Position numbers and translations under genes: made by a program. Of a DNA stretch of 41,969 bases, positions 1-41,969 are shown in pieces. Below the pieces are notes generated by a model. That model searched no databases. It saw only the letters and a list, made by a program, of their open reading frames with translations, and was not told the DNA's origin. The stretch lies in IMG/VR virus record IMGVR_UViG_3300021961_000005; one strand, written 5' to 3'. The DNA comes from a virus. How positions within the stretch are numbered: position 1 is the stretch's first letter; the number at the start of each line of letters is the position of its first letter.

Positions 1-126
1 CGTCGATGACCTCCCGGTGCCAAGCACCGACGAGGATCGCGCCTTGCTCGGCATCGGCGCGCTGCCAGATGAAGTCGGCGGCCTCTGGGATCATCGACAC
101 GCCCATCTCGCGGCGCATGGTGGCGA
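1..126. repeat. Terminal overlap, left copy (identical to 41844..41969)
   Basis: Direct comparison of both window ends shows the same 126 nt. The repeat lies inside a helicase reading frame, so it is a circularisation overlap rather than a physical DTR. Confidence 0.95.
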
Positions 127-961
127 GGTTCTCGTCGTTCTGAGCGATGGCCTGCTCGATCTGAGCCATCGTCATCTTCTCGATTGCACGATTTATCGCG
201 GAGAGACCCGACACTTCGACCGCCAATCTGGTATGTGTAAGGGAGGGCATGCTCTCCCACACGTCGTCCAGCGTGCGGCGGGTCGCGCAGCTGGCGAGCA
301 TCTCGCCAAGCTCGTCCAGATTGCGCGACCCAACAGTCCTCTTCACGGGAAAGCGCGCGCATGCAAACTTGCGTTCCTGCACGATGCAGTAGCGCAGGTT
401 GAAGCGGTCGATGTTGAGCGCGCCGATCTTCTTCTTGATCTGCTGGGGCGCGGCCCGGAACAGGAATGGGATCAGATCGTCTGCCCAGCGGGTCATGGGC
501 GATCCGGTCAGGAACCAGCTGTGCTCGAACGCCTCAACCATGCCGCCCCGACCGAGGATGGCCTTGGTGCGCTTGGCCTTGGTGCTCTTCAGGGCGTGGC
601 TCTCATCGCAGATCAGGGCGGCGCGCATGCCGTTCAGCGGTTCGCGTGCCCACGCCATCAGCTCGTGCTGGCGCTTGGTCGCGATCTCGTATGAGCAGAT
701 CAAGATCTCGGACTGCTGGTCGATTTCGGTCGTGCCCTTGGCGAGGATCTGGACCTTTGCGCCGGTCCAGTTGGCAGCCTCCTGCGCCCACATGCGGAGC
801 GAGATGGGCGGGCCGATGATCACGGCGCGCAGCACTTCGGCCTCGATGGTGGCCTGCAAGGCGGTCAGGGTCTTGCCGGTGCCCATGCCATTGAAGCATC
901 CGGCGATCGTGCGTGACGCCAAGAACTTGGCGTCCTCAATCTGGTGGGGGAGCAGTTTCAT
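1..961 (-). CDS. SNF2/DEAH-family helicase, N-terminal part (continues across the circular junction into 41464..41843)
   Basis: My translation from the ATG at 961..959 reads MKLLPHQIEDAKFLASRTIAGCFNGMGTGKTLTAL. It has Walker A GMGTGKT (about 871-890) and motif II CDESH (596-610). The frame stays open to base 1 and is in phase with the C-terminal ORF at the other window end. The ORF track misses it because it has no in-window stop. Confidence 0.88.
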   Translation of the reverse strand, partial: MKLLPHQIEDAKFLASRTIAGCFNGMGTGKTLTALQATIEAEVLRAVIIGPPISLRMWAQEAANWTGAKVQILAKGTTEIDQQSEILICSYEIATKRQHELMAWAREPLNGMRAALICDESHALKSTKAKRTKAILGRGGMVEAFEHSWFLTGSPMTRWADDLIPFLFRAAPQQIKKKIGALNIDRFNLRYCIVQERKFACARFPVKRTVGSRNLDELGEMLASCATRRTLDDVWESMPSLTHTRLAVEVSGLSAINRAIEKMTMAQIEQAIAQNDENLATMRREMGVSMIPEAADFIWQRADAEQGAILVGAWHREVID

Positions 962-1015
962 GTGGTGTGTGTCCTACTTCGCTACGTCATACGGCACCCA
1001 GTGGGGTACAGGTGC

Positions 1016-1045
1016 ATCATATGATGCTGATCGGCGGCCCGTCAA
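1016..1045 (-). promoter_or_regulatory. Early promoter P2 (sigma70-like), upstream of the helicase gene
   Basis: The minus strand reads TTGACG (1045..1040), an 18-nt spacer containing CCGATCAGCATCA, then TATGAT (1021..1016). It aligns with P1 and P3. The -35 element overlaps the stop codon of the dcd-like gene. Confidence 0.55.
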
Positions 1046-1491
1046 GCGGTGATCGGGCCGACCGGTGCGTTTTCTTGGCCTTGGTATTTTCCATCGCCGT
1101 AATCGGCGGGCCACTCGAGGTGGTGGAACAGCACCTGCGCGATGCCTGCACCAGCTGGGATGTGGATCGTGCCGTGCCCGTGGTACACCAGCTCGAGCGT
1201 CAGCCAGCCATGCCAGCCGGGCTCGATCACGGTGTTGAAGACCGACAGCCCCTTGCGGGCCCATGTGCTCTTGTCATGCACGACGCCGACCAGCGTCTTG
1301 GGCATGTTGAAGCGCTCGACGGTGCTGGCGATGGCAAAGCGGGCATCCTCGCGCAGGAACAGCTCTTGCTTGATGCGGATGTCGTACCCTGCCTCGGACA
1401 GGCCGTAACTGACGCCATGCTCGCGCGCCTTGTGGTCGATCATGTTTTCGATTGGTGCCTCGTGCAGAAGCCCTTGGCCGTTCGTGATCAT
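1042..1491 (-). CDS. dcd: dCTP deaminase-like protein (dUTPase superfamily)
   Basis: Motifs GYDIRI, VHDKSTWARKGL, IEPGWHGWLTLEL and KYQGQ align with E. coli Dcd (GRSSLARLGL..IDPGW..LE..YRGQ). I chose the internal start MITNGQ at 1491, which forms an ATGA overlap with the upstream stop. Confidence 0.78.
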   Translation of the reverse strand: MITNGQGLLHEAPIENMIDHKAREHGVSYGLSEAGYDIRIKQELFLREDARFAIASTVERFNMPKTLVGVVHDKSTWARKGLSVFNTVIEPGWHGWLTLELVYHGHGTIHIPAGAGIAQVLFHHLEWPADYGDGKYQGQENAPVGPITA

Positions 1492-1682
1492 GCCTGCATC
1501 CCTTTGTGGCTGGCGAGATACCATCCGTTGCTCATGATGACCATATCTTCGTCGTCCAGCTCGATCAGGGCAGCCTGCACGCTGCGCTCCTCCTCGCCGA
1601 TCGCCTGCGATATTTTCGGCACTCGCGCTGCGATCTTGATGTCGCGCAGGTGCTGCATGATCTTATTTTTTACGTTTTCCAT
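1488..1682 (-). CDS. Hypothetical small protein (64 aa)
   Basis: ORF with TAAGGT 5 nt upstream of the ATG. Natural amino-acid composition. Its stop overlaps the next start (ATGA). Confidence 0.6.
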   Translation of the reverse strand: MENVKNKIMQHLRDIKIAARVPKISQAIGEEERSVQAALIELDDEDMVIMSNGWYLASHKGMQA

Positions 1683-1890
1683 GTGACCTTACCGCGATGT
1701 AGTGGTACTGATTTGGCTTGTCGGCTCGTTTACGAACCAACAATACCAGACCAGCATCGCATGCGTCCATAGCTTGCCTGCACACAGGGCCGCCTGCATA
1801 CTCTCCGGTGTGATATATCACCCGTGATCCGGGCACAGCATCGCGCGCCCATAGATCGAACGGCCCTATCAACGTCTTGATGTCAGTCAT
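1663..1890 (-). CDS. Hypothetical protein (75 aa)
   Basis: ORF whose ATG forms an ATGA overlap with the upstream stop at 1887-1890. Confidence 0.6.
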   Translation of the reverse strand: MTDIKTLIGPFDLWARDAVPGSRVIYHTGEYAGGPVCRQAMDACDAGLVLLVRKRADKPNQYHYIAVRSHGKRKK

Positions 1891-2246
1891 TGGTCGGCCC
1901 CTTCCAGCTTGCGGAGCAACGCTTCCAGTCGCCGCGCAAAATCCTCATCAAATTTCCAACTGCAATAGTAAATAGCCCAAAGTTTTGAAATCTCGGCGCG
2001 AATATCGCCGTAAATCTCGTGCGCCAAAAGCTGGATAGCCCGCTGCTTGATCTGGGGGAGTTCGGAAGGCTTACCGGTAAGGCTCACATAGCAGGTGGCG
2101 GTGAACGTGTACTGGTATTCGCGGTCGAAGTGCGGGCTAATTGATTGATCGGCCTCGACCAGAAAGGTATCAGTCGGCTCATAGTGATCCGGAACAGCCA
2201 TTCCCTGAACGGCTTTCAAATTCTCGAATACTTTTAACATGGTCAT
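1887..2246 (-). CDS. Hypothetical protein (119 aa)
   Basis: I chose the internal start MTMLKVF because GGAGG lies 7 nt upstream (minus strand TTTGGAGGTAGTAGAATG). The longer N-terminal extension in the ORF track overlaps the neighbouring gene. Confidence 0.65.
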   Translation of the reverse strand: MTMLKVFENLKAVQGMAVPDHYEPTDTFLVEADQSISPHFDREYQYTFTATCYVSLTGKPSELPQIKQRAIQLLAHEIYGDIRAEISKLWAIYYCSWKFDEDFARRLEALLRKLEGADQ

Positions 2247-2250
2247 TCTA

Positions 2251-2481
2251 CTACCTCCAAATTGCAGCCACGCGGCTGATGAAATAAACAGCGCCGGACA
2301 TGGCAACGGCAAGAAATGCCAAGGCAATTGCAAGCGCGGTACAATCCACCCAGCGCGACGAATACGGGTCGCGGCCCGGGCAATCGCTGATCCGGTCGCT
2401 AGGGCAACCGCATTCCGGCCAGTATGGGCATTTTTCGTAATCGTGGGCAACTGTTATGCGTTCTGGTGCGGTCATGTCCAT
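2251..2481 (-). CDS. Small Cys-rich membrane protein (76 aa)
   Basis: The N-terminal half contains CPYWPECGCP..DCP. The C-terminal segment ALAIALAFLAVAMSGAVYFI is hydrophobic. AAAGGA SD precedes the ATG. Confidence 0.6.
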   Translation of the reverse strand: MDMTAPERITVAHDYEKCPYWPECGCPSDRISDCPGRDPYSSRWVDCTALAIALAFLAVAMSGAVYFISRVAAIWR

Positions 2482-2714
2482 TCCTTTCTATCTCCAATCT
2501 CTCTGGCGGCGTCATAGCCCGCGAAATACGCCGCGCGCTGTTCGTCAGTTAGGGATGTAACCCGTTTCGATATCCCAGTTCCGCCGATAAAAAAATGAGG
2601 CTCCGGGCTTCGGTGGTAGTAGAAATCCGCAGCGCCCCGATCATATGGCCCGCCGTGGCGGGGGCCGTTTGGCCCCAGCCTTGCCAGCTCCGCCTCAAGC
2701 TCGGGCGGCAGCAC
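2472..2714 (-). CDS. Hypothetical protein (80 aa, GTG start)
   Basis: The start codon is GTG (plus strand cac at 2712-2714) and overlaps the upstream gene by 20 nt. The GPYDRGAADFYYHRSPEPH motif resembles a small conserved phage protein (from memory). The start position is uncertain. Confidence 0.5.
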   Translation of the reverse strand: MLPPELEAELARLGPNGPRHGGPYDRGAADFYYHRSPEPHFFIGGTGISKRVTSLTDEQRAAYFAGYDAAREIGDRKEWT

Positions 2715-2973
2715 GGGCGCGCTCGAACATGATGTCGGTGATCTCGCGCATGACGATGCGGTGCGCGGCGTCGATGCGGGGGTACATGCCCTCGAGCTTG
2801 AGCAGGTGATAGGCGGCGAGGCCGTTCATCAGGTCGCTCTCCTTGGTGTCGTGACCGCGCTCGGCCAACGCGATCGCAAAGGTGTTGCCCAGCTCGCGGA
2901 TCTCGGCGAAGGCGTTGTCTTGGCTGATCATCGATGTGCCGCCGTCGACGTTCTTGTACATGGTCATTTTCAT
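2695..2973 (-). CDS. Hypothetical protein (92 aa)
   Basis: Preceded by the leader CACACCACAGGAGACCCCACCATG. Confidence 0.65.
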   Translation of the reverse strand: MKMTMYKNVDGGTSMISQDNAFAEIRELGNTFAIALAERGHDTKESDLMNGLAAYHLLKLEGMYPRIDAAHRIVMREITDIMFERARAAARA

Positions 2974-2998
2974 GGTGGGGTCTCCTGTGGTGTGGTTG

Positions 2999-3018
2999 GC
3001 GGTCGCTTATGCGACCGC
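2999..3018 (-). promoter_or_regulatory. Intercistronic RNA hairpin straddling a stop codon
   Basis: GCGGTCGC / TTAT / GCGACCGC gives an 8-bp stem. The loop contains the TAA of the 3007..3345 gene. There is no U tract. Confidence 0.5.
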
Positions 3019-3345
3019 TATGATTTCGATGTGGCGGGCGGCGTTGTGCTCGATGGCTTCAGCTTCCCAGTGCTTGATCAGCGCGTCAACGCTGGCAAAG
3101 CCCTGCTCTTTGGCCATTTTGGCCCAATGGCGACGAATGGCGGGGTTTTTGCGATCACGCGCCGAGGGTCCGGTCCACATCTGCGACTGCGCTGCTTTGG
3201 CGGCATTGGCGCGGTCGGCGCTGAAACCTTTAGCTTCGATCTTGCCGTCAGCGGTGCGGATAATGGCCCAAGCGAAGGCGTAGGCGTGATTGCTGTTCCG
3301 GGTGACGGTCTCGCCGGTGCTGAAAGTTGCGGTAAAGTGGGTCAT
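3007..3345 (-). CDS. Hypothetical protein (112 aa)
   Basis: Preceded by the leader CACACCACGGAGACCACACCATG. Confidence 0.65.
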   Translation of the reverse strand: MTHFTATFSTGETVTRNSNHAYAFAWAIIRTADGKIEAKGFSADRANAAKAAQSQMWTGPSARDRKNPAIRRHWAKMAKEQGFASVDALIKHWEAEAIEHNAARHIEIIAVA

Positions 3346-3372
3346 GGTGTGGTCTCCGTGGTGTGGGTGGGT

Positions 3373-3388
3373 GGGGGCCGAAGCCCCC
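3373..3388 (-). promoter_or_regulatory. Intercistronic hairpin with UUCG tetraloop on the minus-strand RNA
   Basis: The plus strand reads GGGGGC CGAA GCCCCC, so the minus transcript reads GGGGGC UUCG GCCCCC. It lies 5 nt downstream of the stop of the 3394..3549 ORF. Confidence 0.5.
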
Positions 3389-3393
3389 TGTTG

Positions 3394-3549
3394 TTAAGCG
3401 TTAAGCCATTCTTGCGCGCGGTCATGGGCGGCTGGATCGGAGCGTTCACCAAAGTTTGCCCAACATGTGCGGCCAATGTAACCCATGATTGACCCGCGAA
3501 CCGTGATGCGGATTGTGCGCTTTCCTTTGGGCTGTTCTGTTGCGGTCAT
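3394..3549 (-). CDS. First early gene, small protein (51 aa; below the ORF-track cutoff)
   Basis: My translation is MTATEQPKGKRTIRITVRGSIMGYIGRTCWANFGERSDPAAHDRAQEWLNA. Its leader CACACCACAGGAGCTTGACCATG nearly matches the leader of the 36177..36617 gene. It lies directly downstream of promoter P1. Confidence 0.5.
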   Translation of the reverse strand: MTATEQPKGKRTIRITVRGSIMGYIGRTCWANFGERSDPAAHDRAQEWLNA

Positions 3550-3600
3550 GGTCAAGCTCCTGTGGTGTGGCGGGGCCGGTGGCCCGTTGCTGATGAGCCA

Positions 3601-3629
3601 GATATATGATGCTGATCAGCAGCTGACAA
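3601..3629 (-). promoter_or_regulatory. Early promoter P1 (sigma70-like), leftward
   Basis: The minus strand reads TTGTCA (3629..3624), a 17-nt spacer GCTGCTGATCAGCATCA, then TATATC (3606..3601). Confidence 0.6.
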
Positions 3630-3655
3630 GGGGGTGCGCGAAAATTTTTCATGGA

Positions 3656-3685
3656 TTGACCGATGGCGGGGCGTGAGCCTATGCT
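3656..3685 (+). promoter_or_regulatory. Rightward promoter candidate for the primase/late arm
   Basis: TTGACC (3656-3661), an 18-nt spacer, then TATGCT (3680-3685). It is divergent from P1. Confidence 0.5.
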
Positions 3686-3702
3686 GGGGGTCCAAGAAAA
3701 AG

Positions 3703-3728
3703 GGCCCCACCGGGTGAGCGGTGGGGCC
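3703..3728 (+). promoter_or_regulatory. 5-prime leader stem-loop of the primase transcript
   Basis: GGCCCCACCG / GGTGAG / CGGTGGGGCC forms a perfect 10-bp stem. It sits about 10-20 nt downstream of the predicted TSS and 100 nt upstream of the ATG at 3828. Confidence 0.5.
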
Positions 3729-3827
3729 AGTTCAGGGAGGTTCTGTGCGAGATATCTCCCGGCGGTATCAAGCAATACCACCATATCTCGTGCATGTGCC
3801 TTCCGTCAACACCAGATGGAGTGCAAA

Positions 3828-5912
3828 ATGACTAAGTTGAAACAAGCCGCGATACAGCTGGCAGAGGATGGTTTCTGGGTTTTCCCGTGCCGTGCAGGCA
3901 CCAAGATCCCGGCGATCAAGGGCTACCTCGAAACGAAAATGACGGTCGAGGACGTCGAGCGGTGGTGGGACAAGCACCCGAACGACAACATTGGCATGTG
4001 CCCGGAGACCAATGGTCTCGTGGTGCTCGACCTCGACACATACAAGCCAGAGTGCAACTGGGATCGGGACGTGCCGGAGACGATGATGGTGCGCTCGGCC
4101 AGTGATGGCGAGCATCATTATTTCGAGGATGCAGGGCACCGGTTCCCGGGCAAGTTCGGCGGCTACGAGGCGGTCGACATCAAGCACCGGGGCGTCGTCG
4201 TGCTGCCACCGTCTCGGTTCGAGAACGGCTCGTACGAATGGGGCAATGATCTGCCTGCGGCGGAGCTGCCCAAGTGGTTCCCGACCAAGGTGCAGGTCGA
4301 GGTTGACCCTATGGCAGCTGCGCTGATGTCCGCCAAGCGCGGGTCTGATGACGGCAAGCTCATCGAGGTGGTGCGCGCAGCACCAAACCAGATCGAGGAT
4401 CGCGAGGCGTGGCTGGCGATCGGGCACGCGCTGCACTTCGAGTATTGCGGCACAGCACACGAAGAGCGGGCGCGGCAGGCGTGGATCGATTGGTGCCGCC
4501 GGTGGGAGATCCGGGGCTCGGATCTCGACAAGCTCGAGTATGAGGCCAAGAAGATGTGGGACAACGCGGCGTCCCCGGAAGATGTGCTGGCCAGCGGCAA
4601 GACCCCGATGCGTGGCGGCACGATCATGCACTACCTGCGACCCAAGCCAGCGGAGATGCCGCAGGTGAACCTAGACGATGGCGAGTACGTCGCGATCGAT
4701 GGTGACCAGCTGCTGCGGACGGAGCTGCCAGATATCGACTGGATCATCGACGACATGATCCCTGCTGGTGACCTGATCTCGATCGCGGGGCCCAGCGGCG
4801 TCGGCAAGACACGCTACATCTCGCTGCTGATCGCATGCCTGCTGACCGGGCGCACCGACCTGATGGGTCTGCCTGCAGCCAACAAGCCGATCTCTACGCT
4901 ATACTTTGCCAACGAGGAAAAGGGCGAAGATCTGCAGCGCAGGATCAAGGCAGCGATGCACGCCAATGGTTTGGTCGGCGGCAAGCGGTCATGGGTCAGA
5001 GGCAAGGACGCGGGCCGCGTGCGGTTCCTCAAGCAGCACGATGGCATGCTGGTGCCTGACCTCGATCTGCTCGACGCGATCATCGAGAAGGTCAAGAAAG
5101 ACGACATCGAGCTGGTGATCTTCGACCCCTTCAACACGCTGGGCGGTGAGGAAGAGAACAGCGCAGCCAGCGTCGATCAGATCATCACCTGCTTCCAATA
5201 CATCGCGCAGCACACAGGCGCTGCCGTGATGTTCATCCATCACACGCCAAAGGATCGCAGCGAAGCACCAGACGCGCTGAGCGGTGACAGCAACGCATGG
5301 CGGGGGTCAGGCGCGATCTTCTCTGCCCTTGACGAGGGCTTCACGCTGTTCCCGTACCTGCCGCCCAGCTGCCGTGTGGGGAAGAATGCCAAGGACAACC
5401 GGCGCAAGCTCTTCCAGATGCAGCGCGATGGCCAGATCGGTCGCTACATCGTCGCCGAGCACGCCAAGCAACGTGAAGGCGAGACACTGCCTGCCACAGC
5501 CTACATGTTCGTGTCGCACCCGGTGAAGACCGGCGGCAAGCCGATCGGTGCGCTGCAGTGGGTGCCGCTGTCTGATGCTGAGAGCGAGCTGGAGGACGCG
5601 CTGAGCGGCGTCACGGCGCTGGCTGATGCAGGGCAGCGGGTGGCATGGGCAAGCGCTCTGGTGTCGATGCTGGGCGAGGGTGAGCACTTCGTGACCCTGA
5701 CCTCGATCGATCAGTTCTTCCGCGCCAATCACGTCGAGCACTGGGATCATGACGGCAAGGACAAGATCCTCAAGAGCCGTGGACGCGGTGCAAAACTGCT
5801 CGAGGTGATGGCGTCGCAGACCCGTGCTGTCGACCATTTTGTGGCACTGGATTGGGATGAAAAGCGGACGCCTACGAAGCGGCTGAAAGTCCTGATCCGC
5901 GTCAGCTTCTGA
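3828..5912 (+). CDS. Bifunctional primase-polymerase (PrimPol) / PriCT / RecA-type (DnaB/RepA-like) helicase fusion
   Basis: The N-terminal part has archaeo-eukaryotic primase motifs: DGFWVFPC..GTKIP, VVLDLD, GEHHYF and VDIKHRGVVVLPPS. The middle has a PriCT-like helix, EDREAWLAIGHALHFEY. The C-terminal part has Walker A GPSGVGKT and Walker B ELVIFDPFN. I chose the start at 3828 (GGAG 7 nt upstream) over the R/G-rich upstream extension. Confidence 0.9.
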   Translation: MTKLKQAAIQLAEDGFWVFPCRAGTKIPAIKGYLETKMTVEDVERWWDKHPNDNIGMCPETNGLVVLDLDTYKPECNWDRDVPETMMVRSASDGEHHYFEDAGHRFPGKFGGYEAVDIKHRGVVVLPPSRFENGSYEWGNDLPAAELPKWFPTKVQVEVDPMAAALMSAKRGSDDGKLIEVVRAAPNQIEDREAWLAIGHALHFEYCGTAHEERARQAWIDWCRRWEIRGSDLDKLEYEAKKMWDNAASPEDVLASGKTPMRGGTIMHYLRPKPAEMPQVNLDDGEYVAIDGDQLLRTELPDIDWIIDDMIPAGDLISIAGPSGVGKTRYISLLIACLLTGRTDLMGLPAANKPISTLYFANEEKGEDLQRRIKAAMHANGLVGGKRSWVRGKDAGRVRFLKQHDGMLVPDLDLLDAIIEKVKKDDIELVIFDPFNTLGGEEENSAASVDQIITCFQYIAQHTGAAVMFIHHTPKDRSEAPDALSGDSNAWRGSGAIFSALDEGFTLFPYLPPSCRVGKNAKDNRRKLFQMQRDGQIGRYIVAEHAKQREGETLPATAYMFVSHPVKTGGKPIGALQWVPLSDAESELEDALSGVTALADAGQRVAWASALVSMLGEGEHFVTLTSIDQFFRANHVEHWDHDGKDKILKSRGRGAKLLEVMASQTRAVDHFVALDWDEKRTPTKRLKVLIRVSF

Positions 5913-6082
5913 GGTGCAAGGTGCAAGAGGTGCATGCACCTAAGATATGGAAAGTCTAATGAAATCAATACGTTACATGCAATTAGGTGATGCACCTCTG
6001 CACCTACAAAACCCAATAAAATCAAGGGGTTATATAGGTGCAAATACTGCCCCCCTAAAGGGGGGCCTAACGGTTTGCACCT
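5912..6082. repeat. Iteron cluster in AT-rich DNA: putative origin of replication
   Basis: There are eight copies of the heptamer AGGTGCA. Four are forward (GGTGCA at 5913, 5920, 5929, 6037) and four reverse (TGCACC at 5935, 5991, 5999, 6076). They include the palindrome GGTGCATGCACC (5929-5940). A hand count gives about 40% GC over 5941-6060 against more than 60% in the flanks. The cluster lies immediately 3-prime of the primase-helicase gene. Confidence 0.6.
6050..6065. promoter_or_regulatory. CCCCCC-TAAA-GGGGGG hairpin within the origin region
   Basis: Perfect 6-bp G/C stem with a 4-nt loop. Confidence 0.4.
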
Positions 6083-6147
6083 CGGCCCCATTTGGGGGTG
6101 GCTGGCAGGTGTTCCGATTGGCTTGTTCTCAGGGTCAAAAAATACAA

Positions 6148-6196
6148 AGACCCCAGTCAGCATCTGAGGGAGGAGTTTTCAGATCGACTGGGGTCT
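6148..6196 (+). promoter_or_regulatory. Long interrupted hairpin with SD-like loop
   Basis: AGACCCCAGTC (6148-6158) pairs with GACTGGGGTCT (6186-6196). An inner stem pairs ATCTGA (6162-6167) with TCAGAT (6179-6184). The 11-nt loop reads GGGAGGAGTTT. No U tract follows. Confidence 0.45.
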
Positions 6197-6245
6197 TCGG
6201 AGCTGTTAAGCTCTGCCCACACCACATGAGCAAGGAGATGTTAGC

Positions 6246-6716
6246 ATGAGCAGCAGACGTATTCTAGGGGTCGATCCCGGCCAGACCGGCGGGCTGGCGA
6301 TCTTGCACGGCGGGCGGTTGGTCAAGGGCACGCGGATGCCGGTGGTCGAGCTGCGCGGCAAGAAGCAGGTCGATGCTCGGGCGGTCGTCGATTGGTGGGG
6401 CGACTGCATGGTGCCGTTCGATGTCGCTGTGATCGAGGCGGTGCACGCGATGCCGAAGCAGGGCGTCAGCAGCAGCTTCCAGTTCGGGCGGATGCTGGGT
6501 GGCATCGAGGCGCTGGTGTTCAGCGTCGGCAGGCCGGTGCATTACGTCACGCCTGCTGCTTGGAAGAAGGCGATGGGCCTGAGCAGCGACAAGCAGGCCA
6601 GCATCGACGCTGCCAAGATCATGTTTGGTAGCGACGCAGATGCGCTGCTCAAGCACAAAGCAGACGATGGGGTTGCCGAAGCGGCCCTCATTGCGGCATA
6701 CTGGGCCAAACAGTAA
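6246..6716 (+). CDS. RuvC-like Holliday-junction resolvase
   Basis: ILGVDPGQTGG provides the first catalytic Asp. AVIEAV and KADDGVAEAALIA provide the later acidic residues typical of the RuvC/RNase H fold. The leader contains CACACCAC and AAGGAG. Confidence 0.78.
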   Translation: MSSRRILGVDPGQTGGLAILHGGRLVKGTRMPVVELRGKKQVDARAVVDWWGDCMVPFDVAVIEAVHAMPKQGVSSSFQFGRMLGGIEALVFSVGRPVHYVTPAAWKKAMGLSSDKQASIDAAKIMFGSDADALLKHKADDGVAEAALIAAYWAKQ

Positions 6717-6734
6717 AGAGGAGATCACCTGCTG

Positions 6735-7052
6735 ATGGCTGCGAAGAAAGGCACCATGCCACCTGCCGCAGGGCAAGGACGCCGAAGAGGCTCGAAGAAT
6801 AAAACCACGGTTTTGCTCAAGGAGGCTATCGAGGAGAGCTTTGCCAACGTCGGCGGCGCTGAGTATCTGACGCAGATGGCGCAGCTCGAGCCGAAGGCGT
6901 ACCTGACGCTGCTGGCGAAGATCCTGCCCGCGAAGATCGAGGCCGACATCAACGTGTTCCAAGGCACCGCCTTGGTCGAACGATTGCAGCAAGGGCGCAG
7001 TCTGGCGTCGCAGCTGCTGGAGGAAGCAGATGACGAACACCGCGTACACTAG
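6735..7052 (+). CDS. Putative small terminase subunit
   Basis: It lies upstream of terL. The basic N-terminus GQGRRRGSKNKTT resembles the GRPKGSKN motif common in phage TerS-like proteins, followed by a helical remainder. The assignment rests on motif and position only. Confidence 0.45.
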   Translation: MAAKKGTMPPAAGQGRRRGSKNKTTVLLKEAIEESFANVGGAEYLTQMAQLEPKAYLTLLAKILPAKIEADINVFQGTALVERLQQGRSLASQLLEEADDEHRVH

Positions 7053-7209
7053 CCGCCCGCACAAGTGGGGCCCGCCGCTGCCGGGGCAGGGCGCAGAGCA
7101 GATCTGCACCAAGTGCGGGGCACGGTACTCAGCAGCGCCAGAGCAATGCTCAGGCGGGCATCCTGCAGCGATCACGGAGACGGTGCACGATTATGACCCG
7201 CTCGCGTGA
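7030..7209 (+). CDS. Possible small Cys-containing protein (59 aa, below ORF-track cutoff)
   Basis: GGAGGA lies 6 nt upstream of the ATG at 7030. Translation is MTNTAYTSRPHKWGPPLPGQGAEQICTKCGARYSAAPEQCSGGHPAAITETVHDYDPLA. It overlaps both neighbours. Confidence 0.3.
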   Translation: MTNTAYTSRPHKWGPPLPGQGAEQICTKCGARYSAAPEQCSGGHPAAITETVHDYDPLA

Positions 7210-7378
7210 TCTCTGGATCGAGGTTCCAGAGATTGATGATGCCGTGCTCATGATCGAAACCAACGACGCCGGGGGGCCGCCTGTCCTCTGGCTGGAGCGC
7301 GACCAAGACCCAGAGCCGTGGATCTTCAACTGGGGCGCAGGCCGCTACGAGCGCGCCGCCCGCGTGATCATCAAATGA
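7193..7378 (+). CDS. Hypothetical protein (61 aa)
   Basis: ORF with natural acidic composition. Its stop forms an ATGA overlap with the terL start. Confidence 0.45.
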   Translation: MTRSRDLWIEVPEIDDAVLMIETNDAGGPPVLWLERDQDPEPWIFNWGAGRYERAARVIIK

Positions 7379-8856
7379 CCGACCTTGCAGACGCCAACAG
7401 ACAGATCGCAGACGAGATGGCAGCCTGCTACGCTGACCCGCTACGGCATGTGCTGGTCAGTTATCCGTGGGGCAGCGGGCAGCTCAAGGGGCGCACGGGG
7501 CCGCAGGGCTGGCAGAAGGATCTGCTGCTCGATCTGGCAGAAGAGATCAAGGCGCGCGGCTTCGACGGCACCAGTCCCGTCGCACCCATCCAGTTCAGCA
7601 CCGCATCGGGCCACGGCATCGGCAAGTCGGCGATCGTGGCGTGGCTGATCCGCTGGATCATGGACACGCGGCCTTTCGCCAAGGGCGTGGTCACCGCCAA
7701 CACAGGCGAACAGCTCCGCACCAAGACGTGGTCAGAGCTTGCCAAGTGGCACGGCATGGGTCTGACGCAGCACTGGTACACGCTCAACAGCGGTGCCGGG
7801 TCGCTGAACATGTACCACAACGACTTCCGCGAGACGTGGCGCGTCGACGCTCTGACCAGCCGGGAGGAGAACAGCGAGGCCTTCGCAGGCCTGCACGCAG
7901 CCAACAGCACCCCGTTCTACATCTTCGACGAGGCATCAGCCGTGCCGGATCGGATCTACGAGGTGCGCGAGGGCGGCCTGACCGACGGCGAGCCCATGAC
8001 CTTCGACTTCGGCAACCCGACGCGGAACAGCGGGCGCTTCTACCAGAACATGGTGGGCCGGTTCCGCAACAACTTCATCCGTCGCTTCATCGACAGCCGA
8101 GACGTGGAGCAGACCAACAAGGAGCTGTTTGACCAGTGGGCAAAGGACTACGGCGAGGACAGCGACTTCTTCAAGGTGCGCGTGCGTGGCATGTTCCCGG
8201 ACGCTGGATCGTTGCAGTTCATCAGCGTTGGCGATGTCGAGAAGTGCATCGATCTCGAGGTGTTCGTCGGTCCCAGTGAGCCTCTGGTCATGGGCGTCGA
8301 CGTCGCCCGGTTCGGCGATGACAGCAGCGTGATTTACCTGCGGCAGGGCCGCGACGCCGAGAGCCAAGGCTTCCACATCTACCAGCAGATCGACACGATG
8401 ACGCTGGCAGCCGAGGTGTCACGCATCGCCAACGAGACGCGGCCCGATGCGATCATGGTCGACGGCGGGGGCGTCGGTGGGCCTGTGGTCGATCGCCTGC
8501 GCCAGCTCGGGCACGATGTGATCGAGGTCAACTTCGGCAGCAAGGCGACGCAGAAGGGCTATGCCAACATGCGGGCGCAGATGTGGGGCAACCTGCGCGA
8601 CGCCATCAAGCAGGGCATCCGCCTGCCAGACGACGAGGATCTCAAGACCGACCTGACCGGCGTCGAGTACGGTTACAACCTGCGAAACGAGATCCAGCTC
8701 GAGCGCAAGGAGGACATGAAGAAGCGCGGCCTGAGCAGCCCAGACATGGCTGACGCGCTCGCTTTGACCTACGCCCTGCCGGTGCATCACTCGGCCCGGT
8801 CAGGCTACGACGGTGCCAATTATCAGCAGGCGCAGCACGAGTACGACCCGTTCTGA
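7375..8856 (+). CDS. terL: Terminase large subunit
   Basis: Walker A is TASGHGIGKS and Walker B is FYIFDEAS. RNase H-like nuclease motifs are MGVDVARFGDD and MVDGGGVG. Start taken at MTDLADAN (7375). Confidence 0.9.
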   Translation: MTDLADANRQIADEMAACYADPLRHVLVSYPWGSGQLKGRTGPQGWQKDLLLDLAEEIKARGFDGTSPVAPIQFSTASGHGIGKSAIVAWLIRWIMDTRPFAKGVVTANTGEQLRTKTWSELAKWHGMGLTQHWYTLNSGAGSLNMYHNDFRETWRVDALTSREENSEAFAGLHAANSTPFYIFDEASAVPDRIYEVREGGLTDGEPMTFDFGNPTRNSGRFYQNMVGRFRNNFIRRFIDSRDVEQTNKELFDQWAKDYGEDSDFFKVRVRGMFPDAGSLQFISVGDVEKCIDLEVFVGPSEPLVMGVDVARFGDDSSVIYLRQGRDAESQGFHIYQQIDTMTLAAEVSRIANETRPDAIMVDGGGVGGPVVDRLRQLGHDVIEVNFGSKATQKGYANMRAQMWGNLRDAIKQGIRLPDDEDLKTDLTGVEYGYNLRNEIQLERKEDMKKRGLSSPDMADALALTYALPVHHSARSGYDGANYQQAQHEYDPF

Positions 8857-8869
8857 AGCCGATCTCGAC

Positions 8870-9295
8870 ATGTCAAGCCCAGTCGTGTACATTCGCGGTA
8901 TGACAGATGCGCTCGTGATCTTTGAACACAACAACCTGCACCCGCTCAGCCACCTGCTGAAGCGTGGGTATCGGCACGTCTGGTGCGCGGTGATCGACGA
9001 GCGCAGCCACTCGTGGGTCGGTCACGATCTGCGGCTTTCAGGCCATGTGACCACAGTCCTGTGCGAGCCGGATTATCCGCTTGTCCAGTACCTGCGCGAC
9101 CAAGGCAAAGAGGTCATCTCCATCAAACGCAATGCCCGGCGCACGCTTGGGCCGTTCATCCTGAACAACTGCGTCGGCTTGACCAAATCCATCTGCGGCA
9201 TCAGATCCTTGGCATTGACGCCTTGGCAGCTACGTCAGCAGCTTATCAAAACCCAATCGGGAGACATCGCATGTCACGCATCGCCCTCTACCTGA
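8870..9295 (+). CDS. Hypothetical protein (141 aa) with His-box / NC-like motifs
   Basis: ORF between terL and portal with no clear SD, so the start is uncertain. RHVWCAVID and LNNCVGLTK are spaced about 80 aa apart. Confidence 0.5.
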   Translation: MSSPVVYIRGMTDALVIFEHNNLHPLSHLLKRGYRHVWCAVIDERSHSWVGHDLRLSGHVTTVLCEPDYPLVQYLRDQGKEVISIKRNARRTLGPFILNNCVGLTKSICGIRSLALTPWQLRQQLIKTQSGDIACHASPST

Positions 9296-9525
9296 CCCTG
9301 CCCGGCTTCGGCGGCGGCAGCGCTCCGCCCCCACCTGCACCGCCTGCGGCACCACCGCCCGCATCGACGATGCAGGACGCAGCATCGAGCCGCGCCCGAG
9401 CTGACGCCAGCCGTCGAGGTCGCGTGCAGCAAGGCGTCGGCGGCAGCATTCGCAACGTCGGTGGCGCGCAGGGCCTGAGCGTCAGCGACACCCAGCGTGC
9501 ACTCAAATCTCTCACGGGGCAGTAA
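9271..9525 (+). CDS. Pro-rich small protein (84 aa)
   Basis: GGGAGA lies 6 nt upstream of the ATG at 9271. Translation starts MSRIALYLTLPGFGGGSAPPPPAPPAAPPPAS. Position just before the portal gene. Confidence 0.5.
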   Translation: MSRIALYLTLPGFGGGSAPPPPAPPAAPPPASTMQDAASSRARADASRRGRVQQGVGGSIRNVGGAQGLSVSDTQRALKSLTGQ

Positions 9526-9628
9526 TGGCACAGCAACGCACAAACGCAGCGATCGCAGAGCGAGCCAAGGCGCAGGACACTACGCCACCGCCGCCCAAGC
9601 CATCGCTGTCGGCACAGTAGGGACGACC

Positions 9629-11368
9629 ATGGTAGCGCAGACCCCCGAGAACCTGATGAACAGCTCCCTGAAGGGGAAGCGCGGCGCGATCTTTTTGCGT
9701 TGGAAACGGCTTGAAGACGACCGATCGAGCTGGCGGTCTCACTGGATCGAGATCTCGGACTACCTGATCCCGCGCCGGGGCCGGTACCTGATCGAAAGCC
9801 AGAACAGCAAGGGCCGCAAGCGCAGCACCAAGATCGTCGACAACACCGGCGGCCAAGCGCTTCGCACGCTCTCAGCTGGCATGATGAGCGGCATGACCAG
9901 CCCGGCACGTCCGTGGTTCCGGCTGCAGACGCCAGACCCGGATCTGATGGACGGGCAGGGCGTCAAGGCTTGGCTGGGGCAGGTCGAGCGCATCATCCGC
10001 ACGATCCTGACCCGCTCCAATTTCTACAACAGCGCGTCGACCGTCTACACCGAGCTGGGTGCTTTCGGCACCGCAGCCCTGTACCGTCGACGCCACCCAA
10101 CCGACACCGTCGTATTCCGCCCATTCACTGCTGGAGAGTACGTCATCGCCGAGGACGAATACGGCAACGTCGATACGCTCGGTCGCGAGTTCACCATGAG
10201 CGTTTCGCAGGTGGTGGAGCAGTTCGTGATCAACAAGATCGACGGCAGCGAAGACTGGTCGAACGTCTCGCGCACCGTCAAGCGCCTGTGGGACCAGAAG
10301 AACTACGACGAGCGCATCGAGATCATCCACCTGATCCAGCCTCGGCGCATGGAAGATCGCGACCTGACCCGACCGCTGGACCCCAAGAACAAGCAGTTCA
10401 TGGACGTCTACATGGAGAAGGGCGCAGACGGCGACAAGCTACTGCAAGAGGGGGGCTTCGACCGCTTCCCTGCCTACTGCCCGCGCTGGGATGTGCTGGG
10501 CGGCGACGTGTACGGCGTCAGCCCCGGCATGGAGTACCTCGGCGACATCAAGCAGCTGCAGCACGAGCAGAAGCGCAAGGCGCAGGCGATCGACAAGATG
10601 GTCAATCCGCCGATGGTCGGCAGCCTGAGCCTGAAGGGCAAGCCATCAACGGTTCTGCCGGGTGGCACGACCTACGTCGATCCGCAGCAGGGCAGCCAAG
10701 GCTTCCAGCCTGCCTACCTTGTGCAGCCTCGCGTCAACGAGCTGATGATGGACATCCAAGAGGTGCAGAACCGCATCCAGCGTGGCTTCTACGCTGACCT
10801 GTTCGCGATGATGATCAACAGCGATCGGCGCATGATGACCGCGACCGAGGTGGCAGAGCGCCACGAAGAAAAGCTCGTGTTGCTGGGCCCGGTGCTGCAG
10901 CGCCTGAACACGGAGTTACTCGACCCGCTGATTGAGGACGTGTTTATGTTTGCGCTCGAAGCAGGCATGCTGCCACCGCCCCCGCCCGTGCTCGAGGGCG
11001 TTGACCTAGACGTCAAGTACATCTCGCTGCTGGCACAGGCGCAGGAGGCGGTCGCCGCTGCCTCGATCGAGCGCACCTTTGCGTTTGCGGGCAACCTGAC
11101 TGCCGTGTTCCCGGACATCGTCGACAACCTCAACGCCGACGAAGCCATCCGCAATTACGGCGATATCCTCGGCACCAGCCCAGAGCTCCTGCGCGACGCA
11201 GACGCGGTGGCGCAGATCCGTCAGCAGCGCGCGCAAGCGCAGCAGCAAGAGCAGCAGATGATGCAGCTGCAGCAGGGCGCACAGGCAGCCAAGGTGCTGT
11301 CTGAGGCTGACACCCAGAACCCGAATGCCCTGACGGCACTGCTGCAAGGAGGCGGGCAAAGCATATGA
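9629..11368 (+). CDS. Portal (head-to-tail connector) protein, T7 gp8-like
   Basis: The N-terminal pattern RWKRLEDDRSSWRSHWIEISDYLIPRRG is typical of the podoviral head-tail connecting protein family. It is 579 aa, has a Q-rich C-terminal tail and follows terL. Confidence 0.82.
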   Translation: MVAQTPENLMNSSLKGKRGAIFLRWKRLEDDRSSWRSHWIEISDYLIPRRGRYLIESQNSKGRKRSTKIVDNTGGQALRTLSAGMMSGMTSPARPWFRLQTPDPDLMDGQGVKAWLGQVERIIRTILTRSNFYNSASTVYTELGAFGTAALYRRRHPTDTVVFRPFTAGEYVIAEDEYGNVDTLGREFTMSVSQVVEQFVINKIDGSEDWSNVSRTVKRLWDQKNYDERIEIIHLIQPRRMEDRDLTRPLDPKNKQFMDVYMEKGADGDKLLQEGGFDRFPAYCPRWDVLGGDVYGVSPGMEYLGDIKQLQHEQKRKAQAIDKMVNPPMVGSLSLKGKPSTVLPGGTTYVDPQQGSQGFQPAYLVQPRVNELMMDIQEVQNRIQRGFYADLFAMMINSDRRMMTATEVAERHEEKLVLLGPVLQRLNTELLDPLIEDVFMFALEAGMLPPPPPVLEGVDLDVKYISLLAQAQEAVAAASIERTFAFAGNLTAVFPDIVDNLNADEAIRNYGDILGTSPELLRDADAVAQIRQQRAQAQQQEQQMMQLQQGAQAAKVLSEADTQNPNALTALLQGGGQSI

Positions 11369-11658
11369 CGTACGACGCATCAGATCCGATACAGGTCGCC
11401 AAGGCTGAGAAGGAAGAGGCCGATCGCCAGCGCGATCTGGACTACGTCCTGAAGGAGCCGCGTGGGCGGCGCTTCCTGTACGAGGTGATCTATGGTACAT
11501 GTCATGTAGGGCGGCTAAGTCACATCCCGGGCGACAGTGACAGCACTGCCTTTAACGAAGGGGCCAGATCCGTGGGCGAGGCGCTGTTGGACCAGCTCCG
11601 CACACAGGCGAAGGCCAAGTACATGCTGATGCTCGAAGAGAACCACTTCGGCGATTAG
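11365..11658 (+). CDS. Small conserved head-module protein (Bbp19-like?)
   Basis: ATGA overlap with the portal stop. The FNEGARSVGEALL motif resembles Bbp19-type phage proteins (from memory). Confidence 0.5.
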   Translation: MTYDASDPIQVAKAEKEEADRQRDLDYVLKEPRGRRFLYEVIYGTCHVGRLSHIPGDSDSTAFNEGARSVGEALLDQLRTQAKAKYMLMLEENHFGD

Positions 11659-11675
11659 GAAGAGAGGAAGAACCG

Positions 11676-12341
11676 ATGACTGAAGAGACCACAGGCGATC
11701 TAATCGCCGACACCACAGAAACAACCGAAGCCACGGCAGCTGACACCACCGCTGCTGATGGCACGACGCTTGCTGATGCAGGCGCAACAGATGCCGCCGA
11801 TCTGCTGTCGGACGACGAGAGCGGTGGAAGTGAAGGCGTACCGGAAACGTACGCTTTCGAGCCGCCCGAAGGGGTCACCATTGATGATGACACCAAGGGC
11901 AAGATTGAGGCGTTTGCCGAGCAGGCAAAAGAGATGGGGCTGACGCAGAAACAGTATCAGTCGCTGATCGAGTACGACCTCAATCGGGCGCAGCAGCTGA
12001 ACGACACGGCTGTTGAGAGCTGGAACGGAAGGGTCGAAGACTGGCGCAAGAGTGCCAAAACCGACAAGGAGATCGGCGGCGAAAAGTTTGCCGAGAACCT
12101 CAAGGTCGCGGACAATGCAGTCAAGCAGTTCGGTGATCCCGACCTGCGTGCGCTGCTCAAGTCACCCAGTGCAGACAACCCGAACGGGCTGGCAATCGGC
12201 AATCACCCTGCCGTGCTGCGCTTCCTGAACCGCGTGGGCAAAGCAATCGCTGATCCGAACCTCCTGCAGGGCGACGCCGCTCCGCAGACTGAGGGGACGC
12301 TGAAGCGGATGTACCCGTCCATGTTTGATAAATCGGCGTAA
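11676..12341 (+). CDS. Scaffolding protein
   Basis: Very acidic T/D/E/A-rich N-terminus and a helical remainder. It lies between the portal and major capsid genes. Confidence 0.65.
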   Translation: MTEETTGDLIADTTETTEATAADTTAADGTTLADAGATDAADLLSDDESGGSEGVPETYAFEPPEGVTIDDDTKGKIEAFAEQAKEMGLTQKQYQSLIEYDLNRAQQLNDTAVESWNGRVEDWRKSAKTDKEIGGEKFAENLKVADNAVKQFGDPDLRALLKSPSADNPNGLAIGNHPAVLRFLNRVGKAIADPNLLQGDAAPQTEGTLKRMYPSMFDKSA

Positions 12342-12358
12342 CAGAAGGAGGGCCCAAC

Positions 12359-13357
12359 ATGGCCACACTTGGCGTCAAAAACCCAACCCTCGCAGACCTC
12401 GCGAAGGTTACCGATCCTAATGGCTCCATTGCGGACGTCATCGAGATCCTGAACGAGACCAACGAAATCCTTGCGGACATGACTTGGCTCGAAGGCAACC
12501 TGACAACCGGTCACCGGTCGTCGATCCGTTCGGGTCTCCCGACCCCGACTTGGCGTAAGCTCTACGGCGGCGTTCAGCCGACCAAGAGCCGTGCGGTCCA
12601 AGTGACGGACAGCTGCGGCATGCTGGAAGACTATGCGGAGGTCGACAAGGCCCTCGTTGATATGGCGGGTGACCCTGCCATGTTCCGGCTGCAGGAAGAT
12701 CGCCCCCACATCGAGGGCATGAACCAAGAGATCGCTGATACCCTCTTCTACGGTGACGAGACCACCGCACCTGAAGAGTTCACCGGTTTCGCTCCTCGCT
12801 ACAATGACAAGTCGGCTGAGAATGGCGACAACATCATCGACGCGGCGGGCACGGGTTCGGACAACGCCTCGATCTGGCTGATCTGCTGGTCGCCCAACAC
12901 CTGCCACGGCATTGTGCCGAAGGGCTCGACTGCTGGTCTCCAGCAGCGCGATCTGGGTGAAGTGACCATCGAAGATGCCGACGGCAACAACGGTCGCATG
13001 CAAGCGTACCGTACGCACTACCGCTGGGATGCTGGCCTCTGTGTCCGCGACTGGCGCTATGCTGTACGCATCGCCAACATCGATCGCTCGCTGCTGACCT
13101 CGGATCTCACCTCTGGTGCTGATCTGAACGACCTGATGCACCGTGCTGTCACCGAGATCCCGAACCCCTCGTTCGGGCGCTGCGCGTGGTACATGGACAA
13201 GCAGGTTCTCGGCTTCCTGCGTCGTCAGACTGCCGAGAAGGTCTCCAACTCGACCCTGACCACTGAAATGGTTGGCGGCACGATGCAGACCTCGTGGGGT
13301 GGCTATCCGATCCGTCGGTGCGATGCCCTGTCCATCAACGAAGCTCGCGTAGTGTGA
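12359..13357 (+). CDS. Major capsid protein (HK97-fold type)
   Basis: 332 aa, strong AAGGAGG SD, positioned after the scaffold gene. The highly biased codon usage suggests high expression. It is followed by a decoration gene and a terminator hairpin. Confidence 0.8.
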   Translation: MATLGVKNPTLADLAKVTDPNGSIADVIEILNETNEILADMTWLEGNLTTGHRSSIRSGLPTPTWRKLYGGVQPTKSRAVQVTDSCGMLEDYAEVDKALVDMAGDPAMFRLQEDRPHIEGMNQEIADTLFYGDETTAPEEFTGFAPRYNDKSAENGDNIIDAAGTGSDNASIWLICWSPNTCHGIVPKGSTAGLQQRDLGEVTIEDADGNNGRMQAYRTHYRWDAGLCVRDWRYAVRIANIDRSLLTSDLTSGADLNDLMHRAVTEIPNPSFGRCAWYMDKQVLGFLRRQTAEKVSNSTLTTEMVGGTMQTSWGGYPIRRCDALSINEARVV

Positions 13358-13378
13358 GCTTGAGAAAGGAGATCAGAC

Positions 13379-13846
13379 ATGATCCTCGATGAACTTCTTG
13401 AGTTCGCCGATGCGACCAGCGTTGCGGCAGCCGCCGGAACCGCCCTCATCGGTGACGTCATCAACCTGCAGGAAGCCCGGGACATCGGCAACGGTGAACC
13501 GATCTACCTCGTGATCCAGTGCGCGACCTCGATCATCACCGGCGGCTCTGCCGGTACGATCAAGTTCCAGCTCGCGTCGGATGCACAGGCAGCCATCGCC
13601 ACCGATGGTTCCGCCACCGTGCACTTCGACACTGGCACCTTCGTCACCGACGGTGACGACGCCAACGCTCTGGATGCTGGTGCCACCATCGCAGCCTTTG
13701 CGCTGCCGATGGCGGGGAATGCTTACGAGCAGTACCTCGGCATCCTGTGCACTGTCGGCACGACCACCGTGACTGCGGGCGCGATCAACGCCTTCATCAC
13801 GAAAGATGTGTCGAAGTGGAAGGCCTATCCTGACGGCCAGAACTAA
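13379..13846 (+). CDS. Capsid decoration/cement protein (Bbp16-like?)
   Basis: 155 aa, rich in predicted beta strands. It lies immediately after the capsid gene with a strong AAGGAG SD. The resemblance to the Bordetella BPP-1 cement protein family is from memory. Confidence 0.5.
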   Translation: MILDELLEFADATSVAAAAGTALIGDVINLQEARDIGNGEPIYLVIQCATSIITGGSAGTIKFQLASDAQAAIATDGSATVHFDTGTFVTDGDDANALDAGATIAAFALPMAGNAYEQYLGILCTVGTTTVTAGAINAFITKDVSKWKAYPDGQN

Positions 13847-13852
13847 GACCTC

Positions 13853-13874
13853 GGCGGGGCCTCCGGGCCCCGCC
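13853..13874 (+). terminator. GC-rich hairpin after the capsid/cement genes (attenuator-type terminator candidate)
   Basis: GGCGGGGCC / TCCG / GGCCCCGCC gives a 9-bp all-GC stem, followed by only TT. Confidence 0.45.
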
Positions 13875-13902
13875 TTCACCATCCTAGGAAGAGGATACCC
13901 AC

Positions 13903-14226
13903 ATGCCTATCAACGTACGTTTCGACAAAGTCGGCTTCTACCACCCCGCCTACGGGCGCATGGGTCGCGGAAAGAATGCCGGTCGCGTCTACACCCTGCC
14001 TGATTTCTTCATGACCGAAGGCAAGCTCCCCCTGTCCGCTGAGATCATCGAGGACAAAGAGAAGCTCGCCGAGATCCTCGAAGAAGAGAACCAGCCCCGC
14101 CCGATCAAGCCAAAGGTGGTCGACGAAGAGCAGCTCAAGCGCTCCGAACAGGCCTCGACATCTTCGGTGTCCAGCAACCGGCGTCCACCGGTGCGTTCGC
14201 GCCGCAAACCCAGCTCCGAGGAATAA
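13903..14226 (+). CDS. Hypothetical protein (107 aa) with basic C-terminal tail
   Basis: ORF with GGAAGAGGA upstream and natural composition. Confidence 0.6.
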   Translation: MPINVRFDKVGFYHPAYGRMGRGKNAGRVYTLPDFFMTEGKLPLSAEIIEDKEKLAEILEEENQPRPIKPKVVDEEQLKRSEQASTSSVSSNRRPPVRSRRKPSSEE

Positions 14227-14229
14227 GCT

Positions 14230-14826
14230 ATGAGCTCCGAAGTCCAGATCGCGCGCCTTGCTCTCCAGCACCTTGGTGATCGTTTCGACATCACGTCGCT
14301 GGATGAAGCCACGCCGGAGGCCGAGCAGGTCAAGCTCGTCTTCGACAATGTGCGCGACATGGTTCTTCGAGAGCACCCATGGAAATTCGCCCGTAAATAC
14401 ACGACGCCTGCCGCATTGGCTGGCGTCGTGCCGGGCAACTGGGACTACATGTTCACCTACCCAAGCGACGCCCTGCGGGTCATCCGCATCGTCAATCCGC
14501 TGGGCGACAACCAGCCGCCCATCCGGTTCGAGGTCGCGCGCAACAGCGCCGACGTGCACGTCATCCTGTGCAACGAGAGCGAACCGACCCTTGAATACAC
14601 CAAGCAGGTCACCGACCCGCAGCAGTTCGACCCACAGTTCGTCACCGCTCTGGCGTATCGCATCGCCCAGTACATCGCGATGCCGATCACCGGTGACCGT
14701 TCGATCATGTCCGACATGAAGACCCTTGCTGACCTCGAGGTCGGGAAGGCACAGGCAACCGATGCCAACGAAGGGTTCGAAGCGGTACGCCCTGCCGAAG
14801 CAACTTGGATCACCGCGAGGAATTGA
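14230..14826 (+). CDS. Head-tail adaptor / tail tubular protein A (T7 gp11-like)
   Basis: The N-terminal pattern IARLALQHLGDRFDITSLDE...VFDNVRDMVLREHPWKFA is characteristic of gp11-type adaptors. It lies directly before the nozzle gene. Confidence 0.65.
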   Translation: MSSEVQIARLALQHLGDRFDITSLDEATPEAEQVKLVFDNVRDMVLREHPWKFARKYTTPAALAGVVPGNWDYMFTYPSDALRVIRIVNPLGDNQPPIRFEVARNSADVHVILCNESEPTLEYTKQVTDPQQFDPQFVTALAYRIAQYIAMPITGDRSIMSDMKTLADLEVGKAQATDANEGFEAVRPAEATWITARN

Positions 14827-14829
14827 TGC

Positions 14830-17616
14830 ATGGCAAAACTCATCCAGCCCAGCTTTGCCGGTGGTGAGGTATCCCCTTCTGTAGCAGCCCGCGTCGATCT
14901 ATCGAAGCGGGCGGCTGCCGTTGAGCGGGCCGAGAACTTCTTTGTTCGCGTCACTGGTGGGATGGAGAGCCGCCCGGGCATGCGCTTTATCGCCGAGGCC
15001 AAGACCACTGGCACCACGCGCCTGATCCCATTCGAGTTCAACACCGAGCAGACCTACATCATCGAGCTCGGCGATCAGTACATGCGCTTTTACACCTACG
15101 GCGGCCAGATCCTGAGCGGCGGCTCGCCCTACGAGATCGCGACGCCATACCTTGCAGCTGATCTATTCGCCATCGAGTTCGCGCAGAGCGGCGACGTCAT
15201 GACGCTCGTACACCCAAACTACGCACCGCGCGAGCTAGTGCGTATCACCAATACCAACTGGACGCTGACCGAGATTTCGTTTGAGCCCAGCCAAGCTCCG
15301 CCCACCGCATTGTCGCTGACCAACAACTACACTCAGAGCGGCGACATAGCGTCAGTCACCAAGGCCAACCCGGCTGTGGTCACGTCGACAGGGCACGGGC
15401 TGTCCACCGGTGCCGAGATCGAGATCACGGGCGTCGTCGGCATGACTGAGCTCAACGGCAACACCTACCGCGTTGTCATCATTGACGGCGACACGTTTCG
15501 GTTGGAAGGCGTCGACAGCAAAGGCTACAACAATTACAACAGCGGAGGCACATGGACCGTCAACGGCGACACCCTTAAATACAAGGTCACGGCCAACAAC
15601 CGAGACACGTTTGAGGAGAGCTTGGCTGGGCTTAGCTCTGCGACGCTGTCGATCACTGGCGCAACACAAGCCAACCCTCTAGTGATCACAACCGCAGTTG
15701 CTCACCAGCTGGAGTACGGCGACGAGATTTACATCAACAACGTCGGCGGCATGACGCAGCTTAACGATCGCCGGTTTCTTGTTCTGGATACCCCGACTTC
15801 GACAACTCTCCAGCTAATGAGCACCGGGCGCGCGGTCATCGACAGCACCGGGTACACGGCCTACACATCAGGCGGCACCATCCAGACGGCGTTTGTCAAG
15901 ACGCGGGCTACTGCCCAAAGCTGGGACAACACCGTTTTTTGGACGGCTGCGGCAGACGCCGATACCTATAACGTCTACCGAGCCGACGATAATGGGGTCT
16001 TTGGGTTTATTGGGCGGGTCGATATTGATGCTTTCCACGATGTATTTATCGAAGCCGACATTGGCGACACTGCCCCGCTCGCCGCCAATCCATTTGAGGA
16101 AGGTGCGGGCTTCTGGCCAAGTATCACAGGCTTCTTCCAGCAGCGTCAGATCTACGCCAATTCGGATGCATTCCCCAACAGGTTCTGGATGACGCAGACC
16201 GGCGTGTTCTACAACTTTGCCACCTCCTCGCCTCTGCGCGATGACGACGCCATTGTCGCCACCCTGTCTGCCCGCCGCATCAACGAGATCCGCCACATCA
16301 TTCCCCTCAGTGATTTGGTGATCCTGACCACCGGCGCAGAGTTTCGCGTCAAGGGCGCTGGCGATGCTGCGTTCACCCCACCCACCATCAATATCAAGCC
16401 GCAGAGCTACTACGGATCGACCGCCCTGCGCCCGATCGTTGCCGGTGACGTGGCGCTGTACATGGCACCGGGCAATTTCATTCGCGAGCTGTCCTATGAG
16501 TTCGCCACCGACAAATTCACAGGCCGTGACATCACCGTCCTTGCGCGGCACCTACTGGATTACAACGACGTCGTAGACTGGGGGTTTGCCTCCTCGCCGT
16601 ACGATCTGATCTGGTTGGTTCGCGATGACGGCACCGCGTTAACGCTCACCTACCAGCGTGAGCAGGAGGTCTTCGCTTGGACCCGTGCCTCGACGCAGGG
16701 CGACTTCAAGAGCGTTGCTGTGGTCCGTGAGGGCGATCACGATATTCCGTATTTTCTCGTGCAGCGCACGATCAACGGCACCGTCAAGCAGTTCGTCGAG
16801 CGCCTCGATGAGCGCGAGTTCGACGACCTGCAGGATGCGTTCTGCGTCGACTGCGGGCTGACGCTCGATGTGCCGATCACCATCACCAACATGACGGCAG
16901 CCGATCCCGTCGTGGTCACCGCCCCATCGCACGGGCTGAGCAATGGCGACACCGTCGACCTCTCGGACGTGATCGAGGTATCCAGCAGCAACACCCGGCG
17001 AGAAGTGGCATCGACAGATTACACCGGCACCGGCTTCACCGTGGCCAACGCCACGACGAACACCTTCGAGCTCAATCTCAATGGTTCGGGGTACGACGGT
17101 TCTGGCTTCGCTGCTTACTCTTCCGGTGGCGTAGTCAGGAAGGCGGTCACCACTTTGTCCGGGCTGGCTCACCTTGAGGGAGCAGAGGTGGTGGCCGCCG
17201 CCAATGGCTATGCCGAAACGGGGCTCACGGTGTCCGGTGGGTCAGTCACGCTCAGCGCGCCTGCCAGCCGTGTGCACATCGGCCTTCCCTATACCTGCCA
17301 AATGATCACGCTGCCGATCTCGACCTACGGCGGCAGCAACACCGTCGACAAGCGCACCATGAACATCAACCGCCTGACCGTGCAGGTCGAGCGCACCATG
17401 GGCATGTGGACCGGCCCGAGCACCGACCTGATGCGCGAAGCCAAGTTTGGCATGCCTAGCAACTACGGGCAGCCCCTGCCCATGGTCACAGAGGACGTCA
17501 ACACGACGATCAAAGGCGACTGGAGCAAAGAGAAGCAGGTCGTGATCGAGCAGCGTTCTCCGCTGCCGATGACCATCCTCGCCGTAGTGCCTGACGTGGC
17601 TGTGGGGGGCAACTGA
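14830..17616 (+). CDS. Nozzle / tail tubular protein B (T7 gp12-like) with three inserted repeat domains
   Basis: The N-terminus PSFAGGEVSPSVAARVDLSKRAAAVERAENFFVRVTGGMESRPG is typical of gp12-like proteins. Three internal modules of about 70-87 aa lie at 15349-15555, 15646-15882 and 16875-17136. Confidence 0.8.
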   Translation: MAKLIQPSFAGGEVSPSVAARVDLSKRAAAVERAENFFVRVTGGMESRPGMRFIAEAKTTGTTRLIPFEFNTEQTYIIELGDQYMRFYTYGGQILSGGSPYEIATPYLAADLFAIEFAQSGDVMTLVHPNYAPRELVRITNTNWTLTEISFEPSQAPPTALSLTNNYTQSGDIASVTKANPAVVTSTGHGLSTGAEIEITGVVGMTELNGNTYRVVIIDGDTFRLEGVDSKGYNNYNSGGTWTVNGDTLKYKVTANNRDTFEESLAGLSSATLSITGATQANPLVITTAVAHQLEYGDEIYINNVGGMTQLNDRRFLVLDTPTSTTLQLMSTGRAVIDSTGYTAYTSGGTIQTAFVKTRATAQSWDNTVFWTAAADADTYNVYRADDNGVFGFIGRVDIDAFHDVFIEADIGDTAPLAANPFEEGAGFWPSITGFFQQRQIYANSDAFPNRFWMTQTGVFYNFATSSPLRDDDAIVATLSARRINEIRHIIPLSDLVILTTGAEFRVKGAGDAAFTPPTINIKPQSYYGSTALRPIVAGDVALYMAPGNFIRELSYEFATDKFTGRDITVLARHLLDYNDVVDWGFASSPYDLIWLVRDDGTALTLTYQREQEVFAWTRASTQGDFKSVAVVREGDHDIPYFLVQRTINGTVKQFVERLDEREFDDLQDAFCVDCGLTLDVPITITNMTAADPVVVTAPSHGLSNGDTVDLSDVIEVSSSNTRREVASTDYTGTGFTVANATTNTFELNLNGSGYDGSGFAAYSSGGVVRKAVTTLSGLAHLEGAEVVAAANGYAETGLTVSGGSVTLSAPASRVHIGLPYTCQMITLPISTYGGSNTVDKRTMNINRLTVQVERTMGMWTGPSTDLMREAKFGMPSNYGQPLPMVTEDVNTTIKGDWSKEKQVVIEQRSPLPMTILAVVPDVAVGGN

Positions 17617-18065
17617 TGATCCGTGAGCTAAACCACGATGACCTGCCGCAGCTGCTGGAGCTGGCGCGCGAGATGCACCGCACGGGCGTCTATGCCGCCT
17701 ACCCTATGGACGAGGCCCGCGTCGCGTACATCCTGACCCGCCTGATCGAGGTGCCAGAGGCGCTGTCGATCGGCTATGAGGTCAGCGGCGAGCTGGTAGG
17801 TGCGTTTATCGGGGAGATCATCCAAGATCTTTGGATCGATGTGCGCGTCGCTGCTGATCACGCATTCTATGTGCGCGAGGCAGATCGAGGCAGCCGCGCC
17901 GGTATTATGCTGCTGCGAGCCTTCGAAAAGTGGGCCGCAGAAACTGGCGCTGACGTTCTGCGCCCTGTCGTGTATGCTGGCGTCGACAACCAGACCGTCA
18001 ACAACGTGCTGCAGCGTATGGGCTATGAGGGCGCGGGCACCGTACACAAGAAGGAGGCCGCATAA
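17616..18065 (+). CDS. GNAT-family N-acetyltransferase
   Basis: The acetyl-CoA motif RGSRAG lies in ADRGSRAGIMLLRAFEKWA. The protein is 149 aa with the typical GNAT layout. It overlaps both neighbours by 1 nt (TGATG, TAATG). Confidence 0.78.
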   Translation: MIRELNHDDLPQLLELAREMHRTGVYAAYPMDEARVAYILTRLIEVPEALSIGYEVSGELVGAFIGEIIQDLWIDVRVAADHAFYVREADRGSRAGIMLLRAFEKWAAETGADVLRPVVYAGVDNQTVNNVLQRMGYEGAGTVHKKEAA

Positions 18066-18631
18066 TGTGTATCAGTGCAACCGTCTTAGCGATCGCCTCC
18101 ACCGCACTCCAAACGGTCAGCGCGGTCCAGCAGGCCAACGCCCAAAAGGCGCAGGCAGAATACAATGCCGCCGTCGCCCGCAACAACGCCATCATTGCAG
18201 GACAGAATGAAGCGGACATCATCCAGCGAGGTGAGGTCGCTCGAGATATTCAGCGCATCCGCATTGACCAAACCATTGGCGCGGCTCGCGCCGTTATGGC
18301 AGGCAGTGGCCTGTTGCTTGAGGGCGGTGGAGAGACCACAACAGGGGCGCTGCTTGGCGACCTGCAGACCGCAGGCCAGTTCGACATCATGACGCTCAAA
18401 GGCAACATCGACCGAGAAGCCCGCCGCGCCAGAATTGAGGGCGTTCAGTTCCAAGCACAAGCAGGCTTGTTTGATCTGCAGGCGTCATCGATCAACCCAA
18501 TGCTCGCCGGTGCAGCTGCCGGGTTCTCCAGCCTAGTCTCCAGCGCAAACATCTTTGCTCCCAATACGCCAACCTTTGGCAGCAGTGGCCAGACCCGGCC
18601 CCGTGCTCGCCCGGCGGATCTTCTTGGTTAA
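18065..18631 (+). CDS. Internal virion protein (gp14-position)
   Basis: Hydrophobic N-terminus ISATVLAIASTAL followed by an A/Q-rich helical region. The call rests on position in the T7-like order gp12-(13)-14-15-16-17. Confidence 0.5.
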   Translation: MCISATVLAIASTALQTVSAVQQANAQKAQAEYNAAVARNNAIIAGQNEADIIQRGEVARDIQRIRIDQTIGAARAVMAGSGLLLEGGGETTTGALLGDLQTAGQFDIMTLKGNIDREARRARIEGVQFQAQAGLFDLQASSINPMLAGAAAGFSSLVSSANIFAPNTPTFGSSGQTRPRARPADLLG

Positions 18632-18643
18632 GGATAAATCTGC

Positions 18644-20374
18644 ATGGCTCTTCGTATCCCAACACCGGACATTCAAGGCGCACAGCGCTTAGGTGTAGCG
18701 CAGGCACAGGCTGCGGACACCCCGTTTCAGCGCCTGACCTTACCCGATACGACGTTCAACTCGCGCATGCTGCAGCAGCTCGGCGAGAGCGGGGCGCGGT
18801 TTGCCAACTTTATGCAGGAGCAGGAAGACGAGCGTTTGCTGCTCGAGCTGCAGGCTGGCGTCGGAGACTGGGAGCGCAGTACTCTCTATGGCGAGGACGT
18901 CACTGGCGCACCCACCGGGTCGGGCGGGCTGCTGGCGCTGCAAGAGCGTGATGCGTTTGGTATCACGCAGCGCGTTGAAACGAGTTTTGAAGAGCACTTG
19001 GCTGAATACAACGCGAGCCTGACTGGGCTGTCACGCAATGGTCGGTTGGCGGCACAGCAGTTTGCAGAGAGGCGGCGCAATGCGTTACTGGATCAGGCCG
19101 CGCGCTTTGAGTTTCAGCAGCGTGAGGCTTACAATAACCGGCTGCGCCGGGAGGCAGAGGCCGCAGCTGCGCGCGCTGCAGAGACCGCATGGGCGACGCC
19201 AGAGGCGATGGCCGCCGGTGAGGCACGCCTGATCTCGGCCACCACCAACCGGGCTACCTATGAGTTCGCTGGTGTGCCGGACGAAACTGAGCGGCAGCGC
19301 CTGATCGACGAGGCGGTCGCTGCAGAGGTAGAGCAGTTCCAGCGCACGGCAGTCATGCGGGCGATCGGTCAAGGGCAGACACAGGTTGGTCGTCGGCTTT
19401 ATGACGAGGCCGTAGATCGCGGCACCATTACACTGACTGAGGACGACCTCCTGACCCGCACCGTGCAGTACGGTGAGCAGATCGATGTCGTCATCAACGG
19501 GGCGACGTCGATCTATCAGCAGTACCCGGAAGACCTCGCTGGGGCGACGCAGGCTGCCAGAAGTATGGGGCTGGATGGCGATACAGAGCGAGATCTCGTC
19601 GCCGAAATCGAGCGCCGCTTCTCAAGCGCTGCCGCCGTCGAAGCTCAGCAGCGCGAGCAGACATTTGAAGCAGCCCGACAATCCTCCTTGAACGGCACCC
19701 TACGCACTGACTTCGACCGCGCTCAGCTCGCGCAATTTAGTTCTGAGGAGCGTGCTTACCTTGATCAGTTAAACAGTGGGGACGACCCAGTCGGCGACCT
19801 GACGCTGTTCAGAACCCTTCAGCTTCTACCCGCTGCAGACTTGGCGGCTTACGACCTCTCAACGGTGGCCAGTCAGCTTAGCACCCGCCAGATGGACGCT
19901 CTGATCGCCGCTCAGCTCGCTGCGCGCAACGTCGGGTCTCGATCTAATCCTTATGCGTGGCAGGGTATCCGTACCGAGCAAACTACCATTGACACGACGA
20001 TCACTGCCATGGGTATCCCCGTCGGTGGGGACGCCCGCGAGGATGATATCGCCAACCGAAACCAACTCTATCTGTTGATGGAGGGAGAGAAGCAGCGCCG
20101 CCTTGCTGCTGGCGAGGCGTGGGACGCCAGAGCCATCTCCGAGTACGCCGATTTCCTGAATACGCCTGTCGTCATATCTGAGGGGGTGGTCTACGGCGTA
20201 AACACCGCGCCTCGCTGGCAGGTGCTGTTGGGGAAGACAGCCGTAGAGTTCGTCCCCGGCGTCCCCCCGGAGGCGCTATCAGCGATCAGGAGGGCCATTG
20301 AAGCTCGTGGGTTACAGGCGACGCCAGAGCTGATACAACAGGTGTACACGCAGTCCCAAGCTGCAACAGAATAG
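18644..20374 (+). CDS. Internal virion protein (gp15-position)
   Basis: 576-aa helical, A/E/R/Q-rich protein. The call rests on position only. Confidence 0.5.
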   Translation: MALRIPTPDIQGAQRLGVAQAQAADTPFQRLTLPDTTFNSRMLQQLGESGARFANFMQEQEDERLLLELQAGVGDWERSTLYGEDVTGAPTGSGGLLALQERDAFGITQRVETSFEEHLAEYNASLTGLSRNGRLAAQQFAERRRNALLDQAARFEFQQREAYNNRLRREAEAAAARAAETAWATPEAMAAGEARLISATTNRATYEFAGVPDETERQRLIDEAVAAEVEQFQRTAVMRAIGQGQTQVGRRLYDEAVDRGTITLTEDDLLTRTVQYGEQIDVVINGATSIYQQYPEDLAGATQAARSMGLDGDTERDLVAEIERRFSSAAAVEAQQREQTFEAARQSSLNGTLRTDFDRAQLAQFSSEERAYLDQLNSGDDPVGDLTLFRTLQLLPAADLAAYDLSTVASQLSTRQMDALIAAQLAARNVGSRSNPYAWQGIRTEQTTIDTTITAMGIPVGGDAREDDIANRNQLYLLMEGEKQRRLAAGEAWDARAISEYADFLNTPVVISEGVVYGVNTAPRWQVLLGKTAVEFVPGVPPEALSAIRRAIEARGLQATPELIQQVYTQSQAATE

Positions 20375-20382
20375 GGGTAGGC

Positions 20383-23300
20383 ATGGCTGACGAACTGGAC
20401 TTCTCGGGCGCACTGGATCGGGTCTTGCAACAGCAGGCCACCGGAGCTCCTACGGTATCGCCAATCCCATCGGCAGCCCCACTTGCCCCAACCACAAACC
20501 TACTGACTGGTGCAGCACCGGCACCATCTCCGTTTGCGGATGCACTGGATCGCGTCATCCGGGGCGACACGGTACCGCCACCTGTAGCCACAGCACCGGA
20601 TATGGTGCCTGATACATCTGCGCTAGGAGCAGACGCCCCGGCTCAATCTGCACAAGAGGCGGCGTCTGGCGTCGCTGCTGCCAACGGCCTGCTTGGCGAC
20701 GGCGTGAGCCCAGAGGTAATTGCAGAGGTCCGCCGTATAGCCAGAGATAAGCGCATCCCCCTGCCGCTTGCAGCGCAGACCTATATTGCGCGGGCTCAGG
20801 CAACCCCGGGCGATCGGTACCGCCGTTTGCTGCAGGAAAACCCCGGCTTGCGACGCATGGCTACCCAAGGCGGCGCATACGCCGACTTCATGCCAGACGC
20901 CGCCGCGCTTGCCACGACAGAGCAGGCGTTCACCGAAGCCCGCAAAGAGTGGTCCGTCGGTGGGGATAGATTAGATGACACGCTGGTCGGGCGCGCGATC
21001 ACGCGCGGCACCCTGCAGACCATCGCCTCCCTACCGGCCCTAGCAGCCTCCTTGGATCTTGGCGTCGCTCTCGATATTGGGGCGACCGAAGAGCAGATCC
21101 TCGAGCGCCTCGCGGCACCGTACGGCGGTTGGGCTGCGATGGAGAACTACCCTGCGTCGATGCGGGTGTCCGTGCTGGCAGCTGCAAGGCAGCAGTACAA
21201 CCTCGTTCAAGGGCTGACCGACGATGATCGAGTTGCTGCTCTTCAGCGGGCGGGCGAGTACTACTTCAGCGCGCAGCAGCTTGTCACCCAAGCGGAAGGG
21301 CTGGTCCGAAACCCCGGCAGCCAGCGCTTTATTACGAACACCCTGTCTCAGGCCCCAGACACGGTTGCCGGGACACTTGAGGCGTTTGCGTCTGACCCCG
21401 TAAACGGCGGGCTGTTCCTTGCAGAGACCATCCTCGAGAGCGCACCCAACATCGCTGCGACGATCATCATCTCGCGGGTGACAGGGTCGCTGTCGCTTGG
21501 TGCTGTGGTTGGTGCAACGGCAGGTGGCGGGCGCGAGTACGTCCTGTCCACTACACAGTTCTTGGCCGAGCGTGGCTACACCATTAACTCGGTCGAGGAC
21601 GCCATAGCCATCCTGCAGAACGCAGAGCTTATGCAAGAGGCGGCAGACTTTGGTTTTGCTCGGGCAATGCCCATCGCGATCCTTGACGCCCTCGCAGGCG
21701 TCGCATCTGGGGTGCGCCTCGGGCGCACTGCCCTCGGTGATGTCGTTGCACAGACCGCCGTTCAGGGGGCATCGGGTGCCCTTGGCGAGATGGGTGCCCA
21801 GATCGGCAGCGAAGGTAAGATCACCAGCGTACGAGATATCACGATCGAAGCGCTTGCAGAGCTACCCACGGCGCTGATTGAGGTGCCGCTTGCCGCAGGC
21901 CGGTCATTTGGGTCGGAGCGCCTTCCGCCAGAGCTCAATCAGCTCCTTGCTCCAAATGGCCTGCAGAGCGCGGCAGATCAGGCCGCCGCAGCACAGCAGG
22001 CGCTGGAGACCACCCGTGCCGCCATCGAGGAGACCGCCACCTTTGCCAGAGACCCTGATGCAGTGCGCGAGCTACTCGTGGCGTCGGGCGATCAGGAGGT
22101 GTCTATCCCCGTGCAAGAGATCGAGCGCCTGTATCAGGAAGGCGCGCTCACGGACGACGACCTCGCGTACCTGAACGTCGAAGACGAGCTGACCCAACAG
22201 GGCGAGCTGTCCGGCGATGTGGTCACGACAGCGAGCCGCGTCCTGACGCTGCAGGGCGACGCCTTTGCCAGCCTTTCCGAGCATGTACGGACGCAGGCTG
22301 GGGCCCCGACTGCAGCCGAGGCGCGTGAGGCCTTGGCTAACCGGGAAGCCGATATCGCGCGCCTGCAGGCAACGCTGGAGCAAGCGCAGAACGTGGCAGG
22401 CGAGATCAACACGCTGGCCGACGCGATCACCGAGCAGCTGCGCTCTACAACCGGTCTATCTCGAGGGCAGGCTCGCGCTGCCGCCCGCCTACTGGCTGAG
22501 CGCTACGCCGCCCGCGCTGCGCTCTTCGAGCCCGGCACGACGGCGCAGAGCCTGTACGAGCGCGACCGTGTGACATTCGAAACTGAGGGTCGGGCCGCAC
22601 CTGCACCAGACCTAGAGCAGCCTGCAATCAGAAACGACCTGATCGCTCGCCGCATGCAGCGCACAGGCGTACAAACTGTTGATGATTTCTGGCAGCGCTG
22701 GCGAGACACCATGGTCGCCACGGCAGGCCCAGATACCCGATTGTCTATGGAAGGCTTATCTGCCCCCATGTCCGGTCGTGTTGAAGCAATGCTTTCTGGG
22801 CTTCGGGAAGAGGCTCGGGCTACCGATTTAGGTACCGTTATTACTCAGCGGTTTGGCCTTAATGACGATGGTACAATCAAAGCCCGCATCCCAAGAGATA
22901 TACTGATCCGGGCAGGTATTAGCCCGACGCCTGAGAACTTGAGCACCGTAATCAGCGCTTTAGAAAGCCCTGCGGACGAGACCCAAACTTTTGAGCAGGC
23001 GGCTGCAGATATTGGAAATGCTCGGCAGCGGCTGGCGGATGATCCTGCGTCCTTGGGCCTAGACCCAGAACTCGCGGCTTCGATCAATCCGATCTACCGG
23101 CCCGAGGCCCTGCCCCCCAGTCGGATGAAGGGGTCGAACCAAGAGGCCGCGCAATTCCTCGAAGACACTTATGCAGACGACCCAATCACCGACCTGACGG
23201 CGGAGATTACCCCTGAGCGCCTAGATCGTATTGCGACCCAGATGGCTGCGGAAACTGAGCTGGCCCTTGAAAGCACCGGCAACGCTGCTGACTGGTACTC

Positions 23301-26300
23301 CGCCGCGCTCGACCGCACGCTGAGTGTTGCCGCTGTCAAGTATCCGATGCTGACCTCTGACGCTGCCGCCGAGGCTGCAGGCCTTGGCACGGCGGCCAAT
23401 GCGCGGTTCTTGTTTACCTACATCATGGCTACCACGTCTCAGAACCTCGACGTTGCGGCCAACGCCAAAGCGACAGACGCCGCCTTTGAGCAGATGCTCG
23501 CGCGCTGGGCGGCGGGCGATTATACGATGGACACCAAGCGCTGGGGCACTGGCGACAAGAAAAAGGCGATGAACGAGAACTTCGCCAAGTTCAATCGCAT
23601 GCTCCCAAAGATGCCGGGTGACACCGCAGTGGAGCGGCTGTCGGCCATGGATCGGCTGTTCCGCCAATCCAATACGGTCGGGGAGTGGACGCGACTGATG
23701 GATGCGGCGGGCATCCCATACAGCCCTCCGGGTCAGACCGCTGTTGACGCTGTCGTGTATGGGTCATCGACGCTCGGACCCAAGATCGGAAACGGTTTCT
23801 GGCAAAACCTGAACGGCAACTTTTCTCCGCTGACCATCGATCTGTGGATGCGTCGCACATGGGGCCGGTTGACGGGAAAAAGCATCGGCCTTGAAGACGC
23901 GCTGCCGGGACAGCGCGACCGGTTAAAGGCGGCAGTTCGCCGCTCGCGGTCTCGCACAAAAGACATCGACGCTTATGTCTCCGAGCTGCAAGCCCAGTTG
24001 GATGCAGCCACCACCACCCTCGACACGCTGACCATCAACGACTTCGGGACCAAAAAGGCGTTCAATGCTGAGACGCGACGCCTGCGTGCAGAGGCGTCAA
24101 ACCTTCGCGAGGTGATCGCGGACGCCAAGGGCGTAAAGGCCGCTGAACCCTACAAGGCAGCATACAACACCGACAACGCGGCCTTGCTGGCCTATGCCAA
24201 GCGGCTGCTAAAAGTGTGGGACACAGAGTACAAACGCCTCGTTGCCCAATATGGCGCTGACGCCATCCCTGACGACTTGCAACCCACATGGGCGCGTGCG
24301 GCAAAGACCATCCGTGCCAACCTTGGTACGCCACTGGATCAGGTTGCCAACGGCACCCAGCGTCGCCAGATCGAGACTGCGGGGCGGCTCGCTATTCAAA
24401 AGCTCTCTGCTCGCGGGATCAATGTCACGATGGCGGATATGCAAGCGCTCTTGTGGTATCCTGAAAAAGAGCTATGGTCATCGCTGACCAGAAAGTTGGA
24501 TGTCGATGAAGACGGCGTTCCGATCCCGATCACGTCCAACCTGAATGAGAGTTATGACGCGGTATTCACGCGCATTTTGGGAGAGCAAGGTTATGAAGTC
24601 CAAAGAGGCACTGGAACTGGAGCAGGAGCAGCTGGAGATCGAGCCGTCTTTGAGCAACCTGACGTCGCTGGAGAGCGCGACCAAGGAACAGATGGCGAAG
24701 CTGTTCGAGCAGATCAACGCGGACGAGGAACAGGCGGGTATTCGAGCGGAGGCCTTACGCCGCTTGAAGGTGCGCCAACTGTCGTCGGGGCAGCTGGCCC
24801 CGACCCAGAGCTCGTCGCCGTCGCAGAGCAATACGCCGCCGCAAACGGAATAGATCTCCGCCGTCAGGCAGAGTTCGTTGAAGTCGATCCTGAGCGGGCC
24901 GCGCGCATCGCTCAGGCTTACGAAGAGATGGCGCACGCGCCACAAGACCCTGCGGTGCAGGCGGCTTATGCTGACCTGATCCAGCAAACCATCGCCCAGT
25001 ACCAAGCACTGGTTGACGCCGGGTACACATTCACCTTCTTTGACAGCGAGACCGACCCCTACGCGGGCAATCCGTGGAACGCCATGCGCGACCTGCGCGC
25101 CAACAAGACGATGGCAGTCTACGGCACCTATGACGGCTACGGCACCGAAGGCCTGACCCAAGCGGCCATCGATGATAACCCGATGCTGCAGGACACCGGG
25201 CTGGTGTGGCTCGACCAGAACGGCGTCGAGCGCCCGGTCACCGCCAACGACCTGTTCCGCGCTGTGCACGACGCATTCGGTCACGGCATCGAGGGTGCGG
25301 GGTTCCGCGCACGCGGCGAAGAGAACGCATGGCAGGCGCACGTTCGCCTGTTCACCGGGCCAGCGATCGGCGTGCTCACCAGCGAGACCCGGGGCCAGAA
25401 CAGCTGGCTCAACTACGGCCCGTTCGGCGAGCAGAACCGCACCGCCAGCGTCGAGGACACGGTGTTCGCCCCGCAGAAGGCGGGCATCATGCCGGAGTTC
25501 ACATGGACTGAAGGCCGGTCCGCAGATGCAGCTATTGCCTCCCCTACCCCCAGCCCTGCGCTGGAGCAGCCCGGACCGACGCCGGGGCAGCCCGCGCCAG
25601 CGCCCGAGACGCCGCAGCAAGGCACAGTCGGCGCGCCGCGTGGGGCGTACCGGCTGCCCACTACAGATGACCTCCGCAACCTGATCACCCTGTCTGCAAA
25701 TGCAGACCCATCGACCTTCGTGCACGAGGTCGGTCACATGTTCCTGTTCCAGATGCTGCGGGACATTGCAGATACGCGCATCACGCCGGAAGGCAAGGCG
25801 CAGCTGGAAGCGCAGATCGCCGCCACCCGCGCGTGGTTTTCCAGCAACGCAGCGCAGGGTCTGGCTGATCTCAAGGTTATGGCCAAGGACATGACCAAAC
25901 GTGCAGCCGCTGCACCTGATGATGCTGAGCTGCAGCTGCGCGCATCTCGCCTGACCGCCGCTGTGCAGCGCGCGGACGCCGGGGGCGGTGCCGCTTACAT
26001 GGAACAGGTCGCACAGGCCTTTATGGACCCGGCATCCCCGGGCCGGGATGAAGCAGCCGAGGTCGTGTATCACGAGCTGTGGGCCCGTGGCTTCGAGAGC
26101 TACCTCGGCACAGGCAGCGCACCCAGCGCCGAGCTCCGCAACGTGTTTGCCAAGTTCGCGCAATACATCAGCAACGTGTACAAGAGCCTGCGCCGCCTAA
26201 ACGTGACGGTGTCCCCCGAGGTCGCCGATGTCTTCGACCGCCTACTGGCGACCGAAGACGCCATCACGCAAGAGCGCCGGGGCGCGATGTACCAGCTGTC

Positions 26301-29300
26301 TCCGGGCGTCCTTGAGGGCGCTACGCCAGCCGAGGCCAATCAACTACGCAAGCTGGCGTCGGAGGCCGAAGATCAGGCGCGGACCGAGATGGCGTCTCGC
26401 GTGGAAAACAGTCTCAAGACCGAGGCGCGCGCCAAGCGTCGTGCGCGGCGTGAGGTACTGGCCAACGAGATCTCCGAGCAGGTCGCGGCAGAGCCTGTGT
26501 ACGCGGCGACCAACATCGCCAAGCGCGGCACCCTGCCTGACGGCACCAAGACCGGCACCGGCAAGATAGATCGCGCTGAGCTTGTTGCGGTCGCCGGTGA
26601 AGAGGCGGTGTCCCGTATGCCATCCGGCATGGTCTCTGGCCGGGTGCGACCAGACAACGCCATCCCCCTCGGGGATCTGGCCACCCTGTCTGGCTTCGCC
26701 GACATCTACAGCATGATCGAGGCGCTGACCAACCCGACGCCGACCCCAGAAGCCACGGCGGTCAAGGAGCGCACAGACGCCGCCATGCTGCAGGAGTTCG
26801 GCGCTGATCTGGACGCCCGAGCGCTTCAGACCAAAGCAGTCGAAGTCGTGCAGAACGACAAGTTCCAGCAGCTCCAACAGCTGCAGCTCCGCATTCTGCG
26901 GCGGCTGGCAGCGCAACCCATGGCGCGGATCGCCCAGCGTCAGGCCGAGCAGGAAGGCGCGCCTGCCGCAGCAGTGGATCGCGCAGCCACTGAGGCCGCG
27001 CAGGCAGAGCAGGGTGCAGCACGCACGCCCCGTGAGGGCGTACAGGCCGCGCTCGCTCGGATCAGAGCAGACGTGCAGAAGACCGCAAACGCCAGTCAGC
27101 GCCGCGCTCAGGCCGCAGCACGCAGGCAGACCGCAGCGATCAGGCTAGGTATGGACCCTGCAGCGATCACCGCAGCAGCCCAGCGTTACGTCAGGACAAT
27201 CAAGGTCAAGGATGCAACGCCCGCCCGCTATCGTCAGGCGGCAGCACGATTGACTGCCAAGATCGAGCGCGCCATCGCTGATCGGGATTATACGCAAGCG
27301 GCGACGCTCATGGAGCAGCGCGCACTTAATCTGGCGGTCGCCAAAGAGGCGTCGCTCATTCAGACCAAGATCGAGACACAGCGCACCCGGTGGCGTGAGG
27401 TCACGGCAAGATCTGACAAGCGGCTGGCGCAGCGTTATTCGATCGACTGGGTCAACGCGATCCGGGTAGTGCTGGAGCCCTTCGGCATGGCGCGCAGCAT
27501 GCCGCGAAACTATGACCCGGTCCGCGCTCTGGCGGATCTGCAAGCGGTCGAGCCGACGCTTTATACCGAGATCCAGTTGGCGATCAGCAACTATGCAGCT
27601 CGGTCACGGGATGCAGCACAAGCCGACCCCAACAACCCGTACAAAGACCTGAGTGTGCAGGAAGCGCTCGACCTACTCGAGACTGCCGACACGATGCTGG
27701 CAAACGCACGCGACAGCCACGGCATTCTGGTTGAGGGCCGCCGGGTTGAGTTCGTCGCCATCGCTGATGAGGTCTCGGTCAATGTAAGCAAGCGACGTAA
27801 GGTGCAGAAACAGGCAGGCCGCTTGGGACGAGGTCGCGGTAGCCGCACGTTCCGCGAGACCCGCCGCCAGCTCGGTGCGTTCAAGGCAAGCCTGCGCCGG
27901 ATCGAGCAGTGGGCCCGTGACTTTGACAACGGCAACCCTCGCGGCCCGCTGACCCGATACCTCGTGCGCCCGATCATGGCTGCGGTCGATGCTTACACCG
28001 TCGCCCGGAAAGGACCGCAAGAGGCACTGGCTGCGCTACTTCGCAAGCGCACTGACCTGATGGCGCGCCGCCCCATCCGCGCACAGGAGCTGGATGGCTA
28101 CGTTTTCCAGACCAAGGGCGAGCTGATCATGGCGCTGCTGCACACAGGCAACGACAGCAACAAGCGCAAGCTGCTTCTGGGTGGCGCGACAGATGTGGAG
28201 ACCAACCGCCGTTATGTGTGGGGCAGCCAAGACGCCGAAGGCAACCTCGACACCTCCCGCTGGGATACCTTTATTGATCGGCTGTTTGCCGATGGCACCC
28301 TGACGCAAGCTGATATGGAGCTGGTGCAGGGTATCTGGGACATCTTCGAGCAGACCAAGCAGGCGGCGCAGGCGGCGCACAAGCAGATGTACGGGTACTA
28401 TTTTGCCGAGGTGCAGGCAGATCCTGTGGTCACCCCGGTCGGCATCTATCCGGGAGGCTATGCGCCAGCGATCACCGACAGCATGATGAACCCGGATGGT
28501 GCACGCTTTGAAGCCGAAGAAGTGATGTCGCAGCAGTCAAATGCCTCGATGTTTCCCGGCGCTGAAAAGGGCTTCACGCAATCTCGCACAGAGTACAACC
28601 AGCCGCTGGACCTCGACCTGACGCGCATCCCTGCTCACTTCGACCGGGTCATGAAGTTCGCCTACCTCGGCCCTGCAGTTCGGCAGGCAGCTCGCTTGGT
28701 GACCAACAGAGCCTTCCGCGAGGCCGTGCGCCCCGGCAGCCCTGACGTGATTGATGTTGCCGTCATCCCGTGGCTGCAGCGCACGGTGCAGCAGCGCGTC
28801 ACCACCCCGCCCACCAATCAAGGGTGGTCTGGTGTGTCCCGGGTTGCTTCAGCCATCGACCGCCGCGTCGGCCTGCACATCATGGCTGGCAACATAATCA
28901 ACGCAGCGCAGCAGATTACCGGCTTCTCGGTGGCTGCCGCCCGCATCCCTGCGCGACACTTGGCTGTTGCCGCCACCCGGTGGCGGGTCAACAATCAGTC
29001 GGTTCGGGCATACATCATCGCGCAGTCGCCATTTATGGAAGAGCGTATGACTGGCGGGATGAACGAGGCCAGCACAACCCTAGAAAAGATCCTAAGTGAA
29101 CCGGGTTTATTAAATCGGTCGCAAGCCGCCGCGTCTCGCTATGGCTACTTTGCACAGCAGATCGCGCAAAACTTGGTCGACCCCACGGTCTGGATCGCAG
29201 CTGAACGGCATGGCATGGAAATCGTGTACCCAGCCGCCTATGCTGAAGTTCTCGACAGAACAGGAGACGAGGCTGCCGCCGACACCGCAGCTCGGGCAGA

Positions 29301-30018
29301 GGTCGTGGCTTACGCCGACAGCATTGTGCGCGACACGCAGGCACCCATGAGCCCAAGTGATGTTTCTGGCATCGAGGCCTCCTCACCGCTCGCTCGCCTG
29401 TTCCTGAAGTTCTATTCGTACTTCAACGCGATGGGTAACCTGCTGGTGACCGAGAAGAACATCGCGATGAACAGCGATATGGGCTGGGCCGGTAGGTACG
29501 GTCGGTCCTTCTATGCCTACCTGATGATCGTGACGATCCCGACGATTGTTGCAGAAAGCATTGCTCAGCTGGCGCGCGGAGGCTTCGAGGATCTCGAGGA
29601 TGAAGACGAGCGCGACCAGCTGATGTTCGAGCTGCTCATCGGGTCACAGCTCAAGACCATGGCAGCCATGGTGCCACTTGCTGGATTGGTGGTGTCGACT
29701 ACTTACGGCATCGTTGTGACAGATCAAGTCTACGATGACCGGATCAACCTGTCGGCTGGTATCGGCGTGACCGAAAGCACGCTGCAAAACCTCGCCCGCT
29801 TGATTGTCGCAGCTGCTGACCCAGACACGGATATCGAAACTCGGCGCGCGATCCGCACAACACTGGATGCGCTAGGCCTTGCGCTCGGCCTGCCGACTAA
29901 CTGGGCGAGCAAGCCGATCAGCTACGCGGTCAGCGTCTCTGAAGGCGACAGCAGACCAGAAGGCTTCGGTGACATCCTCCAAGGTGCGCTCACAGGCAAA
30001 GATGGAACTGACCGATGA
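20383..30018 (+). CDS. Giant (3,211 aa) internal virion / ejection protein with polyvalent-protein features
   Basis: Single open frame in the gp16 position. It has the HExxH motif FVHEVGHMF (25723-25737) with a downstream YHELWARGFESYL (about 26068-26106). A separate module contains VHDAFGHG (25264-25287). There are Pro-rich and Gly-rich linkers and a long coiled-coil-like A/R/Q region. C-terminal hydrophobic helices lie at about 29506-29575 and 29650-29720. Confidence 0.85.
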   Translation: MADELDFSGALDRVLQQQATGAPTVSPIPSAAPLAPTTNLLTGAAPAPSPFADALDRVIRGDTVPPPVATAPDMVPDTSALGADAPAQSAQEAASGVAAANGLLGDGVSPEVIAEVRRIARDKRIPLPLAAQTYIARAQATPGDRYRRLLQENPGLRRMATQGGAYADFMPDAAALATTEQAFTEARKEWSVGGDRLDDTLVGRAITRGTLQTIASLPALAASLDLGVALDIGATEEQILERLAAPYGGWAAMENYPASMRVSVLAAARQQYNLVQGLTDDDRVAALQRAGEYYFSAQQLVTQAEGLVRNPGSQRFITNTLSQAPDTVAGTLEAFASDPVNGGLFLAETILESAPNIAATIIISRVTGSLSLGAVVGATAGGGREYVLSTTQFLAERGYTINSVEDAIAILQNAELMQEAADFGFARAMPIAILDALAGVASGVRLGRTALGDVVAQTAVQGASGALGEMGAQIGSEGKITSVRDITIEALAELPTALIEVPLAAGRSFGSERLPPELNQLLAPNGLQSAADQAAAAQQALETTRAAIEETATFARDPDAVRELLVASGDQEVSIPVQEIERLYQEGALTDDDLAYLNVEDELTQQGELSGDVVTTASRVLTLQGDAFASLSEHVRTQAGAPTAAEAREALANREADIARLQATLEQAQNVAGEINTLADAITEQLRSTTGLSRGQARAAARLLAERYAARAALFEPGTTAQSLYERDRVTFETEGRAAPAPDLEQPAIRNDLIARRMQRTGVQTVDDFWQRWRDTMVATAGPDTRLSMEGLSAPMSGRVEAMLSGLREEARATDLGTVITQRFGLNDDGTIKARIPRDILIRAGISPTPENLSTVISALESPADETQTFEQAAADIGNARQRLADDPASLGLDPELAASINPIYRPEALPPSRMKGSNQEAAQFLEDTYADDPITDLTAEITPERLDRIATQMAAETELALESTGNAADWYSAALDRTLSVAAVKYPMLTSDAAAEAAGLGTAANARFLFTYIMATTSQNLDVAANAKATDAAFEQMLARWAAGDYTMDTKRWGTGDKKKAMNENFAKFNRMLPKMPGDTAVERLSAMDRLFRQSNTVGEWTRLMDAAGIPYSPPGQTAVDAVVYGSSTLGPKIGNGFWQNLNGNFSPLTIDLWMRRTWGRLTGKSIGLEDALPGQRDRLKAAVRRSRSRTKDIDAYVSELQAQLDAATTTLDTLTINDFGTKKAFNAETRRLRAEASNLREVIADAKGVKAAEPYKAAYNTDNAALLAYAKRLLKVWDTEYKRLVAQYGADAIPDDLQPTWARAAKTIRANLGTPLDQVANGTQRRQIETAGRLAIQKLSARGINVTMADMQALLWYPEKELWSSLTRKLDVDEDGVPIPITSNLNESYDAVFTRILGEQGYEVQRGTGTGAGAAGDRAVFEQPDVAGERDQGTDGEAVRADQRGRGTGGYSSGGLTPLEGAPTVVGAAGPDPELVAVAEQYAAANGIDLRRQAEFVEVDPERAARIAQAYEEMAHAPQDPAVQAAYADLIQQTIAQYQALVDAGYTFTFFDSETDPYAGNPWNAMRDLRANKTMAVYGTYDGYGTEGLTQAAIDDNPMLQDTGLVWLDQNGVERPVTANDLFRAVHDAFGHGIEGAGFRARGEENAWQAHVRLFTGPAIGVLTSETRGQNSWLNYGPFGEQNRTASVEDTVFAPQKAGIMPEFTWTEGRSADAAIASPTPSPALEQPGPTPGQPAPAPETPQQGTVGAPRGAYRLPTTDDLRNLITLSANADPSTFVHEVGHMFLFQMLRDIADTRITPEGKAQLEAQIAATRAWFSSNAAQGLADLKVMAKDMTKRAAAAPDDAELQLRASRLTAAVQRADAGGGAAYMEQVAQAFMDPASPGRDEAAEVVYHELWARGFESYLGTGSAPSAELRNVFAKFAQYISNVYKSLRRLNVTVSPEVADVFDRLLATEDAITQERRGAMYQLSPGVLEGATPAEANQLRKLASEAEDQARTEMASRVENSLKTEARAKRRARREVLANEISEQVAAEPVYAATNIAKRGTLPDGTKTGTGKIDRAELVAVAGEEAVSRMPSGMVSGRVRPDNAIPLGDLATLSGFADIYSMIEALTNPTPTPEATAVKERTDAAMLQEFGADLDARALQTKAVEVVQNDKFQQLQQLQLRILRRLAAQPMARIAQRQAEQEGAPAAAVDRAATEAAQAEQGAARTPREGVQAALARIRADVQKTANASQRRAQAAARRQTAAIRLGMDPAAITAAAQRYVRTIKVKDATPARYRQAAARLTAKIERAIADRDYTQAATLMEQRALNLAVAKEASLIQTKIETQRTRWREVTARSDKRLAQRYSIDWVNAIRVVLEPFGMARSMPRNYDPVRALADLQAVEPTLYTEIQLAISNYAARSRDAAQADPNNPYKDLSVQEALDLLETADTMLANARDSHGILVEGRRVEFVAIADEVSVNVSKRRKVQKQAGRLGRGRGSRTFRETRRQLGAFKASLRRIEQWARDFDNGNPRGPLTRYLVRPIMAAVDAYTVARKGPQEALAALLRKRTDLMARRPIRAQELDGYVFQTKGELIMALLHTGNDSNKRKLLLGGATDVETNRRYVWGSQDAEGNLDTSRWDTFIDRLFADGTLTQADMELVQGIWDIFEQTKQAAQAAHKQMYGYYFAEVQADPVVTPVGIYPGGYAPAITDSMMNPDGARFEAEEVMSQQSNASMFPGAEKGFTQSRTEYNQPLDLDLTRIPAHFDRVMKFAYLGPAVRQAARLVTNRAFREAVRPGSPDVIDVAVIPWLQRTVQQRVTTPPTNQGWSGVSRVASAIDRRVGLHIMAGNIINAAQQITGFSVAAARIPARHLAVAATRWRVNNQSVRAYIIAQSPFMEERMTGGMNEASTTLEKILSEPGLLNRSQAAASRYGYFAQQIAQNLVDPTVWIAAERHGMEIVYPAAYAEVLDRTGDEAAADTAARAEVVAYADSIVRDTQAPMSPSDVSGIEASSPLARLFLKFYSYFNAMGNLLVTEKNIAMNSDMGWAGRYGRSFYAYLMIVTIPTIVAESIAQLARGGFEDLEDEDERDQLMFELLIGSQLKTMAAMVPLAGLVVSTTYGIVVTDQVYDDRINLSAGIGVTESTLQNLARLIVAAADPDTDIETRRAIRTTLDALGLALGLPTNWASKPISYAVSVSEGDSRPEGFGDILQGALTGKDGTDR
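24593..24853 (+). CDS. Candidate 86-codon ORF in the +1 frame, nested in the giant gene
   Basis: ATG at 24593 is preceded by GGGAGAG. Hand-counted GC3 is 72/86 here against 19/60 for the giant frame over 24601-24780. Translation is MKSKEALELEQEQLEIEPSLSNLTSLESATKEQMAKLFEQINADEEQAGIRAEALRRLKVRQLSSGQLAPTQSSSPSQSNTPPQTE. Confidence 0.4.
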   Translation: MKSKEALELEQEQLEIEPSLSNLTSLESATKEQMAKLFEQINADEEQAGIRAEALRRLKVRQLSSGQLAPTQSSSPSQSNTPPQTE

Positions 30019-30052
30019 AAGATGATATAAGGCCAATCAAGGAGATCTTGAC

Positions 30053-33000
30053 ATGACGATCACAGCCCAGACCTCAAAGACGGGTCCATATAACGGCAAC
30101 GGCACGACGACCGTTTTCTCGTACACCTTTAGAGTGCAAGACGAAACCCAGCTTGAAGTAACCGTACTTGCCAGCGACGGTATCACAGAAACAACCAAGG
30201 TGCTGAACACAGACTACACAGTCACGGGTGTTGGCAACAATAGCGGCGGCACCGTCGTTATGGGCACGGCCCCGGTTACTGGGGAAAAACTGACGATTAC
30301 CAGAAACGTCACTCTCGACCAAGTGGTCGATCTGCAAAACCGGGGATCGGTTAATCCAGAAACACTTGAAGCCAGCTTTGACAAACTGACGCAGATCGCG
30401 CAGGACCAGCAAGAGCAGCTCGACCGCTCGCTCAAGGTAGATCTGTTTGAGCAGGCAGACCTCGAGCAGCTGACGCTAAACGTCAACGCGCTCGCAGCCA
30501 TCGAAGGCGACATCTCGACTGTGGCGGGCATCAGCTCAGACGTGACGGATGTAGCCGGTAACGCCGCCGACATTTCGACCGTGGCTGGGATCAGCGCGGA
30601 CGTCACCGCTGTGGTGGCTGACGCCACAGACATCGGTACGGTCAGCACAAACATCGCCAATGTAAATACCGTCGCTGGGATCAGCGCGGACGTCACCGCT
30701 GTGGCAGCTGACGCCACAGACATCGGTACGGTCAGCACAAACATCGCCAATGTAAATACCGTCGCTGGGATCAGCTCGGACGTCACCACGGTCGCCACAA
30801 ACGTAACCGACATCACAAACTTTTCTAATGTCTACCTCGGCCCCAAAACTACAGACCCCAGCACTCGAAATGATAGCTCTGCCCTGCAGGAGGGTGACCT
30901 GTATTTTAACACCACAAGCGACGTGATGAAGGTATATGAAGGATCCGTCTGGGTCGCAGCGTATGTGTCTCTGTCTGGTGCTTTGCTGTCAATTAACGAC
31001 CTTTCTGATGTATCTGATGCTGCTGCCTCTCGAACCAACCTTGGTCTCGGCACTAACGACAGCCCGACATTTACCAGCACAATAGTTACAGGCGCGGGCG
31101 GCGCGGGGACGGTGCAGTCTAACATAGGCAACAGCACGCTTTCAACAGGGTCCGCAATCCTTTACATCGGCGCGAGCCGCACAGGCGACGGACAGGCGCG
31201 AATTGATATGATCGGGGATACAACCTACGCCCCCGGCCTTCGAATATTGCGAAACTCTGGCGCGAACGGATCGACGCTTCTTCAGCATCGCGGAACCGGG
31301 GCTATCGCAATATCTGCCATTGAGCTTGCGGACATTGCTTTTAAGACAAACAATCTGGAGCGGATGCGTATCAGCAGCGCCGGACTGGTAGGCATTGGGA
31401 CGAGTAGCCCTACAGAAATGCTCTCCGTAGCAGGTAATATCTCTGTCACCGGCACTGTAGATGGTCGTGATATTGCAGCAGACGGTGCCACGCTGGACAG
31501 TCTCGCAGCGCCAACCAGCCCCCCTGTTTATGCGTCCGCCCACGGGATCAGTTCCGGCGCGGACAGCGCAACTGAGTTGCAAGCCGCGATTGACACAAAT
31601 GCGCCTGTTATCGTGATCGACGTTGATTGCCGTCTGGACAGCCCAGTGACGCTGAACAACGACAATCAGGTCATTGTGGTGAATGCCACGGTCTACCAGT
31701 ATGGCAGCGGGTTGTTCACGGTCGCTGAAAATGTCCATGCGCCTGCTATAATCGGCAACGGCGTTATCGACGGGACGAACGCAGACGCGGGCAGTTTCGC
31801 AATTCGCACCGGGGCAGTTCCAAACCTGACCGTTGATTTGCTGTTTCAGGAATACGCTGCGGCGAACTTGCTTCTGGTGATGCCAACCTCTGCCGCCAGC
31901 ACAAACACCTTTGGCGGCAACATTCGGCTGCGCGGCGCTGCACTGGCTGGCGGGGCTGCTCAATTCCTGAACGGGATCGTCTTGATCGGGCGCGAGGCAT
32001 ACCACCACGCCCACACCGCAGACGGAACAACGGACCCCATCACGGCCCCCTATGCATGGCCTGAGTTGAACAACGGGTCAGTCGTCGTTCACGTTCAGGC
32101 GCTGGACGGATCGTGGTCGGTCCTTGAGGTCGATACGGACTTCACTCTGGCGTACGATGGTTCGGATCAGCCGGTGGTCACACCGCTGTCTGCAACGACA
32201 TCGGGCGACATCTGGCATATCTGGCCTGCGCAACCAGTGACCACAGGCAACCGGCGGCCTATATCCAGCATGAAAATCGAGATGATCGGGGACGCAATCA
32301 AGCACGGCATCCTGATTGGCCGGTGGGCAGACGGGCTGAAAATCGGCGGGTTGATCCGTCGCGTGACAGACGCGGCGACGGCTGTTCGGTTTAACCCGTA
32401 TAACGCCAGCGCAGTTCGGAAGCGGACCGGTCAAGCGGGCGACAATATCCATTTCACTGACCTGATTACCACGGACGGAACCTCGTCTGGCACCCCGGCT
32501 GCTGCTGTTTCTCTGGGGGCTGGCAGCTATAAGTTGACGGGGGGGATCGGCTTTGACGGATCAGGATATTCCAGTTTGCAGATTGTTCCGGCTGATTGTG
32601 AATTTGAGACGCTGACAGGCACGGCCAGTTCATCCGGGGCTGTTGTCACCGGCACCGGCACGGCGTTTCTGACAGAATTGACGCTGGTTGGCTCCAATGC
32701 GGATAAAATTGTCAACACTGATGGTCAGGTGCTCAGCATTTCGTCCATCGACAGCGATACCCAGATCACACTGACCGCGACCCCAACAACAACCATGTCA
32801 GGGGCCACGCTGAAATCCAAAAACATTGAAAATGTGGTCAGCGGGCAAATTATGCTGTCGTCTGATGGCGATGGCTTGGCATATGGGAAGCCCTATGCAG
32901 ACCGCCTCTGGCAATGGCCGCCCCGCCGGTATGTCGGCATCGCCACGGTAACGGCGGGCCTGACCAGTGTGACGGTGACATTCCCAGAGCCTCTGGCGCG

Positions 33001-33166
33001 TGCACCTGTGATCGGGGAGGTGCAGGTGACGGCAGATGAAAACACAGGCCTACGCCATTGGGCCGCCGCGTCCAGTTTCACGCGCGAGAGCATCGTTGTC
33101 TCCCAGAATGCCACCGCTGGCGGCGACCGGGACTATGCGGTTTCCGTCAACCTGTTTGACGCATAA
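30053..33166 (+). CDS. Tail fibre / tailspike (chimeric)
   Basis: It starts with an N-terminal anchor-like domain. Next come VAGIS-type repeats and the YLGPKTTDPSTRNDSSALQEGDLYFNT and RTNLGLGTNDSPTF fibre motifs. ERMRISSAGLVGIGT and DGRDIAADGATLD follow. The C-terminal half, about 520 aa, resembles a beta-helix (NAPVIVIDVDCRLDSPVTLNNDNQVIVVN). Confidence 0.85.
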   Translation: MTITAQTSKTGPYNGNGTTTVFSYTFRVQDETQLEVTVLASDGITETTKVLNTDYTVTGVGNNSGGTVVMGTAPVTGEKLTITRNVTLDQVVDLQNRGSVNPETLEASFDKLTQIAQDQQEQLDRSLKVDLFEQADLEQLTLNVNALAAIEGDISTVAGISSDVTDVAGNAADISTVAGISADVTAVVADATDIGTVSTNIANVNTVAGISADVTAVAADATDIGTVSTNIANVNTVAGISSDVTTVATNVTDITNFSNVYLGPKTTDPSTRNDSSALQEGDLYFNTTSDVMKVYEGSVWVAAYVSLSGALLSINDLSDVSDAAASRTNLGLGTNDSPTFTSTIVTGAGGAGTVQSNIGNSTLSTGSAILYIGASRTGDGQARIDMIGDTTYAPGLRILRNSGANGSTLLQHRGTGAIAISAIELADIAFKTNNLERMRISSAGLVGIGTSSPTEMLSVAGNISVTGTVDGRDIAADGATLDSLAAPTSPPVYASAHGISSGADSATELQAAIDTNAPVIVIDVDCRLDSPVTLNNDNQVIVVNATVYQYGSGLFTVAENVHAPAIIGNGVIDGTNADAGSFAIRTGAVPNLTVDLLFQEYAAANLLLVMPTSAASTNTFGGNIRLRGAALAGGAAQFLNGIVLIGREAYHHAHTADGTTDPITAPYAWPELNNGSVVVHVQALDGSWSVLEVDTDFTLAYDGSDQPVVTPLSATTSGDIWHIWPAQPVTTGNRRPISSMKIEMIGDAIKHGILIGRWADGLKIGGLIRRVTDAATAVRFNPYNASAVRKRTGQAGDNIHFTDLITTDGTSSGTPAAAVSLGAGSYKLTGGIGFDGSGYSSLQIVPADCEFETLTGTASSSGAVVTGTGTAFLTELTLVGSNADKIVNTDGQVLSISSIDSDTQITLTATPTTTMSGATLKSKNIENVVSGQIMLSSDGDGLAYGKPYADRLWQWPPRRYVGIATVTAGLTSVTVTFPEPLARAPVIGEVQVTADENTGLRHWAAASSFTRESIVVSQNATAGGDRDYAVSVNLFDA
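30584..30788 (+). repeat. 90-bp in-frame tandem repeat (about 2.3 copies) in the tail-fibre gene
   Basis: Copies lie at 30584-30673 and 30674-30763, differing at 2 positions (gtggtggctg versus gtggcagctg). A partial third copy starts at 30764. Confidence 0.9.
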
Positions 33167-33180
33167 CGGGGGGTCTGCGA

Positions 33181-33324
33181 ATGACCGAAACCTACCTCCT
33201 CCCCGCCCGACGCCAGCTTGAGCATCAAATGGCGCTGGTGTCTGCGATCCGCGCGGCATCAAACAGGCTTGAGGCGATCTCGCCAATCCCGCTGGATTTC
33301 AAAGCGGATCAATACTGGCCCTGA
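33181..33324 (+). CDS. Possible small protein (47 aa)
   Basis: ATG follows a G-rich stretch. Translation is MTETYLLPARRQLEHQMALVSAIRAASNRLEAISPIPLDFKADQYWP. Below the ORF-track cutoff. Confidence 0.35.
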   Translation: MTETYLLPARRQLEHQMALVSAIRAASNRLEAISPIPLDFKADQYWP

Positions 33325-33343
33325 ATTTAAGAAAGGCTGAGTG

Positions 33344-33484
33344 ATGGACACCAATACAATGATCTCTGTCCTGTTTGCAGCAGTCGTCAGGTTGATTGGC
33401 TGGAACATTAAAACAACAAACGAGCTGCAAATCTCTGTGGCTCGTTTAGAATACATCCTGTTAAACGATGCTACGGCCAAGTGA
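33344..33484 (+). CDS. Possible small membrane protein (46 aa)
   Basis: Translation is MDTNTMISVLFAAVVRLIGWNIKTTNELQISVARLEYILLNDATAK. It has an N-terminal TM segment and resembles the N-terminal part of the 34034..34294 protein. It lies in a low-GC island. Confidence 0.4.
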   Translation: MDTNTMISVLFAAVVRLIGWNIKTTNELQISVARLEYILLNDATAK

Positions 33485-33518
33485 GATCGACATTGGCTAC
33501 TGAAACGGAGACGGAATA

Positions 33519-33824
33519 ATGACTATCGAATACACTTGGACCATCGTCACCACAGAATACGAGACTGCTACTGGCGGGATCACCGTCGCTCACTGGCGCG
33601 TTTCTGCCGTTGACGGCGACTACACTGCCTCGGCCTATGGCGCTGCTGGCTTCACCCCTGACGCCACTGCACCTGACTTTGTGGCATACGACAGCGTCAC
33701 AGAGGACTTTGTGCTGCACTGGGTCTGGCGAAGCGTGCACAAGGACGAGACTGAAACCAACTTGGCTGCTCAGATCGACGCGCAGAAAAACCCTACGAGT
33801 GCCTCTGGGACGCCTTGGAGTTAA
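33519..33824 (+). CDS. Hypothetical protein (101 aa)
   Basis: ORF with GGAGACGGA upstream and natural composition. Its position after the fibre gene may point to a fibre accessory or assembly role, which is speculative. Confidence 0.6.
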   Translation: MTIEYTWTIVTTEYETATGGITVAHWRVSAVDGDYTASAYGAAGFTPDATAPDFVAYDSVTEDFVLHWVWRSVHKDETETNLAAQIDAQKNPTSASGTPWS

Positions 33825-33895
33825 GCTATGGACATGATGGCGGTAGAGGTTATGGCTTGCGGCAAGGGTCCGCTAACTACTGGAACGTATGAGTG

Positions 33896-34033
33896 ATGCC
33901 CGTCCGTAAGGTCAAGGGCGGCTATCAATGGGGCAAAGGCGGTAAGGTTTACCCCACCCGGGAACAGGCGGAACGGCAAGCAAAGGCGGCGTACGCCTCG
34001 GGCTATAAAGGATCTAAGAAGGGGCCGAAATAA
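33896..34033 (+). CDS. Small basic protein (45 aa)
   Basis: Translation is MPVRKVKGGYQWGKGGKVYPTREQAERQAKAAYASGYKGSKKGPK. The GGY.WG..GK.Y motif recurs in small phage proteins (from memory). It abuts the next start codon. Confidence 0.45.
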   Translation: MPVRKVKGGYQWGKGGKVYPTREQAERQAKAAYASGYKGSKKGPK

Positions 34034-34294
34034 ATGGAAGCAGGGATGGTCTGGAACGGCATTCTCACGTTTGGCTTTGGGCTGCTGGGCTGGGTGCTGA
34101 AGAGTTATGTCGACGAGCTGAAGCGGGTGACCATCCTGTTGAACCGGACGCGCGAAGAAATGGCAAAGGAGTACGTCACCAAGGGCGAGGTACATGCCGA
34201 CATCAACCGCGTGATGAACCGCCTTGAGGCGCTGGACAGCAAGCTCGACCGCCTGCTCGAGAGCCGGGCAAACATTGGGAGGAGAGACGCATGA
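34034..34294 (+). CDS. Holin-like protein (single TM + coiled coil)
   Basis: The N-terminal TM segment is WNGILTFGFGLLGWVL. An ATGA overlap couples it to the endolysin gene. Confidence 0.45.
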   Translation: MEAGMVWNGILTFGFGLLGWVLKSYVDELKRVTILLNRTREEMAKEYVTKGEVHADINRVMNRLEALDSKLDRLLESRANIGRRDA

Positions 34295-34959
34295 CCAATC
34301 AAGCATATCAGCTGGCCCGTGCCGACGAAGGCACATGGGAATACGCTGACGGCCACAACCCGAAGATCCTGCAATACTTCGCTGACGTCGGCCAAGGCTG
34401 GGTCAAAGATGACGAGACCGCATGGTGCGCTGCTTTTGTCGGCGCGATGCTGAAGCGCGCAGGCATGCCGCACACAGGCAAGCTCAACGCCAGATCCTAT
34501 CTCGACTGGGGCGACGAGGTTGCGATCGAGGGCGCGCAGGAGGGCGACATCGTCGTGTTCTGGCGCGGCACCAAGGACGGATGGCAGGGGCATGTCGGCT
34601 TCTTCGTGCGGCGCGCAGGCGTCAGCATCGAGGTGCTGGGAGGCAACCAAGCCAATCAGGTGAACGTCAAGCGCTACCCTGTCGACCGCCTACTGGGCGT
34701 GCGCCGGGCACCCGGCACGCAGGCACCCAGCATGGTGCGCGTGGCTGACCGGCCCGCACGCGAGGCACCGACCCAATCCAAGACCATGCAGGCGAGCGCC
34801 GCGCAGGTGGTCACCGCTGTCGGCGGTGGCGCAGGCGCGATCGCCGCGCTCGACGGCACAGCACAGATCGTGGCGCTGGCGATGTGCGGCGCAATGGTAC
34901 TGCTCGCGGCATGGGTCATGCGTGAGCGGCTCCGCAAGTGGGCAAACGGGGATCGATAG
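34291..34959 (+). CDS. Endolysin, CHAP/NlpC-P60-like (TIGR02594-type) with C-terminal membrane anchor
   Basis: Candidate catalytic residues are Cys in ETAWCAAFVGAML and His in WQGHVGFF. A linker of about 60 aa leads to the TM segment IVALAMCGAMVLLAAWVM, followed by the basic tail RERLRKW. Confidence 0.78.
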   Translation: MTNQAYQLARADEGTWEYADGHNPKILQYFADVGQGWVKDDETAWCAAFVGAMLKRAGMPHTGKLNARSYLDWGDEVAIEGAQEGDIVVFWRGTKDGWQGHVGFFVRRAGVSIEVLGGNQANQVNVKRYPVDRLLGVRRAPGTQAPSMVRVADRPAREAPTQSKTMQASAAQVVTAVGGGAGAIAALDGTAQIVALAMCGAMVLLAAWVMRERLRKWANGDR

Positions 34960-35011
34960 GGGGTGATCTGATGTACGGAAAGAAGAAACCCAAAGGCGGC
35001 GGAACCAAGAA

Positions 35012-35251
35012 GTGATCCTCGGTCGCATCAAGCTTTGGCTGGCGGCGGCAGGAGCCGCCGTTATCGCCATGCTGGGCATCTACCTGCAAGGACGCAGAGA
35101 TGCTGCAGCACAGGCCCGCACAGGCGAGCTGGAGGGGTACAAGAACACACGGGAGGCAATCGACAATGCCGAGATCCATGGCGATGATCCTGCTGCTGCT
35201 CGCGACTGGCTGCAGCACTACGCAGATCAGGAGCGGCGACGCGATCTGTGA
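35012..35251 (+). CDS. i-spanin-like protein (GTG start)
   Basis: The N-terminal TM segment is IKLWLAAAGAAVIAMLGIYL, followed by a charged periplasmic part. The o-spanin frame overlaps it. Confidence 0.6.
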   Translation: MILGRIKLWLAAAGAAVIAMLGIYLQGRRDAAAQARTGELEGYKNTREAIDNAEIHGDDPAAARDWLQHYADQERRRDL

Positions 35252-35366
35252 CGGAACGAGACAGGCCCGCGCGGATCTCGCACGGGCCTTGGTGGATGAC
35301 GGTGGTGACCAGTCGGTCGTAGCTGGTCAGGTGTTGCTGTCGCAGCTGCTCGAGGCCTGCCGCTAA
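35166..35366 (+). CDS. o-spanin-like lipoprotein (overlapped with i-spanin)
   Basis: GGGAGG lies 9 nt upstream of the ATG at 35166. The signal peptide with lipobox is MPRSMAMILLLLATGC. The gene starts inside the i-spanin frame and extends past it. Confidence 0.68.
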   Translation: MPRSMAMILLLLATGCSTTQIRSGDAICDGTRQARADLARALVDDGGDQSVVAGQVLLSQLLEACR

Positions 35367-35548
35367 TCGATCAAGCCCTTGGCCTGCCACTTGTCTCGCA
35401 GGCGGTCGATCGCATTCCAGAAAGCATCGCGGTCCCTATCAGGAACATAGACAGACAGGCGCACCAGCCCGCGATCGAGCTGGCGCTGGTGGTATGACCG
35501 CTGCGCCACTGCGTGGCCGCTGGGTTGTTCGTGCTTAGGTTTCGGCAT
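35363..35548 (-). CDS. Ribbon-helix-helix / DUF3018-like (MazE-antitoxin-like) small protein
   Basis: The pattern QRSYHQRQLDRGLVRLSVYVPDRDRDAFWNAIDRL resembles R..R..L...GL.....WVPD....F of DUF3018 proteins (from memory). It is the last gene of the early arm. Confidence 0.4.
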   Translation of the reverse strand: MPKPKHEQPSGHAVAQRSYHQRQLDRGLVRLSVYVPDRDRDAFWNAIDRLRDKWQAKGLID

Positions 35549-35861
35549 TTGTGTTCTCCTTGGGTCGATCGTCCGTGCCGATCATGCGTTGTTCATAGGC
35601 CATCAGGAACGCGATGCAGCAGGCCGCATGCCACAGGTGCGACATGCCGGTCTCCGGGTCGAGATCCTCGCCGCGCCACCACGCCCACATGTGGCGCATG
35701 AGCGCCGAGAATGGGCGGTGCCACGCCATCCCCAGCTCCCAGTTGCGCTCGCTGTACTTGCGGGCCCCGAAGTCGAGCACTGCCGCCGTGCCCTCGAGGA
35801 GCTCCGGCGGCAGCAGATGCATCGGCACCTTGTGCTGGTCGTGCTTGACGCCCTCTGTCAC
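35535..35861 (-). CDS. DUF5664-like protein (dATP/dGTP pyrophosphohydrolase N-terminal-domain-like)
   Basis: KHDQHKVPMHLLPPELLEGTAAVLDFGARKYSERNWELGMAWHRPFSALMRHMWAWWRGEDLDPETG matches the KHD.GK....L.P......A.VL.FGA.KY...NW pattern of that family (from memory). Confidence 0.55.
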   Translation of the reverse strand: MTEGVKHDQHKVPMHLLPPELLEGTAAVLDFGARKYSERNWELGMAWHRPFSALMRHMWAWWRGEDLDPETGMSHLWHAACCIAFLMAYEQRMIGTDDRPKENTNAET

Positions 35862-36166
35862 AGCACGTCCTCGATGATGTTGGTGATCTCGACGTCGACC
35901 GTCAGCTCCTTGATCTGCTCGAAGGCAAGGCGCATGTCCTGCACCCGCGTCTCGAGCTCGTCGATGTGCTCCTCGTGCTCGCGCTCGCGTTCGCGCATCT
36001 CGTCGCGGTGTTCGATTGCGGCTCCGTCGGCCTCAAGCCATTTGTCGTCGAGCAAGTCGAAGACAAAGTCGAGTTCAGGATAGCGGGCGCGCAGGTTGTC
36101 GAGGTCTGGGCGGTCGCCGCCCTTGAAGTCAAGGGCGGCGATGGAAAGCTGGATGTCGAAAGGCAT
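35858..36166 (-). CDS. Hypothetical acidic coiled-coil protein (102 aa)
   Basis: GAGGAG SD. ATGA overlap with the next gene. Confidence 0.6.
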   Translation of the reverse strand: MPFDIQLSIAALDFKGGDRPDLDNLRARYPELDFVFDLLDDKWLEADGAAIEHRDEMREREREHEEHIDELETRVQDMRLAFEQIKELTVDVEITNIIEDVL

Positions 36167-36176
36167 GGTGGTCTCC

Positions 36177-36617
36177 TCAGATGTGGTTGATGCATTCGGG
36201 GCCGAAGCCCGCCTCGATGGATGCCGGGTCGGTCAGGGCCCGACCGCAGCGGGCGCAGCGACCCTCGTGCCAGAACTCTACGTCCGCTGGCATGGCCAAG
36301 GGGGCGCTGGTCTCGATCTTCGACAGCAGCCACGACAGGCCCTTGAAGGCGGGGTGGCTGGAGTTACCTTTGCGGCCCGCGATCAGCTCGCTGTGCGTGC
36401 TGCCGGTCTTCACGAAGCCAATGTACTCGTAATCCTCCTCGTTGTTCGGCCCGACCAGCAGGCTGGCAAAGAACATGTCGTCTTTGTCCTTAGCCTTGGC
36501 GACGCGGTAGGTGTACCGCTTGCCTGTTTTCTTGGACATGAGGGTAAAGCGGGCGCGCCCACCGAAGATAAACTGGTGGGCGTCGGCGGCGTCGGCGATC
36601 AGGTGCGGGTGTGTCAT
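36177..36617 (-). CDS. Hypothetical protein with C-terminal zinc-ribbon motif (DUF6011-like)
   Basis: I chose the start MTHPHL at 36617, behind the leader CACACCACAGGAGACCTTGACCATG. The C-terminus reads GRCARCGRALTDPASIEAGFGPEC. Confidence 0.65.
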   Translation of the reverse strand: MTHPHLIADAADAHQFIFGGRARFTLMSKKTGKRYTYRVAKAKDKDDMFFASLLVGPNNEEDYEYIGFVKTGSTHSELIAGRKGNSSHPAFKGLSWLLSKIETSAPLAMPADVEFWHEGRCARCGRALTDPASIEAGFGPECINHI

Positions 36618-36646
36618 GGTCAAGGTCTCCTGTGGTGTGTGCCCTA

Positions 36647-36675
36647 TAGATAAGATGCTGATCAGCATCTGTCAA
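36647..36675 (-). promoter_or_regulatory. Early/middle promoter P3 (sigma70-like)
   Basis: The minus strand reads TTGACA (36675..36670), a 17-nt spacer GATGCTGATCAGCATCT, then TATCTA (36652..36647). It lies in the 61-nt gap after the DNA polymerase stop. Confidence 0.65.
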
Positions 36676-36678
36676 GGG

Positions 36679-38799
36679 CTACACCTCCTCGTCCTCGAGC
36701 TCACCCCAGCTGGGGCCTGTGCCGCCTTCGACCAGAGCATCGGTCGGCGCTCCGGGGAAGATGTCGAGGTAGCCCCCGACCATGTCCTCTTTCATCCAGC
36801 GCAGGGCCTCCGGCGCGTCATCGATATAGGCCTCGTCGATCAAGGCGTCGTGGATGGTGGCAGCCATGCGCGTGCCCATGTGCTTGCCGCGCTGGGCTGC
36901 CTCCTCGAGCCGGGCCCGGTGCCGAATGATTGCGCGCGCCATGACGCTGAGCGCGGCGCGCTGCACAGGGTAGTTCGCGCATTTGGGCAGGGCTGGCTTC
37001 TTGCCCAGATAGATCGTTCCACCGTCGACCATCGGCAGATAGCCGTCGTTCAGCGCGTGGTTCATCATCGTGTTCCGCAGGCCGAAGGCCTTGGGGTAGC
37101 GGTCGGACCAGAAGTCGATCAGCTCCTGCGCCCGCGTGATCGAGGTGCGGAGCGTGCCAGACAGCCCCATTGCTCCTGACCCATAGATGATACCGAACGA
37201 CACGCCCTTGGCCTTCGACCGGATCTCTTTGCCCTCGGGCGTCTTCTTGTCGATCTTGTAGCCAGCCATGTACGAGCCGACCTCGCTGTGCAGATCGCCG
37301 TGCACGCAGTCATAGAGCAGCTGGTCATCCTCTGCGAGCAGCGCCAGCACCTTGAGCTCGATGCCGCTGTAGTCCAGCGACACCAGCCGCTTCTTGGGCG
37401 GTGCTAGGAACGACAGGCGCACGCTGGTGAAGTCCCCCAGCAGCTCGCGATCGCGCGGAAACTGCTGCGCGTTCGGCGAGCTCGAGCTGAACCGCCCGGT
37501 CACGGCGCGGGCGATGTTGTAGCTGGGGTGCAGCCTGCCGTCGGTGGCGCTCTGCGCCATGTTGATCAGCTTGTTGCCGAAATTCGAGAGGTATTGGTTG
37601 ATGGTCGTCAGGTCGGCGATGTTGAACAGCACCTCGGCAAGCGGCCCCCCGCCACCTGCGAGCGCTGCCATCTCCTTGCAGGTCGCGGTCTTGATCTCGA
37701 GCTGACCTGCCTTTTCGGTGCGCGGCCAGTGCGCGAGGTATTCGTCAGGCAGGATCTGGCCGAAGTAATCCGACCACTGCTTGCGCGACTGCAGGTTCTC
37801 GACCTCATCCTCGCTGACCATCTCGCGGATCTTGGCCTCGTAGATCTTCTGCTTGCTCTCCCACAGCGCGACCAGCTCCTTGTGGCGCGCCTGATCCAGC
37901 AGCAGGCCGGTCTCGCGCATCTCGTGGACCGGCACGATCAGGTCGTCCAGCATGCGCTGTGCGCCCCGTGCAGCGGGGTGCTCGTCGAGCTTGGCCTGCC
38001 AGTGCTGCCATAGCTTCCACGTCCACAGCGCGTCGTCTGCGGCGTACTGGAGCTGCTCCGGCTTGAGCTCTGCGGCTGCCCAGTTCGAGATCTGCTGGTC
38101 CTTTGGCATCTCGTACTTCAGATCCGCCTTGAGCATCAGCGCCAGCGACATCTGATCGCCGCCCATCCGGGCACGGCGGGCGTGCGCCACCTCGATGACC
38201 TTGACGTGCGGCGCGTCAGCTGCGTCGAACCACTGGTATTCGAACCCGGCGTTGAATGCGATCCATGTGCCGTCCTCGAACCACTTGGCATAGGGCGCGA
38301 ACGAGCCGCCCTCGAGCGCCCAGAAGTCGATGACCGCCCACACATCGTCGTTGCAGATCTGCGCCAGCCTGACCTCGCTTTCCTGCGGGCGCAGGCCGGT
38401 GGTCTCGAAGTCAAGCGCAGCGTGCTTGTCGCCGATCAGGTCAAGCAGATCGTTCAGCTCGTCCTCTGTCGTAATCATCTGCCACGCCGCACCACGGTAG
38501 ATCAGGCTGCGCCACTGCCCGACGCGGTCGATGTGAGTGTGGCCGGTAGTGGGGGCGACCTCACCAATCTTTTCCGTCCAGCCTCTGGCCGTCGACAGGC
38601 CACGAACCATTGCCCCCCACACGTTGTGGCTGTGCGGGTCGTGCAGGCCGTGCGCCTTACAATACGCCTTGAGCATGCCCCCCTCGAATATCTCGTTCGT
38701 CTGCAAAAACTGGCGCGCGAGGCGGAGGTATTGATCTTTCCACTCCTGCGCCGCGTTGTCCTTTACGGCCTCAATGGCCGCCTTGATGTGGTCTCGCAT
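36679..38799 (-). CDS. Family A DNA polymerase with 3-5 exonuclease domain
   Basis: Exo motifs are ALDFETTGL, FNAGFEYQW and YAADDALW. Pol motif A is SLDYSGIELKVLA, motif B is RSKAKGVSFGIIYG and motif C is ATIHDALIDE. An extra N-terminal domain of about 105 aa is present. GGGGAGGGG SD. Confidence 0.95.
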   Translation of the reverse strand: MRDHIKAAIEAVKDNAAQEWKDQYLRLARQFLQTNEIFEGGMLKAYCKAHGLHDPHSHNVWGAMVRGLSTARGWTEKIGEVAPTTGHTHIDRVGQWRSLIYRGAAWQMITTEDELNDLLDLIGDKHAALDFETTGLRPQESEVRLAQICNDDVWAVIDFWALEGGSFAPYAKWFEDGTWIAFNAGFEYQWFDAADAPHVKVIEVAHARRARMGGDQMSLALMLKADLKYEMPKDQQISNWAAAELKPEQLQYAADDALWTWKLWQHWQAKLDEHPAARGAQRMLDDLIVPVHEMRETGLLLDQARHKELVALWESKQKIYEAKIREMVSEDEVENLQSRKQWSDYFGQILPDEYLAHWPRTEKAGQLEIKTATCKEMAALAGGGGPLAEVLFNIADLTTINQYLSNFGNKLINMAQSATDGRLHPSYNIARAVTGRFSSSSPNAQQFPRDRELLGDFTSVRLSFLAPPKKRLVSLDYSGIELKVLALLAEDDQLLYDCVHGDLHSEVGSYMAGYKIDKKTPEGKEIRSKAKGVSFGIIYGSGAMGLSGTLRTSITRAQELIDFWSDRYPKAFGLRNTMMNHALNDGYLPMVDGGTIYLGKKPALPKCANYPVQRAALSVMARAIIRHRARLEEAAQRGKHMGTRMAATIHDALIDEAYIDDAPEALRWMKEDMVGGYLDIFPGAPTDALVEGGTGPSWGELEDEEV

Positions 38800-38822
38800 A
38801 CCTTACCCCTCCCCGGTGGTGT

Positions 38823-38844
38823 GGGCGGGCCCGAAGGCCCGCCC
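38823..38844 (-). promoter_or_regulatory. Intercistronic hairpin with C(UUCG)G tetraloop on the minus-strand RNA
   Basis: The plus strand reads GGGCGGGCC CGAA GGCCCGCCC, giving a 9-bp GC stem. It lies between the SSB-like gene stop (38850) and the polymerase start (38799). Confidence 0.55.
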
Positions 38845-38849
38845 CGGTG

Positions 38850-39578
38850 TCAAGCGCGGCGTGCGCGCCGGGTGCGTGCAGGCGTGACCTCTTCCGGCTC
38901 AAGCTCCGGCTCTGCCTCTACCTGCGCGGGCTCTTCCTCTGGCGCGTCGTCACCGCCGAGCATGGCTGCTGCCTCCTCTTCGGTGATCCACTCCTCGATG
39001 TCGAACCTCGGCTTGAAGTTCCACTCGCCCTGAGCTTGGAACTTCTCGCGGGTGAAGATGAACAGCGGGAAGTTCGGCTCGCCCCGGATCGTGCGCTGCG
39101 CGATCTCGTCGAACAGATCAGCGACCGCGTTCTTGCCGCTGGTGCTGTTGGTGCTGAACGAATACTGCACCACTTCGCCTTCGGTCGACATGAAGCCGAA
39201 GCCCAGCATCGACTGCCAGCCGTCCTGCGCGCGGGCGTACGGGCCCTTGTCCTCGAGCTCGCGCTCGGGGATCGCCATGCTGGGCTGGTAGATCGACCAC
39301 TGGTGGCGGGCCACCGGCTTGTTGTCCTTCCAGCAGATCCAGCCACGGAAGGCAGAGCGAGGCTCCATCAGGAATACCTCGCGCTGATCGAGGTCGTCAC
39401 GATCGCGACCATAGGTGATCGCTCCGGTCTTGCCAGAGAACGAGACGTACTCGACGCCATCGCTGGCCGAGCCCGTACTTTCTTCGGCCCCTGCCGACGC
39501 GAGGGCTTTCGCCATGGCGTCCTTGTCGAGGCTGGGGAGGTTTCCGCCTTTGGCGTATGCTGCGAGAGATGTAGACAT
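38850..39578 (-). CDS. Putative ssDNA-binding / annealing protein with acidic C-terminal tail
   Basis: It lies between the exonuclease and polymerase genes and has an AAGGAG SD. The C-terminal stretch EEEAAAMLGGDDAPEEEPAQVEAEPELEPEE recalls the gp2.5/SSB acidic tails. I recognised no catalytic motifs. Confidence 0.35.
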   Translation of the reverse strand: MSTSLAAYAKGGNLPSLDKDAMAKALASAGAEESTGSASDGVEYVSFSGKTGAITYGRDRDDLDQREVFLMEPRSAFRGWICWKDNKPVARHQWSIYQPSMAIPERELEDKGPYARAQDGWQSMLGFGFMSTEGEVVQYSFSTNSTSGKNAVADLFDEIAQRTIRGEPNFPLFIFTREKFQAQGEWNFKPRFDIEEWITEEEAAAMLGGDDAPEEEPAQVEAEPELEPEEVTPARTRRARRA

Positions 39579-39627
39579 GTTGTGCTCCTTTTCTACGTTG
39601 CACGTTTCAACAGAGGCTGTCTGGGCC

Positions 39628-40602
39628 TCACTCGACGGTCAGGCGCTCGCTTGATTTGCCTGTCGTCATGAAGGGGCTGAGATCGATCCCAACCTTCTCC
39701 ATTGCTTTCCAGTCGTAAGCGCGACGGCCCGCGACTGGTGTCAGCTCGACCTTGTGGTTGCCCACGATCAGGTCACGCGCGTTGCGCGCCTTGAGCTCTT
39801 TCTTGATGTCCTCGGCGGCGGTGTCTTTGCGCGCCTTGGCTTCGGCCTCATCGGCCTTGGCGAGGACGTACGCCTGCACCGCAGCGTCGAGGCCAGAGCC
39901 ACGGTTGCCTCGGCTGACGGTGGCCTCGCCCTCGATCTCGATGCCGCACTGCGCGGCGAAGGGGCAGCCGCCATACTTCTTGCACTGACCATCGCGCTTG
40001 CCCTCGCGGTCGAGGCGGTCTGCGCTCTTGGCGTTGAGCATCTTCTTGGCGCGCGGTGCCAGCCGATCGAGGATGTCGCGATCACGCGGGATGTCAAACT
40101 CGAGGATGTCGTTGTAGTTTGACGCATCCATATAGACGAGCTTGCCAGCCACCGGCTTGGGGAAGTCGTCATCCTGCAGGTGCGCCAGCTCCATGCCGAT
40201 CTGCAGCTGCGTGATGTGATCCTGCCGGGGCAGGTAGTTGCGGTTGGTGCGCGGGTCGATGGTCTTGAACTCCATGCCCAGCCAGCCCTGATCGGTCGCC
40301 ATGTACCCATCAGGCGTCGCGCTGATGCGGTGATCATCCGACACGATCGATACCTGATCGTCGCCGCAATAGGCGAGATCCGCACCGGCAGCCATAAGGC
40401 AGTCGACGAGGTAGAGCTCGCCCTGCTTGCCGCGCCGGGCAAAACCCCAGTCCTGCTCGACCGGCGGCAGGTTGCGCTCGAACCACTGCTTGCGGATGCA
40501 GCTGTCTGCGCTCGATGCGTTCAGGTATTTCGAGCGATCGATGCCGAAACCCTCGTCGTCGTCCAGCGCCTGCGCGCCCTGCAATACCAGATCCTTGATC
40601 AT
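39628..40602 (-). CDS. PD-(D/E)XK exonuclease, Cas4/RecB-like with Cys cluster
   Basis: Motifs are ATPDGYM (Asp), LGMEFKT (ExK) and ITQLQIGME (QxxxY-like). One N-terminal Cys sits in SADSCIRKQW and a C-terminal cluster reads CKKYGGCPFAAQC. I chose the start MIKDLV at 40602 (ATGA overlap) over the R-rich extension. Confidence 0.78.
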   Translation of the reverse strand: MIKDLVLQGAQALDDDEGFGIDRSKYLNASSADSCIRKQWFERNLPPVEQDWGFARRGKQGELYLVDCLMAAGADLAYCGDDQVSIVSDDHRISATPDGYMATDQGWLGMEFKTIDPRTNRNYLPRQDHITQLQIGMELAHLQDDDFPKPVAGKLVYMDASNYNDILEFDIPRDRDILDRLAPRAKKMLNAKSADRLDREGKRDGQCKKYGGCPFAAQCGIEIEGEATVSRGNRGSGLDAAVQAYVLAKADEAEAKARKDTAAEDIKKELKARNARDLIVGNHKVELTPVAGRRAYDWKAMEKVGIDLSPFMTTGKSSERLTVE

Positions 40603-40979
40603 GCGTCGTACTCCTCGACTGCGCGCATGGCGTACTCGGCCAGCGCATTGGTGGCGCGCTCGAGGCGCGCATAGATGTCTGCGTAATCCGATGTCGCCTC
40701 GATGCTGCGGTGCACGGCGTCCTCTCGGCTCTTGTCCGCGCGGCCCATCATGCGGATGCATGACCACAGCACCTCGGACGCGGCGTCGGTCGGATTGGTC
40801 GGCGTGCCGCTCTCACGGAACGACGGAAAGAGCTCGACCATGCGCTCGAACGCTTCGGGGCCGATGACGTCGACGATGGTGGGTGCAGGCCGGGGGGCCT
40901 GCAGGTTGTCGATCTCGGCGCGGAGCTTGGCGTTTTGCGCCTCGAGATCTGCGATTTGTAGTTCGAGGTGGTGGGTCAT
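40599..40979 (-). CDS. Hypothetical protein (126 aa) with N-terminal coiled coil
   Basis: I chose the start MTHHLELQIADLEAQNAKL at 40979, behind AGGAGG within the 23-bp junction repeat. Confidence 0.6.
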   Translation of the reverse strand: MTHHLELQIADLEAQNAKLRAEIDNLQAPRPAPTIVDVIGPEAFERMVELFPSFRESGTPTNPTDAASEVLWSCIRMMGRADKSREDAVHRSIEATSDYADIYARLERATNALAEYAMRAVEEYDA

Positions 40980-40998
40980 TGTGCTGCCTCCTGATGGG
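40976..40998. repeat. 23-bp direct repeat, copy A (stop/SD/start junction)
   Basis: TCATTGTGCTGCCTCCTGATGGG is identical to 41464-41486. Confidence 0.9.
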
Positions 40999-41467
40999 TT
41001 GTGCCTCGCAAAATAAAGCATGCGATGTGCCGCCCGGTACCCTTTCCGGGCAGCCCATCCTCTGTCGCCAGCCACCGCACATCCCGCAGGTTCCTGACTT
41101 CTGCACCCGCTTCAAGCAGCATAAGTATCCACTTATCGATGGGGTATACGAGCACAACATCCTTCCCTTTTTTGCTCTCCGCAACGGCTTTCCGCGCCCA
41201 TGCTGTCGGGCCTTTTTTCTTTCCCTCATGCATGATGGATCCAAAGGGGGGGTTGGCATAACTGGATTGCCCCCACTCACAGGTCAGGCCGTCAAAGCCT
41301 TCTGGCAGCGGATATGGGCACGGGTCAAAGTCAAAATGAAACTCCGCATTCAGCTCCGCATATAGGTCAGGGGGGGTGAGCCAATAGTGCCGCCCGTCCT
41401 TATTATTCCCAGCGTGAAATTTGTTTTCTTCTGGCGGTAACTTCGACTGGTGATCCTGCTGTTTCAT
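40976..41467 (-). CDS. Phage Dam-type DNA N6-adenine methyltransferase
   Basis: WLTPPDLYAELNAEFHFDFDPCP and the catalytic SYANPPFG resemble the phage Dam family layout (TP..lf..l...F..FdlDPca ... NPPY). I chose the start MKQQDH at 41467 (ATGA overlap with the helicase stop). Confidence 0.78.
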   Translation of the reverse strand: MKQQDHQSKLPPEENKFHAGNNKDGRHYWLTPPDLYAELNAEFHFDFDPCPYPLPEGFDGLTCEWGQSSYANPPFGSIMHEGKKKGPTAWARKAVAESKKGKDVVLVYPIDKWILMLLEAGAEVRNLRDVRWLATEDGLPGKGTGRHIACFILRGTTHQEAAQ

Positions 41468-41486
41468 TGTGCTGCCTCCTGATGGG
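41464..41486. repeat. 23-bp direct repeat, copy B (stop/SD/start junction)
   Basis: TCATTGTGCTGCCTCCTGATGGG is identical to 40976-40998, with the copies 488 bp apart. Confidence 0.9.
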
Positions 41487-41969
41487 CTTCTGCGGTTGCG
41501 GTGTGGGCGCGGCGCTTGGCATTCGAGATGTTGTGCACCGCCTTGGCGAGTTTGTTTTCGACGTAGAGCGTGTCGACGTGCACGGGCTTGCCCTGCCCCA
41601 TGCGATGCAGGCGCGCATAGAACTGGTCCATGACGCTGGGCGACCAGTCTTCCTCGACCACGACGATGCTGTTGCCACCGCGCTGCAGGTTGAGGCTGAC
41701 GCCCATGGCTGCGATCTGCCCGACCAACACGTCGAGCTCGCCCTCGTTGAACTGGCGCTGGATCTCGGTCTTCATCGCGGCAGAGGTGCGCCCGTCGAGC
41801 TTGGCGACGCGCAGCTTCTTGACGTGCAGCAGATCGACCAGCCCGTCGATGACCTCCCGGTGCCAAGCACCGACGAGGATCGCGCCTTGCTCGGCATCGG
41901 CGCGCTGCCAGATGAAGTCGGCGGCCTCTGGGATCATCGACACGCCCATCTCGCGGCGCATGGTGGCGA
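41464..41969 (-). CDS. SNF2/DEAH-family helicase, C-terminal part (same gene as 1..961 across the circular junction)
   Basis: Helicase C-domain motifs are LDGRTSAAMKTEIQRQFNEGELDVLVGQIAAMGVSLNLQ and DWSPSVMDQFYARLHRMGQ. Bases 41844-41969 duplicate 1-126. The joined gene is 1,341 nt (446 aa). Confidence 0.88.
   Translation of the reverse strand, partial: ATMRREMGVSMIPEAADFIWQRADAEQGAILVGAWHREVIDGLVDLLHVKKLRVAKLDGRTSAAMKTEIQRQFNEGELDVLVGQIAAMGVSLNLQRGGNSIVVVEEDWSPSVMDQFYARLHRMGQGKPVHVDTLYVENKLAKAVHNISNAKRRAHTATAEAHQEAAQ
41844..41969. repeat. Terminal overlap, right copy (identical to 1..126)
   Basis: Same 126-nt string as the window start. Confidence 0.95.

Follow-up and report, generated by a model that had tools for sequence, protein, structure and literature searches.

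A giant Bbp10-family protein in the internal virion protein slot of a short-tailed phage carries two uncharacterised conserved domains

The window analysed here, the whole 41,969-nucleotide stretch of phage DNA, encodes a protein of 3,211 amino acids (aa), referred to below as the giant. Profile and alignment comparisons place it as a genuine member in a family of giant internal virion proteins from BPP-1/epsilon15-like short-tailed phages, a family that is very large but has hardly been described. The members seem to follow one plan, in which a conserved DNA-ejection body and a zinc-protease-like module are joined to swappable cargo domains. We consider it fairly probable that the giant is the Bbp10-family internal virion (ejection) protein of such a podovirus, built as a polyvalent protein. 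This kind of protein is already known, and what is new here is the uncharacterised cargo, consisting of two domains without a known function or a solved structural relative.

The chain starts with a divergent LPD22-like N-terminal domain and a scaffold (aa 1 to ~725), followed by the cargo region (aa ~725-1750), in which a DUF7178-like domain and a second domain, module A, are each flanked by low-complexity linkers. Next comes the HExxH module (aa ~1753-1965), which is conserved and zincin-like, and then a conserved body of ~1,250 aa with two hydrophobic helices at its end. The features of the gene are as follows.

20383..30018, + strand: whole open reading frame (ORF), predicted giant internal virion (ejection) protein, Bbp10 family; 3,211 aa, no cysteine
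20698..20943, + strand: LPD22-like N-terminal domain, aa 106-187 (weak match)
21373..22551, + strand: N-terminal scaffold, weakly common to relatives (BLAST, composition, hydropathy)
23200..24600, + strand: cargo module C/D, divergent DUF7178-like all-alpha domain, aa ~940-1406 (hhalign, AF2 model)
24604..24756, + strand: Gly-rich linker, aa 1408-1458 (27% Gly)
24754..25527, + strand: cargo module A, uncharacterised conserved alpha/beta domain, aa 1458-1715 (homologue search, AF2 model)
25264..25287, + strand: VHDAFGHG, putative active site of module A, aa 1628-1635 (conservation)
25528..25638, + strand: Pro-rich linker, aa 1716-1752 (30% Pro)
25639..26277, + strand: zincin-like metallopeptidase module, aa ~1753-1965 (alignments, motif counts, profile search)
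26770..27432, + strand: Ala/Arg/Gln-rich helical segment, aa 2130-2350 (25% Ala, 14% Arg, 12% Gln; 51% together)
27088..30003, + strand: conserved C-terminal body, aa 2236-3207 (phrog_9880, E 3e-233)
29506..29727, + strand: two C-terminal hydrophobic helices, aa ~3042-3066 and ~3084-3115, candidate membrane-inserting (Kyte-Doolittle windows 1.6 and 1.82)

All of the motifs and linkers described in an earlier note on this DNA were found where that note had placed them. The per-window profile searches that it had proposed were run as tiles of 500-800 aa in addition to the whole protein, and Pfam, NCBIfam and PHROGs returned a sub-threshold LPD22 match together with phrog_9880 and phrog_3170, both of which are PHROGs without a known function. 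At the nucleotide level, the gene matched none of 50,697 phage records.

The gene order around the giant is nozzle/tail tube B (14830-17616), GNAT, T7_gp14-like, a 576-aa gp15-slot protein, the giant and a tail fibre, the last with a T7-type N-terminus. The upstream genes are listed below.

17616..20374, + strand: upstream internal-virion-protein genes, GNAT, gp14-like and gp15-slot (synteny, Pfam)
17616-18065, + strand: GNAT acetyltransferase gene, upstream of the giant
18065-18631, + strand: T7 gp14-like gene (PF24072, E 7.8e-6, 26.4 bits against a cut-off of 27)
18644-20374, + strand: gp15-slot protein, 576 aa, muralytic domain undetectable

By synteny, after the gp14-like and gp15-slot genes and before the tail fibre, the giant was correctly assigned to the gp16 slot. 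The virion module, described earlier as T7-like, is of the BPP-1/epsilon15-like type and not T7-like in the strict sense: its portal is ~46% identical to phiV10-type portals, and a Bbp16-like cement protein is encoded.

The family was delimited with a profile of the HExxH module, which detected 11,603 representative proteins (clustered at 50% identity) at E<=1e-3, mostly of 1,800-3,500 aa. The architecture counts rest on the best 145 of these 11,603 representatives, with 151 HExxH copies; most of the 145 are 2,000-3,000 aa long and 13 have at least 3,000 aa. The giant is within the normal size range of its own family and is no outlier. The earlier statement that it exceeds twice the usual size applies against T7 gp16 (1,318 aa) and not within the family, where 2,000-3,000 aa is typical; gp16-like podovirus ejection proteins have been described at 609-1,337 aa (PMC8954989). 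Its share of the genome, put at 23%, was confirmed (9,636 of the 41,969 bases of the window). The length following HExxH is nearly constant (median 1,238 aa), and that preceding it varies between 241 and 3,263 aa. Of the 145 representatives, 130 contain the body HMM (alignment A2) and 108 an LPD22-like HMM.

The C-terminal ~1,450 aa of the giant, comprising the HExxH module and the body, are homologous to Bbp10 (2,052 aa), MW202722 (3,209 aa), DC33 (3,125 aa) and OANV1 gp16 (2,986 aa), all encoded in the same slot. (DC33 is a Limnohabitans phage and OANV1 an Octadecabacter virus.) The BLAST segments in the zincin module and body show 22-38% identity, and the N-terminal position of LPD22, the variable middle and the near absence of cysteine are also common to these proteins. 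The earlier note had pointed to a resemblance to polyvalent proteins, and the Pfam domains found significantly in these four same-body, same-slot relatives bear it out: LPD22 in all four, ART-PolyVal in three and PBECR1 in Bbp10. The giant differs from them in its degenerate LPD22, in an HExxH-module loop longer by ~50-55 aa, and in its cargo. Bbp10 has PBECR1, DC33 has ART and a DUF7178-like domain, and MW202722 and OANV1 have ART, a DUF7178-like part and module A, whereas neither ART nor PBECR was detectable in the giant by Pfam with the whole protein and tiles. The cargo regions of other family members contain ART-PolyVal, PBECR5, LPD37, DUF3293 and DUF7178. Because the module order differs between relatives (A, ART, C in OANV1; ART, C, A in MW202722), the cargo modules appear to behave as cassettes.

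The N-terminal region is more divergent. Pfam LPD22 matched the giant below threshold (E 0.011, 16.4 bits, cut-off 28.6), hhalign against the LPD22 regions of the four relatives gave a weak E of 0.023 over 26 columns, and a local HMM gave E 0.0016; the significant LPD22 of the relatives occupies the same position. Within the scaffold, aa 331-507 are hydrophobic and rich in Ala, Gly and Ile, and aa 531-723 are helical. By BLAST, aa 331-502 correspond to DC33 220-411, aa 345-507 to OANV1 296-457, and aa 531-723 to MW202722 451-644. Weaker hydrophobic windows are located at aa 210-217, 344-362 and 420-429. A degenerate ART at aa 723-961, the place of ART-PolyVal in relatives, was considered and rejected, as Pfam gave no matches and no R-S-E / H-Y-E pattern was seen by eye.

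Module A is the better defined of the two cargo domains. The search with aa 1441-1980 found 519 homologous proteins at E<=1e-3, and the best 120 of the 519 all contain module A. Identity across hundreds of phage proteins is 50-80%, with the motifs NDLFRAVHDxFGH, GEENAW..H and SETRGQNSW and with nearly invariant His, Asp, Glu, Arg and Asn residues. For VHDAFGHG, the module A alignment has nearly invariant H, D, G and H and invariant F, R and V. In the homologue P0080, an intein is inserted immediately before the residue aligned to V1628 (...NDLFR/CFTPE...VHN/CVHDSFGHG). None of the homologues has a Pfam model over module A, and phrog_3170 covers aa 1621-1685 of it. The AF2 model reached a pLDDT of 90.9 and a pTM of 0.88, and Foldseek against PDB gave a best E of 0.78 and nothing at E<=0.001. 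The profile had no matches among PDB sequences, the single-sequence search gave chance matches only, and BFVD returned only uncharacterised phage proteins. We also considered an HD-domain phosphohydrolase, an HExxH variant and a BECR RNase; none was supported, the model being mixed alpha/beta and Foldseek finding no such fold.

The second cargo domain, module C/D, includes a helical insert at aa ~1186-1305. Its 33 detected homologues include many free-standing phage proteins of ~430 aa. An alignment of module C/D (A3) compared with the DUF7178 set by hhalign gave a probability of 96.8% and E 2.5e-10 over 124 columns; WY, S..x.V..N, F[YW]QNL and T.D.W are common to both, and local jackhmmer connects the module C/D homologues with the DUF7178 set. 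Searched directly, aa 935-1410 of the giant matched no Pfam family, DUF7178 (PF23802) included, and just 2 of 34 module C/D homologues reached that Pfam model (E 5.7e-4). The AF2 model had a pLDDT of 76, rising above 88 in the core (aa ~975-1155), and Foldseek against PDB gave no matches at E<=0.001. The structure prediction and Foldseek comparison suggested earlier thus yielded no PDB match for either cargo module. Since neither matches Pfam directly, the earlier description of the cargo as uncharacterised stands.

The two domains tend to occur together. A DUF7178-like domain is present in 6 of 10 module-A-bearing representatives versus 15 of 135 others (odds ratio 12, Fisher p 7e-4), and gp205 of Rhodococcus phage E3, annotated as a structural protein, has both. 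Module A also co-occurs with ART-PolyVal, Kinase-PolyVal, LPD23, LPD37, RadC, DUF3293, DUF7178, GNAT and MuF-type proteins. Module A looks like an enzyme, judging from its near-invariant polar residues, its 50-80% identity across unrelated contexts, the intein at the HD motif and the confident model. A particular catalytic function could not be assigned to module A or to the DUF7178-like domain, and both may instead be structural.

The main rival to an effector-carrying ejection protein extends that alternative to the whole chain, and we regard it as unlikely, though deserving serious weight. According to it, the giant serves structure or morphogenesis alone, as an oversized protein of the core or ejectosome or as a molecular ruler, and does not act on the host; the extra modules would, like MuF, give order to the capsid core or to the leading end of the DNA, and HExxH would only trim the giant during head maturation. 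The free-standing DUF7178-like homologue P0129 is encoded directly after a DUF4055 portal gene, and this position is the usual place of MuF-type head protein genes. The annotation of E3 gp205, the largely helical and Ala/Arg/Gln-rich chain, and the failure to detect a known effector domain (ART, PBECR or kinase) in the giant point in the same direction. However, relatives hold plainly enzymatic ART-PolyVal and PBECR RNases at the equivalent place, and the content and order of the cargo vary freely with a constant body. The invariant polar residues and high identity of module A across unrelated phages would be unusual for padding, and the intein at the HD motif likewise argues against a purely structural part.

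Retaining the enzyme reading of module A, we suggest more tentatively a wider role, which is plausible but falls short of probable. Module A may be an unrecognised, phage-specific enzyme of new fold, probably forming a dyad with the DUF7178-like domain, that many unrelated phages (podoviruses, cluster C mycobacteriophage myoviruses and cyanophages) carry in the virion and inject, so that a highly conserved component of the host is disabled or re-programmed. On this view, the Bbp10 family may be a general chassis, in which a channel protein is fused to swappable effectors.

The HExxH module belongs to the conserved body, not to the cargo. HEVGH at aa 1781-1785 (nt 25723-25737) is the sole HExxH of the giant. 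YHELWARGFESYL begins at aa 1896, and its H is 116 aa past the first H of HExxH; HELWARGFE occupies aa 1897-1905 (nt 26071-26097). The inter-helix loop is ~50-55 aa longer than in most homologues and ~25 aa longer than in two. The earlier note had named variation of HExxH among homologues as evidence against its reading; all 9 aligned homologues kept the motif intact, as did 150 of the 151 domain copies that the exhaustive profile search supplied, and conservation extends to the downstream helix with HE.[WF]A..[FY]E. In BLAST, aa 1768-2159 align to Bbp10 784-1148 (E 1.8e-25). Pfam MPTase-PolyVal did not match the module, the sole match among Pfam peptidase models was a 14-residue stretch to Reprolysin_3 confined to the motif, and neither the module profile (A5) nor the single sequence found anything significant among PDB sequences. 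The region is homologous to the seed region of CLCA_X (Lenart et al. 2013, PMC3650047), a zincin-like family of predicted proteases, mostly from phages or mobile elements, that was seeded with Bbp10 residues 700-1000 and whose activity has never been demonstrated. HExxH is kept, while the Asp of the CLCA_X consensus HExxHxxxD is Phe in the giant (HEVGHMFLF) and E, D, T or M in relatives.

It is improbable that this module, instead of being a self-processing protease, is an envelope-breaching enzyme (a peptidoglycan cross-link or lipoprotein peptidase) that replaces a missing lytic transglycosylase. The earlier note had seen no lytic transglycosylase, and Pfam (whole protein and tiles) and NCBIfam (tiles) likewise found no muralytic domain in the giant; nor was one detectable in the 576-aa gp15-slot protein, whose equivalent upstream gene carries an SLT domain in BPP-1 and a GH108 domain in MW202722. 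Muralytic domains are known to shift from one ejection protein to another (PMC8954989), which would suit such a replacement. However, the HExxH module is equally conserved in relatives with an upstream SLT or GH108 and therefore appears to be no substitute for a muralytic domain. Essentially every one of the 145 representatives examined contains the module, and it has no similarity to known peptidoglycan peptidase families.

By tblastn, the C-terminal body was found in 41 phage records, including BPP-1 and Xanthomonas, Vibrio and Pseudomonas AF phages. Its hydrophobic windows start at aa 3042-3047 and 3084-3096, and the segments are kept in relatives (alignment A2). The giant resembles T7 gp16 (internal virion protein D of the DNA ejectosome) in being the last and largest gene of a gp14/gp15/gp16-type operon, in its C-terminal hydrophobic helices and in having no cysteine. 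It differs in being 2.4 times longer, in having no lytic transglycosylase and in adding the HExxH module and cargo domains. An N-terminal lytic transglycosylase is present in T7 gp16 and is not universal among gp16-like proteins. Sequence or profile similarity to T7 gp16 was not detected: the body profile against PDB sequences gave a best E of 0.14 (a fibronectin-binding protein) without T7 gp16 among the matches, and hhalign of A2 against T7 gp16 gave a probability of 0.2%. C-terminal transmembrane helices have been reported as universal in gp16-like proteins (PMC8954989), and Bbp10 has been listed as a T7 IVP-D homologue by customised methods (PMC4819975). Cysteine is absent from all 3,211 positions, compared with 0.62% in the other proteins of the phage (P about 2e-9), and 98 of 131 long family members, as well as T7 gp16, are free of it. 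It amounts to 0.12% in module A homologues and 0.04% in module C/D homologues. Such depletion is as expected for a protein crossing the tail channel and periplasm.

From these properties, we infer packaging, ejection, self-cleavage and an effector or anti-defence activity of the giant. A few copies would be packed in the capsid core alongside the gp14-like and gp15-slot proteins and, on infection, be threaded unfolded via the portal and tail channel. The C-terminal body and hydrophobic helices would help to form or anchor a channel across the envelope, and the N-terminal cargo would enter the cell interior before or together with the DNA. The zincin-like module would cut the chain, with the Gly-rich and Pro-rich linkers as the probable sites, to free the cargo, and module A, probably with its DUF7178-like partner, may then act early in infection as a metal-dependent enzyme on a conserved host component. 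Self-processing has been proposed for the zincin modules of polyvalent proteins (PMC5512222). The virion RNA polymerase of phage N4 (~3,500 aa; PMC13434306, PMC5512222) is likewise a giant with a zincin-like module; it resides in the capsid and, as part of the ejectosome, is expelled into the cell. Its payload is an RNA polymerase, whereas the giant has no polymerase domain and no homology between them was detected. N4 vRNAP is packaged unprocessed (PMC5512222), and cleavage of the giant is therefore not a given. In the literature, we found no experiment on the giant or a close relative showing packaging, ejection or cleavage; a PhiXacm4-11 preprint only proposes its 2,300-aa gp35, a putative member of the family, as a core candidate, and searches on the virion proteomics of Bbp10, on DUF7178 and on LPD22 added nothing to the papers cited here.

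At least four distinct modules (LPD22-like, DUF7178-like, module A and HExxH) accompany the body within the structural operon, as in a multidomain polyvalent protein. Like the polyvalent proteins (Iyer et al. 2017, PMC5512222), the giant is a very large multidomain chain whose gene lies among those of the virion, and its module A is common to ART-, kinase-, RadC- and MuF-containing proteins; its putative zincin-like HExxH hub and its weakly matched LPD22-like domain would be further common traits. It differs from that set in that module A has no Pfam LPD model and the HExxH module is unmatched by MPTase-PolyVal. The main text of that study does not mention gp16, 'internal virion' proteins or Bordetella, and so makes no link between polyvalent proteins and the gp16/IVP-D slot of podoviruses. 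The present reading implies that, in the very large BPP-1/epsilon15-like podovirus group, the largest ejection protein doubles as a carrier of swappable effector-type domains. If so, the effectors would be physically joined to the channel-forming protein, their timing and location being set at DNA entry, and reading the region between the LPD22 scaffold and the HExxH module would be a simple route to new injected effectors. The two abundant, conserved domains without a known function, one with a confident model and no solved structural relative, are good structural and biochemical targets.

The gene is a single uninterrupted ORF without internal stops, and it is hardly credible that its length is an artefact of a chimeric assembly or of sequencing errors that fused separate genes. 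A related 32-kb metagenome contig does split the homologous region into overlapping ORFs of 1,099, 922 and 813 aa, and public gene calls on the contig analysed here differ in the start. However, the layout recurs in single ORFs of 2,052-3,209 aa in four phages that were sequenced independently, more than 100 representative proteins of 2,000-3,500 aa share it, an independent Logan assembly yielded the identical 3,211-aa protein, and the frameshift errors seem to sit in the split contig instead. Two start codons are candidates: the ATG at 20383, 9 nt past the upstream stop and preceded by a G-rich stretch, and Met74, at which a public gene call on the same contig begins a protein of 3,138 aa. 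A word-indexed homologue search with the HExxH region had returned 2 proteins only, probably through low-complexity words, and was replaced by the exhaustive profile search. Bbp10 of Bordetella phage BPP-1 is annotated as a 'crystallin beta/gamma motif-containing protein'.

The giant protein belongs to the Bbp10 family. It is encoded by an uninterrupted open reading frame (ORF) that, in agreement with the earlier note, accounts for 23% of the window (41,969 bases). The motifs, linkers, coiled-coil-like segment and C-terminal helices described in that note were all found in place, as follows.

20383..30018, + strand: ORF of the giant, 3,211 aa, uninterrupted
aa 1408-1458: Gly-rich linker, 27% Gly
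aa 1628-1635: VHDAFGHG motif, in module A
aa 1716-1752: Pro-rich linker, 30% Pro
aa 1781-1785: HEVGH, the sole HExxH in the giant
aa 1896 (start): YHELWARGFESYL, downstream of the HExxH
aa 2130-2350: Ala/Arg/Gln-rich segment, 51% Ala/Arg/Gln
near aa 3042 and aa 3084: two C-terminal hydrophobic windows

The start codon at 20383 is not fully certain. This ATG lies 9 nt past an upstream stop and is preceded by a G-rich stretch, and the 3,211-aa form is also present in an independent assembly. In a public gene call for this contig, Met74 is the start instead, giving 3,138 aa. The Ala/Pro-rich N-terminus (window 20383-20682, aa 1-100) carries a motif repeated twice, and a start at Met74 would remove both copies.

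aa 7-15 of the giant: repeat copy 1, F-S-G-A-L-D-R-V-L
aa 51-59 of the giant: repeat copy 2, F-A-D-A-L-D-R-V-I

By tblastn, 41 phage records each contain a large protein with homology to the C-terminal 976 aa of the giant; these records include BPP-1 (Bbp10), Xanthomonas, Xylella, Vibrio and Cobetia phages, Pseudomonas phage AF, Acinetobacter phage Ab9, Limnohabitans phage DC33, zth2-2 and two Manatee Spring contigs. Four relatives were inspected, i.e., Bbp10 (2,052 aa) and the proteins of DC33 (3,125 aa), MW202722 (3,209 aa) and OANV1 (gp16, 2,986 aa), and the slot of the gene was identical in all four. The following domains were detected in them, those with Pfam models by Pfam search.

Bbp10: LPD22 at aa 41-138 (E 3.5e-25), PBECR1 RNase at aa 643-729, HExxH at aa 797
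MW202722: LPD22, ART-PolyVal, HExxH at aa 1928
DC33: LPD22, ART-PolyVal, HExxH at aa 1843
OANV1 gp16: LPD22, ART-PolyVal

LPD22, ART-PolyVal and PBECR-type domains define polyvalent proteins (PMC5512222). In the giant, LPD22 was matched weakly at the equivalent position (aa 106-187; E 0.011 by Pfam, 0.023 by hhalign), and no ART or PBECR domain was detectable. The resemblance to a polyvalent carrier proposed in the earlier note is supported by LPD22, ART-PolyVal and PBECR1 in the relatives and by shared modules, and by its architecture the giant is a polyvalent protein as Iyer et al. (2017) use the term. The homologues are named "crystallin beta/gamma motif-containing protein", "lysin containing a beta/gamma crystallin motif" or "hypothetical protein" in GenBank (MW202722, NC_005357, MW805363, PQ492659); these names describe none of the giant homologues, and the annotations look wrong. 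DC33 is filed under Inoviridae despite its podoviral structural module, and this filing also looks wrong. A close relative with 81% identity in the module A region lies on a 32-kb JGI contig (Ga0634395_03372, 6762-15008). Gene calling there divides the homologous gene into three ORFs that overlap (1,099 aa, carrying LPD22; 922 aa; 813 aa), which is probably a frameshift error of that assembly, the alternative being a genuine split.

Alignment of the HExxH module (aa ~1753-1965) of the giant with nine homologues gave an invariant pattern beginning with RG ... AD.ST..HE..H.FL and continuing with HE.[WF]A..[FY]E.Y..EG.AP and then [TS].[ED][IV][RA].V.DR[ML]; the inter-helix loop of the giant exceeds that of most homologues by ~50-55 aa. 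The Bbp10 region matching this module defined the zincin-like CLCA_X family of Lenart et al. (PMC3650047), and the module agrees with what Iyer et al. (PMC5512222) describe as the phage-type zincin module. Past the motif itself, it matched neither MPTase-PolyVal nor any other peptidase model in Pfam, and it matched no PDB sequence. As judged from its sequence, the module is a putative zincin.

An exhaustive search of the HExxH-module profile against 1.84 billion representative proteins gave 11,603 matches at E<=1e-3, of which 4,988 reached E<=1e-30. Lengths among the best 150 of the 11,603 were mostly 1,800-3,565 aa, with one of 4,793 aa. Family statistics were drawn from 145 new sequences among the best matches. 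The earlier note had raised the possibility of variable HExxH residues in the homologues; this is clearly contradicted, as the motif was intact in 150 of 151 domain copies. The conserved C-terminal body of ~1,250 aa was present in 130 and an LPD22-like N-terminus in 108 of these sequences; the length 3' of the HExxH had a median of 1,238 aa, and that 5' of it ranged from 241 to 3,263 aa. From this pattern of length and conservation, the HExxH module is part of a conserved chassis, and the variable part lies upstream.

Pairwise BLAST among the giant and its four relatives revealed that the cargo modules always follow an N-terminal scaffold of weak conservation and precede the HExxH module. Their order differs: A, ART, C in OANV1; ART, C, A in MW202722; and ART, C in DC33, which lacks A. 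Pfam analysis of the cargo of nine further family members found ART-PolyVal in four, as well as PBECR5, LPD37, DUF3293 and DUF7178, and recognised nothing in four.

Module A (aa 1458-1715) is 50-80% identical to hundreds of metagenomic and phage proteins, and no Pfam model covers the region in any homologue. Proteins containing it also hold ART-PolyVal, Kinase-PolyVal, LPD23, LPD37, RadC, DUF3293, DUF7178, GNAT or MuF-type domains. It occurs in cluster C mycobacteriophages (199 records), in cyanophage genes named "large polyvalent protein", in gp205 of Rhodococcus phage E3, which carries a structural-protein annotation, and as free-standing proteins of ~300-370 aa in phage late regions. The nearly invariant residues fall in the motifs NDLFRAVHDxFGHxxEG, GEENAWxxH and SETRGQNSW. 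Inteins tend to occupy functionally critical sites. One metagenome homologue, P0080, has a Hint-type intein of ~368 aa (PF13403, PF14890) directly 5' of the residue aligned with V1628, with the junctions ...NDLFR|CFTPE...VHN|CVHDSFGHG (window aa 1626-1628, nt ~25258-25266). This position supports, without proving, the assignment of the VHD motif as the putative active site. AlphaFold2 gave a confident mixed alpha/beta model of module A (pLDDT 90.9, pTM 0.88). Foldseek with this model found nothing in the PDB (best E 0.78, TM-scores <0.16), and in BFVD it found uncharacterised phage proteins only. The lack of both a Pfam model and a PDB match agrees with the suggestion of the earlier note that the cargo may be different and uncharacterised.

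Module C/D (aa ~940-1406) matches 33 proteins, many of them free-standing, ~430 aa long and without Pfam annotation. DUF7178 was weakly matched by 2 of the 34 members of this set, and profile-profile comparison with bona fide DUF7178 domains gave a probability of 96.8% (E 2.5e-10); from these two results, the module is a divergent DUF7178-like domain. Its AlphaFold2 model is all-alpha (pLDDT 76 overall, >88 at aa ~975-1155), and Foldseek found no PDB match for it. The DUF7178-like domain was present in 6 of the 10 family representatives with module A versus 15 of the 135 without (odds ratio 12, Fisher p 7e-4), and at least 14 other proteins contain the pair, usually with DUF7178 ahead of module A. 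Two free-standing DUF7178-like proteins were seen in other settings. P0129 (426 aa), on a 127-kb JGI contig, lies directly 3' of a DUF4055 portal gene (both within 6295-9281 of the region taken from that contig), the usual place of MuF-type head proteins. P0124 (517 aa) is found at 8001-9554 of the regions from two JGI contigs of 633 and 666 kb, in which most genes have no Pfam match and others include thymidine kinase, He_PIG-repeat proteins, DsbB and Metallophos; these contigs may stem either from a very large phage or from a cell with an unusual genome.

The giant gene lies within the podoviral structural operon of the window, in the order large terminase, portal, major capsid protein, Bbp16-like cement protein, nozzle, GNAT acetyltransferase, T7_gp14-family protein, gp15-slot protein, giant and tail fibre.

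13379-13846: Bbp16-like cement protein, 155 aa (PF21190, E 1.3e-12)
between GNAT acetyltransferase and gp15-slot protein: T7_gp14-family protein (PF24072, E 7.8e-6, slightly below the cut-off)
18644-20374: gp15-slot protein, 576 aa
3' of the giant: tail fibre, with a T7-type N-terminus

The portal shares ~46% identity with its counterparts in phiV10/epsilon15-type phages, DC33 and zth2-2, and from this kinship the virion module is BPP-1/epsilon15-like; the match to Bbp16, the capsid cement protein of BPP-1, supports a BPP-1-like capsid. The earlier note had spoken of the gp16 slot of a T7-like virion module. The slot is confirmed by synteny, and the module is "T7-like" only if the term is taken as broadly as by Hardies et al. 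(PMC4819975). The giant is placed in the T7 gp16 family by synteny, the C-terminal hydrophobic helices and the published Bbp10 assignment (PMC4819975); profile comparisons of the giant with T7 gp16 gave negative results. An ORF of 101 aa (33519-33824) located 3' of the tail fibre is a full-length match to DUF7936 (E 2.3e-27). The major capsid protein (window 12359-13357) falls in a 90%-identity cluster with 179 members, whose contigs, from JGI, ENA, Logan and NCBI, reach 46 kb, indicating that this phage lineage is common in metagenomes.

Direct observation covers the domain layout of the giant, its pattern of conservation, the modules it has in common with polyvalent proteins and the synteny. 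The following course of events may be proposed. The giant would be packed in the core together with the gp14-like and gp15-slot proteins and ejected at infection; its C-terminal helices would insert into the membrane, and the N-terminal cargo would be delivered into the cell. The zincin-like module might then cut at the flexible linkers to release the cargo, and module A with its DUF7178-like partner may act enzymatically on a conserved host target. The main rival explanation is that the extra modules are purely structural or morphogenetic. In a second one, the HExxH module would act on the envelope. As the earlier note had seen for lytic transglycosylase, neither this nor another muralytic domain was detected in the giant by Pfam or NCBIfam. 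The gp15-slot protein showed no Pfam match, PDB sequence match or muralytic motif, and no cell-wall-degrading domain was found in the internal virion proteins of this phage. The equivalent gene encodes an SLT domain in BPP-1 and GH108 in MW202722, and no detectable muralytic domain in DC33 and OANV1. The absence of SLT or GH108 here speaks for an envelope role, but the HExxH module is equally conserved in BPP-1 and MW202722, which weakens this explanation. An assembly artefact is very unlikely, considering the long proteins found throughout the family by the exhaustive search and the independent assembly of the 3,211-aa form.

The finding is real, and the earlier reading of the giant as an ejection protein resembling a polyvalent effector carrier is supported. 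Near-equivalents of equal size are already in GenBank, mis-annotated, and the family is very large. The gp16-like proteins listed in a review of ejection proteins (PMC8954989) are all between 609 and 1,337 aa long. A 2026 preprint on Xanthomonas phage PhiXacm4-11 reports a 2,300-aa protein in the same slot and found no structural similarity for it. In the literature searched, "polyvalent protein" was not found together with ejection-protein terms. Of real interest are the explicit link between an ejectosome chassis and swappable effector-type cargo, and two abundant uncharacterised domains, one of which has a confident model and no solved structural relative.

The giant contains no Cys in its 3,211 residues, compared with 0.62% in the other 14 main ORFs of the window, pooled; a complete absence would arise by chance with P ~2e-9. 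Each of the four relatives contains at most one Cys, and the residue is absent from T7 gp16 and from 98 of 131 long family representatives. Such depletion is as would be expected for a protein that passes unfolded through the tail channel and crosses the oxidising periplasm. The overall Cys content was 0.12% in module A homologues and 0.04% in DUF7178-like homologues.

Follow-up and report, generated by a model that had tools for sequence, protein, structure and literature searches.

The window analysed here is a stretch of viral DNA of 41,969 nt (IMG/VR record IMGVR_UViG_3300021961_000005), and the locus of interest lies within its giant gene, which according to the list of open reading frames occupies positions 20383 to 30018 of the plus strand, spans 9.6 kb and encodes 3,211 amino acids. 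This gene is located between the genes for internal virion proteins and the tail fibre gene, and its neighbours follow a T7-like structural order. The original prediction had called the product an ejection protein. Synteny with the internal virion protein genes makes this name plausible, and it also makes it plausible that the giant protein would be packaged into the virion and delivered together with the DNA. However, a mosaic large polyvalent protein fits better. Unrelated domains are combined in one giant polypeptide and are shuffled among relatives, which carry either an HExxH peptidase-like domain, an APDPNN domain or a YSSGGL domain 3' of the domain that we call X. Matches to phrog_9880 are spread along the length of the protein, its 62%-identical relative P0027 possesses the Pfam domains ART-PolyVal and LPD22, and the giant protein itself shows a weak Pfam match to LPD22 only (E = 0.077). 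Proteins of this class are regarded as weapons that phages and conjugative elements package and inject along with their DNA, and they are believed to act early in the conflict with the host (PMC5512222).

Domain X is an all-helical module of approximately 520 amino acids encoded at 23020 to 24603 of the plus strand (residues ~880-1407 of the giant protein), and its C-terminal end reads ...LWYPEKELW...LNESYDAVFTRILGEQGYEVQR. The boundaries were set by tblastn against the relatives, where every match stops at residues 1405-1408. An AlphaFold2 model of X reaches a pLDDT of 84 and a pTM of 0.80. Exhaustive HMMER searching was needed to find its homologs and yielded 1,307 representative proteins, whereas a word-indexed search of proteins gave just 3 with domain X and 6 with alignment A2 as the query. 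X has no match in Pfam, NCBIfam or the PDB, a Foldseek search of the PDB with the model gave nothing at E ≤ 0.001, and the structural matches in BFVD are other uncharacterised polyvalent proteins only. X is a widespread, uncharacterised domain for which there is no Pfam model.

Behind X, the giant frame continues through a linker at 24604 to 24744 of the plus strand (residues 1408-1454, GTGTGAGAAGDRAVFEQPDVAGERDQGTDGEAVRADQRGRGTGG), a low-complexity stretch of Gly, Ala, Asp and Arg written in rare codons, and then enters the next domain of the giant protein, the start of which lies at 24745 to 25500 of the same strand and frame (YSSGGLTPLEGAPTVVGAAGPDPELVAVAEQYAAANG...). An open reading frame in the +1 frame of the same strand overlies the 3' end of X and this linker. 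It begins with an ATG at 24593, seven nucleotides downstream of the Shine-Dalgarno-like (SD) sequence GGGAGAG (plus strand, 24579 to 24585), and consists of a constrained core of about 50 codons (plus strand, 24593 to 24744; MKSKEALELEQEQLEIEPSLSNLTSLESATKEQMAKLFEQINADEEQAGI) and an unconstrained tail (plus strand, 24745 to 24853; RAEALRRLKVRQLSSGQLAPTQSSSPSQSNTPPQTE) that closes with TAG at 24851-24853. Its predicted product would include the peptide EALELEQEQLEIEPSLSNLTSLESATK. Upstream, the +1 frame is closed by TGA at 24542-24544, which is directly followed by an in-frame ATG at 24545 (the two together at 24542 to 24547 of the plus strand). The latter is an alternative start that is probably unused, as there is no SD upstream of it; most relatives have a +1-frame stop between the equivalent position and the conserved ATG. 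The TGA, the GGGAGAG, the ATG at 24593 and the TAG are as the original prediction had stated them. A simple scan for the sigma-70 consensus gave no internal promoter-like site.

The core of the putative small protein is acidic, with a pI of 4.15 (about 4.2-4.5 for the small protein). AlphaFold2 models it as a helix, a kink at EPSL and a long helix, with the tail predicted to be disordered. Searches of Pfam, PHROGs, NCBIfam, PADLOC and the PDB gave no significant match to the small protein, and tblastn of the 86-residue peptide against 50,697 GenBank phage records gave none either. A locus search with the small-protein alignment confirmed the two closest loci only, a confirmation that rested on the first sequence of the alignment alone.

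The locus had come to attention by a jump of the coding signature into the +1 frame, as judged from third-position GC (GC3) counted by hand. Recomputation reproduced these counts exactly, both in the giant frame (15/20 at 24481-24540, 19/60 at 24601-24780 and 14/20 at 24901-24960) and in the +1 frame (72/86 over 24593-24850), and the frame plot that had been suggested as a check displays the switch. In windows of 150 nt, the giant-frame GC3 falls to the minimum of the whole gene, 0.26, at 24583-24732, which is about 4.4 standard deviations lower than the gene-wide mean of 0.70 (sd 0.10); the +1 frame has a GC3 of 0.86 in the same window. Over 24593-24744 the giant-frame value is 15/51. Codon usage shows the same switch: in mean log relative synonymous codon usage, the +1 ORF scores +0.28 and the giant frame, read over the identical interval, -0.26, compared with 0.12 ± 0.10 gene-wide, and GGA accounts for 8 of the 12 glycine codons of the linker but for only 26 of 231 in the whole giant gene.

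The reading of the high +1 GC3 as a gene-like signature has to be qualified, even though the value itself is correct. Since the third positions of the +1 frame are the first positions of the giant frame, which are rich in G in a stretch of Gly, Ala, Asp and Glu, a high +1 GC3 arises here in part automatically. The length of the ORF is weak evidence by itself for a similar reason, because a giant frame rich in Gly, Ala and Asp has few +1 stops by composition. The true anomaly is the collapse of GC3 in the giant frame, not the high GC3 in the +1 frame.

The more informative evidence comes from relatives. We compared 21 distinct relatives of the fused type (group A), whose X domains share 55-97% identity and which derive from independent IMG/VR, JGI, TARA and ENA assemblies and one Rhodobacteraceae MAG. 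In every one of them the +1 frame stays open over 50-113 codons and ends in a stop codon of its own, so that the alternative frame persists in diverged relatives as is to be expected of a nested gene. The giant frame is likewise open through the region in 21/21 and leads into at least three different domains further downstream, its linker being only loosely conserved. The four other frames (the three on the minus strand and the remaining one on the plus strand) contain stops in several relatives. A minus-strand gene, namely the 561-aa antisense ORF at 24478-26163, was also considered and was rejected, as every minus frame has stops in several relatives; this antisense ORF shares its wobble positions with the +1 frame.

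The start signals are conserved together with the frame. The ATG is kept in all 21 relatives, and a core SD motif (GGAG, GAGG or AGGA) is found 7-10 nt upstream of it in 19 of them, compared with a background frequency of 0.10 in such 14-nt windows. The residues that the giant frame encodes at the SD vary among the relatives (GE, RS, GR, RE, TG, EK). The ATG draws on a giant-frame Tyr or Asn codon, which is TAT or AAT without exception, whereas the giant gene otherwise prefers TAC (54 vs 30) and AAC (83 vs 20). In L030 and L055 the ATG lies a few codons further upstream, on an Asn AAT instead of a Tyr TAT, and stands behind a GAGGA of its own. In most lineages, +1 stops occur 0-4 codons upstream of the conserved ATG. 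The ORF of group A possesses a conserved ribosome-binding site and start codon of its own, as does its counterpart in the stand-alone X genes described below.

Protein sequence is conserved in the +1 frame. The peptide follows the pattern M[KP]SKEL.E.E.E.L..EPSLDKMLDL.DPKVL.GLG.L with conservative replacements, while in the giant frame this stretch encodes residues that change among G, T, D, R and S. The mean pairwise difference at giant-frame codon positions 1, 2 and 3 is 0.23, 0.15 and 0.58 in X and changes to 0.39, 0.31 and 0.21 in the overlap, which means that within the overlap position 2 of the +1 frame varies least and its position 3 most.

The two near relatives L022 and L044 show this in single substitutions. 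Their flanks differ from the window by 8-11%, mostly at position 3 of the giant frame, whereas 24593-24744 contains just 3 and 4 substitutions, all of which are synonymous in the +1 frame and non-synonymous in the giant frame. Position-3 changes of the giant frame are absent from these 152 nt, where about 12 were expected, and the interval is the unique minimum of position-3 differences over approximately 3 kb (0 vs 12.8 ± 5.1). When nine pairwise comparisons, some of which share a sequence, are summed, the ORF counts 56 substitutions that are synonymous in the +1 frame and 10 that are so in the giant frame, and the sequence upstream of it shows a reversed ratio. Both purifying selection in the +1 frame and a suppressed synonymous rate in the host frame are hence seen in the homologous giant genes, and this test of constraint by frame, which had been proposed with the original prediction, assigns 24593-24744 to the +1 frame.

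The extent of 86 codons originally given for the ORF holds only in part. The first 50 codons or so (24593-24744) are truly switched, but the last 36 are an off-frame read-through of the next domain of the giant protein. In the tail at 24745-24853, substitutions are again synonymous in the giant frame and non-synonymous in the +1 frame. The giant frame from about 24745 onwards (YSSGGLTPLEGAP...) is conserved in many relatives; the domain that begins there shows 60-75% identity in L001, L005 and L006 and is also found in L042, P0014 and many phage records. L052, the X of which is 88% identical, carries another domain downstream, and its +1 ORF stops at 52 amino acids. Judged by these substitutions, the tail up to TAG 24853 is to be regarded as a passenger in the clade of the window.

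The small gene is not restricted to giant proteins, since it accompanies X both in fused and in stand-alone form, and its position is invariably the 3' end of X. In the stand-alone X genes (group B), a +1 ORF at the same position is preceded by AGGAGG and begins with an ATG 8 nt further on. It is wholly nested in the X gene in L062-L068, L081, L082, L086 and L087 and overlaps it only partly in L043, L069 and L084, where it extends beyond the X stop codon with an overlap of 47-122 nt; the JGI annotation of L084 lists it as a gene of 40 aa. The codon-position shift is present in group B as well, though weaker. A comparison of the fused-type and stand-alone-type small proteins by hhalign was not significant (E = 0.26), and the small ORFs of the two groups agree only in position, frame, SD and ATG, size and acidic-helical character; because of this we claim positional equivalence and not sequence homology. 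X does not strictly need the small ORF, since one X gene lacks it (L088) and another is accompanied by an unrelated basic small ORF (L089). As in toxin-antitoxin or effector-immunity pairs, the small gene adjoins or overlaps a potential effector gene and is co-inherited with it, though not with every X gene; neither X nor the small protein shows significant homology to a toxin, antitoxin or immunity family in Pfam, NCBIfam, PADLOC or the PDB. In GenBank record MW202722 (L001), which has a divergent X, a 62-aa +1 ORF follows LWYPEK and shows no convincing similarity.

Taken together, 24593-24853 very probably represents a genuine nested protein-coding gene in the +1 frame, located at the 3' end of X and over the following linker. 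Of the three explanations that had been offered for the switch, an overprinted gene in an interdomain linker is the one that agrees with the conserved SD, ATG, ORF and peptide and with substitutions that are synonymous only in the +1 frame. One stretch of DNA is thus predicted to encode two proteins, the smaller of which had previously not been annotated. Ribosomes would start independently at the AUG at 24593 by means of the GGGAGAG at 24579-24585, and the template would probably be the late mRNA of the giant protein itself. The predicted product is a small acidic helix-kink-helix protein, the functional core of which may be formed by approximately the first 50 residues.

As the small protein matches no family, genetic linkage is the only guide to its function. 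Linkage suggests that the small protein would act together with domain X, because the pair stays together in different giant proteins and in stand-alone genes. It is probably a partner of X, and the likeliest role would be that of a cognate binding partner, for instance a chaperone, a regulator or an inhibitor, that is made in step with X. Alternatively, a real small protein could be functionally independent of X, for example an anti-defence or DNA-mimic-type factor of acidic character that the overlap ties physically to X. This alternative concerns the function only, not the nature of the feature, and we consider it possible but not the probable case. Several phage anti-restriction proteins are small, acidic and helical, and the protein predicted here is so, too. 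In addition, the class to which the host gene belongs is believed to act early in host conflict (PMC5512222), and overlapped genes are inseparable by recombination. However, X and the small gene are also found paired in L084, L069 and L043, whose short overlap would make separation easy, and the small protein matches no PADLOC or anti-defence family.

It is improbable that the +1 frame is entered by a programmed +1 (or -2) frameshift near 24585-24595, which would yield a truncated isoform of about 1,490 amino acids with the N-terminal domains, X and an acidic-helix end. The GGGAGAG would then be a stimulator as in prfB and not a ribosome-binding site. SD-like elements do stimulate +1 shifting in RF2, so that the element could in principle act in this way, and the +1 ORF begins exactly where X ends with this element just upstream. 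Moreover, in the stand-alone X genes the ends of the two frames are no more than about 26 nt apart, a distance that would suit alternative C-termini. Yet a shift needs no start codon, and the ATG is found in 21/21 relatives of group A and in group B, supplied by a T at the wobble position that is kept against the codon preference of the gene itself. The spacing of 7-10 nt between SD and ATG is the one expected for initiation, and the +1 stops 0-4 codons before the ATG leave almost no room for a shift site. The aligned upstream sequences contain no conserved slippery, shift-prone or hungry-codon motif, nor is there a slow codon or a stop at the site. No stimulatory structure is predicted, as the local RNA folds no better than shuffled sequences (z = +1.25) and has no match in Rfam. 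Finally, the small ORF of L084, L069 and L043 has its conserved part 3' of the X stop codon, as an ordinary downstream gene would. The programmed shift that had been put forward as one of the three explanations is thus disfavoured.

Even less credit can be given to the view that there is no second protein, and that the pattern reflects either constraint at the nucleotide level (an RNA structure, a regulatory or packaging site, or pausing at rare codons) or a by-product of the Gly-rich linker. A frame rich in Gly, Ala and Asp does automatically raise G at first positions and remove +1 stops, and rare codons might pause translation between domains. However, the constraint has the codon periodicity of the +1 frame, with variability increasing from position 2 over position 1 to position 3, and replacements in the +1 frame are conservative at a nucleotide divergence that reaches ~40%. 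The SD and the ATG are conserved as well, and the other low-GC3 linkers of the giant gene (20443-20652 and 22723-22932), which were considered as sites of further nested genes, show no alternative frame that is open. The lack of an Rfam match and the folding z-score, already mentioned for the stimulatory structure, also led to the rejection of an RNA element.

The remaining explanation, compensated frameshifts or assembly indels with a true or ancestral giant protein that reads 24593-24790 in the +1 frame, draws on the composition signal of the single sequence only and can be dismissed as having practically no probability, since the giant frame is open in 21/21 relatives into its various downstream domains, its linker pattern G.G.AG..GDRAV..Q... 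is recognisable at 51-60% identity, the giant frame from 24745 is 60-75% identical to homologous domains elsewhere, the +1 ORF always has its own stop at a position that differs among relatives, and L022, L044 and the ENA contigs behind P0001-P0004 share the frame structure and align without indels.

The closest parallel to the proposed nested gene is the spanin pair Rz/Rz1 of lambda and its relatives. There, too, the +1 frame of a larger gene contains a small phage gene on the same strand with a start of its own, and gene callers routinely miss the small gene. In both cases the pair is wholly embedded or partly overlapping depending on the lineage, and the spanin genes also occur in a separated architecture (PMC6139136). 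An origin of the spanin overlap by loss of the upstream stop codon and extension over the downstream gene has been discussed (PMC6139136), and we propose the same origin here. Nevertheless, the small protein predicted at this locus is not an o-spanin, as it has no signal peptide, lipobox, Cys or hydrophobic N-terminus. Its host is a soluble-looking multidomain virion polyvalent protein of 3,211 aa and not an i-spanin, the overlap is situated at an interdomain linker, and there is no sequence similarity.

A second parallel is ComS of Bacillus subtilis, which has a length of 46 amino acids. It is likewise a small protein encoded in a distinct frame of a giant multidomain gene, srfAB, on the same operon transcript (PMC12915044). 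In contrast to the present case, comS is a cellular gene of one lineage, whereas the ORF described here occurs across many divergent lineages of phages and mobile elements. The sequences are unrelated, and ComS acts in an unrelated pathway (competence) and not with its host protein.

The overprinted genes B, K and E of phiX174 resemble our locus in that synonymous variation of the host frame is suppressed in dual-coding DNA and one product is compositionally biased or disordered (PMC8227390). However, the genome considered here is that of a dsDNA podovirus of ~42 kb (the size of the window) with no obvious pressure on genome size, and here it is the host frame that is disordered and oddly coded, not the nested gene, which suggests that the nested gene is the older one. 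The late structural genes for lambda gpG/gpGT and T7 10A/10B also make use of an alternative frame at a defined point and thereby yield a second product, but they do so by programmed frameshifting at a slippery site and need no start codon (PMC5009743). The present locus has no slippery motif; its SD and ATG are conserved, and stops lie directly before them.

The small gene would accordingly represent the older reading of this DNA, and the linker probably arose when X lost its stop codon and was read through the small gene in another frame. Such a history would explain why the linker is of low complexity and rich in rare codons. One may go further and, tentatively, regard X and the nested gene as a self-contained cassette of an effector domain and a cognate trans-acting partner (an inhibitor, immunity factor or chaperone, for instance) that moves as a unit among polyvalent virion proteins and stand-alone genes, with the linker being a by-product of the read-through of an older gene. 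We advance this as a possible reading only.

The predicted small protein has been missed by annotation pipelines, which pick up its gene only on very small contigs or at short overlaps. It would provide a concrete handle on the function of domain X, and a clean test is possible, since two mutations that are silent in the giant frame can knock it out. The abnormal codon usage of the linker can mark dual coding and thereby offers a search rule for nested genes in large phage proteins. If the cassette reading is true, polyvalent proteins could grow by the loss of stop codons across existing gene boundaries and could hide partner genes in their linkers.

The +1 ORF at 24593-24853 lies within the giant gene of the ORF list (20383-30018, plus strand, 3,211 aa) and, judged from the sequence, it is very likely a selected coding gene. 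A computed frame plot gives the same third-position GC (GC3) values that the original prediction had counted by hand, namely 15/20 at 24481-24540, 19/60 at 24601-24780 and 14/20 at 24901-24960 in the giant frame and 72/86 over 24593-24850 in the +1 frame, and the positions of the upstream TGA (24542-24544), GGGAGAG (24579-24585), the ATG (24593) and the TAG (24851-24853) agree as well. The predicted switch is also seen in the plot as a fall of giant-frame GC3 next to a high +1 frame. In 150-nt windows along the giant gene, giant-frame GC3 has a mean of 0.70 ± 0.10 and its lowest value, 0.26, at 24583-24732, where the +1 frame reaches 0.86. Since the +1 third positions are the giant-frame first positions, a Gly/Ala/Asp-rich stretch raises +1 GC3 by composition alone; what is informative is that giant-frame GC3 collapses, not that the +1 value is high. 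For codon usage, the mean log relative synonymous value is +0.28 in the +1 ORF, -0.26 in the giant frame on those bases and 0.12 ± 0.10 gene-wide, and GGA makes up 8 of the 12 Gly codons of the low-complexity linker that overlies the ORF, versus 26 of the 231 Gly codons of the giant gene. Milder dips (0.40-0.44) occur in P/A-rich or linker-like stretches at 20443-20652 and 22723-22932, where stops in the alternative frames leave no further nested ORF evident.

Among 50,697 GenBank phage records there is no close relative, the best match to the window being about 70% identical in DNA and in short pieces only. When the upstream protein segment was used to scan IMG/VR, JGI metagenomes and GTDB genomes, many loci were obtained, and removal of duplicates left 21 distinct sequences with the upstream domain at 55-97% identity. 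The giant and the +1 frame are the only ones open in all 21 relatives, while each minus-strand frame is interrupted by stops in several of them. This also applies to a 561-aa antisense ORF (24478-26163, minus strand), which shares its third positions with the +1 frame, looks like a high-GC artefact and was rejected. The +1 translations begin with M[KP]SKEL[KRQ]E[IML]E[QA]E..[LM]..EPSLDKMLDL.DPKVL.GLG.L..., followed in the second half of the window clade by ...EPSLSNLTSLESATKEQMAKLFEQ..., and range from 50 to 113 codons with their own stop always present. Replacements in this peptide are conservative (E/D, L/I/M, K/R/Q), whereas the giant-frame residues encoded by the same bases drift among G, T, D, R, S and A.

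The codon positions reflect the same difference. Mean pairwise differences at giant-frame positions 1, 2 and 3 follow the normal pattern in the domain directly upstream of the linker (domain X; 0.23/0.15/0.58) and are 0.39/0.31/0.21 in the first 18 overlap codons, where +1 position 2 varies least and +1 position 3 most. The 600-nt flanks differ from the near relatives L022 (the same contig as L003) and L044 at 50-68 sites; giant-frame position 3 accounts for about 80% of these, most of which leave the giant-frame residue unchanged. Across 24593-24744 there are just 3 and 4 differences, respectively. All of them are synonymous in +1 and none in the giant frame, and giant-frame position 3 is untouched. 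In a sliding window over about 3 kb, position-3 differences average 12.8 ± 5.1 (L022) and 9.8 ± 4.5 (L044), with a unique minimum of 0 at 24592-24741. Summed over nine pairwise comparisons, some of which have a sequence in common, the ORF shows 56 substitutions that are silent in +1 and 10 that are silent in the giant frame, and upstream of the ORF this ratio is reversed. Selection in the +1 frame, together with the ATG, peptide and stop kept in the relatives, bears out the proposal of an overprinted gene within the linker. Frame-by-frame constraint on +1 is, however, confined to 24593-24744, so that the constrained gene comprises about 50 codons and not the entire 86 codons originally predicted; from 24745 to 24853 substitutions are again synonymous in the giant frame. 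The ORF tail of the window clade is a mere stretch to the first +1 stop within the next domain. In L052, a relative with an 88% identical domain X and another downstream domain, the ORF ends at 52 aa.

The start region argues for independent initiation, which we consider likely from its anatomy: translation would start internally at the +1 ATG on the giant gene's own mRNA. A core GGAG, GAGG or AGGA lies 7-10 nt before the ATG in 19 of the 21 relatives (background 0.10), with GAGAGAG or GAAGGG in the other two, although the giant-frame residues at this site vary (GE, RS, GR, RE, TG, EK). In all 21, the 'AT' of the ATG comes from a giant-frame Tyr or Asn codon written TAT or AAT, against the preference of the giant gene for TAC (54 vs 30) and AAC (83 vs 20). 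In two relatives (L030 and L055) the ATG lies a few codons upstream, with Asn AAT instead of Tyr TAT and GAGGA before it. An in-frame ATG at 24545, directly after the TGA, would give a 102-aa version; it is probably not used, since it has no SD upstream and most relatives carry a +1 stop between it and the conserved ATG. Neither an Rfam match of the local RNA nor, in a promoter scan, a sigma-70-like internal promoter was found. The original prediction had also considered a programmed +1 shift as the source of the +1 product. This is very improbable, because the conserved SD and ATG, with a +1 stop 0-4 codons upstream in most lineages, form an ordinary start anatomy and predicted structure in the local RNA does not exceed that of shuffled sequence (z = +1.25). 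A pair of compensating frameshifts or assembly indels, the remaining explanation, is excluded by the giant frame being open through the overlap in 21/21 relatives, by its linker pattern G.G.AG..GDRAV..Q.. being recognisable at 51-60% identity, by the indel-free alignment of the independently assembled L022 and L044, and by a giant frame 60-75% identical to the same domain elsewhere from about 24745 on.

Beyond the overlap the giant frame enters different domains, namely YSSGGL.PLEGAP in the window and L042, an HExxH 'FLHESGH' peptidase-like domain in L023, L031, L047 and L052, and 'APDPNNVELSARW' in L025 and L026. In the four HExxH relatives this metallopeptidase-like domain (FLHES[AG]H) follows the nested gene directly, about 250-450 nt past the WYPEK anchor; domains of this kind have been suggested to cleave polyvalent proteins (PMC5512222). 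The domain at 24745-25500 (PDPELVAVAEQYAAANGIDLRRQAEFVEVD...DPYAGNPWNAMRDLR) is common to about 200 mycobacteriophages and several cyanophages, where its annotations differ (lysin, RelA/SpoT, crystallin motif protein, large polyvalent protein).

The module common to all relatives is domain X (giant aa ~880-1407, window ~23020-24603, plus strand), which has about 520 aa and ends at giant aa 1405-1408. Its AlphaFold2 model is all-helical (pLDDT 84, pTM 0.80), and its conserved motifs include AITSQN, GPKIG.GF.QNL.GN..P.T.DLW.MRTWGR and LWYPEKEL. There was no match to Pfam, NCBIfam or PDB sequences and no structural match of the model in the PDB, but BFVD matches are phage proteins annotated as RelA/SpoT, ART-PolyVal-like or 'large polyvalent protein associated domain'. 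An exhaustive HMMER search found X in 1,307 representative proteins at E ≤ 1e-3; the best 150 of these are mostly proteins of 2,000-4,800 aa, and some are stand-alone (470-750 aa). Having no Pfam or NCBIfam model and no PDB fold match, X is a candidate new 'large polyvalent protein associated domain'. Since X occurs within giant proteins, its BFVD matches are polyvalent and a 62%-identical relative has ART-PolyVal and LPD22, the giant gene product is a large polyvalent protein as PMC5512222 uses the term, a paper in which overlapping genes and frameshifts go unmentioned. The gene order is T7-like: primase/helicase (3663-5912), large terminase (7318-8856), portal/connector (9497-11368), major head protein (12359-13357), tail protein (14830-17616) and internal virion protein (18065-18631) precede the giant gene and the tail fibre (30053-33166) follows it, with DNA polymerase (36679-38799) and a RecE-like exonuclease (39628-40767) on the minus strand.

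Stand-alone X genes also have a +1 ORF at the equivalent place. In L062-L068 it starts with AGGAGG, 8 nt and ATG, reads MT[KR]SNA...[DE]VT.ALD.ATP.Q..GFV.EL.SI and is wholly nested in the G/R/D-rich 3' tail of X, the stops being 26 nt apart; the ORFs of L081, L082, L086 and L087 resemble this one. An overlap of only 47-122 nt, with the ORF extending beyond the X stop, is seen in L043 (a Pararhizobium genome), L069 and L084; the source annotation of L084 lists the ORF as a gene of 40 aa. L088 has no small ORF and L089 an unrelated basic one, so the pairing with X is common, not universal. The stand-alone group displays a codon-position shift of the same kind, though weaker. The small proteins are acidic (pI 4.2-4.5) and predicted to be helical; profile-profile comparison of the fused and stand-alone types is not significant (E = 0.26), and their equivalence rests on position, frame, SD-ATG, size, acidity and predicted helicity, with no demonstrable sequence homology. 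The annotated podovirus giant protein MW202722.1 has a divergent X with a 62-aa +1 ORF after LWYPEK (~4890-5300; MSSQFNPPSAQQAFNEQMETDYFAREFAKQL...), which has no convincing similarity to the small-protein family.

The likeliest role of the small acidic helix-kink-helix protein, put forward tentatively, is that of a partner of X which shares its mRNA and serves as chaperone, regulator or inhibitor. We base this on the two being kept together when domains are shuffled and when X stands alone, even with an easily broken short overlap. That it acts independently of X, for instance as an anti-defence factor, seems rather unlikely. As a working hypothesis, the small gene is probably older than the giant-frame reading of the linker, because its +1 frame, unlike the host frame, uses genome-preferred codons, several divergent stand-alone lineages carry its conserved part outside X, and the host-frame linker is of low complexity and poorly conserved. 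The overlap may have arisen by loss of the X stop codon and read-through across the small gene, a route also discussed for embedded spanins (PMC6139136).

Phage overlapping genes are a known category and the phenomenon itself has precedents. The arrangement resembles lambda Rz/Rz1, a +1 embedded gene that also exists in embedded and overlapped variants (PMC6139136), and comS, whose small product is encoded in a frame of its own inside the giant multidomain gene srfAB (PMC12915044). However, there is no sequence similarity to either, the small protein lacks a lipobox or Cys and the host protein a transmembrane segment, and it belongs to neither the spanin nor the comS family. Gene callers have recognised the small protein only on 0.5-1.5-kb contigs or at short overlaps, it is unnamed everywhere, and full-text literature searches yielded no earlier account of nested genes in polyvalent proteins. 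The nested gene is real and well supported, and represents an unannotated new small-protein family in an unusual location. The finding is testable and opens a way to study a polyvalent-protein domain that is abundant but uncharacterised.
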